From positions 2,914,001-2,978,000 of the forward strand of contig OZ176057.1 of the NCBI GenBank assembly GCA_964247055.1: a DNA stretch of 64,000 nt. The letters run 5' to 3'. The DNA is from Paragordius varius. Taxonomy: Eukaryota > Animalia > Nematomorpha. Shown piece after piece: positions 1-64,000 of this stretch; positions within the stretch are counted from its first letter, which is position 1; each line of letters opens with the position of its first letter. The position numbers and the translations under genes are program-made. The notes beneath the pieces were generated by a model that saw nothing but the letters and a program-made list of their open reading frames with translations, did not search any database and was not told the origin of the DNA.

Positions 1-1172
1 ATAAAAATGGAAAATGCTGGCTTTGTGATCTGTTTCCGGAAAACCGGTAGACACATTCAAATCCAAATGTCAAAAAATATTCATTTCCCGACAATAGCTT
101 CGCCCTTTTTTAAAATTAGGCCCCTTCGGGCCCACCTTGTGTAAAAAACGTTTTTTTGAAAGTCCACAGTCTCTGAGACAATTTTCCGCAAAAGGTGTTG
201 GTCGATTTCAAATATGATTTTTTTACCTTTTCTCGATTGCCCCGAACATAGTGGGTTTACTTTTTTAATTTAGGCTCTCTTTTTACCCTCTTCCCCCGTA
301 AAATGCTATTTTTTTCAAAAAAAACTAAATAATTTTTTGTCGGGTATGAGACCGTTATTCAATGAAGATTCCAGGTATTCCCTATTAAAAGACAAAAATT
401 TTAGCCTTGCGTTTTTTAAATATTGGCTGCTAGGTAAACAGATAGCTGCTAGAACTGCTCTACTATACAGAAATTTCGTTTTTGGAACTAATTTACAGAA
501 AATTTATAAAGCCATATGAGCTTAAAAGCTTACCGTAACTAGGTAAAAATTAAGGTCGGGCTTATCAGCCGTTAATTTGGGGTCTTTATGCCCCCATCAT
601 ATAATTATTTACTGTTGAAGTATTTTTTTGAATAACCCATGAGACGATGGTATCAAAGATAATTCCAAATATTTGCCCTATAAAGGCAAAGAATTTAACT
701 CAGCACTTTTTCCATACTATGGGTAGGGGTTTCCAAAACAGAGACGCCATATAAAATGGCGTAGTTTTGGAGCTAATGTTCAAAAAACTTAAGGAGCCAT
801 ACGAGTTTAGTTAAACACACTGGATAATTTGTATAATATCATTCTCTCCTTTTAAAAGGGATCACAAATGATTTACTTTTTATAACCCTTGATCCCTTCT
901 GTGTGAACACAATTTCAAAATAGAACTTTTAACCATGATTTCGTAAAATAAAAATTTAAAATAAATCCAATGATAGTTGAATACTAACTTTAATAGGGAC
1001 AGTTTAAATATGGTCAATTTCGAGTAAACAATATTTGAGCCTATGCAAAAATTCGGAAAAGAATAATTAAAGACATTTGTTATTAAATATATTTTTTATT
1101 ATTTTTTTATCTTTATTAACTCTATATATTACAAATTATTAGGAATAAGCAAAGCGTAACAGGGCCAGCCAG
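1..1172 (+). mobile_element. Non-autonomous Helitron-like element, copy 1 (5' end just outside the window)
   Basis: Colinear with copies at 9603-10802 and 31257-33735. Starts ATAAAAATGGAAAATGCTGG (a few nt after the family TC start) and ends ...GCGTAACAGGGCCAGCCAG|T (CTAG mutated to CCAG). Confidence 0.7.
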
Positions 1173-1394
1173 TATCTTGGTTAAATTATTCAGAAAATGT
1201 TATAGAAATTTATAAAAAATGTAGATTTATTTTTGTCAATTTCTTAAAACCGAAATAATCCTGATAAATATTATCAACAATATTTCTAAGTGTTATTGCG
1301 AAGAAACTATTATTTTTTTCATATTTGTTGGGGTCGTGAAAGAAACACGCCATCATAAATGGGGTCGGGAACTACAAAAGTTTAATAAGCCCTG
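1173..1394 (+). mobile_element. Right arm of hAT (Charlie-like) MITE enclosing Helitron copy 1
   Basis: Ends AAGTTTAATAAGCCCTG, the reverse complement of the family TIR CAGGGCTTCTTAAACT. Followed by ATCTATAC (nTnTAnAn, hAT target-like). Homologous to 10803-11014 and 29121-29331. Confidence 0.7.
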
Positions 1395-1576
1395 ATCTAT
1401 ACTGTTTATATAATTAAACATATGCATATATTTTATTGTATATTAGGATATTCATGTGACCAACATTGCAACTGTAATAATTTAATCATAATAATATTAG
1501 TTATATTTATAGTAATTAAAACCACATAAAACTAATATATTTTCCAAAACCGTCTTGTTTTTCTAGTATTTAAACC

Positions 1577-1857
1577 CCAAGGATGTCCAATAAAAATGGT
1601 TTTATAGGCCACATTTTAAATCAAAAAATAATAATGGACATTAATAGATAAATATTTTATTAGATTTTAGACCTATATATAAAACCAACAATTTATTTTA
1701 ACATTTTCTCTACAAGTTGATTGTCAAAATTCGGAAAAATTTATCAGAAAATTTGTTCAGAAAATATTTTAGTCTTAGATTTCGTAATGTTATAATTTTT
1801 TTAAATTTTCGCGGGCCAAATGAAGTCTCACACGGTCGCGTATTGATAAACTCTAAT
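1577..1857 (-). mobile_element. Degenerate hAT MITE related to 47610-48650
   Basis: CAAGGATGTCCAA at the left end. The AAATTTTCGCGGGCCAAA and GGCCACATTTTAAATCAAAAA blocks match the reverse complement of the ends of the 47610-48650 element. Confidence 0.35.
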
Positions 1858-4046
1858 CTTACAACAATTTGATGTGAAATCCTTAAATCTAATATCAATG
1901 CAAATCTCCTGTTGTGTGGTATAAACCCGTACAAAAATTTAAAAAAAATTACAATATTTTGTTAATATGATCGGTGAAAAAATCGCTTGAAAGTATACCT
2001 TAAAAACAAATATAATACATTAATTATTCCCAAATATTTATCATACCTATATACAGAGTTATAAAAATGAAATTTAATATTAATTTATAAAATTAATTGA
2101 GAATTATTTGAAAGGTTTGTGAGTGTTTCACTCTTTTATCAAACTGTATATAATAATCCTTGTTGTCATCCGAGAATAATTTTTTGTGTAAAATAAACCT
2201 AGCAAACATTAATTTTAAAGAAAGACAATTATGTTAGGAATTTTTTTTTGAAATCAATTGATTTTAGATATATATAAATATTATAAGATTTTGTAAAAGA
2301 TCAAAAAGGTTATGTAGGGTTAATATTTCAATAACAGAAATTTATACGATAAAAATATACGGACAATTTTTTTTCTAAAATACAACCATACTATGTAAAT
2401 CTCGATTATAACTCGCTGTTTAGAATTGCAAAATATGAATTAGAGATGTATATTGGTAACATAATCAATTATTTATTATGATTGTAATTAAATAATTTAT
2501 TTGGGAAAAATTAAGAAAATTTTGGTTGTCTTTTGAAAAAAAATATTTGCCTATATATTTTTATGTTTTGTCCGTATAATTTTAATTTTACTCTAAATCA
2601 CTAATTATACCCGACATTTGCACAATATAAGGTTAAAAAAATAAAATCACACAAGTTATAATTTTTTATTCACATAATGTACGAAAAAGGGTTGTCTGCA
2701 AATATTTTTGTAAAATTTTTTGTAAAAAATGCAAAAAATTAAATATCCAACTAACGATTGCAAATTAAAAAAATGTTTTAATATCTTATTGGACTTGATC
2801 AATTTTTAACACTTCTGATCTTTTATGTATTGGTGTAGTTTATTTCCCAGTGTTAAATTTAGTAAATAAACTACTTAAAAAATATTTTAGGTTATTTATC
2901 AAATATTGTATTAGTGTATAAGCTGAAAAACTTACATTTTTTAGAGCTTTGTGGCTTCTACAGTTAAAAATTGAAACAGCTCCTAACCCTGAAACTAACA
3001 GCTTTTTATCAATAAATATATCAAGTTTCTGGGATTAAAATTCAATTCAAAAGCTGTTTAAAGTTATTATTTCATTTTCTAACCATATAAATTTACTGTG
3101 GCATTAGCGACATAAATATTAAGGAAAAAGTATTAGAGTATATAGTGAAGTTAGTTTATTGCAATCTTACATTTTTAAAAAGAAGATTTTTTGAATGTGG
3201 CTTAAAGGCGAAAGAAGGCAAATTTAATTTCCGCTAATACCCTAAAACTTTTTAAGATATTTACTGTTAAATCGTTCTGGGATATAAAACTATCCCAAAA
3301 GGTCATGGAGTATTAATATCAACTATCAAAAAATATATTGTCTGAAAAATTCAAGCCAACTCATTTTTTCCCATGATTTTACTATGCGAAAAAAATTTGG
3401 ATTTTACTACGGCTATTCATATATTTTATTTATAAATACTTAATTAAATTAGGACATAATATTTAACAGATTTTGGAGCTAAAATTTTTATAGTTTTTCT
3501 TTGATTTTTTTATGACATAAATATATTTTACATTTACTATATTTAGATCGAAATCGGCGAAGAAATGGTATAAAATAAATATTAAATTTAATTGACTCAT
3601 CATTGTAGAGGCAATTCATTCAATATAATTTCAATATTAAAAAGAAAGCATCTCAAAACCGCAATGGATATTGAAAAAAATTTTACTGCCAAAATTTTGG
3701 ATCAGCAATCGTTTTTTGAAAAAACATTAAAATTGATTTTAAAATCTTGGTTATTTAATTTTAACAATTTAATTTTATGATATTGTTTTTTATATAATCC
3801 AAATTAAATAAGAAAATTAAAAAAAATGGCTTAAAGCCAACCCGTTTAAATAAACAATGGAACTGGAATTAAAACATTTTTTCGCAAAATATGGAAACGC
3901 GGAATCCAAAAATAAAAAATACTAAAACTGTAATCCGACAAATAAAATAAATTCCAGATATATATATATATATATATATTCAATCCCATTTATTTGTTTA
4001 AACATGTGTGTCTTTTTATTTGATAGATGATGATGATAAGGAGGAT

Positions 4047-7000
4047 ATGGGATTGAAGTTTCTCATGACAGTGTTGCATTTTTTGAGTAATATATTACGA
4101 AACATTTATCATTATACCCGATTAAATTTTTTGGCGTCATGTAAAAAAATGAGAATTATCTAAAAATTGTCAGTGGGGCTTTCAAATAAAATTCTTCACA
4201 GACTCCAATTATTTTGAAATTTTTGGGGTTTTTGTATTTTATTGGCCCTAAAATATTTTGACACATTATTTGTAAAAGGTTTGTGGGTCCTGTGGTTTAC
4301 TTACAGGGCATACCTCGAAACCAATCAATAAAGAAGGAATTTTAAGTTTATTTCTGTTTTAGTGTTTGAATTATTTGATCTATAAAAAAAATTAAGGTGT
4401 AAAAACAATATTTTTTGTTGTCCTATTGTAAATAGGGGCCTATTACACCAATTTCATAAGTTATTTAAAAAATCTTATCTGATCATGTAAACTAAATTTA
4501 AGGCGTACAACTAAATAATGGATATAATTTAGACAAAGGCAGCACACGGCCATCAAAATGGCTACCCGTGCGAAATCTTATCCATTACTATCAAAACTAT
4601 GCTCACAAAGTTTTAGCCGAATTCGTGTTTCTTAAACATTTTAACAAATAAGGTCTATAAAATTGACAAGAATTAGATCAAGTTGTCATATTCTGTTAGC
4701 ATTTTACAAAGTTATTGTAACTAATAAAATTATCTTAAATGCTTATATATTTTTATGTGTGGAATATGATATATAGCGGCATGCAATGTCATTTATGTTG
4801 GACACCCCTATTTTATTTACATGTCTTTATATATTTTTATTTTTCTTCCTTTTATATTAGCAATGTTAAATCACCAAAGCCAACCAAGTCCTGGAACAGG
4901 AGGTATGATGTTATTCATTATAGTTTTAATTGTTAAATTTTTATTTAATGTGCCTGATATCTACTTTTTTACGGATCAATATAATTTTCAATCGTATCAG
5001 GTGTTTTGTTTTGCTGTTTAATATTCACCATTTTTTCCATAACAATATGGTCCATCCTTTTATACCACATGGCCCAATCAAAAACCATATTGCACAAATA
5101 TCAAAACTGGACCCAGGACCCCAAAAACCGGTTTTTGGTTTTTCATGAAACTGTTGTTCCATGATAAATAACGGAACCGAAACAATTTTTAAGTTTAAGA
5201 GCCGTTTTAGAACAGGTACCACTTTATTTATAACCGGTTTTAGAACCGATAAAAATGAAAGAAACGAAATCAGTTAGACTTTGAAAATCGTTTTGTACCC
5301 GGTTTCAAATTTAAACTTGGGTTCCACTAAGCACTGATAAATTTATATATTTGGATATTTTTCAAAGCAATTATTTGAAATCATGTTAACTAACCAAGTC
5401 TTTTTCAAACAAAATTGTTTTTTATATACAATCATTTTCTTTTTTAATTATTTTAGTTTTTCGTGTTATAAGCTATTTCATTTTTTCGAATTTATAGTAA
5501 TTTTAAATAATTAAATTTTACGAGAAAAATGTTTAGATACAGTTATAATATCAACGTTTCCATTCATTACTTGGCAACTCAAAACAATTTTAATTTAAAT
5601 ATTATAGTTATAAAAATGTTGTTTTTCCAAATTATATTTTTTAAATTATATAAAAAATTATTTTTTAAGTTTTTTGGAAAAAATATGTGACTATTGATCT
5701 GACTAGAGGAGATAAACTAGTAGTTAACATTCGGCCCTCTAAGACTTTTGTGCGTGAAAGTTTTGGAATCGAATAATTTGTAAAAACATGCGCATATAAT
5801 CTTAGTAAAATTGATAATTTAAAGACATTTTTTTCCAAATTACCAAATAGCAAGAACTAGAAAACATTATTACATTCACTTAATATTTTGCAATCTTATG
5901 TTCAAAATCTGATAAATTTTATAAAAATGCCCATATATATATATATATATATATATATTACCAACTGTTTGAGCTAAGTTGGACATCCCTGACATAAACT
6001 ATTGCACTATAGTTCCTTCATCAAATTAGATTGGATAGTTGCCTAAAACTTATATTAAATTAAATTAAAATAAATCAAATAAAAATCCGAAATCAAACAA
6101 GCATATTAATAATTATCCAATTATTACATTGATAAAAAATAAAAATATCCTAAAGATTGATAATATTTTATGGATTACCTAAAAATTAACAATTATATAT
6201 CGTTTAATGCGTTAATTCTGCTATTAATAAATATATAATTTAAAATTAATTTTTACAAGCCATGGTCGTAAAATAATTTATTTAATCCTAAACACAATAT
6301 GACTAATAATTACTTCACCAATCTTAATTAATATGTTATCGAAATTTGAAAAAAAAATTCACAAAATTTGTTTAAAAAATATAATAAAAGGTCAGAAATA
6401 TTAATTTTTACAAATATTTAGTATATATGTCACATCTTGGAGGGCTGAATGTCGCCTAAAGAGGGATTTTAAAGTACCAGTTTAATGATTTGCATTTTAA
6501 ATGTTTGATATACCATTTACAAATCAAATTCACCCTTAAAAAATTCTTCAATCTTGAACAATTCAAACACACTTTTGAACGATTCAGATTCACCCTCAAA
6601 TAATATATATATATATATATATATATATGTTTAAGATTATAATTTACCCATATTTTTATATATTTTATATTTTTATATTTATAATATGGGAATCATAAGA
6701 ATCCTTTTCTGTATATATTTTTAGGTGTCAATCCTCACAGTGGTTTAGGTGGACATGGCGGCGTCTTTGATATTTTTTCAAGCCGTATATTATCTTATTA
6801 TTTAATTATTAATAGTTTTTATTTTAACAACAATTTATATATTATCTTGTATTATATTACAGTTTTCGGCATGGGTAAGAAAGAAATTTTATATGATATT
6901 TATGTCTTATGATGCAAAAATTTACCAAATAGTACTAAAACACATAATAAGTAATGTGATTAAGTTTAATCAATATTTCAACGAAAATTGCATTATCCTT

Positions 7001-8172
7001 TCTTTTGTGAATCTATTTAGGTCATTCTACCGGCCTTTATAATATCATTCCGAGTAGTATTGACAAAAAGTTTAGGAATAAATATTTTTAGGACATTCTG
7101 CGTAATCGTAAACAATATTTCTAAAATTGTCACTTGCGTCAAAGTCTTTGATAGAAACAATATATTTAGCAAAATTTTTGACACTATACTATGGAGATTG
7201 TATTTAAGTGCATATTTTACAGCGTAGTTAATGAGGGGAAAGGAATAGGGGGTGATGTTCGGGGCAATAGGTGATGAGGAGCTGAAATATTATTAAATTT
7301 TAATTCATTAAAAAATATAATTTAAAAGTTATATTTTAAAATACATAAAAAATCACCTATTTATGAATACGGTTTGAAGTTGTTAATGTTGTATTTAAAT
7401 TGACAGTGGTTGCATGGTGGGGAGACGGTTCCCTCACGGATTCACCCACGGGGCGCAATAAATTCTACCCACGCCTCTAATAGTTTAAACAAACTTTGTT
7501 CTTAAAAAATTTTAATACAAACTTAATTTCACTCTTTTTCTGTTTTGTTTTGTGTTAATACAACAAGCCAATATATTTTTAATAAGGTTAAAAAATGAAA
7601 TATTTTAACTTTAAAAAGTTTGTATACATTTAGCAGCAATTTCTGATTTTCTTATGAACAGCCACTTGGTTCATTCCATTTTTAACTATTATAATTTTGG
7701 TGGCAAAAAGTTGAAAAACTGTAAAATACTTAGATTTTTGATCTAATACCAGCCGCCGATGTTTTATAACTCTATTTTAATTAAAGGTCTTTAAAATAGT
7801 AATTAAATTACTAATGCTACAGCTCTGATACCAAAATCCCAAAATGTTATCGCCTACAAAAAAAAGGGAAAAAAGTGTTACTAAACATTGTCAAATAAAA
7901 TTGCTAACCAGAATTGGTGCCAATATAGCTTTTTTGCTTGGGTTTATTTATATTTCTCACTCTGTAACAGTAAAACTAATTAGTTCTAAAAGTTTAATAT
8001 AAATTTTAGGTAACCCTCATGGTGGTGGGTACGGTGGTCAAAGCAGCTCGAATATCTTTAAATGTATGTATTATTTCACAAATAATTTAAGTTTACACAA
8101 TTTTTAATATATTATTAATTTTTTTATATATTATACTTATATATAGTTATAAGCATGATGGGTAATTATTTT

Positions 8173-8213
<41 letters not shown>

Positions 8214-8968
8214 TATTTTACATACATAAGTTATATTGTGTATAAATCAAATTATTTTTCAGTTTGAAATTTTTTGACTGACATTAAGGGTTTTAAAACA
8301 TACATATAAATAACCATTTACAATTCAAATTTATCCTCGAACAATTCAAATTTACCCTCGAACAATTCAAATTTACCCTAATTCAATTTCATCCAAAATA
8401 TAAATTATGTGTTTTCGGACTTATATCAGTAATTCTTACTACTAAATATCTCATTATTATAATATTAGTTTATTATTTTTTCAGTATTATAGGAAACAAA
8501 ATTTTATTTTTTTAAATTATGGAAAAATAGAGGTAATGTTTTATCTTAAAAACTTATATATTTTAGGATAAAACTAAATTGATAGAGGGTATATTTTTAA
8601 TTGTTTAAGGTCGAATTTGAATTGTTCAAGAGTAAATTTGGTTTTTTTATTGTGACAACATCTATTAAATTTGCATATGATTAAACATTTAACCTGGAAT
8701 TAAATCAAATTATTCGCAAAAACATAAACTATCGACATTAATTTGATTGAGTGTGTTCCACCTTACCCCTTGTATTCCTTTATATTTTGTGAATCAATGA
8801 TAATATTAATTATTACGACATATTATATATATATCTATGTTTATTTTAAAATGCTCTTTTAGGTAAAAAGAAATAATGATATTTAACAAGTAAAGAATTT
8901 TTTTTGAATATATAAAATACTTGAATTTTTTTACGCCATATTTTAATTTTCATTTAGACTGGGAATGA
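4047..8968 (+). CDS. Micro-exon gene: small Gly/His-rich, probably secreted protein (~83 aa)
   Basis: Exons 4047(or 4027)-4086, 4861-4902 (42 nt), 6725-6784 (60), 6863-6874 (12), 7021-7053 (33), 8010-8063 (54), 8958-8968. All introns are GT-AG and phase 1. Spliced frame: MGLKFLMTVLHFLTMLNHQSQPSPGTGGVNPHSGLGGHGGVFDIFSSLFGMGHSTGLYNIIPSNPHGGGYGGQSSSNIFKYWE*. First and last exons are the least certain. Confidence 0.55.
5100..5336. mobile_element. GGAACC/AACCG-rich subterminal region and end of a hAT-type element
   Basis: Repeated AACCG/CGGTT motifs ending in CTAAGCACTG, similar to the TAAGCCCTG end at 35511-35519. Confidence 0.3.
8313..8640. mobile_element. MITE with CCATTTACA TIR and 20-bp subterminal repeats (ACAATTCAAATTTACCCTCG)
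   Basis: Three tandem 20-bp units at 8320-8385 and inverted units at 8590-8640. Same family at ~6513-6600, 16150-16448, 61780-61848 and 62051-62256. Confidence 0.5.
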
Positions 8969-9077
8969 CAATCATTTGAAAAAAAACCTGACCTCTATAT
9001 ATTGCTCATGCACATCACATAATGATTTTGTATAAACATTCGTTGTGTTTTTTTCCTTAATAAATAATGTCATCTTA

Positions 9078-9112
<35 letters not shown>

Positions 9113-9118
<6 letters not shown>

Positions 9119-9270
9119 AATCTCAGGCTGCTACCAGCCCGAGGAAGTCCTTTGAACTTGTTGGGAGGGCAAATATGTAGCCTTTATAGGTGTATGCCCT
9201 CATAATTTTGGCAAAAAATAGCCTCAGAAACATATTATTAGCGGTTTTAAGGGTATAAAGGCCAAAAGTA
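9113..9270 (-). mobile_element. Isolated Helitron-type 3' end (alternative terminus family)
   Basis: CGTAAATCTCAGGCTGCTACCAGCCCGAGGAAGTCC is a diverged copy of the hairpin terminus at 20085-20148. Confidence 0.4.
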
Positions 9271-9426
9271 CAACAAATTAAACAATGTTAACAAAAAATA
9301 TTTATTCAACAATGATCTTGTAAAAAAATAAGCAATTATTGGGTGAAAGCAAAAAAAACTTTATTTTTGACATCAGGTTACAAATAATAAAAAAGACATG
9401 TTTAATATTGTCCTTATGGTGTAAAG

Positions 9427-11014
9427 AAGCGCTTCTTAAACTATGGGTCGCGACCCCATTTGGGGTCGCGAGTGAAGAAAATACAATTTAACAAAAAATT
9501 TATAACTTGTAAAGTTATTGTTATAAAGAAAATCATCGTAGATAAATATATCTAAAATCTTCTGGTTCGAAAAGACTGTCTATGCCAGCATTTCTATTAT
9601 GATCATTATAATATATATATTTATAAAAATGGAAAATGCTGGGTTTATGATCTGTTTCCGGAAAACCGTTAGACCCATTCAAATCCAAATGTTGGAAGAT
9701 GTCATCATTTATAAATGCTCCGACAATAGCTTTGTCCTTTTTTTGAATTAGGCTCCCAGTTCGGGCCCAGCCTGTGAAAAACGAGTTTTTCAAATATGAT
9801 TATTTTTACTTTTTTTCGATTGCGCCGAACCTAGTCGGCTTATTTTTTAATTTAAGCTCTCTTTTTCCCCGTTCCCCCCATAAAATGCCATTTTTTCAAA
9901 AAAACGAAATAATTTTTGGCCAGGGTATGAGACCGTTAAATTCACTGAGGATTCGAGTTATTCTCTGTTAAAAGGCAAAAATTTTAGTCTTGCGTTTTTT
10001 TTAATATTGGCTGCTGGGTAAACAGATAGCCGCTAAAACTGCGCCACTATATAGAAATTACGTTGTTTTGGAGCTAATTTACAGAAAATTTTTGAAACCA
10101 TATGAGCTCATAAATAGCTTAAAATATTACTTGTAATTAGGTAAAAACTAAGGTCGGGTTTTTTATTAGACTTTAATTTGAGACCTTTATGCCCTAAAAC
10201 GCCATCATATAACGATTATTTAGTGTTGAAGTATTTTTCCGAATCCATGAGACGATAATCTCAAAGATGATTCCAAATGTTTGCCGTATAAAGGCAAAGA
10301 ATTTAATTCAGCCCTCTTTCCATATAGGTCTATGGGTAGGGGTCTACCGGTTTAAAACTGAGACGCCACACAAAATAGGCGTAGCTTTGGAGCTAATTTT
10401 TAAAAAACCTAAGAATCATACGAGTTCAGTTAACATTTCTGGGAAATTTATATAATAACATTCTTTCCTTTAAAAAGAGACCACAAATGATTTACTATTT
10501 ATATCCCTTGATCCCAGCTGTATGAACACAATTTCAAATTAGAACTTATACCCATGATTTCGTAACGCAAATCCTAAAATAAATCCAATGATAGTTGAAA
10601 ACTTTAATAAGGGACAGATTAAATATGGTCGATTTCGAGTATACAATATTTCAGCCTTAGCAAAAATCCGAAGAATAAATAAAAATATTCATTATAAAAT
10701 ATGTTTATTATTATTTTTATCTCCATTAACTCTAATTATTGCAAGCTAAAGAATAATTATCGGTGAGACTACGCCACACCGAAGCGTGACAAGGCCAGCT
10801 AGTATCATTAACTATAATGTTAAAGAAATTTATAAAAAATGTAGATTTATTTTGTCAATCTCTTAAAACCGAAATAACCCTGATAAATATTATCAACAAC
10901 ATTTCTAAGTTTTATTTTGAATAAACTATTATTTTTCTTTTATATTTGTTGGGGTCGTTAAGAAACTCGCAATCATAAATGGGGTCGGGAACTACAAAAG
11001 TTTAAGAAGCCCTG
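9427..11014 (+). mobile_element. Composite hAT MITE carrying a Helitron, with perfect 8-bp TSD
   Basis: TIRs AAGCGCTTCTTAAACT...AGTTTAAGAAGCCCTG. GTGTAAAG is duplicated at 9419-9426 and 11015-11022. Subterminal GGGTCGCGACCCC palindrome typical of Charlie-like hAT MITEs. Confidence 0.85.
9603..10802 (+). mobile_element. Non-autonomous Helitron-like element, copy 2 (nested in hAT MITE)
   Basis: A|TC 5' end followed by TATATTTATAAAAATGG. 3' end GGCCAGCTAG|T. No TSD. Confidence 0.8.
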
Positions 11015-11184
11015 GTGTAAAGAGGTTTGACTTACACACATTTGTAAAATTCCTATATATAATATATATATATTAATGCATAACCTGTGATGCAGTTGAT
11101 CACTGTAATGAATGTAATATGTCCTTATGGATTAGGTATATATGGCTTAAATTGGAATATCCTAATTAAAATAGCTTAACCTTT

Positions 11185-12755
11185 TTTCAGGGCGTAAATC
11201 TTTACTTAGCGACTTATTGAATAACCTCCTATACTAAAATATTTGTTTTTTAAGGGGTAATAAATATTTTAGGTCCTTATTGAACTCACATAGTCTCATA
11301 GTTTTTCTGAAATTTGGCTCCAAGGGCATGCTGTATCGATATAGGGACTAAGTTTTTGGGGGGTAGCCCACTAACCAAGGGCGAAACAAAACGGTGGAAT
11401 AAAATTTTTGGCTTAATTTGGGTAATACCTAGAATCATGATTGATTTCATATGCTCTCGTGGGATTTTAGAAAAATTGCCTCAAAACCAAAAATTCAACC
11501 TATGGTGGCGCATTTTTTGGGGCATAAAGGCCCCAAAACGGCTAATAAAAAAAGGCTGACCTTAATTTTTACCTAATTACGGGTATTTCAAACTTTAATG
11601 AGCTCATATGGATTCATAAATTTGTCCAAAACAACGCAGTTTCTATATAGTGGCGCATTTGGCGGATAGCTCCTTACTAAGGGGTAGGTATAAAGAAAGC
11701 GTTGGGTAAAACTTTTGCCTTTATATGAAAAACATCTGGAATTATCATGAATTCCATATGTTCCTATAAGTTCTTAGAAATATTGCTTCAAAATTAAAAA
11801 ATGTTCTATGGCAGCGCATTTTTCAGGTCGTAAAGGTAAAACGGCTAATTTGAAAAAACCGCTGACTAAAATTTTTGCCTCTTTACGGTTAATATTTCAG
11901 GCTCTTATTAAACTTATATGTGATAAGTTTTCTGAAAATTAACTCCTAAACAACGCAATTTCGATATGGTGGCGCAGTTTTAGGTACAAAAGAAGCGCTT
12001 GATTAAAATTTTTGCCTTTTTACGGAGAATACCTGGAATTATGATTGATTCCATATTCTCTCATTAGTTTTTGGAAAAATTGCCTCAAAACTGAAAACTC
12101 ATTCTATGGTGGCGCATTTTTCAGGGCGTGAAGGGAATTAACGACTGATTTTAAAAAACCTGACGTAAATTTTTGGTATATTTTAAGCACCTATTTAACT
12201 CATATGGCCTGATAGGTTTTCTGAAATTTAGCCCCAATGGCACGCTATTTCAATATGACGCCGCAGTTTTTAGCGGGTATCTGTTTACCCAGCAGTTAAT
12301 ATAAAAAAATGCACGACTAATTTTGCCTTTTAACAGGGATTACCTGGAATCTTCATTAAATTTTTACAGTCTCATACCTTGGGCGAAAATTAGATTTAAA
12401 AAATTATTTTTGTGGAATTGGTTTTTTGAAAAAATGCATTTTACGGGGGTAGCGGGTAAAAAAGGCGAGCCGACTATGTTTGGCGCAATTGAAAAAAAGT
12501 AAAAAAAATTATATTTGAAATCAAATGGTCCAGCACGTTTTCCTGAAAATTGTCTCAAAGACACGAAAAAAACTGTTTTTACACGGTGTGGGCTCGAATT
12601 GGGGGCCTATTACAAAAAAGAGCCAATCTATTGTCTAAGCATTCATTAATCATTATATTTTTTCGACATTTGGATTTGAATGGGTTAATCGGTTTTCCGG
12701 AAACTGATCACAACGCCAGGATTTTCCATTTATATATATATATAAATATACATGA
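11185..12755 (-). mobile_element. Non-autonomous Helitron-like element, copy 3 (3'-truncated)
   Basis: Reverse-complement match to the family 5' end at 12700-12755 (A|TC). Several internal ~155/310-bp repeat units. No CTAG end found; left boundary is approximate. Confidence 0.7.
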
Positions 12756-13637
12756 TATTATATTACATGATTAAATAAATTTTAGTTTGAATAAAGCAAA
12801 GACATTTAATTGAGAAGATACAATCAAACACATTGATTTCAGATTTATTAATTTTTGACTTAATAAAACTTGGCATAAGTAGGGATATTATAGACACAAA
12901 GGTATATAAAGGTCGAAACACATACGTATGGAGTAAAACAATATTAGTCCATAAAAGAATAAAAAATGTTATTTTAAAAGACAAGGGGATATTATGGATA
13001 TGTATACAACTAGGCTTGTTTTTTTAAAAAAAACATTTTTTTATTCTTTTTTGCACTAATATTGTTTTATGCCATACACTACTGTAATGCAAATCTGTTC
13101 TATAAATAAATATTTAAATAAAATTCTATATGTTAATTATAATAGACGTAACTGGAAGGATGTAATTATTATTGTACTTCGAAAATTAATATTATAAAAA
13201 TATTAAATTTATTTATAAACGCCTAAAACATTTATTGATTAATAATCATGGAGATTATATCGTGACGGAATTTCTAATTTATTCCAGTTTTAGGACAATA
13301 AAATAATATTAAATTTAATAGATATTCTGTGACCTTCGAAAAATGTGAAATGTGGGCCACTTTTTAAGCTATATATGGGCTTCGCATTAAATTAATCAAA
13401 GTGTTGTACACCCTTGAGACTTCATTTTTGTGAGTTTTTGGGGTATAAATATTTACCCGAGACCTAAAGGTAGTAATCAAATTTCTGTTTAAAAAGTTGT
13501 TTTATTTAAAACTTAATTGTTATAAAACTCTCTTATTCTATATCAAATAAAAATAACTTATTATTTACAGTCTTTTGAATTCTAGAGCATATTATAGTAG
13601 CCTTAAAACAAGATTAAAACGAGCAGCTGATACCCAA

Positions 13638-16600
13638 ATGGATAATAAATATTTGCTGGTATATTGTAATTCAAAAGAGAAAGTTAATTATTTACTTTCC
13701 AACCATTAATCATTTGCTTATTGTATTAACAATTGAAGATTTAAAGAAATAAAGAGTGGAAATAAGTTTGAGAGAAGATTTTTTTATTACATTTTTAAAA
13801 AAAATTCCTTTGCATCATGTGCCTAAAAGGCTAAAAAAACATATTTTTAATTTTGGCCCATGGTAAAAATATTTTTCAAGATATTTAAATTTTGAATGTT
13901 CCTGGGATATAAAACTACCCCAAAAGGTCATGAATTGTTAAAATGATGTATGAAAATTATGTTTCGATTAATAATATTGAATGTTTTCTATATTTTTATA
14001 GATACTGATAAATATTTGAAATGATGGCAGATATTAAAAATCGCGATATTTTTAGAGCTAAAATAGCACTTTTATTTTTGGAATTATTTAAAGTAAAGTC
14101 CTGCATTATCGTTAGCATTTTCTTCTAAACCTGCTATTAATTACAAACTCCCAATGTTATCTACTAAAAGTAATATCATTTTGGTGTGGCTTCAATGGTA
14201 GATTTTATTAAATTTTTTATCACTCATTAAACCCTTAAAATTATTTCATTTTCAACATATGGCCCATAAATTCCCCCACATTCCATTATTCAGCTAAATC
14301 ACTTAACTAATCATTAACGGCTATACCAATTAAATCATTTTATATACATTTTTTAGGTTTCACTCCATATAAAATGAGAACCAATAAAAAAATTATTTCA
14401 CCCAATATGGTCCTAGCTTAGCGTTAAGGAAAAGATATGCCCACATTTTTATATTTACTAAACATTTACGCGTCCATTCTTATTCGCAAAATTTCAAGGT
14501 TCAGTTGAAGGCTTAATCAAGATTTTTGCGTTAAAATTAATCTAAATTGTAAAAATTTAAGGCGCTTTAATGAGGAATATTTTAGGTGCCGAAAATAATA
14601 TTTTATTCCGAACAAATTATCGTTTTGACCAACTCTTTTTATAAATTAATTATTTGACAAAAACTATTTTGGCATTGGTGTATTAGTTAAAAAAAAAAAA
14701 TATTTGAATGGCGTTGTACGTTTTTTTAAAATGTATCTTAAAGCCAACATATAATATTTTTTAATGTGTATACAATAATGATAAACTTTATTAGCATATA
14801 TTATTGATATACATAAAATGGAAAATTGAAAAGAATTAATTTTAAATACAATATTAAACTTGAATAGATTTCAAGGTTAATATGTTTTTCATGAATTATA
14901 ATTACAATATTTTAACATTAAACAATTACCTATATACGTATATATGTATATATATAATATATATATTATAAAATAATTTTATGTAAATTGTAAAATATAT
15001 ATAAGTTCCAAAGCACAGAGAATGAGAGGGTTAATTGATTTGGACGACCCTATGATGACACTCAAAAATTTTTATATAAGGGTGCAAAAAAAAGATTAGT
15101 CTACATTTTAATTTTATCGCACTCGATTTTATAATCCCCCACCACCACATATCAATATGAATTTGTTTGGAAAAGGATTATTAATGGTAAATTGTTTTGA
15201 TTAAATGTTTCATAAAATAGATGGCATAATTATTTTGTATGTAAAATTATTTATTATTTATAAGGATTAAATTTTATTAAATTTATTTTCTAAGAAATAA
15301 TAGTGTAGAACATGGCCAAGTAAAAAAAATAAATAACAAATTAAATAATCAGACCATATTTTTTTGAGATAAATAATGATTTCTACCAATTGCCTGCTCA
15401 GGGCTGACAGTGATGAATTGTACTTAATGTACAATAATTTTTGACACCCTTTGTCACCTTTATTGTAATTTAAGTTAAAAGTTAACCTCTCCATTCTTAT
15501 TACACATAAAATATTTTGTTTTAAAGCGCTACCCATAATAAACATTGTTGAATAGCCGATCTCAAACTCCAAATGATAGTTTCATATCCCCCCTAATTTT
15601 ATACCAAAATTCCAACTTTATCAATGATTTTGTAATCTAATAAAATTGGGTCAGTAATAAAAAAAGTTTCACACATATTGTGATTAAAAATTGGAACCGA
15701 TCGGAATAATAATTTTGATTATTAAGATCCCGGCATTTTTTGTTCCAAGTTAGAGCTATTCACCTACGGTTTCTCACAAAAGAAGTTTTGATTCTTACAA
15801 TAATTCCGATTCCTTTAATACGCAAAATATTACAAATTTTTATATCATTGCCGTGTCGAATAAATTAAATATAGTAAAAGGTAAACGAAAATTGAATAAC
15901 ATTTCTCTTAGAACGCTCCTTCCAACTAAAATTAAATTCAAAATGCATCTTAGTGCTAGTCTTTAACAGCCAATTCATATAATTACGTTGTGGCACTTTA
16001 TTAGCGTGAAGGGCCATATAAATGAGCAGACTCATATAGCTTAAAATTGGAAAATTAACCAGCTATGTGGCTCACAAACTTTAAAACTGAGAAAAAAACT
16101 ATGAGGAAAATATGCATTCGCCAAAGTTTTTTGTTAGGAATTATATATACCATTTATAATTCAAATTCACCCTAGAACAATTCAAATTCCTTAAACAATT
16201 CAAATTTACCCTCAAATAAAATATTTATTTTTTAAGATTAAAAATTACCTATGTTTTTAAAAATAAAATATTTTGTTTTAAATAAAATTAATATTGAAAA
16301 ATATTAAACTAAGCCATAAAGATATATTTCATATTAATAATGAGTTATATTAGTTTGAATATACATAATTTATTTTTAGGGTGAATTTTAGCGTTTGAAT
16401 TGTACGAGGGTAAATTTGAATTGTTGAAGGGTGAAGAACTGTAAATGGCATACATTGCCACATTCAAAGAGGCGAATTTAAATCGTCTAACTGACCCAAA
16501 TGTAAATTTAGTTATGTTGAAATGATATATTTTTTAGCTATATCAATTAAAATATTTAAAGCATTTCAATAATTCGATAATGATATATTTAAATACTGCT

Positions 16601-18784
16601 TCTTTCCTTTAAAATTATATGATATATATATAGCAGTTTCCAATCCCTAAAAATTTTCAAAAGGCCAAAAAAATATTTTTTGTCTAAAGTCCATAATACC
16701 GATAAAATTTTAACGCTGTATGACATATTTGCATATAATTATGCCCAAAACACAATATATGTATTACTTGTCTATGGGAAAGCGCTTCTAGGTCCGCGGT
16801 TTAGGTATCACTAACTCTCTCTATGTATATATAAATATATATACCGTTTTTTCATCTAAAGCAACTTTTTTTTAACCAAACGCAACATTTTTTCAAGTAA
16901 ACGCAGCATTTTTAGTTCTGTTTTATGTAAAATGTTGTGTTTACAGCAAAATATTTGCTTATCGTTGAAAACAGGTTGTCTTTACTTAATTAAATGTTGC
17001 GTTTGGTTGTGTTATCTTTTAAGATAAAGGGATAATATAAGTAATGTGAAATGAACTGAACTATTTATTTGGTTTTTTAAGGTGTATATATAGCAATTTT
17101 AACTGTCCATGATTTACATTATATCAATAAAATTTCAAGTAACAAAGGTTATATATTTACATATAACACAAAAAATATAAAAAATAATACAATTCAAATA
17201 ACGGTGAAAGTTATGATATGTATTTCACATTTGCATGTAACACAGAAAAATATGATATAAAAATAAAGTATATCTTTCAGATTTGCATAACATCACTTCC
17301 CCCTTAAGAGAACCCGACCGGCTTCCGCCGAATTCTCTCGGGGTAACGACGCTCGTGCGGATTTTCATTTATATTGTCATTAATGCTATTGTTATTATTA
17401 TCAATAATGTTACCATTAATATTAGTGTTATTGTCGTGATCATTATCATTACTATTGTTTGAGTGACCGGTGTCGTGGGTGTGTCGACGAATCTTAGTTT
17501 GAAAGATAACATCTCATGTTATGTGTGTCGACGTGTTTCATTTGATCTCTGCCTGCCACCCTAGACCATTCCTTTGAAACTGGTCCAGGCGCACTAATAT
17601 ACTATGGGCGCTGTAACGAATCTAAACAGTGTCCTTTTGTAACTGACACATCCTCTTATTGTTGAAATCGTCGAGGTGTAGCTTTAACTCGGCCTGGGGA
17701 GGTAGGCGTCTTACCGATCAATCTTATTACAAGTTTGTCCGCGCCAATCTTACTTACCCATCCATCAATTGTTGAATGATGTGGGAGTCCTCCCCAGCCA
17801 TTTGTTGATAATGATTTCAAAGTTTCTATAGATTATTAGCCCGTTCGCTTTCAGTGCAATGGCGGTTGAACATTTTTTTGGATCTACATTAGCGAAGTGG
17901 TTGGGTTTTCCACATTTGCAATTGCGGTTCCAGGCGGGACATTTGTTTGGCCCATGAACACTCCCATAACCCTTGCGCGAATGTGTCAGAGGTTGATTGT
18001 TGTGATCGAAAAATTATTACCATTGTTCTAATTGGTATTATCATTAAATTTTTTACTGGACATGCTGGTAATATTGGCAATTGACATTGTCATGGTTGTG
18101 GAACTTTGGACTCTAACTCCCTATCCGAGTTTGGAACCCGGAGGTTCCACTGTTGTGTTAGATTAGTTGTTAGATTAGTTCGATACTCGTCTTGGCCACC
18201 AGTTGTTATCTTTTAAGATAAGGGGATAATATAAGTAATGTGAAATGAACTGAACTATTTATTTGGTTTTTTAAGGTGTATATATAGCAATTTTAACTGT
18301 CCATGATTTGCATTATATCAATAAAATTTCAAGTAACAAAGGTTATATATTTACATATAACACAAAAAATATAAAAAATAATACAATTCAAATAACGGTG
18401 AAAGTTATGATATGTATTTCACATTTGCATGTAACACAGAAAAATATGATATAAAAATAAAGTATATCTTTCAGATTTGCATAACAGGTTGAAACAGTGT
18501 GTTGTTTTTATTGACTGAAAAATGGTATATATATAATTTATTAGCTTATGGTTGTCATTTTGGCCGTCAACATGTTCAAGAGTTACAGTGCCGAGGAAGA
18601 GGAGGATGACGAGCAATATCGCGGGGATTTTAATCGACAAGTGCGTTATGAAAGGACAGGCGATGGGTTTAACCGACAGGTCCGATATGACAGGGGTAGT
18701 AGATATAGAAATGAAAGATACGGTGGAATTGATGGTCGACAACGATATGGTGGCCAACGTTATGGGCGCTATGATCGACTTTAA
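13638..18784 (+). CDS. Small secreted prepropeptide-like protein with repeated FNRQVRY / RY motifs (86 aa)
   Basis: Exon 13638-13658 (caaATGG context, donor GTATAT) joins in phase 0 to exon 18545-18784 (acceptor TTATTAG). This gives a signal-peptide-like MDNKYLLLMVVILAVNMFKSYSA, an acidic spacer EEEEDDE, two FNRQVRY(E/D)R repeats and further RY motifs. The exon-1 assignment is inferred. Confidence 0.6.
16150..16448. mobile_element. MITE with CCATTTA(C/T)A TIRs and 20-bp subterminal repeats
   Basis: TA|CCATTTATAATTCAAATTCACCCT ... AGGGTGAAGAACTGTAAATGG; inverted arrays of the 20-bp unit. Confidence 0.6.
16844..18525. mobile_element. Small TA-flanked palindromic MITE interrupted by the LTR element
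   Basis: TA|CCGTTTTTTCA ... TGAAAAATGG|TA ends. Internal inverted AAACGCAACATTT / AAATGTTGCGTTT motifs. About 200 bp once the LTR insertion is removed. Confidence 0.5.
17010..18486 (-). mobile_element. Young non-autonomous LTR retrotransposon (TRIM-like deletion derivative of a Gypsy-type element)
   Basis: 283-bp TG...CA LTRs at 17010-17292 and 18204-18486 with one mismatch seen. 5-bp TSD GGTTG. PPT AAGGGGGAAG abuts the left LTR and a PBS TGGTGGCCAAGACG abuts the right LTR. Internal gag zinc-knuckle remnant (CPAWNRNC-KCGKPNHF) and pol tail (ERIRRKP). Confidence 0.9.
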
Positions 18785-19387
18785 GCTACAAAAACTCTAC
18801 ACATCCGACTAGCTTACACACTTTTTTTGGATGAATACACAAATTATAAACAATTAAACTTGATGATTACACTTGAGTATATGTCTTAAATATAAATGTA
18901 TATAAATGGAATTAATAATATATTTTTGATTTTACGTAATAAGTGAACACGCTGACACTTACAAGTGTATTTATACGGACTAATAAAATATTTCTTGGTT
19001 GAAATGTACATGAGTATTATGTCAATCTTTTCTAGTAAAAATATATGGTAAAAATTTAATATTTTTGAGCAAACTCTTAATAGTATAATGAAGGCGTATT
19101 AAACAAAAAATCTTCCCCCCCCCTTAAAAAAATGTTATCTGGTAGTTTAATTGTTGAAATGTTTAGCCTCCATTAAAATTTAATTTTCTCTAACATAACA
19201 AACTATCAATCGTTATTATATTGACATATAGTTATAAAAATTTGTCAAGATATAAGTATTTATAAGGAACTCACATATGGTCACAATGCAAAAATAATTA
19301 TTATTGATAAAATTCAAAAAAATTATTATAACACAAAATGAGACACGGAAATAGTTAAGAGGTTAATCCATCTCTATCTAATTTTAT

Positions 19388-22300
19388 TTATTGATATTCC
19401 AAATTTTTTTTCACTACTCCGTGTTGGTGTCCCTTCAATAGATTTGCACGTATTTTCTTTCGATGATTTCTTACATCATATTGGGCACTTTTTGGTTCTA
19501 AATCGATGGAAGTTGTTAAATTGTATACTTCTAATGAAAGTCTTGATGGAACATTTTTCAAATTTTCATTATTATCTCTATTATTATTATATTTACTGGT
19601 TGTGGCATCATTGTAAAATTCCTTATTAAATGCATCATTTTTGTCATTTATATTTTCTTTATTTTGAAAGTTTGGAGGTAATTCGGCATTGTTTTCCACA
19701 TTTTTGCTCCTTAGATCTCCGTTATCTACAAAAGATGTAATTATTATTTTGTAAAATAGCAGAAATATAAAAATAATAACTCTTGGCTTAAAATAACCAA
19801 ATTAATAATATTGTAAATTTTTTTAATGTCAGTCAAATGGAAATTAATTTAAAAAGATTTATAGGTTAAATCGGATCGATTATGGTTAATAGAATATTTC
19901 GGGTTGTTTAATACGTTTAATATTATTAATTATAGGCTATGCATACATATTTTGACGGATGAATAGAAAAAGAAAACGACATACATACTTAACAAGTTGT
20001 ATGATAAAACACAACGAAGTCTTAAGTTTTAAACTAATGGTTAAAGTCGAAAAAAAAACTTTGGGAAGAAATTTTATAAAACAACTAACGTAAATCTCGT
20101 GCTGCTACGCAGCACGAGGAAGTCCTTCGGACCTCTGGGGGGGCTAAAAATTATTTTTGTGGATTTTGTTTTTGAAAAAAATGGCATTTTACGGGGGTAG
20201 CGGGTAAAAACAGGGCCTATATCAAAAAAGTGAGTCGACTATGTTCGGCGCGATCAAAAATAAGTAAACAAAAATCGTATTTGAATTTGAATGGTCCAAC
20301 ACGTTCTCCGAAAAATTGTCTCAAAGACATGATTTCTGTGCTTCTGTTTTCAAAAAAAACCCGTTTTTTACACGGGGTGGGCCCGAACTGGGGGCCTAAA
20401 TTAAAAAAAAGGGCAAAGCTATTGTAGGGACATTTATTAATGATTATATTTTTTCGATATTTGGATTTAATTGGGTTCACCGGTTTTCCGGAAGCAGATC
20501 ACAAAGATACATGAGGAATCAGTTTTTAGCGGGTAACTCCTTATCCAGCAGCTATCATCAAAGAAACGCTTAAATAAAATTTTTGCCTTTTAACAGGGAA
20601 TACGTGGAATCCATATTGAATTTTTAAGGTCTCATACCTAGGGCGAAAAATAGATTTAAAAAATTATTTTTGTGGATTGTTTTTTGAAAAACATGGCATT
20701 TTACGGGGGGAGCGGGTAAAAAGAGGGCCTAAATTAAAAAAGCGAGACGACTATGTTCGGCGCAATCGAAAATAAGCAACAAAAATCATATTTGAAATTG
20801 AATGGTCCAACACGTTCTCCGGAAAATTGTCTCAAAGACACAAATTGTGTGGACTTCTGTTTTAAAAAAACGCGTTTTTTACACAGAGTGGGCCCGAACC
20901 GGGGGCCTATTTTAAAAAAAGGGCGAAGCTATTGTCGAGGCATTCATTTATGATTATATTTTTTCGATATTTGGATTTGAAAAGGTCTACCGGTTTTCCG
21001 GTAAAAGATCACAAAACTCAGCTATCATCAAAGAAACGCTTGACTAAAATTTTTGCCTTTTAACAGGGAATACGTGGAATCCATATTGAATTTTTAAGGT
21101 CTCATACTTAGGGTGAAAAATAGATTTAAAATTTTTGTGGACTTTGTTTTTTGAAAAAAATGGCATTTTACGGGGGGAGCGGGTAAAAAGAGGGCCTAAA
21201 TCAAAAAAGCGAGACGACTATGTTCGGTGCAATCGAAAATAAGTAACAAAAATCATATTTGAAATTGAATGGTCCAACACGTTCTCCGGAAAATTGTCTC
21301 AAAGGCACAATTTTTGTGGACTTCTGTTTTCAAAAAAAACCGTTTTTCACACGGGGTGGGCCCGAACTGGGGGCCTATTCCAAAAAAGGGCGAAGCTATT
21401 GTCAAGGCATTTATTAATGATTATATTTTTTCGAAATTTGGATTTGAATGGGTCTACCGGTTTTCCGGTACCAGATCACAAACGCGGCATTTTCCATTTT
21501 TATAAATATATAGATGATACCCTACAAACCTGGCACACCCTTCAAAAGCAGGCTCAAAACTATATATGATGATCTTACTGAGGCCAAACTAAAAATAGAA
21601 GATGCAGAAAATAGAAACAATTGGAAAGTGCAAAAAAACTTATCTCAAATCAGCTACCTTTAACTCTGAAGATCGACAGCTTTGATGATAATAATATATA
21701 TATATATATAGTGTCTATGGTAAATTACTTGATATTAAAGGTATTTATAATTTTGTGGCTGGAATAGCATCTATATACTTATATACATATAATATCGAGC
21801 ATTATTAAAGGCATCTCTATTCATGGTAGCTTATGAGATTTATGATTTTAGTTTCATTTTTGAAAATTTTGTATAATGGCTTAATTAATTATAAAAATTT
21901 TACATGGCAAGAGGCATATAGTTCTCATATATAACTACTGACATGTATGTTCTTTTTAGCCATTTTAATTACAACAGAGCCCTGTAATAATGCTTGTTAC
22001 TGATTAATATACATATTAATATAATATATATATATATATCACTGTGTGCAAAAAAAGAGGATTTTGATTTAACGAAAAACTTTTTTTTTCATGAGATAGC
22101 TTATAACCAGCGTATTCAATTGCCGCAAAAATTTTTATTTGTTGCCAACCTAGTTTTTGAAATATTGAGAGAAAATCGAAATCGGGCAAAATGTGAAAAT
22201 TAAGGATAATTCAAAAAATAATTATAAAATTTGAAATATTATGGTTTATTATCATTTTAGGAGATATTTTTAATGATAGCCTAAAATCATATAGTTGGGG

Positions 22301-24291
22301 TTTCTATTAAATTATAGGTCAAAAGATGGCGTTTTTCTTATATCACACTTAAAAGATAAAATAAAATTTAATGAAACTATATTAAAATAATTTTTTTTAA
22401 TTATTTACTACCTAAGCTCACTATTAAAATCTTAACATTCTTATTTTAATTAGTAAAATAAACTTTTTTATCAAAATAAAACCAAAAATATTGTTTTTTA
22501 TTTTTTCACATTTTTGTTATCTATAAAAAATTTATACTGTTTTATTTTGGATTCTCACATGATTAGGAATTATTAAAAATATAATTTATGCAAAATAGGA
22601 TATAAAAGTAGTGGAATATCAACCAAAAAATCCTTACAATTTCCTGTAACAAGTCTGTTTTATGACAAATTAATATTTGTAATGGGATTTGTATGGACTG
22701 TTGGTTGATATTCCACTAATTTTCAATCCTATTTTGCATAAATTATATACTTAATAATTCCTAATCATGTGAGAATCCAAAATAAAACACAATAAATTTT
22801 TTATACATTCATAAACCAGATGACAAAAAATGCAAAAATAAAAAACAATATTTTTGGTTTTATTTTGATTTAGAAGTTTATTTTACTGAATAAAATATAA
22901 TTGTTAAGATTTTAATAGTGAATTTAGGTAGTAAATAATTAAAAAAAAATATTTGAATATAGTTGCATTAAATTTATTTTGCCTTTTAGGTATGATAAAA
23001 GAAAAACGCCATCTTTTGATCTGAAATTTTATAGAAATCCTAACTATATAATTCTAGGCTATTTATATATTGAAAATATCTCCTAAAATAATAATAAACC
23101 ATAATATTTCAAATTTTATTATTGTTTTTTGAATTATCCTTAATTTTCACTTTTTGCCCGATTTCGATTTTCTCTCAATATTTCAAAAACTATGTTGTCA
23201 ACAAATAAAAATTTTTTCATTAAAATTTTTTTTGCACACAATGTATATATATATGTACCATAAAAACTTGGTGAAACATCTAATTTCAAGTTTTCTTTAT
23301 CTTCATCACCGACATAATAGTTGGCATCATTATTTTTTCTATAGTTGTTGGGGTAATAACGATGTTTATTGCTATCATAGGCGTTTGAGTCATCAAAAAT
23401 TTCAACGTTTTTGGGATATTTTGAAAAATGACATTTGCAAACTATGCAGCTGTTTTGGTCGCGTTCATAAATTAGTTGTTGTTGTGTTTTACATGTGGGA
23501 CATTGTCGTTCTTTGCATTGGGGTGGTTGGTCAACTAAATAAATTATATTGTGAAAATTGGAATTCGTTCGTACATAGTTAAATCTAAACAATTTTAACA
23601 ATCGATATCTTGTATATTTAGTTATGAAGATTTACGAAAAATCAAATATATATATCTAAAAAAATCATTATCGTTCAATATTAAATATATACTAATGTTA
23701 TTAAAACCGTTTGATTGCTTTTACTGTTTGATGGATTGGATTTCAAAAATCATTTGCAATTTTGTTAGTAGGTTTTTTTCGAAAAAAGGTTTTAAAATAT
23801 TTTTAATTGAAACTAAATTTTATTTACATTGTTAACTTAACAATTTAAATTAAATTTCATTTGTTTGAGGGTAATAAATATTCTGTTTACTTTACAAAGT
23901 TAAGATAAAATTGTATATTAAATGAAACAAATTAAAATCCGTTTCTCTTAGAATTGTTTCCTACATTTTTTGGGACCAATATCAAAAATATTTAAATCGT
24001 GCAGCACTTGATAACTTAATAACAACGGGTTAATATGGAATGTTAAGCACCGTATCGCTCATTTATGACCAAAGTATCGGATAAAAATCAAGTTAAAGTT
24101 ATTAAAATATTCTCAATAAATATTGAAAAGTGTTTTGTAAAAACCGCAATGACATCCCAGGATACATCCCTGATCACTTCGATCATATATGGCATATTGA
24201 CAATCTTGACAAACAACAGGCTCTGGACCTTGTAAAACACACCGAAATAGATTGGTTTTGCTATCACGCTTCACTGATTTATCCAAATACA
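19388..24291 (-). CDS. Protein with two antistasin-like Cys-rich domains and an Asn-rich tail (5' exon not found)
   Basis: Exons 24145-24291 (147 nt), 23259-23534 (276 nt) and 19388-19725, all phase-1 GT-AG. They encode CVLQGPEPVVCQDCQYAIYDRSDQGCILGCHC and CKERQCPTCKTQQQLIYERDQNSCIVCKC, matching the antistasin pattern C..C-x2-C..(Y/F)-x2-D-x-N-G-C-x2-C-x-C. Confidence 0.7.
20085..21514 (-). mobile_element. Chimeric Helitron-like element, copy 4 (triplicated 5' block, alternative 3' end)
   Basis: A|TCTATATATTTATAAAAATGG at 21514. Three tandem ~470-510-bp copies of the family 5' block. Ends in a perfect 10-bp hairpin (20096-20118) followed by TTAG|T. Confidence 0.75.
21516..21695 (+). mobile_element. 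3' fragment of an RTE-like LINE
   Basis: Translates PGTPFKSRLKTIYDDLTEAKLKIEDAENRNNWK, resembling the RTE C-terminal ..ED(A)xDRxxW motif, followed by a TGA/TAA-type tail. Confidence 0.5.
22040..23243. mobile_element. Foldback / long-TIR Tc1-mariner-type non-autonomous element
   Basis: CACTGTGTGCAAAAAAA...TTTTTTTGCACACAATG ends in (TA)n. The two ~590-bp arms are imperfect inverted repeats around a short spacer near 22650. Confidence 0.85.
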
Positions 24292-24334
24292 CTAATATAT
24301 TGTTTAAGATTTTGATGACGAGTTTTTGTATTTA

Positions 24335-26498
24335 CAGTCATGTAGATTTTAATTTATTAAAGATTTACTTTTTTTCGTTAATTGGGTATTAATATTTGGT
24401 AAAGAATATAAAAACAAGAGCAATATGGTATTACCATATCATATTCTTTAAAAAAAATGAAGGGGAAGGGCGTCGGAAATCTTTGGTAAAAAATGAAAAT
24501 ACACTAACTACTAACACTTCATTTAAATTTGATGGATATTTTTAATGTTAAATTTTGAGAAAATCATAGCAATTTATGTTAACATTTGGAATATTGTTGT
24601 TACGTATTTAGATGCGGAATTTTGTGGGTTTTTATCTTTAATAATTTAATAAATAGTAAAATGGGTATTATATTATTTATGATTAATAATTAAATTCAAT
24701 AATTACTATTTTTCAACATGATAAATACCTGTATTAATCGATATTGGTATTATTTTATATAGTTGTTATTAATAATTAAAATAAAGGTTATATATTTGTT
24801 AAAATTTAAGTAGATTTTGGATTGTTTTTGTTTTTATGTTATTCATTGTCAATTTTTATGTATTGAAATTTAATCAGATAAAATTGCGGTTTTCAAATTT
24901 AGTCAAATTTAATTTTTTTTGTTTTTTATTTAACATTGTTAATTGTAATTAATTACATATTGTAATTACAGGTGAAAATTGTGGTTTTTATTAAATTTAG
25001 TTAAATTGAATTTTTTTTGTTTAGGATTTGCATTGTTAATTGTAATTAATTACTACATATTGAAAATTTAAAAAAAAACAGGTAAAAATGACGGTTTCAA
25101 AATTTTTTTTATTGTTAATTGTAATTAATTACATATTGTGGACATTTTAATAATTACAGGTAAAAATTGCAGTTTTTAATAAATTTAATAAAAATTGAGT
25201 TTTTGTTTTTTAGGATTTGCATTGTTAATTGTAATTAATTTATTTAGTCATTTTAATAAATACAGGTAAAAATTGCGGTTTTTAATAAATTTCATTTTTT
25301 TTTATTTTGTATCATTGTTAATTGTAATTAATTACTCCATATTTTGGACATTTTAATAAATACAGGTGAAAATGGCAGTTTTTCAAATTTAACATTTTTC
25401 GTATCATTGTTATTTGTTATTAATTAATAAATATTTTTGACATTTAAAAAACAGGTAAAAATTGCGGTTTTTAATAAATTAGTAAAATTTTTAATGTTTT
25501 GTTCAACCTCGCTAATTTATTAAGTACTATATATTTTTGATACATTGTACAGGTAAAAATTACTATCATTTGAATAAGTTAGCAAGGAATGAAACATTAA
25601 AAATTTATTAATTTTATTAAAAACCGCAATTTTCGCATGTTTTTATATGTCGAAAATATTTGATAATTAATAACAAATAACAATGATACAAAAAATAAAT
25701 TTGAAATTTGTAAAAAACCGCCATTTTTACCTGTATTTTGTAAAATTTCCAAGTATGTAGTATTTAATTACAAATAACAATGCAAATCCTAAAAAACAAA
25801 AAAAAGTAAATTTGACTAAATTTAAAAACCGCAATTTTTACCTGATTAAAATGTAAACACATAAAAATTAACCATGAAAAACATAAAAACAAAACCAATC
25901 TATAATCTAATTAAATTTTCACAAATATATAACCTGTATTTTAATTACTAATAACAACTATTTAAAATAATAATACCAATTTTGATTAATACAGGTATTT
26001 ATTATGTTGAAAAATAGTAATTATTGAAAATTATGAATCATAAATAATATTAAAATACCCATTTTACTATTTATTAAATTATTAAGAAACCCACAAAATT
26101 CCGCATCTCAATACGTAGCAACAATATTTTAAATGTTAACATAAATTGCTGTAATATTCTCAAAATTTAACATACAAAATATTCATCAAATTAATTATGT
26201 TAATTCTCACGTCAATCCTCTTTCATATGTGTACTGCAAAATAAATTTTTAAAAAAAATCAACATATAAATTTTGCTAAAAGATAAACAAAAATATTACC
26301 ATTCCCCTATAACAATATTTTAAGATTTTCATTTTTTACTAAAGATTTCCGACGCCCTTCCCCCACACTTCTCTTACTTTTTTAAAGAATATGATATGGT
26401 AATACCATATAGCTCTTGTTTTTATATTCTTTGCCAAATATTAATACCCAATTAACGAAAAAAAGTAAATCTTTAACAATATAAAGTCTACATGACTG
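24335..26498. mobile_element. Foldback element with modular arms
   Basis: TA|CAGTCATGTAGA...TCTACATGACTG|TA. Long imperfect inverted arms. Inner ~90-bp tandem units (ACAGGTAAAAATTGCGGTTTT...) run direct on the left (24880-25560) and inverted on the right (25620-25850). Confidence 0.85.
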
Positions 26499-26972
26499 TA
26501 TAGATAAATTGTTAACTCGTGTAAAATCAATCGATATATTTATTAAAATAATAAATTATTTTGGCCCTTACTGATCCTTTATCAATTATATATTAAAAAA
26601 TTTGCTATCGTTCATTTTGTATTATTTCCATTTTTAGTATTTGTATATAATTGAGAAAGGATCATTAAGATCCAAAATATTTTATTATTTTAATAAATTC
26701 AATTATTTTACACTAGTTATTTACAATTTAACTAATGTATTGATTAAAAATATATGTCGTTTAAATCTTTTTCTGATGTAAAATACAAAATCCAACAATG
26801 TATTAAACAACTATGTTATGGGCTTTCGGCGATGGTGTCAACAAAATAAATTAATAACAATTTTCCAATTTTAACATATAGCCTCAATTATGAAACTTTG
26901 ATTCAATGTAAAAAAATGGAATTTATTTAACCAATGATTTTTAAACTAAAGATATTTTGCATAATTATTTGC

Positions 26973-27011
<39 letters not shown>

Positions 27012-27023
27012 TATGTCCTAATG

Positions 27024-29331
27024 CAGGGCTTCTTAAACTATGGGTCGCGACCCCATTTGGGGTCGCAGATGATAAAATTAAAATTTAACAAAAAATGTTT
27101 TTTAACTTGTAAAATCTATATATTAATAAAAATGGAAAATGCTGCTTTGTTATCTGTTTCCGGAAAACCGGTAGACCCATTCAAATCCAAAGAAAAAATA
27201 GATTTATTGAATGCCCCGACAATAGCTTCGCTAAATTTTAAATTAGGTTCCCAGTTCGGGCCAATCCGGTGTAAAAAACGGGTTTTTGAAAACAGAGGTC
27301 TACAAATCGTGTCTGAGACAATTTTCCTGAAAACGTGTTGGACCATTCGATTTCGAATATAATTCTTTTTTACTTTTCAATTGCGCCGAACATGATCGGG
27401 TCGTTTTTTAAATTTAGGCCCTCTTTTTACCCGCTCCTCCCGTAAAATGCCACTTTTTTGAAAAAGCTAAGTCCACAAAAATAATTTTTTGAATCTATTT
27501 TTCGCCCAAGGTATGAGACCCTAAAAATGCAATAAAGATTCCAGGTGTTCCCTGTTAAAAGAATGTTTAAGTCGAGCGTATTTTTTATATTGGCTGTTGG
27601 GTAAGGAGATACCCGCTAAAAAGTGCCCCGTCATATAAAAATAGCGTGCTTTTGGGGCTAAATTTCAGAAAACCTATCAGGCCATATTACGTGAAGTTTT
27701 TTAGAATTAGCCGTTAATTAGACCCTTCACGCATTGAAAATGCGCCACTATAGAATGATTTTTCAGTTTCGCAGCAATTTTGCCAAAAAATAATGAAAGC
27801 ATATGGAATCAATGAAAATTCCAGATATTCTCCGTAAAAAGGCAAAAATTTCAATCAAGCGCTTTTTTTGTATCAGCCTCTGGGTAGGGTACCCGCCTAA
27901 AACTGCGCTACCTATATCGAAATTGTGTTGTTTAGGATTTAATTTTCAAAAAACCTATCAGCAATATAAGAATAAGGGTCTAAAATATTACCCGTAAAAA
28001 ATTTTAAGTCTAGCGTTTAATAAATAGCCGTTAATTATGCCCTTTACGCCTATAAAAATGCGTTAGAGAGCTATTATTTAGTTTTGAAGCCATTTTTCCA
28101 AAAACTACTAAGAACATATGGATTCAATTATCTGGTATTTCCTTATAAAAGCAAAAATTTTTATGGAACGTCTTTTATTTTGGCTCCTGGGTAGGGGATT
28201 ACCAAGCTACACGGCCCCACCATATCGATACAGCGTGTTGGAGGCAAATTTTAGAAAACTTATCGGGCCCTATGAGTTCAATAAGGGCTTGAAATATTAC
28301 CCGTAAAAAGGTAAAAATTTGAGTAGAGGGGTTTTATTAAATTACCCTCCATAGAATGACTTTTTGGTTTTGGGGCACCACGAGAGCATATGGAATCAAT
28401 CATGACACCATGTTTTGCCCGTATTAAGGTAAAAAATATAATTAACCGTTTTTTGCTTCGCTTCTGGTTAGAGGCTAACCGCGTAAAACTGCGTCATTTT
28501 CTCGATACAGCATGCCTTTGGAGCCAAATTTCAGAAAAGTCTAATAGGAACATATGCATTCCATGAAATTCTATTTCCCATATGAGGGCAAAAATTTTAA
28601 CCAGCGCTTTTTTATACTCTCCCTGGGTTAAGAGCTATCCGCCGCAAACTGCGCGACTATATAGAAATTGCTTTGTTTTGGAGCTAATTTACAAAAAATT
28701 TATGAAGCCATATGAGTTCATTAAAAGCTTGAAATATTATCCGTAACTAGGTAAAATAAGGCGTTTTTTATCAGCTGTTAATTGGGGCCTTTATGCCCTT
28801 TAATAATGTTGGCAAGTAATTAAACTAAAATATTAGTAAAATAAATATTATACGCCATCATATAAGGATAATTTAGTGTTGAAATATTTTTTCGAATAAC
28901 CATGAGACGATGGTATCAAAGATGATTCTAAATATCTGCCCTACAAAGGCCAGATAGGTCTCTGGGTAGGGGTCTACCGGTTTAAAACTGAAACGCCATA
29001 CAAAAATGGCGTGGTTTTGGAGCTGATTTTCAAAAAAATTAAAAAGCCATACGAGTTCAGTTAAACACATTTGTGGGGAATTCGTAGAATATCATTCTTT
29101 CCTTTAAAAAAGGACCACCGATCATTTTAATATATTGTATTAGTTTACTATAAATCAAAAGATATTATAGAAATTTATAAAAAAATATTTATTTTTGTCA
29201 ATCTCTCACAAACGAAATAATCATGATAAATATTATTAACAAAATTTCTAAGAGATTTCGAATTGTTGGGGTCGTTAAAAAACTTGCTACCATAAATGGG
29301 GTCGGGAATTACAAAAGTTTAAGAAACTCTG
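27024..29331 (+). mobile_element. Third hAT MITE shell enclosing a Helitron
   Basis: CAGGGCTTCTTAAACT...AGTTTAAGAAACTCTG. Flanks TCCTAATG / TTATATTG (5/8 match, possibly a decayed TSD). Confidence 0.7.
27115..29120 (+). mobile_element. Non-autonomous Helitron-like element, copy 5 (3'-truncated)
   Basis: A|TCTATATATTAATAAAAATGG start and about five internal repeat units. CTAG end absent; right boundary is approximate. Confidence 0.7.
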
Positions 29332-30206
29332 TTATATTGCATTCATAGGCCGTCTAGTCGGTTGTAAAAATTGAAATTATACAAACAAAATGTAAAAAAA
29401 CATAAAATAATTGTTTTCAAAAAACATAATATTTTTCCATACCGTTTTTTAATAGCACATTCATCCATATACTTGAGAATTGTAAAAAATAAAAGTTTAA
29501 AAAAGTATGGGAGTCGTTTTTTAAAAAATTGCTTTATGTTTTTGTCATTTGTTTGTTTATTATTTTTACTGTATCTCCTTACCCGTTTAAATAAATCCAA
29601 CTATAAAACTATAAAAGATGTTTAAGCGGAATGAAAAACTACTTGGTATAAAATCTATCGAATAACTTTCGCGTATGATCCATAACGAATAAAATGTGAT
29701 GAGGAAAATTATTTTTGAATGATATTGTACATATTTCATATTGCTATTATACAAGGGCTGTTGTGATAATTTGAAATAGTAAAAAAGAATTAATAATATT
29801 CTAAATATGTGTTTATTTAATAATTAAAATGGGAGCCTAAAAATCTCTATAAACTCTAAAAAAGATACGTTTTATTACTATTGATATATCTTCATTGAAA
29901 AATAGACAATCAAAAATAAATCCATTTAATTCCCCGTCTTCAAATGCCTCTTACAATTCAACAATTTTGCTATTTCACCTTATGTATGTACTAAACAACT
30001 AAAAAATCTCGATAAAATTTGTCAAAAAATCTATTAGTATTTTCCTCGTGTGTTTGTACCGAAAAATTTATAAATATAAATTATTTTTTTTTTAATTACC
30101 GAAAATTCAGCGCACATTCTGTTAAAATATTTATTTTTTGCTAGAGATAGAAAGATGTAAAAATTATATTTTAATTATCATAAAAGAGTTAATTGTCAAT
30201 CATACC

Positions 30207-30889
30207 TAGGCTTGTGCATTTGACTGCTTTTTTAAAAAGTCCGGTTAGACCCGGTCAGACCATGGTCATGACCAGAGTCATCACCACTTTTTATTTAAGT
30301 AAATATCATGCGATACTGGATTGTGAAAATAATATTCGTGCGACACTTGCGTTTCACTAATAATGTCAAGTTTTTTCTAAAAAGTTTATATTTTTTTTAA
30401 TATTTATTATTTACAAATATTTTACATCAAATTTAATCAATATTTTGTTTTCCAATTAATTTTACCACATGTATGTGGCCTTTTAAATCTTAAAATACAT
30501 AGCTTTTAATATTGGATATTTAGATTTTATTTAGTTTGTTTTAAACTTTCTTTCATCATTCAACAATTATAAAGTGTTTATTTATTGGTTTACATATATG
30601 GAATAATTGCATATCTTGCAAAGTGCTTGATTGTTTTGTTTTTCGAAATAACTGGAATGCTAATGTTATAATGATGCATATTTAATAATTTTATATTCTT
30701 AAATAAGCATATTTAAATATTTAATTTATATTTTAAAAAAATATATTAAAAAACAATACAATTTTACTATTTATCTTCCAAAAAAATTACCAGCAATTTT
30801 TAAAAAAACAGCTGTTATTTTAAATGGTTATGGTCAAAAATAAAATAGTCACTGACCTGGTCATGACCCGGTCAATCAGCACAATCCTA
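30207..30889. mobile_element. Possible MITE with GGTCATGACC subterminal motifs
   Basis: TAGGCTTGTGC...GCACAATCCTA ends and inverted GACC(C/A)GGTCA repeats. No TSD found. Confidence 0.35.
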
Positions 30890-31256
30890 AATAAAACTAA
30901 ATTAAATTTTCGTTTATCCGAACCTAGTGAGTTTAAAATTTTTAAAAACTTTATATGGCCTTAATAAATTTAACACAAAGGTATTGCCATCCCGGTTTTA
31001 CTAAAAAATATTTTAAAATGCTTGAAGTATGCTTATTGCGGTATAGATTAAAAAATATCATTGAAAACATTGTACTACATAAATTTAGATATCTATCACC
31101 TTGTATTTAGATAATTTTATACTATATAAACTTCGTCACCAATATGTAAAAAGTGTTTTTATTATATTAAAAAAAGTCTTAAAAAATACACTGATGAAAA
31201 TGCTTTAAAAACATATTTATTTCACCATACATACATATCTGGTGTATTCATAATTA

Positions 31257-33735
31257 CTAGCTGGCCCTGCGCTTCGCTGTGACATAGTCTCACCGAAAAA
31301 TATTCTTAATAATTTGCAATAAATAGAGCTATTGGAGATATAAAAACATATTTAACAAAAATAATGCCCTTAATTATTCTTTTACGGGTTTTTGCATAGG
31401 CTGAATTGTTTACTCGAAATCGACCATATTTACACTGTCCCTTATTAATGTTCATATTCAACCATCATTTCGTTTTACGAAATCAAGGTTAAAATTTCAT
31501 TTTGAAATTGTCATCACACAGCTGGGATCAAGGGATATAAAAAGTAAATCAATTGTGGTCTTTTTAAAGGGAAGAATGATATTAGACAAATTTCCCTGAA
31601 ATGTGTTTAACTGAACTCGTATGGCTTCTTAAATTTTTTTAATAATTAGCTCCAAAACCACGCCATCTATGTATGGCGTCTCAGTTTTAAACCGGTAGAC
31701 CCCTACTCACAGACCTATATGGAAAAAGCTCTGAGTTAATTTGCCTTTATAATTTGGAATTATCTTTGATATCATCGACTCATGGGATATTCGAAAAAAT
31801 ACTTCAACTCGTTATATAATGGCGTATTTTTAGGCCAAAAGGTCCCAAATTAACGGCTAATAAAAAAACGCATGACCTTTTTTTACCTTACGGGTATTCA
31901 AGCTTTTAATGAGCTTATATAGCTTAATAGATTTTCTGTAAATTAGCTTCAAAACAACGCAATTTCTATATAGTGACTCAGTCTTGGTGGGTGGCTCTTT
32001 ACCCAGGGGCAGGTATAAAAAAGCGCTTGGCAAAATTTTTGCCTTTATATGGGGAATATCTGGAATTATCATGGATTCGATATGTTCCTCTTGGAAATAT
32101 TGCTTCAAAACTAAATTGTTCTATGGCGGCGTATTTTTCGTGGCGTAAAACTTTACTTAGCGGTGATTAAAATAACCCCCTATACTAAAATATTTTTTTA
32201 AGGGGTAAAAAATATTTTACGCCCTTTTTGAACTCACATAGTGTCATAGGCTGAAATTTGGCTCCAAAGCCATGCTGTATCGATATGCTGACGGAGTTTT
32301 ACGCGCGTGGTCCCTTAACCAGGGGCCAAACAAAAAACGCGTGATTGAAATGCCTTAATTCAGGTCACATGATTGATTCCATATGCTCTCGTGAGATTTT
32401 CAAAAAATTTCCTCAAATCCAAAAAGTCATTCTATGGTGGCGCATTTTCTGGGCAGGGGCCTAATTAGGGGGTAATTTAATAAAACCGCTCTACTTAAAT
32501 GTTTGCCTTTTTACGCGTAATATTTCAAGCCCTTATTGAACTCATAGGCCTGATAAGTTTACTAAAATTTGACTCCAAAGTCACGCTGTATCGATATGGG
32601 GGCGCAGATATAAGCAGGTAGCCCCCTACCCAGAGACCAATATAATGTTCGATAAAAAATTTTGCCTTTATAGGGGAATACTTATAATCATCATTCATTC
32701 CTTATGTTCTTAATAGTTTTTGGAAGAATGACTTTAAAACTAGATATTAGTATAATGATAACTCATTTTTTAGGGCATAAAGGGCCCAATTAACGGTTAA
32801 ATTAAAAAACCGTTCAACTTAAATTTTTGTCTTTTTACGGGTAAAATTTCAGGCGCTTATTAAACTTATGTGGCCTGATAAGTTTTCTGAAAATTGACTC
32901 CTAAACAACGCCATTTCGATATGGTAACGCAGTTTTAGGCGGTTAGCTCCCTACTAATAGCTGATACAAAAAAGCGCTTCATTAAAATTTTTGCCCTTTT
33001 ACGGAGAATACCTGGAACATGATTGATTCCATATGCTCTCATTAGTTTTTGGAAAAATTGCATCAAAACTATAAAAAATTATTCTATCGTGGCGCATTTT
33101 TTAGGGCATTAAGGGCCTAATTAACGCCTTTTGAAAAACCGGACGGCCTAAATTTTTGCCTTGTTACGGGTAATATTTTAACCACCTATTGATATCATAT
33201 GGCCTGATAGGTTTTCTGAAATTTAGCCCCAAGGCAGATATGACGGGGCAGTTTTTAGCGGGTATCTCCTTACCCAGCAGCCAATATAAAATTGTCTTTT
33301 AACAGGGAAAACCTGGAATCCTTATTGAATTTTAAATGGTCTCATACCTTGGGCGAAATATAGATTCAAAAATTATTTTTATGGACTTTTTTGGAAAAAA
33401 ATGGCATTTTACGGAGGAAGCGGGTAAAAAGAAGGCCTAAATTAAAAAACCGAGCCGACTATGTTCGGCGCAATCGTAAAAAAAGTAAAAAAATCATATT
33501 TGAAATCGAATGGCTTAACACATTTTCGGAACTGTCTCAAGGACACGATTGTGTTTTCAAAAAAACCAGTTTTTTTCACGGGGTAGGCCCGAGGCCTAAT
33601 TCAAAAAAAGACGAAGCTATTGTCGGGGCATTCATTTATTATTATAAATGTTCGACATTTGGATTTGAATGGGTCTACCAGTTTTCCAGAAACAGATCAA
33701 AAAGCCACCATTTTCCATTTTTATAAATATATGGA
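31257..33735 (-). mobile_element. Full-length non-autonomous Helitron-like element, copy 6
   Basis: On the minus strand: A|TCCATATATTTATAAAAATGG ... GCGAAGCGCAGGGCCAGCTAG|T. Inserted in an AT dinucleotide with no TSD and a short GC hairpin before CTAG. No Rep/helicase ORF. Confidence 0.85.
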
Positions 33736-34519
33736 TTACCGGTTTAAAGACAAGACATTACACGCAGATTGAACCATACCCCATTTTTTTCGTCTGACAT
33801 TAAACGACAAACACACACAAGATGATTTTATCAAAAATAGTATTTTTATCAATAATTATGTCGAATTTTCTGGATGAGAAAATAAGTTTGCAGCGCATTT
33901 TCATAAGAAAACCGCTATATAAAGTTATCATTTGTTGGTAAAAACATATGCTTACATGGTTTTCGAATTATTAAAAGCTGAGAACAAATTTGAGATAGAG
34001 TTGGCGCTGTGGTAACACAGCTTAAAAGATAAAAGGGCAAAAGTTATTGAATAAAACCCAACTTAAATTTAACAACAATTGGTAGAGCGATTACATATAT
34101 CAAAAAAAACAATAGATGGATGTATACGAGCAATGGGAAAGATTAATAAACTTAATAAATAAGTCCCACGTAATTTGAATAAACGTTATTTGAAAAATCG
34201 CAAAATGACTTGTGAAATCCTGCCTCAAGGTCTTCAAAATAAATTATTTTCGCACTGGGCGATGAGTAATGTCTTAATTTGTTATCAAAGCGGAAAAATC
34301 GTAATCTTCATTCTTGCCCAGCCGTTCCATCCCGAAATAATGCCAAATCACTTCGGCTTGAAAATAATTTTCTATGTGTGGGACAGATTATTTATTAAAA
34401 ACTCGTTAAGTCCGTGAAACTGTTAACACCCTATCGCTAACAAATACTTAATCACTACGATGCATTAATCTAAAAAAACAGGAATGTGCCAGAAAAAATG
34501 GCACAACGTTTTGGTTACA

Positions 34520-35519
34520 ACAGGTTCCTGAAGTTTTGGATCCGGAACTGGGGTGATTCCTGAACAAATAGAAGCGGAACCGCGTCGGTTCTTTAAAAAT
34601 TTAGAGGTTCCACGGGTCTTTACATTTAGTCACAGTTCCATTTTGGGCTTTTGACTTTTTATTAAATGATCTCCTTACAAATAGTTATTATAATTCTTGG
34701 CTTTCAAGTGTCTCTCCAATATTAATGTTCTTAAAGTGATTTTGTTTATATCATTATCAAGCGCTTTTATTATTGATCCAATAATCATCTTCATTCCTGA
34801 ATTAAATGGATAAAGATCTATTTGCTGTAACAAAATCTATCAAAGCGTCATTCAACATCTCTATTGAGTAGAAAAAAGTTATCATATGGTTTGTGAAAAA
34901 TATTTTAATTTTTGTTGAACTAGAATAAATCTAGAATTAGATATTCTAAAATTTTGGAAAGATTGAACCATGGGTACTTAAATGTTTGATTAGATTGGAG
35001 TCGTAAGTTCCTTTAATTTTGTTTGACAAGTTTGGCATGTGCTATCATCGGTGTTAACATCAAAATATGTTTTTAAAATAGTTCTGTAGTTCCGTTGTTG
35101 TTATATTTTTAAATGAGTATTAGTTTTTTTAGAACAGCCGAATCGCCCAAAATTTAGAGAGTATCGCCAATATAATATTAGGAACTTAGTTTTAGGTTTG
35201 AAGTTTTAGGCATGTAATATGTAGTGGTACAATCAAATTTAAATAATAAAATCATGTAAAATCACATGGGATCCATTAATTAAGGGAATGGAACCGGAAA
35301 CGAGTTGGTTCCTGAACGATTGGAACCAGAACCGGGTTGGTTCCTAAAAATTTATAGAAACCGGAGTTTTTCCTGAAATATTGGAATCGGTACCGGGGTG
35401 GTCCCCGAGGAAGTGGAAACGGAACCCCGTTGTTTCCATCCCAATAGAACCGATTCTTGTTAAAATCCCCGGAACCGGGTACCGGTTTCATGCGGTTCCG
35501 GTTCCGTTTCTAAGCCCTG
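34520..35519 (-). mobile_element. Decayed hAT element with BED zinc-finger remnant
   Basis: Minus strand near 34960-35080 reads YFDVNTDDSTCQTCQTKLK/..SNLIKHLSTHG (C-x2-C...H-x3-H, frameshifted). GGAACC-rich subterminal repeats and a TAAGCCCTG end at 35519. Left boundary uncertain. Confidence 0.5.
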
Positions 35520-35554
35520 CTTAAAATCGATGAAAATTTTTTCACATTCGCTAA

Positions 35555-35760
35555 ACTCTCTTGACCTGGGCCTACTGACTAATACAAATTCGCATCAATG
35601 AGGCACATTGTTACAGAGCAGCAGCTCTATAAATTCAAAGATGCTGGAAAATGGCTTAAAGAATGGTTTGCCAAAAGTCGATCAATTTTTCTGAGACGGA
35701 GTTTCTGTATTATCTAAGAGATGAGCGAAGTGTGCAGAAGTCGATGCAAGAGCCACTTAA
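35555..35760 (+). pseudogene. Mariner (Mos1-like) transposase C-terminal remnant
   Basis: Translates (S)LDL..TD*YKFASMRHIVTEQQLYKFKDAGKWLKEWFAK, matching the mariner SPDLAP-D-HLFASM-HALAEQ...KWL-EWFA pattern. Contains stops and frameshifts. Confidence 0.6.
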
Positions 35761-36001
35761 AAGTATTTCTCTTTAAACCAGCTGATTAGAAGAAAGCTTA
35801 AAATACTGATATTTTAAACGTTATTAGTCCATTTGGCATTTAATTAAATAAATTCAAAAATTTCATTTATTGGAACATTTTTTCTAATTGCTTATACTTT
35901 AATTATTTTAAGATAAAAAAGTTTATGAGGATGTTTAATAATTTATTTTTAAATCATTTATTTATAATACGCAATGCACATAAATAAATATTCTGATTTA
36001 T

Positions 36002-36039
<38 letters not shown>

Positions 36040-36780
36040 CAGATAGTTGTATCAAGATTCTGAGGGTGCATTTTTGGGCCATACTATCTAAATTATCTCA
36101 TAAACTATATATAAAAAGTATAGCAATTTATAAATTTTAAATATTAGAGGTGAGGTTCAGTTTTTAGAAAAATAAGCATGTTGCAAAATAGCCGATATTG
36201 CGCGATAAAGATTTAAAATATATTTAATATCATAAAAGTTTATCCCAAAATCAATATTCTAAAGATTTTATTTTTAAAACTTGGAGAAGCGATTATAGTT
36301 TTTTTAAGCATGGTGGAAACGGTGAAAGACTAAAAGATGTTATAACATTCTTTTTTGATCGGATTTTTTCATGCATATAATCATGTGATTAAAAGCGGCA
36401 AGACATTCAAGGAGAGTATTATTTTATATTATTATATACTATAAATATATTTAAAAATATGTTTCCTTTTAGTAATTATTAATCTTTTTCTTTGTTTTGT
36501 AGAGTTTTTAATTTGTATGCTAAATATGTAATTTAAAGAGTAATATAATTCATAAGTCATCAAAAATCATTGTTATACATATCATCTCTTTTTTTTCTCT
36601 ACTCCTTGGTGCCTAATTATTTTATTTTTACTAGCCTAGCCATAATTTCTTTATATTTTTCTTTTATGATTGCTAGACAGAGTGAAATATTAATATTTAT
36701 AATTTATCCAAATTAACAACATTTATAAAGATTACTCTTTAATTTTATTTATTATTCTAGATATTTATTTTTTTTGTAAA

Positions 36781-39500
36781 GAGGGTAAGTGAGAGGGAAG
36801 GCAATGGCAAACCACCCTCGTTTTTTACTGCCAAAAAATAGTTTTACTATATGAACTTAACGCGACTTTTCAAAGTTGGATGCTGGAAAGTACGTTCCTT
36901 AACAAAAACCAAACAGGTGATAATTGAAAAGGAAATGGAAAGATTGAACTTAGATATACTGGATCTAACGGAAACCAAGCAAAAAGGTAGCGCGAAAGTA
37001 CAAAACAAAAATTATACATTGTTAAGATCGGGAGATGACCAGAAATCAGAAGGCGTTGCAGTATTAATAAAAAACAAATTAAATAAAAGTCTCATTAGTT
37101 ATACACCATATACACCCAGAATCATGAGTATTAGGCTGAATGCCAAGCCATTTAAATTTACATACATAGTCTATGCTCCTACGTCAAACGCTCCCAAAGA
37201 AGGCATAGAGGATTTTTATGCAACGTTGCAAATAGTTTTGGAGGAAACGAAGAAAGGAGATATGATTATCATAGGAGGGGATTGGAACAGCAAAGTTGGT
37301 AGAGGCAGAGTAGATCAAATAGTTGGCCCATGTGGATTGGGAGAACGAAACGAGGCCGGGGAAGCATTGATCAATTTTTGTCAAGAAAATGAGATGATGA
37401 TAACCAACACATGGTTTCCACCACACAATAGGAGGTTATACACATGGACTTCTCCATGTGGTAAATATAAGAACCAAATTGATTACATAATATGTCCTCA
37501 AAAATGAAAAAGCTCTATAATCGATACCAAAACAAGCAAAAGCAGCGATTGCTCTAGCGATCATGAGCTTCTAGTAACCAAAATCAAACTTAAAATTAAA
37601 AATAAGGTTAAACATATATACAGATATGACACTCGGAACATTCCAAATAGTTTTAGAACAGAAACAAAAGATAGATTAGAAAGATTGGACAATGAATGTA
37701 GCTTAGAACAATTATGGAGAACGATAAAAAATGTTGTTAATGAAGTGGCAAAAGAAAAAGTGCAGAGAGCAAAGAGGAAAGATAACAAATGGATATCAGA
37801 AAAGAGTTTAGAGATTGCAGAAAAGAGGAGAAAAGCTAAATTAAGAGGTGATAATAAAATGGTAAAATTATATAACAAAGTATTTCAACGACAAACAAGG
37901 AAGAATTATGAAGATTTTCTTAATAAACAATGTCTGGAATGGAATTAAATAACAAAAAAGGATTAATGCAACCAATGTTCCAGAAACTGAAGCAAATGAC
38001 TCATAAACCTTTTATATCATCCCAAAAGATTAAAAAAGAGAATGGCACCATATTGTGCAAACAAACAGAAGTACGAGATAGATGGAAGGAATACACCCAA
38101 AAACTCTATCAGGCTCCTCAAGCAAAAGTGTTGCAATTAAAAGAAGAAGAACGTGACCCAGATATATTAAGAGAGGAGGGAATTAGCCTTAAAACAAATT
38201 CCTAACAACAAAGCAATGGAATTAGACAATATCCCAATAGAGTTCATAGATGCTATTCCTGTAGAAACGTTACACAAGTTATGTCAAAAGGTGTGGGAAA
38301 CATGTGAGTGGCCAAACGACTGGACATCATCCGTATATCTTACAAAAAAGGAAATGTACTCCAGTGCGAGAACTATCGGAACATATCTCTTATTAGCCAC
38401 GCTAGTAAGGTCTCACTAAAAGTAATACAAAACAAGATGCACAGTATCATACAGACAGAAATACCAGAAAATCAAGCCGGATTCATGAAGGGAAAAAGCC
38501 CAAGATACCATATCTCAAACATGAGAAGGATAATGGAAACATCAAAAGAGTTCCAGAAATTATACATGTGTTTTATTGATTACAGACAAGCCTTCGATTT
38601 AATTAACTATGACTGCTTGTGGGAAACATTAAAGATAGTAGGGGTATCGTCTCACTTAATAAGATTGATTAGCTCTCTCTATGTAAAACAAAGAGCGATT
38701 ATTAGAACATCAGCGGGTGACATAGACGAAATTATCTTGAAAGGAGTCAGACAAGGGTGTTGCTTATCCCCTTATCTGTTCAATATGTGCAGAGAAATGA
38801 TAATGAGAAAGTTGGATGGTAAAAATATTGGAGTAAGAATAGGAGGGAGAACAATCAATAATTTAAGGTTTGCAGACGATACCACTCTTATAGCTGAAAG
38901 TGCAAATGATTTGAAGGAATTGATTGAAGTGATTCGAAAGGAAAGTTTGAGTTATGGTCTTAAGCTTAATCCTAACAAAACCAAAATATTATGTACAGGA
39001 AAAAGCCTACAATTATTATAGAAGGAGTAGAAATAGAAATAGTTGAACAGTTAACGTTTTTGGGCGCAATAATTTCAGAGGATGGGTCTTCAACTCCTGA
39101 CATCAGAAAGAGAATAGGATTTAGTAGAGAAGCGATGACCAAATTAATAAAGATTTGGAAAAACAAAAGCGTAGGAGTTCAAACCAAAAAAAGATTACTC
39201 TACTGTTTCGTTCTCCCGGTCACCACATATGGATGTGAGAGTTGGACTCTCAGGAAAAGGGACAAAGAAAGGCTCATGGCTTTTGAAAGGAGCTGCTGGC
39301 GTAGGATGCTAGGATACACCTGGAAGGATAAAATTAAGAATGGAAATCTAACTTCAGAAATAAAACCTAAAACAAACATCCTGGAGATAATTCTAAAAAG
39401 AAAGTTAACATATTTTGGTCATGTCATGCGATCGAATTCTCTGGAGAAAGATACAATGTTTGGGAAGGTAGAAGGGCAAAGGAAACGAGGCAGACCACCG
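36781..39500 (+). mobile_element. RTE-clade (BovB-like) LINE, frameshifted APE + RT
   Basis: APE motifs (LDLTETK, GGDWNSKVG, NQIDYI) and RT motifs (FIDYRQAFD, GVRQGCCLSPYLFN, LRFADD). 5' GGAAGGCAATGGCAAACCAC motif. Ends at KRGRPP (3' tail missing). Confidence 0.9.
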
Positions 39501-39872
39501 AATATTTTAATGATAAAGTCTTTTTATACCGCTTCCACCATGCTTGAAATACAACAAAACTTGTTCAACCAAAATTATGCTATCACAAATTTTCATTTTA
39601 ACGTTTAGACTTTTTATTGCGCAAAATCTGCAGTTTGCGTTTGGTTGAAGATATCATCACATCGAGTCAAATTTGAGACTTTCGAAGCCGAATCTAAAAT
39701 ATATAGTTTTTACAAAAGTATATTTTTAGTTGTCATATAGTTTTTAAGAAATTTAGTGATATTTTTAGATGAGGTCTCAGTAAAAAAAACTTGGAGCAAA
39801 TTGTATAATTTTGTCATTGTTCAATATGGAGCAATTATCATAAAATTAACAATTTACATTACTTGTACGGCC

Positions 39873-40157
39873 TGATATAAAAAGGATATATATATTTATT
39901 TAGTATAACAACAAAACTGAATAATATATGATGATCTGCGTGTCACAATGATTCCTTATATATATTATGAAATTTGGTTATTGCATTCACAAGGATATAG
40001 TTGTCTGATTTAAACGTTGTAAAAGATAATAAGTATAAATAAAATAATTTGCATTCACAACCAAGGTAATATATATTTTTAACGTAACAAGGACAAAAGT
40101 GTATTATGCGCTAAAAAAGAGAAGGATAATTTGCGTATGATAATAACCCTTTTAACA
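39873..40157 (-). repeat. Gypsy LTR 1 (outer 3' LTR)
   Basis: 285 bp, TG...CA. PPT AAGGAAGAAGG adjacent at ~40160-40170. Confidence 0.9.
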
Positions 40158-41803
40158 TACCTTCTTCCTTAAGCTTGATATCGGTCGGTTGGCTTTCGGG
40201 ATCGAATCGGGTACCGGCGAGTCGTAGTAGGAGAAGTGTCACTTGTTTGCACGGGAGTATTCTCACTTGAAGGCGCACTTTCTGATTCCGGATTCTCCTC
40301 GATGTTTTCAGGGGTTTTTATTTCATGTTCCGTGGGATGTTTTCTGAGGTTTTTATCATTGTTGTTTAAGTTTGCGGATGATGAGTTAGGAATGCTGATT
40401 GATATTTCCGGGTTATCTAGATTTTTAGTCTTTTCCTCACTTCTCCCGTCTTCTCCTTCGGCCGACATATCCATGCGATTCTTTAATTGATCAGCATGTT
40501 TGCGGATAATTTTGCCATTGTCGTTGACATTGTACGATAACCATCCCGTTCTGTCGACGATTTGTCCCTCCCTCCAACCAGTACACAATTCATTCTTGAT
40601 ATATACTTTTTGTTCCTTTTCAAACTCCTGCGGAATGTCGGGAGTATCCATGAATTCGTTGGGTTTCGTTTTCATCCATGTAAATGGGCTTTGCATAGTT
40701 CTTTTTAAAAACAAATGCGCGGGGGTCTCCTTCGTGGAACTGTGATGCGTGTTTCGGTATGCCCATAAGATTTGGTTTAATCTTCGCATTGGGTCTGCTG
40801 AAAGTGGGGTTGACATTGAATAATGATTTTTTAGAGTGTAAATTACTCTCTCTACCAACCCATTTGTTCGGGGGTGGTAGGGAGCTGATGTTACGTGTTT
40901 TATATTAGAGGAAGCTAAAGTTCTCTCAAACTCCCCCGATTTAAAATAAGAGCCGTTATCAGTAACCACCACTTTTGGGTACCCATACCGGCATAAACAG
41001 GTTTCTAAAAAACTTTAGAATATTACCTGTATTCACAGAGCGTAACGTCTCTACCTCCACCCAGCGGGTGCAATGATCAATTAGTACCACCCAGTATAAA
41101 TTGTCAATGGGTCCGGCGATATCTAGGTGGAGCCGTTCCCATATGGTTGATTCAATTTTGCATGAAAATTATGTGAACCCAAAAATGATCTAAGAGTGGT
41201 TTTGTTGGTCGGGGTCGGGCACTCTTGGATGGCTTTAATTTTATAGAGGGTTTAATGCAATTTTTAGAAATAATATGACCAAGATATTCCACAAATGGTT
41301 GAAAAAGTTTTATCTTTGCGCAATTTTAATCCCATTGTCTCCAATTTGGTAAATACCTTTATTAGGTTGTCCTTGTGCTTTGTTTCGGTTTCGCCTGTCA
41401 CTATAACGTCATCTAAATAAACGGCGGTACCTGTGCAATCTTTTAATAATTCGTCCATTATTTGTTGAAAGAAACTTGAAGCGCAATTCAATTGGTCGGC
41501 CGAAGGAGAAGACGGGAGAAGTGAGTAAAAGACTAAAACTCTAGATAACCCGGAAATATCAATCAGCATTCCTAACTCATCATCCGCAAACTTAAACAAC
41601 AATGATAATAACCTCCTAAAACATCCCACGGAACATGAAATATGAACCCCTGAAAACATCGAGGAGAATCCGGAATCAGAAAGTGCGCCTTCAAGTGAGA
41701 TTACTCCCGTGCAAACAAGTCACACTTCTCCTACTACGACTCGCCGGTACCCGATTCGATCCCGAAAGCCACCCGACCGATATCAAGCTTAAGGAAGAAG
41801 GTA

Positions 41804-42085
41804 TGTTAAAAGGGTTATTATCATACGCAAATTATCCTTCTCTTTTTTAGTGCATAATACACTTTTGTCCTTGTTGCGTTAAAAATATATATTACCTTGG
41901 TTGTGAATGCAAATTATTTTATTTTTACTTATTATCTTTAACAACGTTTAAATCAGACAACTTTATCCTGGTGGATGCAATAACCAAATTTCATAATATA
42001 TATAAGGAATCATTGTCACACGCAGATCATCATATATTCAGTTTTGTTGTTATACTAAATAAATATATATATCCTTTTTATATCA
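41804..42085 (+). repeat. Gypsy LTR 2 (internal), preceded by PPT and followed by PBS
   Basis: 282 bp. PBS TGGCGCGGCCG at 42088, whose acceptor-end pattern resembles tRNA-Ser. Confidence 0.9.
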
Positions 42086-42106
42086 ACTGGCGCGGCCGTT
42101 CGAGGC

Positions 42107-45100
42107 TATGGAAAAAATTAATTTATCATGTTTTAATATGTTGAGTTTACAAATTATATTACATATATTAAACGCAATTTGGAGGTCAAGAATGTCGCTG
42201 CCACCCATGAAAATATGAAGGCATGTTTGTTGGCTTTCTGAGGAATCGAAAATAATAATAAAATTGAAAATTATTTCTATCCACAAGCAATAGACAACAT
42301 ACCATTCCCAGGTCTATTAAACGCCGGTATAAAAATCTTCTCCCCCTCAAGGAATATATTTTCGTCGCGTTTTGATTTAATTAAAATGAAGAGGGGGAGA
42401 ATGGAAACGTTCACAGAATTCCTGTTAAGAGTTAAACAAATGGCCATCCACTGCCGGTTCTCGTCAAACATTGACGAGCGCATCAGAGATGTATTCATCG
42501 CGGGGTTAGATGAGCAAGCAGTGGAGATGGAGCTATTTACACGGTTCCCGGAGGCTTTAGAAAACGGGGCTCCCGTTTCTCTAAACACTGTGGTAAATAT
42601 TGCTTTATCACATGAGAAGGCACGAAATGTACTAACAAATGCAGAAGTGCTGTCCATCAATATTGATAATGATCATAATAGTAACAATAATAAATTTTCC
42701 TATTGAAATGATTTTTGATACGGGTGCCGATATTTCAATCATAAATTATAAAAACTGGTGCCGTCTAGGCAAACCACCACTAGATTTTCATATAATATTT
42801 TCATACATGCATACAATAATAATCGTATAAAAACATTAGGTAAATGCAAATTACAGGTTGAATTAGATAAAAGAACGCACATTCTAGAGTGCTTTATTAT
42901 AAACAACAATTTACCATCAATATTTGGAATGGACTGGATAAAACAATTTAATTTGAAATTACCGAGTCATGTAATAATAAATAACTTATCTTCATATGAT
43001 ATATATAACAAATTTAGCAAGTTATTTTCTGAGGGCCTTGGTTGCTGGAAAGGCGAACCGATTAGGGTGTTTTTAAGTAATAATAATTGTGGTAGAATTT
43101 TTCCAAATAGAAGGGTGCCACTATCGTTACAAAGCAAAGTGGAGGATGAGATAAATAGATTGGTAAAACTGGATATAATTGAGCCTGTTGATCCAAAAAA
43201 GACTAGAATCGTTTGGTGCCCTACTGTAAATATTTTAAAACCGAATAAAGAGCTTAGAAAATGCGCGGATTTTAAAATAAGTATAAATTCACACATAAAA
43301 CCGCCGCAATACATAATCCCAACCTTTGACTACCTCATCTCAAAAAATTCCTTCGGCAAATCTTTCTCGACACTAGATTTGAAAGACGCCTATTTTCTAA
43401 TTCCAGTAGACCCAGATAGTCAGCAGTTACTAACAATTTCTACACATAAGGGGTTTTATAAGTATAAACGATTGCCTTTTTGCGCTCCAAGTTTCTTTCA
43501 ACAAATAATGGACGAGTTATTAAAAGATTGCACAGGTACCGCCGTTTATTTAGAGGACATTATAGTGACAGGCGAAACCGAGACAAAGCACAAGGACAAC
43601 CTAATAAAGGTATTTACCAAATTGGAGACAATGGGATTAAAATTGCGCAAAGATAAAATAAAACTTTTTCAACCATCTGTGGAATATCTTGGTCATATTA
43701 TTTCTTAAAATTGCATTAAACCATACCCAAATAAAATTAAAGCCATCCAATAGTGCCCGACCCCGACCAACAAAACCACTCTTAGATCATTTTTGGGTTT
43801 ACTTAATTTTCATGCAAAATTCATCCCTTCCCTAAGCATTTTAATGGGAGAACTACATAAATTAGCAGGTAACAAACAAAAATTGGACGCTAACGCATTC
43901 GATTTTCAAAAAAGCTAAAGACTTGATCTGCCAGAGTAGTTCCTTGCATCCGTATAATCCCAAACTACCTATAGTCTTGGATACCGACGCGTCAATGTCA
44001 GGATACGGTGCTATTTTATTACATAGAACAACAGCGGTTAATCGCCCGATCGCCTACACGTCAAAAAATGCTCTCAAGCTGAAGAAAACTATTCAGTAAT
44101 TGAGCTAGAAGCAAAAGCTATCCTAATAGCGTTAGAGAAGTTTAAAACCTTTTTGTATGGCAGAAAATTTATAATAAAAACGGACCACAAACCTCTAGTG
44201 AAACTATTTGGGCCTCAAAGAGATCTAAATAAAATTAATAATTGTAAACTAGTACGCTGGATAACTAGAACATCGGTATTCGATTTTAACATAGAATATC
44301 ACCCTGGTACAGAAAACATAACTGACTGCCTATCGAGACTTCCCATTGAAAACCAGGAGCCGATGGCTTTTGAGAAAGACGATGAAAGTAGCAATGTTCA
44401 TTTGATTTGGTCCAACGAATTAAATTTAAATGGAGAAATTATCTATCAAGAGTCTATAAAGGATCCTACGATAGCAAAATTAAAAGTAGCCCTAAGGTCT
44501 AATAATTGGACGGACCCCCTGGTCAAGCCTTTCATCGCAATAAAAAATGAAATTGAGGATGCATACGGTCTATTATTTGTGGAAGATCGGGTAATAATCA
44601 TGAACAAAATTAAGCCAGAGATTTCAAGATACCTGCATAGTGGCCATCCGGGAATACAAGCCATGAAACTATTAAGCCGTGAAAAGGTTTATTGGCCCGG
44701 GTTGAGCCAAAATATCGAAAAATGGGTGCGTAGTTGCCAAAACTGCCAAAGGCTGCGTCCAAATGTACCCGAAAATCCCACCTATCAATGGAACGGGAAT
44801 ACAACCATATAAGAACGGCTCCACCTAGATATCGCCGGACCCATCGACAATTTATACTGGGTGGTGCTAATTGATCATTGCACCCGTTGGGTGGAGGTAG
44901 AGACGTTACGCTCTGTGAATACAGGTAATATTCTGAAGTTTTTAGAAATCTGTTTTTGCCAGTATTGGTACCCAAAAGTGGTGGTTACTGATAACGGCTC
45001 TTATTTTGAATCGGGGGAGTTTGAGAGAACTTTAGCTTCCTTTAATATAAAACACGTAACATCAGCTCCCTACCACCCCCGAACAAATGGGTTGGTAGAG

Positions 45101-45567
45101 AGAGTAATTTACACTCTAAAAAATCATTATTCAATGTCAACCCCACTTTCCGCAGACAACACGCATCACAGTTCCACGAAGGAGACCCCCGCGCATTTGT
45201 TTTTAAAAAGAACTATGCAAAGCCCATTTACATGGATGAAAACGAAACCCAACGAATTCATGGATACTCCCGACATTCCGCAGGAGTTTGAAAAGGGGCA
45301 AAAGGTATATATCAAGAATGAATTGTGTACTGGTTGGAGGGAGGGACAAATCGTCGACAGAACGGGATGGTTATCGTACAATGTCAACGACAATGGCAAA
45401 ATTATCCGCAAACATGCTAATCAATTAAAGAATCGCATGGATTGGTCGGCCGAAGGAGAAGACGGGAGAAGTGAGGAAAAGACTAAAAATCTAGATAACC
45501 CGGAAATATCAATCAGCATTCCTAACTCATCATCCGCAAACTTAAACACCAATGATAATAACCTCCG
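42107..45567 (+). pseudogene. Gypsy gag-pol, frameshifted (gag zinc knuckle deleted in this copy)
   Basis: ORFs 42386-42706, 42758-43708, 44153-44812 and 44861-45567 give gag, PR-RT, RH-INT(HHCC) and INT core in order. Confidence 0.85.
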
Positions 45568-46764
45568 ATCGGTTCGCCTTTCCAGCAACCAAGGAGAAAA
45601 TAACTTGTTAAATTTGTTATATATATCATATGAAGATAAGTTATTTATTATAACATGACTCGGTAATTTCAAATTAAATTGTTTTATCCAGTCCATTCCA
45701 AATATTGATGGTAAATTGTTGTTTATAATAAAGCACTCTAGAATGTGCGTTCTTTTATCTAATTCAACCTGTAATTTGCATTTACCTAATGTTTTTATAC
45801 GATTATTATTGTATGCATGTATGAAAATATTATGAAAATCTAGTGCTGGTTTGCCTAGACGGCACCAGTTTTTATAATTTATGATTAAAATATCGGCACC
45901 TGTATCAAAAATCATTTCAATAGGAAAATTATTTATTTTAGGAATGATTTGGGGTTTTTTGCCTTATTAAAATCGGAATATGCTTTAAACGTTACCTTAC
46001 AACATCGAGCAAAGTGGTTTGAACGATGGCATCTATAACATTCTTTTCCATAGGCAGAACGATGTCCCAACGTATAGTCCTCCCACATTTTGTGCAGGTT
46101 CGTCGGTTATTATTACTATTGTTGCTTTTTGATTGGTGAAGTGTGGCTATTTCATTTATTTCACCATTACTACTGTGGTTTTTATTATTGTTACTTTAAT
46201 TATCATTATCAATATTGATGGATAGCACTTCTGCATTTGTTAGTACATTTCGTGCCTTCTCATGTGATAAAGCAATATTTACCACAGTGTTTAGAGAAAA
46301 GGGAGCCTCGTTTTCTAAAGCCTCCGGGAACCGTGTAAATAGCTCCATCTCCACTGCTTGCTCATCTAACCCCGCGATGAATACATCTCTGATGTGCTCG
46401 TCAATGTTTGACGAGAACCGGCAGTGGATGGCCATTTGTTTAACTCTTAACAGAAATTCTGTGAACGTTTCCATTCTCCCCCTCTTCATTTCAATTAAAT
46501 CACGCGACGAAAATATATTCCTTGAAGGGGAGAAGATTTTTATACCGGCGTTTAATAGATCTGGGAAAGGTATGTTGTCTATTGCTTGTGGATAGAAATA
46601 ATTTTCAATTTTATTATGATTCCTCCGAAAGCCAACAAACATGCCTTCATATTTTCATCGGTGGCTGCGACATTCTTGACCTCCAAATTTCGTTTAATAT
46701 ATGTAATATAATTTGTAAACTCAACATTTGGATTTTTTCCATAGCCTCGAACGGCCGCGCCAGT

Positions 46765-47046
46765 TGATATAAAAAGGATATATATATTTATTTAGTATAA
46801 CAACAAAACTGAATATATGATGATCTGCGTGTGACAATGATTCCTTATATATATTATGAAATTTGGTTATTGCATTCACCAGGATAAAGTTGTCTGATTT
46901 AAACGTTGTTAAAGATAATAAGTAAAAATAAAATAATTTGCATTCACAACCAAGGTAATATATATTTTCAACGTAACAAGGACAAAAGTGTATTATACAC
47001 TAAAAAAGAGAAGGATAATTTGCGTATGATAATAACCCTTTTAACA
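46765..47046 (-). repeat. Gypsy LTR 3 (internal, inverted), with PPT and PBS
   Basis: 282 bp. PBS at 46745-46762; PPT and pol tail at 47047-47234. Confidence 0.9.
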
Positions 47047-47234
47047 TACCTTCTTTCTTAAGCTTGATATCGGTCGGGTGGCTTTCGGGATCGAATCGGG
47101 TACCGGCGAGTCGTAGTAGGAGAAGTGTCACTTGTTTGCACGGGAGTATTCTCACTTGAACGCGCTCTTTCTGATTCCGGATCCCCGATGTTTTCAGGGG
47201 TTTTTATTTCATGTTCCGTGGGATGTTTTCGGAG

Positions 47235-47486
47235 AGTATAACAACAAAACTGAATAATATATGATGATCTGCATGTCACAATGATTCCTTATATATATTA
47301 TGAAATTTGGTTATTGCATTCACAAGGATAAAGTTGCCTGATTTAAACGTTGTTAAAGATAATAAGTATAAATAAAATAATTTGCATTCACAACGAAGGT
47401 AATATATATTTTTAACGTAACAAGGACAAGTATTATGCACTAAAAAAGAGAAGGATAATTTGCGTATGATAATAACCCTTTTAACA
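47235..47486 (-). repeat. Gypsy LTR 4 (outer 5' LTR, inner ~30 bp and PBS missing)
   Basis: Shares diagnostic variants with LTR 1. Ends TTTTAACA|CGGCC. Confidence 0.85.
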
Positions 47487-47609
47487 CGGCCCAAAAGCGA
47501 AAGCAGTAGAAATCCAATTTTTTGCACTGTGTAATATATTTTCAACCAATCAAAGAAAGAGGCTTTTTCCAAAAAAAATATTTGATACAAAATATTTCTT
47601 GGATCAAAG

Positions 47610-48650
47610 CAGGGGTGTCTAACACGCTGCCCTCCAAAACATTTTTGCGGCCGACGAAAATTTTGTAACGAATAAAAATTTCTATCATTTTCTTTATAAT
47701 ATTATATATTTTAAATAAAATATATTTAAATAATATTTATTTTGATTGGACCATTTTGTTCGGTAAAGGGTTATTTTGAGGTCGTTTTATATTTATTTAT
47801 TTACCACCTATAACACTTAAATTATAGTTTTTTTAAAGATCTTTAATGTAAAAATCATCAATCATTCAAAATTTTACCGTACAAATAAGTAACAATTTTT
47901 GTGTTAACCCTTCGATTTGAATTGGGGTATCTAAATATCCCAGACTTAATTTGAGTTAAAATTTTTAAAAAATTATTGAAGGAAACGGTCCCAATTCAAA
48001 TTTATGCTTATATCCTAATAAAAATTAGCCAAAATATCTAAATAAAATTTTGTTTTGAAAAAAAAGTTCCATGTCAAACTACTTCGATACCATTTTTATT
48101 TTACTTTTGCAAAATATCGTCTTCATTTAATTTTAAGGTTAAAATTTAAGCTATATTACATCTAAAATTGATAGAAATAGAAAAAGCGATTTATTTTGTA
48201 TTTTCAATTTTTGCGCACAGTCATGTTGACTAAATTTTTACCCGGTTTTAGCTTAAAATAAGTAGTATTTTTGCGGTTTATTAATGTTATATAAGTGGAA
48301 ATTTTTGCCATGTTTTCGATTCCTTCCATATTGTTTAAAGAATTTAATTTTAAACAGGTCTGGGGTATTTAACCACCCTTTTTGAATCAAAGGACTATAA
48401 TGAATGTGTGTAACCAAGTGTTAAACAACTTTTAAATTTAAAAAAAGTGGGCAAATGTAATATGTCTTACCAAATTTTGCCAACGACTAAAAAATTAAAA
48501 TTTATTAGAAATTATATAAAAGTCGTTAATCAGTCCTGTGGTTTAAAAATAAATATGAAGTTCATTTGTTATAAATATTATAAAAAAGCGGCTTTCAGAT
48601 TTTTTGATTTAAAAATGCGGCCCACGAGCCATTTACGTTTAACGCCCCTG
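47610..48650. mobile_element. hAT (Charlie-like) MITE
   Basis: TIRs CAGGGGTGTCTAAC...GTTTAACGCCCCTG. TSD GATCAAAG / GATTAAAG. Confidence 0.75.
47908..48393. mobile_element. Possible piggyBac-like MITE nested in the hAT MITE
   Basis: TTAA|CCCTTCGATT...AAATATCCCAGAC on the left and GTCTGGGGTATTT...AATCAAAGG on the right. The right-hand TTAA is not intact. Confidence 0.35.
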
Positions 48651-49126
48651 GATTAAAGCTTTGAACATCACCATAAATAGATTGACATAGGTTTCTTAAA
48701 TTTGCAATTTTGCTCTTGACTCGTAACTTATTAATCGGTAACTAATAGGATATAAGCCCCATAATGTAGATTTTTTATTATATATGCATTTTTTATAATG
48801 TTTTATGATTTCCAATTTTGTTCACCATGTTATTGATTCATTAACTTTTCGGTGTTTTACGATTCGATTTTCCGCTAGGTTTTGTACCTCATGGCTTTAA
48901 TGTTAGCCATATTAGAAAACAGTTTACTTAATTCTTAAGTAAATATGGACAATCTCCAAAAATCGGTTAAATCAAATCTTTCATAAATATCAAAAATTTG
49001 CTGCTAAAATGTAATTTTAATTAAGTTTATTAAAATTTTAATTGAACATACTTTTTATTTGTCTGTTTTTAAATAAAAATCAAAAAAAATAAAAGGAAAA
49101 TGACGGGGAATTGAAATAAGGGTTGT

Positions 49127-49224
49127 ATTATATTATTTTATAAATGATATAAATTATGCCCTAAATAAACGCATTTCAATTCGCTAATTAATATAACAAT
49201 TTTATATAATAATCTAAGGTGCAA
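49127..49224 (+). repeat. Left copy of 98-bp target-site duplication (right copy 52227-52324)
   Basis: Ungapped alignment by eye shows 6 mismatches in 98 bp. Confidence 0.85.
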
Positions 49225-52200
49225 GCTGCAGGCGCGGAGAAGAACTTGGTATGTTCACTCCTGAGATGCGACCTTTTGATTTTATAGGAAATCTTGTTTA
49301 CATTCGGTGATAAATGAAATTTATCTCATTATTTTCATCAATTTATTGTCAGTTTATATTATCCGCAAGAAATTCTATCATTCAGAATTATAATCACACA
49401 TGAATTATTTCTACAGAACATACAACTCCGAAATTTTCATAGACAATTTTATTCCCTAAAAACCGTTCTCAAACATCAGTGGACATATCATACTGATTCT
49501 GTAATATAGCAATAAATATGGCCACCTGGAATACACGTGGCACTTCAGATAACAAATTGGATATAATAATTCGCGAGATGAAACGTTTAAACATCCATGT
49601 GTTAGGGCTGTCGGAGACTCATATGCAACATAACTCACACAAAATATACGACAATTACTCGTTTTATAACTCAGGCGGTGAGCTCAAACGAAAAGGATGC
49701 GGTTTCTTAATATCGAATTATTTTGCCAAACATACCGATATATAGACCTCTCTCCGATCGATTTATATACCTACAAATTAACACGAGACCCCAGGCTATA
49801 ACAATATATCTAATCTATGCCCCCACGAGTGTCTCACCCGAAGACGAATGCGAAAAGTTCTATAATGAATTACAAATGGCTCTCTGTGAAACATCCAAGA
49901 AAGACATAACTTTCATCATCGGCGATTTTAACGCTATCATAGCTAACGATAAAACAGACAAGGTCACTGGTGGAAAAGGCCTTGGTAAAGTCAAAAACCA
50001 CCGTGGTTAAAGGCTAATTGATTTTTGCCAACAAAACAATCTCTTTATAGCGAACTCGTTTTTCAAACAGCCTAACAGACGGCTCTACACCTGGACCTCA
50101 CCGTGTCGTAAACACAGGAATCTAATAGATTACATATTGGGAATGCAAAAATACAAAAGCTCATTTCAAAACAATCGGTGCTACTCGAGTGCAGACTGCA
50201 ACTCAGATCATAACCTATTAATGGCCAAAATCAAAATAAAGCTACAACTTCCCCAGCCGCAAAAAAAACTTTTCCAAAACTAAACTGAACTACAAACTTA
50301 TACCTGCCGATTTTATTCCAATCCTTAACAATAAATTTGAATCCTTAAATTACGAAACATTGAACACAGATTATCTTTGGTCTACTATTCACAAAATTAC
50401 CACCGAAACAGCTAAGAATATATATCGCCTACCACAACTAAAAACAAAAAATTTACCATATCACAACAAAGCATCGACCTAATTGAAGAGAGAAGAGTAG
50501 CAATCCAAGGGGACTCCCCTTGAGTACAAAAATATTAATAATGAACTACAAAAAAGCATAAGATCCGACAAATCTCATTATAATACAATCTGCGATAACC
50601 TAGAGCAAGCTGCTAAACTTAATCACAACTACTTCTCTTATATTAAAGACATTCAACCGCGAAAACAAATGTACAAACGTCCTATGTCTCATTCAAACGG
50701 AAAAATTCTAACTGATAAAAAAGGAGTAATTAAACTTTGGGAAGAATACATCCATTTTATTCCCAAAACAATCAAATATAATCGCCATGAACTCTGAACA
50801 AACTTATGACCCTCGTATACTAAAAGAAGAAATCGAATGGGCCCTGAAGCATTCATCAACCGGCAAAGCAGAAGGATTTAATGACATCCCTACCGAGTTA
50901 CAAAGGCACATTCCCATAAAATCTTTCATTATTTCAAAAAATCTTCTTTGAGGCAACATTCCCGATATGTGAAAACTACCGTAAATAGCATTAATTAATC
51001 CTACCTCAAAAGTTTTTTTTAAAAATAATACAAAACCGTATACAAACATATGTCAAACCGGAAATCTCAATGACCCAGGCAGGCTTTAGTGAAAAAAGAG
51101 GATGCCATGCCATGATCTCAAACCTTAGATGGATAATGGAAAAAAACTGTGAATTCCAAAATGAGCTACACTTATGCTTCGTGGATTTCTCTAAAGCCTT
51201 CGATACCGTTCAACATGACATTCTCTGGAAGGCCCTTAAACAAATAGGAGTTTCCGATCACAACTAATTAAATCCATATACTCCAACTCATACCTATCAC
51301 TTAACATTCCGCATGGCCCGACCTCTTGTAGTCCAATGAACCTAGGTCTGCGTCAAGGCTGCATTTTATCCCCCATGTTGTTTAACATATATTTGGAATG
51401 TATCATGAGGGATCTAAATCTGCCAGGAATAAAAGTAGGGGTCATACTCTGACGACCCTCCACTACGCAGACGACACGGTTATCTTAGCAAATTCACAAA
51501 CAAACCTCGACAGTCTCCAAACTTTTATAAATGTGTGTAAAAAATACAATCTTACATTAAACCTCAACAAAACTAAAATATTGCATATCAACTCCCCTCA
51601 TTCCTATGACTCGCTTCGGATTAATAACGAAACAATTCAAGTAGTCAACGAATACACATACCTTGAAAGCATTATCAACAACTCAACTCCAGTTCCCAAG
51701 AAATAAGAAAACGCATAGCTATCGCCAAATGCGCTCTAGCCTACAATACAAGATTTGGAAATCTCATGACATAACCCTTAAAACAAAATCCGACTAATAA
51801 ACGCATTAATATTTCCTATCATGTTATACGGATGTGAAAGCTGGATCAAAAGTGAAGACGAAAAATGAATAAACGCTTTTGAAATGTTTTGCTGGAGAAA
51901 AATACTTGGTATAACATGGAAGGACAAAATAAAAAACATCGACATTGTAAATAAAATTAAAGCACACAACGCTTCGGGGTAAAATAATAAAACAAAAATT
52001 CGGTTACTTTGGACAATTCGGGGCAATTCTTTGGAAAAGGATATTATGTTAGGAAAAGTAAATGGTAAGAGAAGAAGAGGACGCAGACGTATTCACTGAG
52101 TAGACGAAATCTTATCACTTTCCAAATTGTCACTGCAAAAACTATCTCAAAAAGCTCACGACACGAATGGAGGAAGTTTTCCTACAAAATTGGTCGATAA

Positions 52201-52226
52201 CCGACTACAAGCTCAACAACAGCAAC
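49225..52226 (+). mobile_element. Near full-length decayed RTE-clade LINE (second family) with (CAA)n tail
   Basis: APE (VLGLSETH, IIGDFNA) and RT (FVDFSKAFD, LRQGCILSP, YADD) fragments. Tail CAACAACAGCAAC. Flanked by 98-bp direct repeats. Confidence 0.9.
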
Positions 52227-53096
52227 ATTATATTATTTTATAAATGATATATATTATTCCCTAAATAGACGCATTTCAATTCGCTAATTAATAGAACAAT
52301 TTTATATATTACTCTAAGGTGCAAAACTAATCCAAAAGGTAATAAAATTCAACTTAACTCTTATTTTACATGATTGGGGTAGTCTTTTATCTTAGGGCTT
52401 AATCCTATAAATTGAGTGCTGTTTCGAAGGTTGTTTTTGTTAAAATTAAATTATCTAACATTTTTCTTCTATAATTAAAAAATATGACTTCAATATAGAT
52501 TCTAAAATTGGATCTTCTAAACAAGAATACTTATGATTAATAATTAAAAGTTTATTGCAAGATGTCAGAGCTTTCTAAGGTTTACTTTTATTTTCTAGTA
52601 ATTTACATTTTTGGATTATGTTTTAGCAATTTAAATAAATTAAAATATCGTTGCTAAAAATTTGTGACTTTTTTACACCTTAACATTTTGTAAATTTATA
52701 ACACACACTTAATAAATAAAAAAAATTTAGCGTAATATAAATTATTTTTAAGATTTTAAATACCTCTGTGTCTAAATCTACATCAAAAGAAAATAAAAGG
52801 GATTAAAATCAATCGAAAATTTTGTCAATTAATGATTATTTGTATATTAGGGATGGTTATAGTGAGTCCTGATCTAATAAATGGATTTTTAGTACTCAGG
52901 CGTTAAAATTTTTATCATAAGCGCATTTGTTTGAATGAATGTGTTAAAGCCCACTAACATGCCTTTCTCGCATTTCAAATTTTAGGGAACAAATATTTAA
53001 TTTTTTTGAAATGGATTATCATTTTTTGGAAAAATTAGAGAGTATATTTTAATCTTTACTTTTTATTATATTATATTAACTTATTTGTCTTTTTAG

Positions 53097-56000
53097 AGTA
53101 TACAGTTATGTACAGGTACTTAGCATTGTCTCGAATCGATAAAGTTTTTTTTCTTATATATTTTTATAGCCACTCTTTTTGCAAAGGAATTTATACTATA
53201 TGAGATGCCCTAATAGCAATAAAAAGTGCAAAACACGGCGAAAAATAACCCTTAACCAATTATACCTAAATAAAATTAAAGATAACAAGTAATAACTATA
53301 TATTTTTATTAACAAGATATAGTAATTCTGATCAAGAACCTACTTTGTCTCTATTTTTTGAGGTGGCTGACAAAGGATTTTCTGGTATTTTAATTATAAT
53401 ATAAATATTTTTTTGAAAATGATTATATTAATATATTGTTAGTATTATACTATATTTCATTAAAAAATATATGCAGATAGTCAGTTACCACAAAATTTCA
53501 GTTTTACCTTGAAAATATACCTTGTCAATTATAGCCTTGTTAATAAGGTAATTCATAAATTAATATATTTTTTTCAAATTTTTTGTTAGCATATATATTT
53601 TTAGCGTATTTGATATAACTTTTGAATATGCGCAGAGCTTTTCATAAAATGATAAAAATTGATGAAATTCATGCATTTTAAATATATTTTTGTTATCAAT
53701 CTTCTATTGTTAAAAGCCGTCGAATATAATGCATGTAACATCTTGAGGACATATTTTTTTATTTTAGCTATCGTTAAACGGTCATTCCGTTTTCAAATCT
53801 ATGAAATGTATAATAAATAACCTTACGGGATCTAATAATCAAGAAGTTTCTACTGAACATTGGCAAACAACATTTCTATCTACTCCAAATAAAAATTTAA
53901 TATCATCCTGTTTTTCTCCTAATGGAATTTTATCTTCTGGTGGCGATGTTAATCATGGCATACAAAAAAATGACCAATTAAATTGTAGCATACAGCTAGC
54001 AGACGATACACCTGAATCACGTGAAGGACAATTTTTGATGATAAATGGTATCATAATTAATATTTTAAATACAGAATCGGGATTTATAAGATTTCAGAAT
54101 ATTTTTTAATATTTGATATATTGTTTATATTAGGTACGACACCAAAAAAAGTTTTACATTGCAAATGTAAAAAAAACAGTATTACATTTCCACATTCTCT
54201 TGACACCTGCGGGATATCACCAATTAAAGATGGTACATTTATATTATCTCCATCTAAAATATCTGCTTCCTGGACTAATGGATGTGATGACCATCATATA
54301 ATCAACAAAAAGTATAAAGAAAGTTTAAATAGTAACTTCAACAACGAATTCACGCCTAATAATAATAATAATATGAAACAAAAAATGGTTTATGTTAATA
54401 CGCAAGCTCATTTAGCTACAGTAACGGTACCTCTCAATAACATAAACATACGGCCGACATCCTCCCAGTTTTTCCAACAATGTTTTACTGTTCCGGTTCA
54501 GGAGTACAAAGATATGTTGGGTATATATGGATCCCCGGTTCATAAAACCACAAATTTAGCCTTGAAATTTGAGGGCTTTATCCATAGCACTGGGGAGAAC
54601 GGCAGCATTTATGCTACACCCCCTGGTAACATAAGACTAAATGGAGAGCATGTGCCATTGAAAAATGCTCTTAAACCAAATTTGACAGAGAAATGGCCTC
54701 ATTCGTTTAAATCTTGGATTATTCCTTCCTTGTTTGGTTTAAATGGTATCAATATGCTTTTTTATGCTTAAAGAGCAAAACTTTAATTTCAATTAATTTT
54801 ACAATTTTTTAAGGTTTACATCTCAATTTTTACAAAGTTTATTGTTATTTATTTTAATTTTAGAGGTATAAAAAATAACTCCACAACTAGATTATTCCCT
54901 TCTCCCCTTTATTACATTTTATTTAAAAATAGCCAATGCTACTAATGCATTTTAAATAGTATGTTAGTTTTGGGATACAACCACTATAGCATGGATAGCA
55001 CAACTTAATATCGGTTTTGGCTTGTTATAATGATATATAACACTCCATTACCTTTTGGCGTAGTTGATAATATCCCAGAGCGATATGAAATTTGAATAGC
55101 TAAAAAAGTATTTAAAGTATTAAGCCAAATTTAAAAATATGCTTTCTTTAGTCTTTTAGGAGCATTATTATGCGAAAAAATTAATTAAAAAGATGTAACT
55201 GTAAAAAATCCTCATCTTAAATTTTTTTGCCGCCATTTTTTCCTATAAAATTTAAATGGCTAGTGCAAAAGGCTAATAAACGTAAATAATTATCTTTAAA
55301 AGCTCTGAGGCTATATTTCACCAAAACTTGAAATTTTTTTATTTTAATATAAACTGGTCGTTTCAATCGTGTTTTGAAGCTGTCACAATTTTAAAGTTTA
55401 GAAGTCAAAAGCTGTATTTTTTTATCTAAAACATGGGAACAATGTTTTTAGGTTTTAACTAATATAGATTTCAAAACTTAGTTTATTTACAAAAATGAGC
55501 TCTGGGATATAAATCTATCCCAAAAGGTAAACTAGGACAAAAAAGTTAAAAGGGAATGAAGAGTTAAATCAATACTATTTTTTTATTAAAAATATTGTTT
55601 TTTCTATCTTATTAAATTAGAAAAATTTATAGAGTAGTCCTCTCCCAATGCTTACGATTAAGACAATTAATGGCTCATTATCTGCATCTGATTTTTTTCA
55701 AAAAAACCTAAAATAATATAAAATAAATCTGTTTTTCATGTTTTAACTCAATGTAATATCTAAAAAATATATATTATAAAGAAAGCTTGATTAAAAGATA
55801 CCAACTTTAACGCTTATATTTTTTAAGCCATGGCACTTTAAAATTGAAAAACAGATTATAAGCCTGGGCTAATAGTATGCTTATATTTTATTATTAGATT
55901 GTTAATTTGTCAATAATGTTAGCCATTTATATATATTATAATAATGGTTAATATAGGTTTCAATAAACCCTCTGCTTCTCAAAATTCCACCGCCTTTATT

Positions 56001-56256
56001 CCTTCAAAAGATTCTCAATCTCATGTTCCACAAACACTTCATGCATTTTTACATTTATCACATCTAACCCAATTTTGGGGCAAGGACCCACCTAATGAGG
56101 AATATTTCCTACTTACTTTTAGACCCTATAATGCTATGGAACAATCCAGTAAAAAAATTTAATTACAATATATAAAGCCTAATTATGAAAAGTTAAATAT
56201 CATTTAATCAAAAGACTTGTAAATATAAAAATAAAATCCCAATCTATGTGGGTTTC

Positions 56257-56291
<35 letters not shown>

Positions 56292-59200
56292 ACACATTGT
56301 AAATGAAATGAAAATTAGGTAGTTTTATAAATTAATTTTTATAGTTTGAATTACCAATCAAAATTATAGTTATTCACGATGCCATAATTATTTATTTTTT
56401 GGAATCATATAACTTTTTAATTTAATTAATTACCATTTTAATTAAATATGTAAGTCCCAATTTATATATGGGTGCCTTTTAATCTATAGTTTTTTAGAGG
56501 GTTATGTGATCGATGACCTAGAGGTTAACAAATTGAACGAAAAAAAATAATAATATCCAGAAAATACATTTTATCTAAATTATATTATCCCAACATTCAT
56601 TAACATAGAAATATTTTGCTTGAAAAAAATTATAAACTGTTAACTATGCGTAGATAAATAAAAAGGATTTTTTTCACTTTTTAAGTGATCATCTAAATAT
56701 ATATATTATAATTTTATTAGGTGTTAGTCCCGTTAAATATGATGGATTTAATTTTGGGTGCACCGAACTTATTAACAATTATAATCAAAATAATGAGAAT
56801 AATGAGACATTTCCCCACAACTATGCGTTACATGGTAATCTAGAGGAAGGGGTAAACATTGTAATGTCGGCGAAATTGTATGCAAACCATATATCTCAAC
56901 TATTTGACCGTCCCATAGATATAAGTGGCAAAAATTTTCAACATCCCGAAAAAAACTGTAAAAATATGGATGCAAATAAATTAACGCCAAAACGTGAAAA
57001 AGTCTCATTGTCAAAACAAGATTTGATTAAAAACGATCCTAATACAGAAACGAAAAATGGTATATTTATAATATCTTGAAATATGTTTAGCGTATAGTTA
57101 TTTAATTTTTAAAAATAACTCGTCCTAATAAATTCTTCGAGTCGTATTATATGTTTGGGAAGAATTTTTAGTGTCTTTAATTAATTCTAACCGTTTGTAT
57201 GGTGAATTAATGTTATGCCTATTAAAACCCGCTTTTAAAATATATTTTTTGAATATGCAAATCTCCGACAATTTAGGCCGCATCCTTAGATCGTTTAAAC
57301 GAAAGAAAATGGATTTTGATCAGAGTAATTTACATTCTTTATCTTTTGACGCAGATGAACATGAACAACAGCTTGTTAATGAAGGTTAATATACTGATTT
57401 TCCAAAAATACTTTTATTTGCTTGGTAACATCTAACCTAAGTATTTTATAAACAAAGGTAAAATTTTAATTATATTATTAGGGTTTTAAGATATAATAAT
57501 TATATTAATTTAATATTTATATTCCCATTTATACCCAAAAATAAAAATCTTGAAATATTTTGATGCAGAAAAAAGATTAAAAATTAATCATAACATCAAA
57601 GATTTCGCGCCAAATGGGGCGATTCCTGAAAATCACATAAAATCCGAAAGTGCAGAATATATACTTAAAACACCCAGTAAAAGGATACTTCGATCCAACA
57701 AATTGTCCTTTTCAATCGAAGATACCTCAGGTTTATTACGCTTATATAAATTAATCGTAATAAGAGAATGTTAAACGTTTGTTTTATTCTAGCTCATGAT
57801 TTAAATCAAGACAAAAACCCTTTCATCCAACCCAATGCAAATAATAATTATATAAGGCGATTAACGCAAGATGATTCCTGGATAGCGCAACAATTAGCCA
57901 TACTTAAAGATTGTTTAAAGGCTCATTTTATCTGTGGTAATTTTTATTCCAAAAAATTAATTTATATCTTTTGTTCTTTAATAAGTGTTAATATATTTTT
58001 ATTTTATATTATAATTTTATATGATTTTTATAGATAAAACCGTATCATTAATAAACAATCAGAATCCGAATTGTAAATTACCGATGTCATTTCCTGCATA
58101 TATGTATCCAATGCCAAACGATGCAAATCAAATTTTCTTACGCACTATGCAAATTGGATCTAAAACTAAATCTACTAATTCTTCACCACTTAAAATGATT
58201 TGGAATGAATCATTTAACTGCTTTTTGCTTAATAATACAAAAATAAAGTTTTCATCATCTCCATCCAAAGAGAACTCAAATTGTTTTATTAAGCACAATG
58301 CAGTTAATGATGAAAAGGGTAACTTTGATGTCAAAAAATCTGGTCCAAAAAATCAACATCAGAATGTTACTGCCTCAAATAACGTAACCAATAAACGAAA
58401 TAACGGGTTATGGCTTAAGCGTAAGTTGGATATAAAACGCGATACCAAATGCGATACAACTAGGGTCGCTAAAAGCCCAAAAGCACCGCTTTGCTCACTA
58501 AATAGTTTGGAAAAAGATATAGGTAAGAACGAAACAAAAAGGCCCCGACGTGGCTCCCTAACAAACGGATCAAATAATGCTGTTAATACTACTACTAACA
58601 ATAATAAAGCAATAGCAAAAGCACGTGAACAAGCTCAACTGAAATACGATTGGATTGTGGAAGAACAAAGCCTTATGGATAGTGGAATTGTATCTAAACG
58701 TTTTTTGCACACACGATTAATTTATCCACCAATTTTAGGGAGTGATCTTTTGAAATGTTTAAAACCTTCCGAAAAAAGTAATTTTTCTTGTTATATTTAG
58801 ATTTACCTTCGTGCGAAGATGAAAAACCTATTTTTTCCCATGCCTCCTCAACTCCTTGCTGCCATGAAATTAAAGTGGAGTGTAGCTCATTTGGGGACAC
58901 TCCAAGTTCTGCTAAAAAAATAAAGTTAAGCGGTAAAAGCAACAGATTTAAACACACATCTATCCAACATGATAAAAATAGCATATCACCCAAAATAATA
59001 ACTAGTAACATGGTAAATAATATAATGATCAAAGAACCATCATCCACATCAAAACTCAAGAAACCTATATTATCGCCAAACGAAACTCAGGAAAATTTGT
59101 TGTCTTTTCCTAGGTATTTCAATAAAATATAGTAATATAAAGAGTGTCTTTTCAACCAATTATCTACAAAAATAATTATGGTATAAATTTCGTTAATATC

Positions 59201-62200
59201 TGTTGAAGATGATAAAAACTTGTAGGATTATTTGTTATTGTTTCATAAATTTTTAAAAATAATCTCCAATATTGGAGATTAAGATATGAAATATTATTAT
59301 TTTTTAAAAAACATAATATAATTATTATTAATTTTCATACATATTTATCTAATTGATAGGCATGCTAATTCTTATATACACCTACAAACTAACTTATTCT
59401 CTGATACGGATTCCAACTCTAATCCCGTATTCATTGATGATGAACAATGTGGTGAATTGTACCATAAAAAGGGCAAAATTGATAAAAATGTTACGAACAA
59501 ATCGGCAAATCTTGAAGGAACGTATGGGCGATGCCCTTGGTGTTACGTTTTGTGTATTGATGCATATGCCCTCCTCAAACATTGTCAATTAACGCACGAT
59601 AAATTTACATTTGTCCTTGACGTGAGAAATATTTTTAGAGTTTTTATCTTTATAATTACGGTTTAACAAACCTCTTTTTACGATTTTTTTTGTTGTTCAT
59701 CCATATATGCATCTTTTTGCAGAAAGTTAATTATTTTTTTTTGTTTTCAATATAAGTTTCGCGTATAAATAATTATGTAATTAATTACTTCTTCATTTCA
59801 TACTAGAATAATTTAAATATTGGATTAAGCATTTTTTTGTTTTTGCATTTTTGTCAACCAATTTTAGGTAGGTTTTTTTTACATCCTATTTTTAATAAGG
59901 CCCCCTTTTTAAAAAAAACAGAGGTGTGTGGCTGTAATTTATTTAAAATATGAATGCTAAATTACATTTAATTGTATACATATCTTTCTCCATAGATAAC
60001 ATCAGATGCTTTGTTAATTTACATTGGAGTTAACAACAATGCAAGTAATCACACTTTGACAAGCACAAATCGGAATGATACATCAAAGCAGGATCAGGAA
60101 AAAGGGACAAATTATATGCAAGGACAATTATGGTGCCGTTACCGGTTTATTAACTTATTACTTACAGTAGAGTTCCCTCCCCTCGGCTCTTCATAATTTT
60201 TTTCTCAATATGAGTTTTTGAACTGATAATCTTGCACTCTTCTGATCTTTGAATTAGACTCTAGTTTTTGATTTTAACTTAAAAGTTTAGTCCCACAAAT
60301 TTAATAGTTTTTGGGTATTTTGGAGCTCGAATCGAAGAAAATATGTTTATATACTAATATTAGAATCTATTATATTTTTTAAAAAAACCCCTTTGTTTAA
60401 AATTTATTTTTTTATCATGATGCAGATATAAAGCTAGGGCTTCCCACAATCGAAAGGGTGAGGGGTATAGGGTCACTTTGTTTTAATTATTGTAACAAGT
60501 TATAAATAATTTTTATCCATATTTTTGAAATTTACGTTTAGCCCAAAACGATTTCGATACAGGAGTGGGAAATATTATTCCCGTATTTATGAAATGCTTA
60601 ACTCTCAACATATATCATCACATAACACGGGTATAAAAACTAATTTGACTAATTTTACGGACCGTATACATTCTGCAAACCCTGTTGATAATGTTAACAT
60701 ACACAATGATTTAAACACTCAAACTATCCCGAAGTCAACTAAAGATCAAATACAAAAACTCCGTTGTCGTAAAAGCAATCGAAATAGCAATGATTCATCA
60801 TCTCTATTAATGAATACACCCATGATTTCGATACCCAACAGCAATATGCCTGAAAATCCACAAGAACAAAAGCAATATACTATATTTCACACAAATCATA
60901 ATTATGGTCAACGAAATTTATATGAATTTTTGGATCCTAAAATTGTGAAACCCCTTGTTCGAGCGTTTGGTAAACGACAGACTACTCAACCCCCATTTTT
61001 CATAAATCATAAAATGCATTTAGATGTGAATGATCCCAATTTTAACAAGAACAATAATATTCATTCAAATATGTTTAATACGAAACATTTAACTAATAAT
61101 TCTACTACTACATATAAACAATTTGGGAGCAATAACAATAATGCCTACAATAAAATTCATGGTTACAACAATAGCAATATGGATTGGTCTATAGTCAAAA
61201 AAATGCACAAAAGGTTTTTACCATGTTTATGAATACTCTTTTGTTACAGAATTGTTAAGGTACACATTACCCTAATCTAGCTTATATAGAGCTTATTTGT
61301 TAAACATTTAACTCTATTGGGCAAAAGGTGTCCATCACGCGGCACACTCCAATATGTTCTTGCAGCCGCGTGAAATTAAATATAAAATTTTACGACATCT
61401 AAGTAAAATTTGAAAGCTTAAAAAATTTGTTAAATAATTCTTTCCAGATTATAGCTATGAATTAGGAAAAAATGCTTAAAAAATAGTAGTTTTAACAGTT
61501 CTATTATAATATATGGGCCGCGGCTCGCGAGTTCGTTTGTGTTGTACACCCCTGTATTATAGACGTTTAGTAAAAAAAATATTTCTTTTTCAATGCCTCT
61601 TAAAATTGTTAAATTATTTAAATTTAATATATCATTATTCAATACATACTTTATTTTATTTTCTAAGTAGTTTTAAAAAAAGATTATTATTTAACTAGTA
61701 AATTGTTGTTTTAAAATAAAGTTTCAGTTTTATTGATATTTAAAGTTTTTGTTATATTAATTGTAAAACACAATTTATTTTTAGGGTAAATTTGAATTGT
61801 TCGAGGGTAAATTCGAATTGTTAAAGGCTGAATTTGAACTGTAAATGGTATACTTTCCCACGGAAGAGTTTTACTCAATTTTTATATTTCATATATTGCA
61901 ATATTTTAGTATTTTAACCATGAATAGTCTCACACAAAATATTTATTTACAATATTCTTACGCTCTTGTAACATGTGATAAATAAGTTTTATATGTGCAA
62001 AATTTATTTTACGATAAAACATAATATATGCACATATTTATATATATATACCATTTACAATTCGAATTCACCCTAAAAATAAATTATTGTGTTTTTGGGA
62101 TAATTATTAATATAAACATTTTTACCATATAGTTTATTATTTTTTAGCATTATTTTAATTTTAAACAGAATTTAATATTTTAAAAATATTCTAAAATAAA

Positions 62201-63804
62201 GGTAATTTTTAATCTTAAAAAACACATAATTTAGGGTGAATTTAAACTGTTAATGGTATATACATATAATAGAACATATTACCGAAGCTCCACGTATCAA
62301 CCCATGTTGGACCAAGATTTTGAATACGATAGCGAATGTGAAGCTTTTCCCACATGGTTAATTGAACATAGATGTCGAGTAAATCATTTAAAATATAATT
62401 AATCGTTTTTCATATTTAATTAATTTTAAGCATGGAAACAGATATGTATGTTTAATTTAACCTGGCTATGAATTAGATCAATATTTAGGCACTAAGCCTT
62501 TGAAATGGTTCGAATTCGAAACAGTTTCAGAATCAAAGAATTAAAATATTTTTGAACCGTTTAAAAACCAAAATCCTTTAACACGGTTCTTAACTAATAT
62601 TTTTATTTTTTCAAAAATTTTAATGCAATATGACTGAAAATTTTAAATTTTGCAATGGGTTACAACATGTATGTAAAAATGTAAATATTTTTTTAAAAAG
62701 AAAAGTAGCGCACATAATTTTTGTTTTTATATGCTAATCTTTTGTCAGCTATAAAAAATAAGTTTTATGTAAGTTTTAAAATTAACTAAATAAAAACCAT
62801 TTAGCCAAAAAAATAATGAGAATTAAACAGAAATCATTGAAACTAAAAAATGGAATTGTAGAATCTATAAACTATATTTTTAAACTTAAAACAGCTGATT
62901 GATGAATTTACGGACGTGGATGAGGATGAAAAAGCATTTATGAAACTTTGGAATCGATTTATGATGAGTCCCCGAGGCGTAATGTAAGTATAAGCTCAGT
63001 TTCATTTTATATTTAATTTAAATTCATTTTTTGGCTATCTTATAAATTTGTTTTTTGCGTCAAATCCATATGCTAATAGTTATTAAATATATTTTTACCA
63101 TATTATATATTTGTATAAATACAATAAAATTTATATCCCCTTATATATTGAATAGTAAATGTTGATCTTCTAAACCAGCCGTGTCCAACATGAAACCCTT
63201 CGAGACTTTATGTGCGGATTGCAAAAATTTAAAAATTCGTAATTCGCAAAAAGCTGCTTTTCAATCTTTGCAAAATTAATATTTCTCAAACGATATTTCT
63301 AACTAAGCCTATCCTAAAGGCAAGAACGATAAATGCTAATTATTGCATTTTGCAGTCTTATGTTGAAATTTAATAAAGGCTAATGCTTCATATTAGAGTG
63401 GGCCCGCCGTTTTTGAGTTAAAAATTAGGCCCGCGAATTATTTGCGTTGGACACCCTTGTTCTAAGCCCTTTTTTGAAGTTGGTATTTAGGAAGGTTGCA
63501 TATAGCTAAATGCCCTCGGTTTAGATTGAATAATTAAATAAAATTTAATTAAACCACTCTTTCTTTGTATTTTACTATTATACATTGTAGATATCTTGGG
63601 AATTGTCACATTTATACAGCCTGTCAAACCTTTATAAATTTATACACCAGAGATGTGTGTGCGTTAAATTTGTCCAAAAATTTAATCTTTCACCTAACGC
63701 AAATGTATCATTTTGAATTGATTGATTCCAAACAACATTTAGAATTATGGCTACTTTTTTGCCAAAAACAAGCTAAATCCGGCATTTATGAGAATGAGAT
63801 ATAA
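53097..63804 (+). CDS. suz12: Polycomb PRC2 subunit SUZ12 / Su(z)12 orthologue, enlarged (~1500 aa; 5' end unresolved)
   Basis: Phase-compatible exon chain: 53097-53115, 53317-53384, 53477-53547, 53768-54047, 54134-54745, 55957-56148, 56721-57059, 57277-57384, 57569-57730, 57793-57936, 58034-~58777, 58801-59113, 59360-59621, 59996-~60144, 60542-61213, 62273-62378, 62895-62983, 63591-63804. Contains the SUZ12 C2H2 finger and the VEFS box. Linking of the upstream exons is inferred. Confidence 0.85.
59360..59621 (+). CDS. suz12: SUZ12 exon with C2H2 zinc finger
   Basis: CPWCYVLCIDAYALLKHCQLTHDKFTF versus the recalled SUZ12 finger [27 protein letters not shown]. Confidence 0.9.
61322..61554. mobile_element. 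Degenerate hAT MITE in SUZ12 intron
   Basis: Right end GTTGTACACCCCTG; degenerate left end AGGTGTCCATCACGCGGC. Confidence 0.35.
62051..62256. mobile_element. CCATTTACA-family MITE in SUZ12 intron
   Basis: TA|CCATTTACAATTCGAATTCACCCT...AGGGTGAATTTAAACTGTTAATGG|TA. Confidence 0.65.
62273..63804 (+). CDS. suz12: SUZ12 VEFS-box exons (62273-62378, 62895-62983, 63591-63804)
   Basis: HKRTYYRSSTYQP..DSECEAFPTWL..LIDEFTDVDEDEKAFMKLWNRFM..AC.TF..NL..HL..M.HFELI matches the VEFS pattern (RLYFHS..DSEDE..WL..EEFSDVNEGEK..MKLWN). Confidence 0.92.
63176..63459. mobile_element. hAT (Charlie-like) MITE in last SUZ12 intron
   Basis: TIRs CAGCCGTGTCCAAC...GTTGGACACCCTTG. TSD TTCTAAAC / TTCTAAGC. Confidence 0.7.
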
Positions 63805-64000
63805 TAATATAAATATCTCATATTTGCATTTGTTACTTATTATGTGATTTAACAGTATATATATATACTATATCTTCCTAACCATATAACACTAAGATAC
63901 TCAAAATTTTCATTTCATTTTATATTGTTTATTACAATATTCACGGAGATATATGCATGTTTGGAATTTTTAGTGACGCATTTATTGAACTACTCATCCC

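Follow-up and report, generated by a model that had tools for sequence, protein, structure and literature searches.

A stretch of about 4.1 kb on the plus strand of a Paragordius varius contig is, with a probability that we put at roughly 0.75, a real single-copy and lineage-restricted gene, predicted to encode an approximately 84-residue precursor of a small secreted peptide. The same joint reading includes a product predicted to be disordered, mildly cationic and rich in Gly, Ser and His. That the locus represents a hidden, spliced small-protein gene, in which all internal exons are symmetric and of phase 1 and whose product is probably secreted, is well supported by the features of the 64,000 nt of DNA analyzed here (the window). 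From these features we infer the splicing of the exon segments as well as the secretion and function of the product. According to the proposed model, the signal peptide would be encoded by exon 1 (from ATG 4821 to 4902), after which come four short internal exons of 60, 12, 33 and 54 nt, and a very short terminal coding piece would finish the peptide (Table 1).

Table 1 Positions of the predicted exons, alternative segments and neighboring elements in the window.
Feature	Position	Strand	Remarks
Alternative 5' exon of the earlier note	4027..4086	+	ATG 4047, donor GTAATA; weak; required only with acceptor 4860
39-nt candidate exon of the earlier note	4307..4345	+	GC 0.33, Lys/Glu-type; unsupported
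Preferred first coding exon, 82 nt	4821..4902	+	Hydrophobic, signal-peptide-like N-terminus, followed by the putative mature peptide start; donor GTATGA (phase 1) at 4903
42-nt exon of the earlier note	4861..4902	+	Inside 4821..4902; GC contrast rank 27/9089
60-nt phase 1-1 exon	6725..6784	+	NPH-Gly...IF module, copy 1; rank 21/9089; only the phase-1 frame open
12-nt phase 1-1 micro-exon	6863..6874	+	Sites TTACAG / GTAAGA; moderate support
33-nt phase 1-1 micro-exon	7021..7053	+	N-I-I-x right before the donor
54-nt phase 1-1 exon	8010..8063	+	NPH-Gly...IF module, copy 2; rank 29/9089
Abundant MITE-like intronic non-coding repeat, ~330 nt	8290..8650	.	Internal 21-nt tandem repeat
Candidate terminal coding piece	8863..8877	+	Cys-Lys-Lys-Lys-stop; one of several options
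Possible poly(A) signal	9059..9064	+	First AATAAA 3' of the last exon candidates

An earlier note on this DNA had proposed a chain of five short exons (42, 60, 12, 33 and 54 nt). On checking, all five were found to be bounded by AG and GT, to have lengths that are multiples of three and to be open in phase 1, and translation in intron phase 1 bore out a single open, Gly/His/Ser-rich frame across them. The 60- and 39-nt segments that the note placed at 4027 and 4307 are likewise flanked by AG and GT and open in this phase. The ORF track indeed misses the gene apart from the 42-nt exon, which lies in a 66-aa ORF (4821–5021), while the other ORFs of at least 60 aa cover none of the exons. The description as micro-exons truly fits only the 12- and 33-nt segments. 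Exon lengths "down to 12 nt" are represented by one segment with good splice sites, but a single segment cannot stand as validation by itself. This 12-nt exon shares one open frame with the 60-nt exon, and the 78-nt intron that separates them keeps this frame open as well. Intron lengths in the model range from 78 to 1822 nt. The N-I-I-x of the 33-nt exon and the N-I-F-x of the 54-nt exon occupy the same register before the donor. Gly accounts for ~23% of the predicted product, which contains one GGGYGG string and is devoid of a regular repeat.

The hydrophobic N-terminus claimed previously is present, but its placement in an exon starting at 4027 is probably wrong, as ATG 4821 gives a far better putative signal peptide. 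The Kyte-Doolittle mean over the best 10 residues reaches 2.97 for the ATG 4821 start versus 1.72 for the ATG 4047 start, and the former has a 13-residue hydrophobic core with Ala at position 14. Because the in-frame ATG 4821 makes an 82-nt first coding exon, the exons at 4027 and 4307 are unnecessary. The former, a suggested sixth exon of 60 nt with 13 moderately hydrophobic residues, does not stand out (GC 0.35, contrast rank 859/9089). The latter has a composition unrelated to that of the other exons, and the uniqueness of its DNA in the genome argues neither for nor against an exon. Two observations speak for caution. ATG 4047 lies in a good Kozak-like context, better than that of ATG 4821, which counts against the preferred start, and the T-rich stretch taken as signal peptide would also serve acceptor 4860 very well as a polypyrimidine tract, which counts against the gene model. 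At the 3' end, at least four acceptors could serve the last junction, each adding 1–4 residues. The rivals to acceptor 8863 are acceptors 8263, 8485 and 8958, or a read-through of the donor to the stop at 8105–8107. The end proposed earlier (acceptor 8958, stop at 8966–8968) is thus possible, but it is one option among these, of which none is favored by any sequence feature.

The exons were ranked by GC contrast among 9089 AG..GTR segments of 30–120 nt from both strands of the window. The 60-, 42- and 54-nt exons fell into the top 0.3% (GC 0.45–0.47 compared to 0.14–0.15 in the flanks), and these three segments are collinear, phase-compatible and located inside 3.2 kb. Only six loci in 12 kb of the plus strand combined a GTR donor with GC ≥ 0.36 and a pyrimidine tract ≥ 0.65, and four of these are candidate exons. 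Between 6785 and 8009, two micro-exon-like loci were seen versus ~0.27 expected by chance, and among 360 combinations of tile and phase, the 5-kb tile 4001–9000 (plus strand, phase 1) was in the top 3% by chain score. The splice sites resemble those of bona fide introns in one housekeeping gene of the same genome (donors GTATAT and GTAATG; acceptors TTTAG, ATTAG and TATAG). Since intron phases are mixed in that housekeeping gene, an all-phase-1 layout is not the default of this genome. Part of the phase uniformity stems from how the exons were selected, because the earlier note looked specifically for phase 1-1 chains.

We consider it unlikely that the locus contains no functional gene and consists either of open AG..GT segments that are collinear by chance in repeat-laden, AT-rich DNA, or of a decayed, unexpressed remnant or pseudogene. 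Such segments are frequent, with a chance background of ~5 short phase-1-open AG..GT segments per kb, and ~10 phase-1-open AG..GTR segments per kb over both strands. The 5 kb of the gene also contain ~17 GC peaks, which are mostly non-exonic, so that a peak alone does not define an exon. The ambiguous start and end would also fit this reading, as would the lack of detected relatives in the genome and of a transcript-derived protein in the protein collection searched. It is opposed by the high GC contrast of the three collinear and phase-compatible main exons, by frames that are all intact, by a good putative signal peptide located exactly in frame, and by an NPH-Gly module shared between two exons, which is improbable by chance.

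This module had been described as a repeated NPH(S/G)G-GG motif. An NPH-(S/G)-G start is common to the 60- and 54-nt exons (NPHSG-L-GG versus NPHGG-GY-GG), but the repeat is loose and the strict pattern matches only once. A DNA pattern for N-P-H-[S/G]-G occurs at 10 sites in the 110-Mb genome (reversed control, 14 sites), and two of the ten are the 60- and 54-nt exons, 1282 nt apart on the same strand. The peptides of the two exons are more similar to each other than composition-preserving shuffles (p = 0.004), and their flanks align only as AT-rich filler. In the same kind of shuffle test, the similarity of the 33-nt exon to the other exons was not significant. The 60- and 54-nt exons are probably diverged duplicates of one module, and a duplication would keep the frame only if the duplicated exon was symmetric. 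With acceptor 8863 as the last one, four of the five introns split a codon ahead of GT (G/GT twice, A/GT and T/GT), the two G/GT codons encoding Gly, and these splits match the AG/GT context of splice sites. As codons split ahead of GT and a symmetric exon appears to have been duplicated, the uniform phase 1 would be a by-product of the origin of the gene. We read the all-phase-1 layout in this way and not as evidence of a variation device; such layouts can arise when codons are split ahead of GT and an exon is duplicated, with no need for splicing-based variation.

Taken alone, the locus would be one more predicted small orphan gene for a secreted peptide that standard gene finders overlook. 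Genes that combine a signal peptide with short exons of one common phase are a design so far described in blood flukes as well as in aphids and their relatives, and the locus would represent the mild end of this spectrum. The micro-exon genes (MEGs) of Schistosoma mansoni have 10–20 exons, mostly of 15 bp, and symmetric exons of 6–81 bp (bioRxiv 10.1101/2023.06.21.545858), and exon symmetry is what permits their variation (PMC4350168). With schistosome MEGs the locus shares a putative signal peptide encoded in a longer first exon (82 nt coding; judged by hydropathy alone), symmetric internal exons, long introns with repeats, and a small, predicted secreted product that has no homologues and is invisible to ORF finders. 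It is a mild case compared to MEGs, as it has four internal exons of 12–60 nt (all inside the range of 6–81 bp), only six exons in all and only 45 of ~255 coding nt in exons of ≤36 nt. The likeness is one of exon architecture read from the DNA, with no sequence relation to MEGs. The MEG family is specific to Schistosomatidae, whereas the locus is a single copy from another phylum and its exons had no homologue in the genome, protein collection or Pfam searches.

Aphid bicycle genes encode secreted, fast-evolving proteins, have short exons (~17 exons on average), are missed by annotation, and almost all of their internal exons start at codon position 2 (PMC9168663). This position corresponds to intron phase 1, and all internal exons of the locus start there too. 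The locus would also resemble bicycle genes in encoding a secreted, fast-evolving protein in short exons that annotation misses. Its exon number is only the stated minimum of the bicycle family, 5. Bicycle genes are said, in work from 2021 attributed to Korgaonkar et al., to encode paired Cys-Tyr-Cys motifs. Unlike bicycle products, the predicted product has no such motif; Cys is absent from the exon translations and at most one would be created at the last junction. The organism is also not a hemipteran.

The earlier note had suggested that the gene might be a MEG-like diversification system, whose symmetric phase-1 exons would be skipped in combinations, yielding a pool of Gly/His-rich peptides at the interface with host or environment. 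Its premise that any exon subset keeps the frame is correct. In no subset can a junction codon be a stop, because a final T occurs in the 54-nt exon alone, and the segments that could follow it begin with GT or AC. The symmetry of all internal exons, the signal-peptide-like first exon, the long introns and the open 78-nt intron would suit such a system, as would the fast-evolving or orphan character of the gene and its vicinity to other small secreted-protein candidates. Nevertheless, we regard it as quite unlikely, since the gene has only four internal exons, of which two are ≤36 nt, no tandem family exists, the 16 possible isoforms of a single copy would be a small repertoire, and splits ahead of GT together with exon duplication account for the symmetry. 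Still less probable, in our view, is that Nematomorpha independently evolved a MEG/bicycle-like system with the locus as its minimal member, having four cassette exons and up to 16 variants directed against host or microbes.

Judged by composition alone, the product of the preferred gene model is most likely a glycine-rich peptide of the defense type or of the matrix/adhesive type. Nematodes are the sister phylum of Nematomorpha. The NLP/CNC/GRSP peptides of Caenorhabditis elegans are glycine- and tyrosine-rich, secreted and involved in defense (PMC2453101), and armadillidin is a glycine-rich, His-containing defense peptide (PMC5031766). Like these, the predicted product would derive from a small, mildly cationic precursor with a signal peptide, and its mature part would be Gly-rich and of low complexity, with His/Tyr and GGYGG-like strings. 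Unlike NLP/CNC/GRSP, it has no regular YGGYG-type repeats, and the likeness is compositional, the exons being too short to align. With respect to composition, a matrix or adhesive peptide would be nearly as good a fit as a defense peptide such as these.

Paralogous exons, a possibility raised earlier, did not appear: when the 60- and the 54-nt exon were searched one by one at the protein level against the entire genome, each recovered itself alone, even with a limit of E ≤ 10. The 75-aa open frame over the 60- and 12-nt exons had no candidate in a collection of 5.8 billion protein clusters, with candidates defined as proteins of 41–131 aa sharing at least three 5-residue words with the query frame. 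Exact look-ups in this collection did not recover five long ORFs of the window either, so that it may not include this genome. Pfam returned no match for the open frames of the gene and all non-transposon ORFs of the window, and consequently the window offers no conserved anchor gene for synteny. No Rfam match was obtained for positions 1–14000, and a bacterial promoter/terminator scan, which is not relevant to a eukaryote, reached shuffle level only. A phase-1 exon chain leading from the gene into the downstream plus-strand gene with an FNRQVRY motif was looked for and not found. The genome comprises 110.5 Mb with ~25–27% GC, and its mitochondrial DNA has long coding palindromes as reported for Nematomorpha (PMC6649704). 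These palindromes were informative as to the identity of the organism, whereas HSP70, with 84–87% identity to many phyla, was not. The repeat at 8290–8650 occurs in more than 40 copies of 72–80% identity, and a partial inverted copy is located at 6505–6670 in the preceding long intron.

The segments of the Gly/His-rich gene on the plus strand have the structure claimed for them when a micro-exon gene (MEG)-like locus was first proposed here: each listed segment is bounded by AG at its 5' and GT at its 3' side, has a length that is a multiple of 3, and carries an open phase-1 frame. No junction stop is possible in any combination of exons. The gene is also largely invisible to the ORF track, the sole ORF shown being a 66-aa ORF (4821-5021) that encloses the 42-nt exon.

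Segments and junction codons of the short-exon gene
Feature	Position	Strand	Detail
First coding exon (preferred model)	4821-4902	+	
42-nt segment	4861-4902	+	
60-nt exon	6725-6784	+	internal
12-nt exon	6863-6874	+	internal
33-nt exon	7021-7053	+	internal
54-nt exon	8010-8063	+	internal
Junction codon	4902/6725	+	Gly (G|GT)
Junction codon	6784/6863	+	Leu
Junction codon	6874/7021	+	Gly
Junction codon	7053/8010	+	Ser

Phase-1-open AG..GTR segments are frequent (1372 in the window, both strands), and structure by itself is thus weak proof. When segment GC was compared with that of the 40-nt flanks and ranked over 9089 AG..GTR segments, however, the 60-nt exon, the 42-nt segment and the 54-nt exon ranked 21st, 27th and 29th, with GC contents of 0.45-0.47 against flank values of 0.14-0.15. 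All three fall within 3.2 kb of the same strand, in compatible phases. A DNA pattern for N-P-H-[S/G]-G, the module start common to the 60- and 54-nt exons, had 10 sites genome-wide, and its reversed control had 14. Two of the 10 sites are the starts of these exons, 1282 nt apart. Peptide similarity between the two exons exceeded that of composition-preserving shuffles (p = 0.004), whereas their flanks aligned only as AT-rich filler, which points to an old exon duplication with likeness retained in the exon sequence only. Over 12 kb of the plus strand, a locus filter (GC ≥ 0.36, GTR donor, pyrimidine tract ≥ 0.65) retained six loci, four of them candidate exons. With the same filter, chance alone would place ~0.27 loci in the interval from the 60-nt to the 54-nt exon; the two observed there, namely the 12- and 33-nt exons, are moderately supported by this excess. 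The chain score of tile 4001-9000 (plus strand, phase 1) was 11th among 360 tile/phase combinations; counted as distinct loci of the window, this one is third. The splice sites agree with real introns of an mtHSP70-like gene of the same genome (donors GTATAT, GTAATG and GTATGC; acceptors TTTAG, ATTAG and TATAG), in which intron phases are mixed. Given how far these exons stand out, a chance or decayed locus is unlikely, and we consider the locus to be a real small secreted-peptide gene with a probability of roughly 0.75.

The frame of the 42-nt exon is open upstream as far as ATG 4821. The N-terminus predicted from this start contains a strongly hydrophobic core of 13 residues (Kyte-Doolittle mean 2.97), followed by Ala and a polar mature part. 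With the exon at 4027-4086 of the earlier note, the start would be ATG 4047, but the hydropathy there is 1.72 and the GC-contrast rank of this exon only 859th; its additional 39-nt candidate (4307-4345) has a GC content of 0.33 and a composition unrelated to the other exons. We therefore prefer 4821-4902 as the first coding exon. Against this choice, the T-rich stretch after ATG 4821 would also serve very well as the acceptor tract of 4860, and the Kozak-like context is better at ATG 4047; on balance, ATG 4821 is probably the start. At the 3' end, acceptors 8263, 8485, 8863 and 8958 each give one to four further residues before a stop, and with donor 8064 unused, read-through ends at the stop 8105-8107. 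No sequence feature favours one of these ends. The earliest AATAAA is at 9059.

A ~330-nt non-coding, MITE-like repeat that contains a 21-nt tandem repeat occurs in two introns, as a full copy (8290-8650) and as a partial inverted copy (6505-6670); it is abundant, with over 40 copies, 72-80% identical, on many contigs. A dispersed repeat of low copy number (4565-4752), with 6 further copies that are 70-79% identical, falls in what would be the first intron of the earlier model. The 956-nt intron 7054-8009 contains GC-rich blocks at 7213-7293 and 7387-7490 (up to 0.70 GC in 40 nt), and 7221-7281 has good splice-like edges on the minus strand (TTTCAG / GTAAAA).

Summed over exon translations and junction codons, the predicted mature product of ~70 residues comprises ~23% Gly, 14% Ser and 7% each of His, Asn and Pro, with one Asp, one to four Lys, a few Phe and Tyr, and neither Glu nor Arg. 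This composition describes a putatively disordered, mildly cationic Gly/Ser/His-rich peptide, resembling in composition the glycine- and tyrosine-rich defence-type NLP/CNC/GRSP peptides of C. elegans (PMC2453101) and armadillidin, a defence-type glycine-rich peptide (PMC5031766). Judged by composition, it could be a defence-type glycine-rich peptide or, equally, a matrix/adhesive peptide.

Paralogous exons were sought genome-wide with the exon peptides, exon by exon, and these matched only themselves. Pfam yielded no matches, and the open frame containing both the 60-nt and the 12-nt exon found no word-sharing candidates among the 41-131-aa proteins of a large collection. By these searches, the gene is a singleton orphan. 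The terminal exon (18548-18784, plus strand) of the neighbouring FNRQVRY-repeat gene is likewise Gly-rich, of a Gly/Tyr/Arg type with RYGG-type strings; no exon chain joining the two genes was found.

Schistosoma mansoni MEGs are built of 10-20 symmetric exons, which measure 6-81 bp and most often 15 bp; their introns span 0.1-5 kb, and they encode a signal peptide (bioRxiv 10.1101/2023.06.21.545858). Their exon symmetry permits alternative-splicing variants (PMC4350168). Aphid bicycle genes have numerous small internal exons, nearly all of which begin at codon position 2, i.e. intron phase 1 (PMC9168663). In the gene studied here, the shared features are a (predicted) signal-peptide exon, uniform phase 1, long repeat-bearing introns and orphan status. 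By sequence it belongs to neither family, and bicycle Cys motifs are absent. Its internal exons number only four, two of them (54-60 nt) being short exons of an ordinary kind. In the literature searched, we found no treatment of micro-exon genes in Nematomorpha, the two terms co-occurring only in one paper, on flatworm phylogeny.

In the preferred model with last acceptor 8863, four of the five introns have a GT dinucleotide directly behind them, G|GT at two introns and A|GT and T|GT at one each; the intron context is that of an AG|GT proto-splice site and two split codons encode Gly. At least one exon would be a duplicate, and duplication is open to symmetric exons only. Together, proto-splice splits and duplication explain the all-phase-1 layout without selection for exon skipping. 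The layout would allow skipping without being evidence that it occurs. Functional diversification through skipping, as proposed in the earlier note, is improbable. The gene is a mild example of a signal-peptide gene with short exons of uniform phase.

On the minus strand at 17000-25000, 9-12 symmetric phase-1 AG..GT segments form a chain that scores higher than any other in the window; it takes in a Cys-rich 153-aa ORF (23140-23601) and may represent another hidden short-exon gene. LINE and LTR retroelement ORFs are also present in the window. The genome assembly comprises 110.5 Mb in 44 contigs with a GC content of ~25-27%, whereas the nematomorph genomes studied so far were all 200-300 Mb according to a preprint; either the genome of this species is unusually small or the assembly is a partial set.

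The mitochondrial contig C44 (15,693 nt, 30% GC, COX1 present) contains numerous long perfect palindromes, whose arms measure up to 208 nt and directly adjoin each other (e.g. 5104-5519, 1431-2021 and 5513-6293 of L023, a piece of this contig), several of them inside long open frames under the invertebrate mitochondrial code (code 5). They match the coding palindromes described for Nematomorpha mitochondrial genomes (PMC6649704) and are independent support for a horsehair worm as the source, although the size of the assembly is a caveat. HSP70 identifies an animal but, at 84-87% identity to proteins from many phyla, does not indicate which phylum. An array of 49-52-nt hairpins at 72-nt spacing is also present, at 6749-7451. 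On a nuclear contig, G000:C2:8694586-8696490 matches the mitochondrial ND-type family PF00361 with internal TGA stops and probably represents mitochondrial DNA copied into the nucleus.

What the first reader, a model, noticed from the sequence alone, without database searches (positions are those of the whole stretch)
39873..47486. One TSD, four LTRs, four internal junctions: a shattered Gypsy insertion
Seen: a single CGGCC duplication bounds 7.6 kb arranged as LTR1(-), INT tail(-), RT piece(-) | pol tail(+), PPT, LTR2(+), PBS, gag-pol(+) | protease-gag(-), PBS, LTR3(-), PPT, pol tail(-) | LTR4(-). Junctions lie at ~41155 (about 1 kb of RNase H region lost), ~41492, 45567/8 and 47234/5, with at most a few nt of microhomology or filler. 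The duplicated segments differ by a few percent and by private deletions; the gag zinc knuckle survives only in the minus copy at ~45935-46200. Inference: a multi-template patchwork made by RT template switching, recombination with retro-DNA, or replication-based break repair confined to one element.
Basis: partly seen in the sequence, partly recalled or inferred. Interest (0 to 1): 0.75.

Follow-up and report, generated by a model that had tools for sequence, protein, structure and literature searches.

The report
Scrambled gypsy retrotransposon insertion, miscopied
A 7.6-kb insertion of a gypsy-type jumping gene really is a patchwork of four pieces, one of them backwards, and it most likely arose as a copying accident before insertion, one of several such accidents in a sloppy but otherwise ordinary family.

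Summary
CGGCC flanks 39873-47486. Inside lie three full LTRs and one truncated LTR of a 4.6-kb Ty3/gypsy family. There are three non-homologous junctions (41491, 45567/8, 47234/5; 0-1 nt overlap, no filler) and one 984-bp internal deletion (41153/4). All three junctions are unique in the 110-Mb genome.

New findings:
- The plus-strand piece B and the neighbouring minus-strand piece C meet at the same element position with a 5-6-nt overlap. Un-inverted, they form one tail-LTR-body-LTR-gag stretch.
- B and C share private changes that the outer pieces lack. All four pieces carry similar private divergence (~1.3%).
- Among about 40 insertions of this family, five have perfect 5-bp duplications but the U3 end of the LTR at both termini. 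Two of these are true palindromes. Another copy has a copied poly(A) tail inside. Such structures cannot arise after integration.

I therefore read the window element as an aberrant reverse-transcription product, made by several illegitimate template switches including two polarity switches, probably on two templates, and then integrated normally (about 0.55). Later break repair is not excluded (about 0.25).

The scan has met this family's miscopied copies before on other DNA of this genome (s1-285126). This is a known kind of accident and an extreme example of it, of moderate interest.

The parts
39868..39872 (.). Left copy of the 5-bp target-site duplication CGGCC
39873..40157 (-). LTR1, the complete 285-bp 3' LTR of the outer (minus-strand) frame. 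Its U5 end abuts the TSD.
40158..41153 (-). Piece A, part 1: PPT, 3' tail and integrase core (L003 coordinates 4322->3300)
41153..41154 (.). Junction J1: blunt internal deletion of 984 bp (L003 2316-3299; RNase H plus the integrase zinc-binding domain)
41154..41491 (-). Piece A, part 2: RT fragment (L003 2315->1969)
41491..41491 (.). Junction J2: minus-strand RT position 1969 joined to plus-strand position 3995, with 1 nt shared and no filler. Unique in the genome.
41491..41803 (+). Piece B, start: 3' tail and PPT (L003 3995->4322) running directly into LTR2
41804..42085 (+). LTR2, complete at 282 bp. It is sister to LTR3, sharing 3 substitutions and a 3-bp deletion.
42086..45568 (+). Piece B, body: PBS, gag (zinc-knuckle region deleted at about 42685-42694), protease, RT, RNase H, and integrase up to L003 position 4137
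45567..45568 (.). Junction J3: plus-strand position 4137 joined to minus-strand position 1544, with 0-1 nt shared. Unique in the genome.
45568..46764 (-). Piece C, body: protease start, gag with the zinc-knuckle DNA (about 45938-46180; reading frame broken), and PBS (L003 1544->306)
46765..47046 (-). LTR3, complete at 282 bp
47047..47234 (-). Piece C, start: PPT and tail (L003 4322->4132). Its first 5-6 nt, CTCCG(A), repeat the last 5-6 nt of piece B.
47234..47235 (.). Junction J4: tail position 4132 joined bluntly to LTR position 252 (L003 position 260). Unique in the genome.
47235..47486 (-). Piece D: LTR4, the first 252 of 282 nt. Its U3 end abuts the TSD.
47487..47491 (.). Right copy of the target-site duplication CGGCC

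Best explanation
The 7.6-kb block is one integrase-mediated insertion of an aberrant cDNA from a 4.6-kb Ty3/gypsy-type LTR retrotransposon.

During reverse transcription the growing DNA strand left its template four times without homology:
- a 984-bp skip;
- a switch to a template of opposite polarity at 1969|3995;
- a switch back at 4137|1544;
- a jump from 4132 into the LTR at position 260.

In between, it made two ordinary strand transfers. That is why pieces B and C each read tail-PPT-LTR-PBS-gag. The strand still ended with one proper U3 end and one proper U5 end, so integrase inserted it normally and made the CGGCC duplication.

Two templates, probably two co-packaged genomes, were used. 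The inner pieces (B, C) carry private variants that the outer pieces (A, D) lack.

Shown here: the anatomy, the unique blunt junctions, the TSD, the B/C kinship, the similar age of the pieces, and the fact that the same family has integrated cDNAs that were scrambled before integration.

Inferred: that this particular copy was also scrambled before integration, and the exact order of the switches.
For: 1. Proper U3 and U5 LTR ends and a perfect CGGCC TSD surround a scrambled interior.

2. Junctions J2-J4 join non-homologous positions, two of them on opposite strands, with 0-1 nt overlap. They occur nowhere else in the genome.

3. Both B and C contain tail-PPT-LTR-PBS-gag continuity. A single integrated element does not contain this, but legitimate strand transfers create it.

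4. Private substitutions per piece are alike: A 25/1747, B 15/1450, C 26/1667, D 2/252 (my chi-square on these counts gives p about 0.5). The outer LTR pair differs by 2.4% and B versus C by about 2.6%. All pieces therefore look as old as the insertion.

5. Family context:
- Five of about 40 insertions have U3 termini at both ends and perfect 5-bp TSDs: L009 GACAC, L013 ATAAG, L017 ACAAC, L020 GGTTG, L022 GCCGT.
- L009 and L017 are palindromes.
- L026 (TSD ATCAT) has an inverted interior and about 18-22 untemplated A directly after the LTR's poly(A) site.
- These structures cannot be made after integration.
- No U5-U5 pair was found for the young subfamily.

6. Breakpoints of different copies cluster: 11 inter-locus pairs lie within 10 nt against 4.4 expected, P about 0.008. 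This includes 4127-4137, seen in this window and in L020.

7. Integrated retroviral proviruses with inversions and asymmetric LTRs, ascribed to RT template switching, are documented (PMC9278108).
Against: 1. Nothing in the window element itself proves that scrambling preceded integration. Its ends are the normal U3/U5 pair.

2. B's end and C's start fall on the same element position with a 5-6-nt overlap. This fits an in-place inversion with one staggered DNA break very neatly. The RT model has to invoke a template discontinuity at about 4130, which has not been demonstrated.

3. The B/C-specific variants occur in no other genomic copy; all 25 copies of that gag stretch were scored. No source element for a second template is therefore visible. 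The shared variants could instead come from later in-situ duplication or from gene conversion between the inverted repeats.

4. The age comparison rests on small counts.
Confidence: 0.55

Rival explanations
1. Post-integration break repair. A normal minus-strand element (D...A) suffered a double-strand break and lost positions 261-1968. End joining then captured a 5.7-kb piece of retro-DNA from a second lineage (tail-LTR-body-LTR-gag, for example from a broken one-LTR circle, a concatemer or a tandem copy). The right-hand part, C, was inverted through a staggered break.
For: - The 5-6-nt overlap CTCCG(A) between B's end and C's start is what a staggered break filled in on both sides leaves at an inversion.
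- The blunt or 1-nt junctions fit end joining.
- B and C belong to a lineage distinct from A and D.
- The genome does make post-integration duplications. L005 is a 2-kb tandem duplication that includes flank sequence.
Against: - It needs several coincident events: a 1.7-kb loss, capture of a piece longer than one unit, and an inversion whose second breakpoint coincides with the capture junction.
- The pieces are as diverged as the outer LTRs, so it would have had to happen right after insertion.
- No tandem array or donor with the B/C variants exists in the assembly.
- Sister copies show that pre-integration scrambling is common in this family.
Confidence: 0.25
2. Stepwise in-situ evolution of a single element. 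Unequal LTR-LTR exchange made a tandem dimer or trimer. Inversions and deletions then shuffled the pieces: a|b|c|d|e|f became a|d|c-inverted|f, with b and e lost.
For: - Three-LTR tandem recombinants with one TSD are a known outcome of unequal exchange (own knowledge).
- The B/C shared variants occur nowhere else in the genome, which fits changes that arose at this locus before a later duplication.
Against: - In the trimer version, C's gag and A's RT/integrase belong to the same unit. A and B should then share the B/C lineage changes, but they share none over about 1150 bp, where roughly 5-7 would be expected.
- B and C are not younger than the outer LTR pair.
- It needs at least five breaks plus earlier recombination.
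- No tandem array of this family was seen among the 30 loci examined.
Confidence: 0.1
3. Assembly artefact, arising from chimeric or fold-back reads or from collapsed repeat copies.
For: No reads could be inspected, and repeats are where assemblers fail.
Against: - Collapse of repeat copies switches between copies at homologous positions. It does not create blunt joins between unrelated positions on opposite strands.
- Fold-back read artefacts give identical arms, whereas the arms here differ by 1.4-4.8% and by private deletions.
- The block sits about 3 Mb inside its contig with a perfect TSD.
- Analogous TSD-flanked structures occur at several other loci.
Confidence: 0.04

Closest known systems
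Defective retroviral proviruses with inversions, deletions and asymmetric LTRs made during reverse transcription (e.g. HIV-1 proviral landscapes, PMC9278108)
   Same: A rearranged cDNA integrated normally. The junctions are ascribed to RT leaving its template. Two co-packaged genomes serve as templates.
   Different: This is an invertebrate Ty3/gypsy retrotransposon fixed in the germ line. One copy has four junctions, including two polarity switches and four LTR copies. The family's rate of inverted products (at least 7 of about 40 insertions) is well above the 1-3% reported for HIV proviruses with inversions.
Autointegration products of LTR elements: deletion and inversion circles (Ty1; Arabidopsis SISYPHUS, PMC7197481)
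   Same: Inverted portions lie between LTRs. A short duplication of an internal site is expected, and the 5-6-nt B/C overlap is close to the family's 5-bp TSD length.
   Different: Autointegration joins LTR termini to the internal site and gives circles. Here no internal junction involves an LTR terminus (J4 lies 30 nt inside the LTR), and the product is linear and integrated.
Copy-back (snap-back) defective genomes of RNA viruses, and 5'-inverted L1 copies made by twin priming (own knowledge; the L1 categories are named in the abstract of PMC2912911, as listed)
   Same: The polymerase resumes on a strand of opposite polarity. This gives inverted segments and, in the sister copies L009 and L017, complementary termini that both carry the same end signal.
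   Different: The enzyme and the replication scheme differ. Here the duplicated end is the integrase-recognised U3 terminus, and the products are inserted with a 5-bp TSD.
Three-LTR tandem recombinants (LTR-body-LTR-body-LTR within one TSD) formed by unequal exchange or by multimeric cDNA (own knowledge)
   Same: More than two LTRs within a single TSD, and tail-LTR-PBS continuity.
   Different: One LTR and 4 kb of body are inverted. The junctions are non-homologous and do not lie in the LTRs.

Membership tests
Ty3/gypsy (Metaviridae-type) LTR retrotransposon | Direct LTRs ending TG...CA and a 5-bp target-site duplication | tested here: met
   The window LTR ends read TGTTAA...ATATCA and the TSD is CGGCC. 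Nine intact sister copies show perfect 5-bp TSDs.
Ty3/gypsy (Metaviridae-type) LTR retrotransposon | Domain order protease - RT - RNase H - integrase in pol | tested here: met
   Pfam scan of the 1341-aa ORF of L003: protease 286-386, RVT_1 493-637, RNase H 700-827, integrase 939-1121. Fragments of these domains are found in the window.
Ty3/gypsy (Metaviridae-type) LTR retrotransposon | PBS after the 5' LTR, a polypurine tract before the 3' LTR, and gag with zinc knuckles | tested here: met
   PBS-like ACTGGCGCGG follows each LTR, and AAGGAAGAAGG precedes each LTR. Two Cys-His knuckles lie in gag. Complementarity to a tRNA was not checked.
Aberrant reverse-transcription product integrated as such | Normal integrase-competent ends and a TSD around non-homologous internal junctions | tested here: met
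Aberrant reverse-transcription product integrated as such | A feature that cannot arise after integration, such as the same LTR end at both termini or a copied poly(A) tail | tested here: inconclusive
   Absent from the window copy, which has normal U3/U5 ends. Present in sister copies L009, L013, L017, L020, L022 (U3-U3 with TSD) and in L026 (A-run at the poly(A) site).
Aberrant reverse-transcription product integrated as such | All pieces are the same age as the insertion | tested here: met
   Private substitutions run about 0.8-1.6% per piece with no significant heterogeneity. LTR1-LTR4 differ by 2.4% and B-C by about 2.6%. Counts are small.
Nested insertion of a second element | The inner element is bounded by its own LTR termini and its own TSD | tested here: not met
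   None of J1-J4 lies at an LTR terminus. LTR2 and LTR3 are flanked by element tail and PBS, not by interrupted host-element sequence.
Autointegration inversion or deletion product | LTR termini joined to an internal site, with a 5-bp duplication of that site | tested here: not met
   A 5-6-nt duplication exists at L003 positions 4132-4137, but its partners are position 1544 and LTR position 252, not LTR termini.
Tandem LTR-element array by unequal exchange | All units and LTRs lie in one orientation, with junctions only within LTR homology | tested here: not met
   LTR2 and 4 kb of body are inverted, and the junctions are non-homologous.

The most novel reading that the evidence does not exclude
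This gypsy family may have an intrinsically copy-back-prone replication. One possible cause is a second plus-strand origin or discontinuity near element position 4130, together with other pause sites. A sizeable fraction of its cDNAs would then become palindromes, U3-U3 molecules and multi-template patchworks that integrase still inserts in a concerted way. That would make it a natural system for studying polarity switching by a retroelement RT and U3-U3 concerted integration in vivo. It would also offer a route from LTR elements to foldback or TIR-like repeats.
Probability: 0.2. Interest if true: 0.6.

Novelty: new member of a known kind. Interest (0 to 1): 0.4.

Why it matters
On its own this locus is a dead, decayed insertion with no evident function.

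Its value is as the most complex member of a set of germ-line-fixed, TSD-flanked miscopied insertions from one family. Together they show three things:
- The family's reverse transcriptase often resumes on strands of opposite polarity.
- Its integrase can insert molecules carrying two U3 ends.
- Such accidents can build long inverted repeats and multi-LTR blocks in a single step.

This matters for annotation, because LTR finders and LTR-divergence dating assume two direct LTRs per TSD. It also matters for understanding how inverted repeats and unstable palindromes are seeded in genomes.

Tried and rejected
- Same junctions elsewhere. I searched for them to see whether the patchwork had itself transposed. 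Only half-matches were found for J2, J3 and J4.
- A donor copy carrying the B/C-specific variants. None was found: all 25 genomic copies of that gag stretch were scored, and only B and C have the deletion. The best non-window relatives of C are 92-94% identical.
- An empty-site paralogue of the flanks. The immediate flanks are unique.
- Phylogenies of six element regions. They are star-like and resolve only the LTR2-LTR3 pair.
- RIP-like or otherwise biased mutation between copies. The spectrum is mixed.
- The shared CTCCGA at the end of B and the start of C as a lineage marker. It is the ancestral state; A's CTCAGA is A's private change.
- Models using nested insertion plus homologous inversion. 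They always leave LTR termini at the junctions, which is not what is seen.
- The three-LTR locus L005 as a cDNA multimer. It is a genomic tandem duplication that includes flank sequence.
- Literature searches found no report of TSD-flanked U3-U3 LTR palindromes. That is not proof of absence.
A natural copy, L003, served as the coordinate ruler.
Full report
**Setting.** The window is C8:2914001-2978000 of a 110.6-Mb, 44-contig, roughly 28% GC genome. Earlier notes of the scan call it an AT-rich animal. The finding spans 39873-47486.

**Check of the observation.**
- CGGCC lies immediately outside both ends, at 39868-72 and 47487-91.
- The repeated unit is a 282-285-bp LTR, TGTTAA...ATATCA. Three copies are complete: LTR1 39873-40157 (-), LTR2 41804-42085 (+) and LTR3 46765-47046 (-). 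LTR4, 47235-47486 (-), holds only the first 252 nt.
- Pfam finds RT, RNase H, integrase and protease fragments on the expected strands.

**The element family.**
- The genome holds about 40 insertions of this family.
- I used a natural full-length copy, L003:501-5127, as a coordinate ruler. It is 4627 bp with 305-bp LTRs and TSD TAAAA.
- Its 1341-aa ORF reads protease - RT - RNase H - integrase, with two Cys-His knuckles in gag. This is a metazoan Ty3/gypsy element; language-model neighbours are the usual 'K02A2.6-like' pol proteins.

**Anatomy in element coordinates.**
- Piece A (-): 39873-41153 = 4627->3300, and 41154-41491 = 2315->1969.
- Piece B (+): 41491-41803 = 3995->4322, then LTR2, then 42086-45568 = 306->4137. 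B has a private 246-250-bp deletion of the knuckle region and a 39-bp deletion.
- Piece C (-): 47234-47047 = 4132->4322, then LTR3, then 46764-45568 = 306->1544.
- Piece D (-): 47486-47235 = LTR 1->260.

**The junctions.** There is one plain deletion, J1, and three rearrangement junctions.
- J1 (41153/4) is blunt and removes 984 bp.
- J2 (41491) joins 1969(-) to 3995(+).
- J3 (45567/8) joins 4137(+) to 1544(-).
- J4 (47234/5) joins 4132 to LTR position 260.
J2 and J3 therefore share 1 nt and J4 is blunt.
- 120-nt probes across J2, J3 and J4 match in full only at this locus. The patchwork has therefore not transposed again.

- B ends at 4136/4137 and C begins at 4132. They overlap by CTCCG(A), which is the ancestral sequence there. 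If C is flipped, B and C form one continuous plus-strand stretch: tail-PPT-LTR2-full body-LTR3-PBS-gag-protease, 5.7 kb or about 1.24 units.
- Both B and C contain tail-PPT-LTR-PBS continuity. A single integrated element lacks this. It arises in tandem arrays, in one-LTR circles, or through the two legitimate strand transfers of reverse transcription.

**Kinship and age of the pieces.**
- LTR2 and LTR3 share three substitutions and a 3-bp deletion. These are absent from LTR1, from LTR4 and from 45 other LTRs. LTR1 and LTR4 each carry only private changes.
- In gag, B and C share further changes: 582 T>A, 1446 C>G, and overlapping 4-bp and 6-bp deletions at 1268-1273. None of the other 23 genomic copies of that stretch has them.
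- A and B share no such private change over about 1150 bp of RT and integrase.
- The inner pieces (B, C) therefore form one lineage and the outer pieces (A, D) another.
- Private substitutions per piece are similar: A 25/1747, B 15/1450, C 26/1667, D 2/252. LTR1-LTR4 divergence is 2.4%, B-C about 2.6%, and A-B about 3.2%.
- Within the resolution of these small counts, all pieces are as old as the insertion.
- Because no other copy carries the B/C variants, a second source element is not visible in the assembly. Later gene conversion between the inverted repeats, or a later in-situ duplication, remain alternative reasons for the B/C kinship.

**Family context, which decides my reading.** I mapped 30 other loci of the family on the ruler. 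Many are normal, with perfect 5-bp TSDs. Several are scrambled.
- L009 is LTR 1->315 joined to LTR 297->1. It is a perfect 299-nt palindrome with a 24-nt spacer and TSD GACAC.
- L017 is a 645-bp palindrome whose two arms carry the same U3(24)|internal junction. Its TSD is ACAAC.
- L013 has U3 1-12 | 310->4326 | inverted LTR 280->1, with TSD ATAAG.
- L020 has U3 1-18 | inverted 4127->1, with 7 nt of microhomology and TSD GGTTG.
- L022 has U3 1-~50 | (-)1697->1137 | (+)1690->2467, 3097->3857 | (-)LTR 66->3, with TSD GCCGT.
- In these five copies both termini are the U3 end of the LTR, yet the 5-bp duplication is perfect. An inversion after integration would have to break exactly at the element/flank boundary. 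These molecules were therefore scrambled before integrase inserted them.
- L026 (TSD ATCAT) keeps a U3 and a U5 end but has an inverted interior. It also has about 18-22 untemplated A directly after ...AAATAAATAAATATATCCTTT, that is, at the LTR's poly(A) site. This is a copied RNA tail and therefore an RNA-stage signature.
- L011, L016, L018 and L029 also hold inverted pieces but lack a complete end.
- No U5-U5 pair was found for the young subfamily, so the tally is 5:0, with some ascertainment bias.
- Breakpoints of different loci cluster: 11 inter-locus pairs lie within 10 nt against 4.4 expected, P about 0.008. Examples are 4127-4137 (window twice, L020) and 1891-1901 (L012, L019, L026). 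This suggests template-specific pause sites rather than random chromosomal breaks.
- Not every complex locus is of this kind. The three-LTR locus L005 is a genomic 2-kb tandem duplication that includes flank sequence.

**Most likely mechanism (about 0.55).** The window's plus strand can be read as a single nascent DNA trajectory:
1. LTR1 and the tail are copied.
2. A 984-bp skip occurs (J1).
3. At 1969 the strand switches to a template of opposite polarity at 3995 (J2).
4. It runs through PPT-LTR-PBS by a normal PBS transfer and on to 4137.
5. It switches polarity again to 1544 (J3).
6. It runs through PBS-LTR into the tail by a normal R transfer, as far as 4132.
7. It jumps to LTR position 260 (J4) and runs off at the U3 end.

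The equivalent plus-strand reading starts with an aborted strong-stop DNA. This is a feature shared with the sister copies, all of which begin with U3 1->x (x = 12, 18, 24, ~50, 285, 315). The product kept one U3 and one U5 end and was integrated normally. The inner pieces came from a second template. The steps marked 'normal transfer' and the order of events are inference.

**What speaks against it.** The 5-6-nt overlap of B's end and C's start is exactly what an in-place inversion with one staggered break leaves. The RT model has to postulate a strand discontinuity near 4130. L020's breakpoint at 4127 is the only independent hint of one.

The main rival is therefore a post-integration break in a normal element, repaired by capture of a 5.7-kb retro-DNA piece plus an inversion (about 0.25). 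Next come a stepwise in-situ history from a tandem multimer (about 0.1) and mis-assembly (about 0.04).
- The stepwise history is weakened because A shares none of the B/C changes, and because B and C are not younger than the outer LTRs.
- Mis-assembly is unlikely because the inverted arms differ by 1.4-4.8% and by private deletions, because the joins are non-homologous, and because the block has a perfect TSD about 3 Mb inside its contig.

**Comparison with what is known.**
- Integrated HIV-1 proviruses with inversions (1-3% of proviruses) and with asymmetric LTRs are described and attributed to template switching between two co-packaged genomes (PMC9278108).
- Autointegration gives inversion and deletion circles in Ty1 and in Arabidopsis SISYPHUS (PMC7197481). 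Those join LTR termini to the internal site, which is not the case here.
- Copy-back defective genomes of RNA viruses and 5'-inverted L1 copies are mechanistic analogues (own knowledge).
- I found no report of TSD-flanked U3-U3 LTR palindromes in the held literature. That is not proof of novelty.
- Within this scan, another agent already read the L020-type copy as a miscopied element 'from a sloppy but otherwise normal family' (s1-285126). I reached the same reading independently from the sequence. Other notes report gypsy elements of this genome with inverted LTRs or captured host mRNAs. I did not test these.

**Verdict.**
- The locus is a new and unusually complex member of a known kind of accident.
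- It has no evident function for the host.
- Interest is moderate and comes mainly from the family-wide pattern.

Noticed in passing
L009:5005-5624 (G000:C1:14936004-14936623): A perfect 299-nt LTR palindrome with a 24-nt spacer (LTR plus 10 nt of PBS, then the LTR backwards). U3 ends lie at both termini and the 5-bp TSD GACAC is perfect. It looks like an integrated snap-back strong-stop DNA of the young subfamily.
   Followed up: yes
L017:3753-4397; L013:1751-5883; L020:799-4900; L022:3770-5912: Four more insertions of the same family have U3 termini at both ends and perfect 5-bp TSDs (ACAAC, ATAAG, GGTTG, GCCGT). L017 is a 645-bp palindrome. L020 is a nearly full element capped by 18 nt of inverted U3, joined through 7 nt of microhomology.
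   Followed up: yes
L026:2436-5280 (G000:C1:1832435-1835279): A TSD-flanked copy (ATCAT) with an inverted interior. It carries about 18-22 untemplated A right after the LTR's AATAAA/poly(A) site, which is a copied RNA tail. This places the R/U5 border at about LTR position 285.
   Followed up: partly
L005:105-7105 (G000:C4:9929406-9936406): A three-LTR locus with one TSD (TGGAG). It is a post-integration 2-kb tandem duplication of flank plus the 5' part of the element, not a cDNA multimer.
   Followed up: yes
L003, L004, L006, L024, L025, L028 and others: A young subfamily is present, with identical or near-identical LTR pairs and long open reading frames. Its U5 is longer (about 20 nt) and it has a different version of region 4044-4107 than the older subfamily to which the window copy belongs. 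The family therefore seems to have been active recently.
   Followed up: partly
Element positions 1690-1697, 1891-1901, 2121-2122 and 4127-4137 (L003 coordinates), across loci: Breakpoints of independent rearranged or truncated copies fall within a few nt of each other (P about 0.01 by simulation). These are possible RT pause sites or strand-discontinuity sites.
   Followed up: partly
window 39669-39846: The left flank of the insertion holds a short dispersed repeat of about 100-180 bp, with at least 40 copies at 68-77% identity across the genome. It was not characterised.
   Followed up: no
L015:6858-8474: A distantly related second gypsy-type element (about 65% identity to the ruler) lies next to a 5'-truncated copy of the family.
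   Followed up: no
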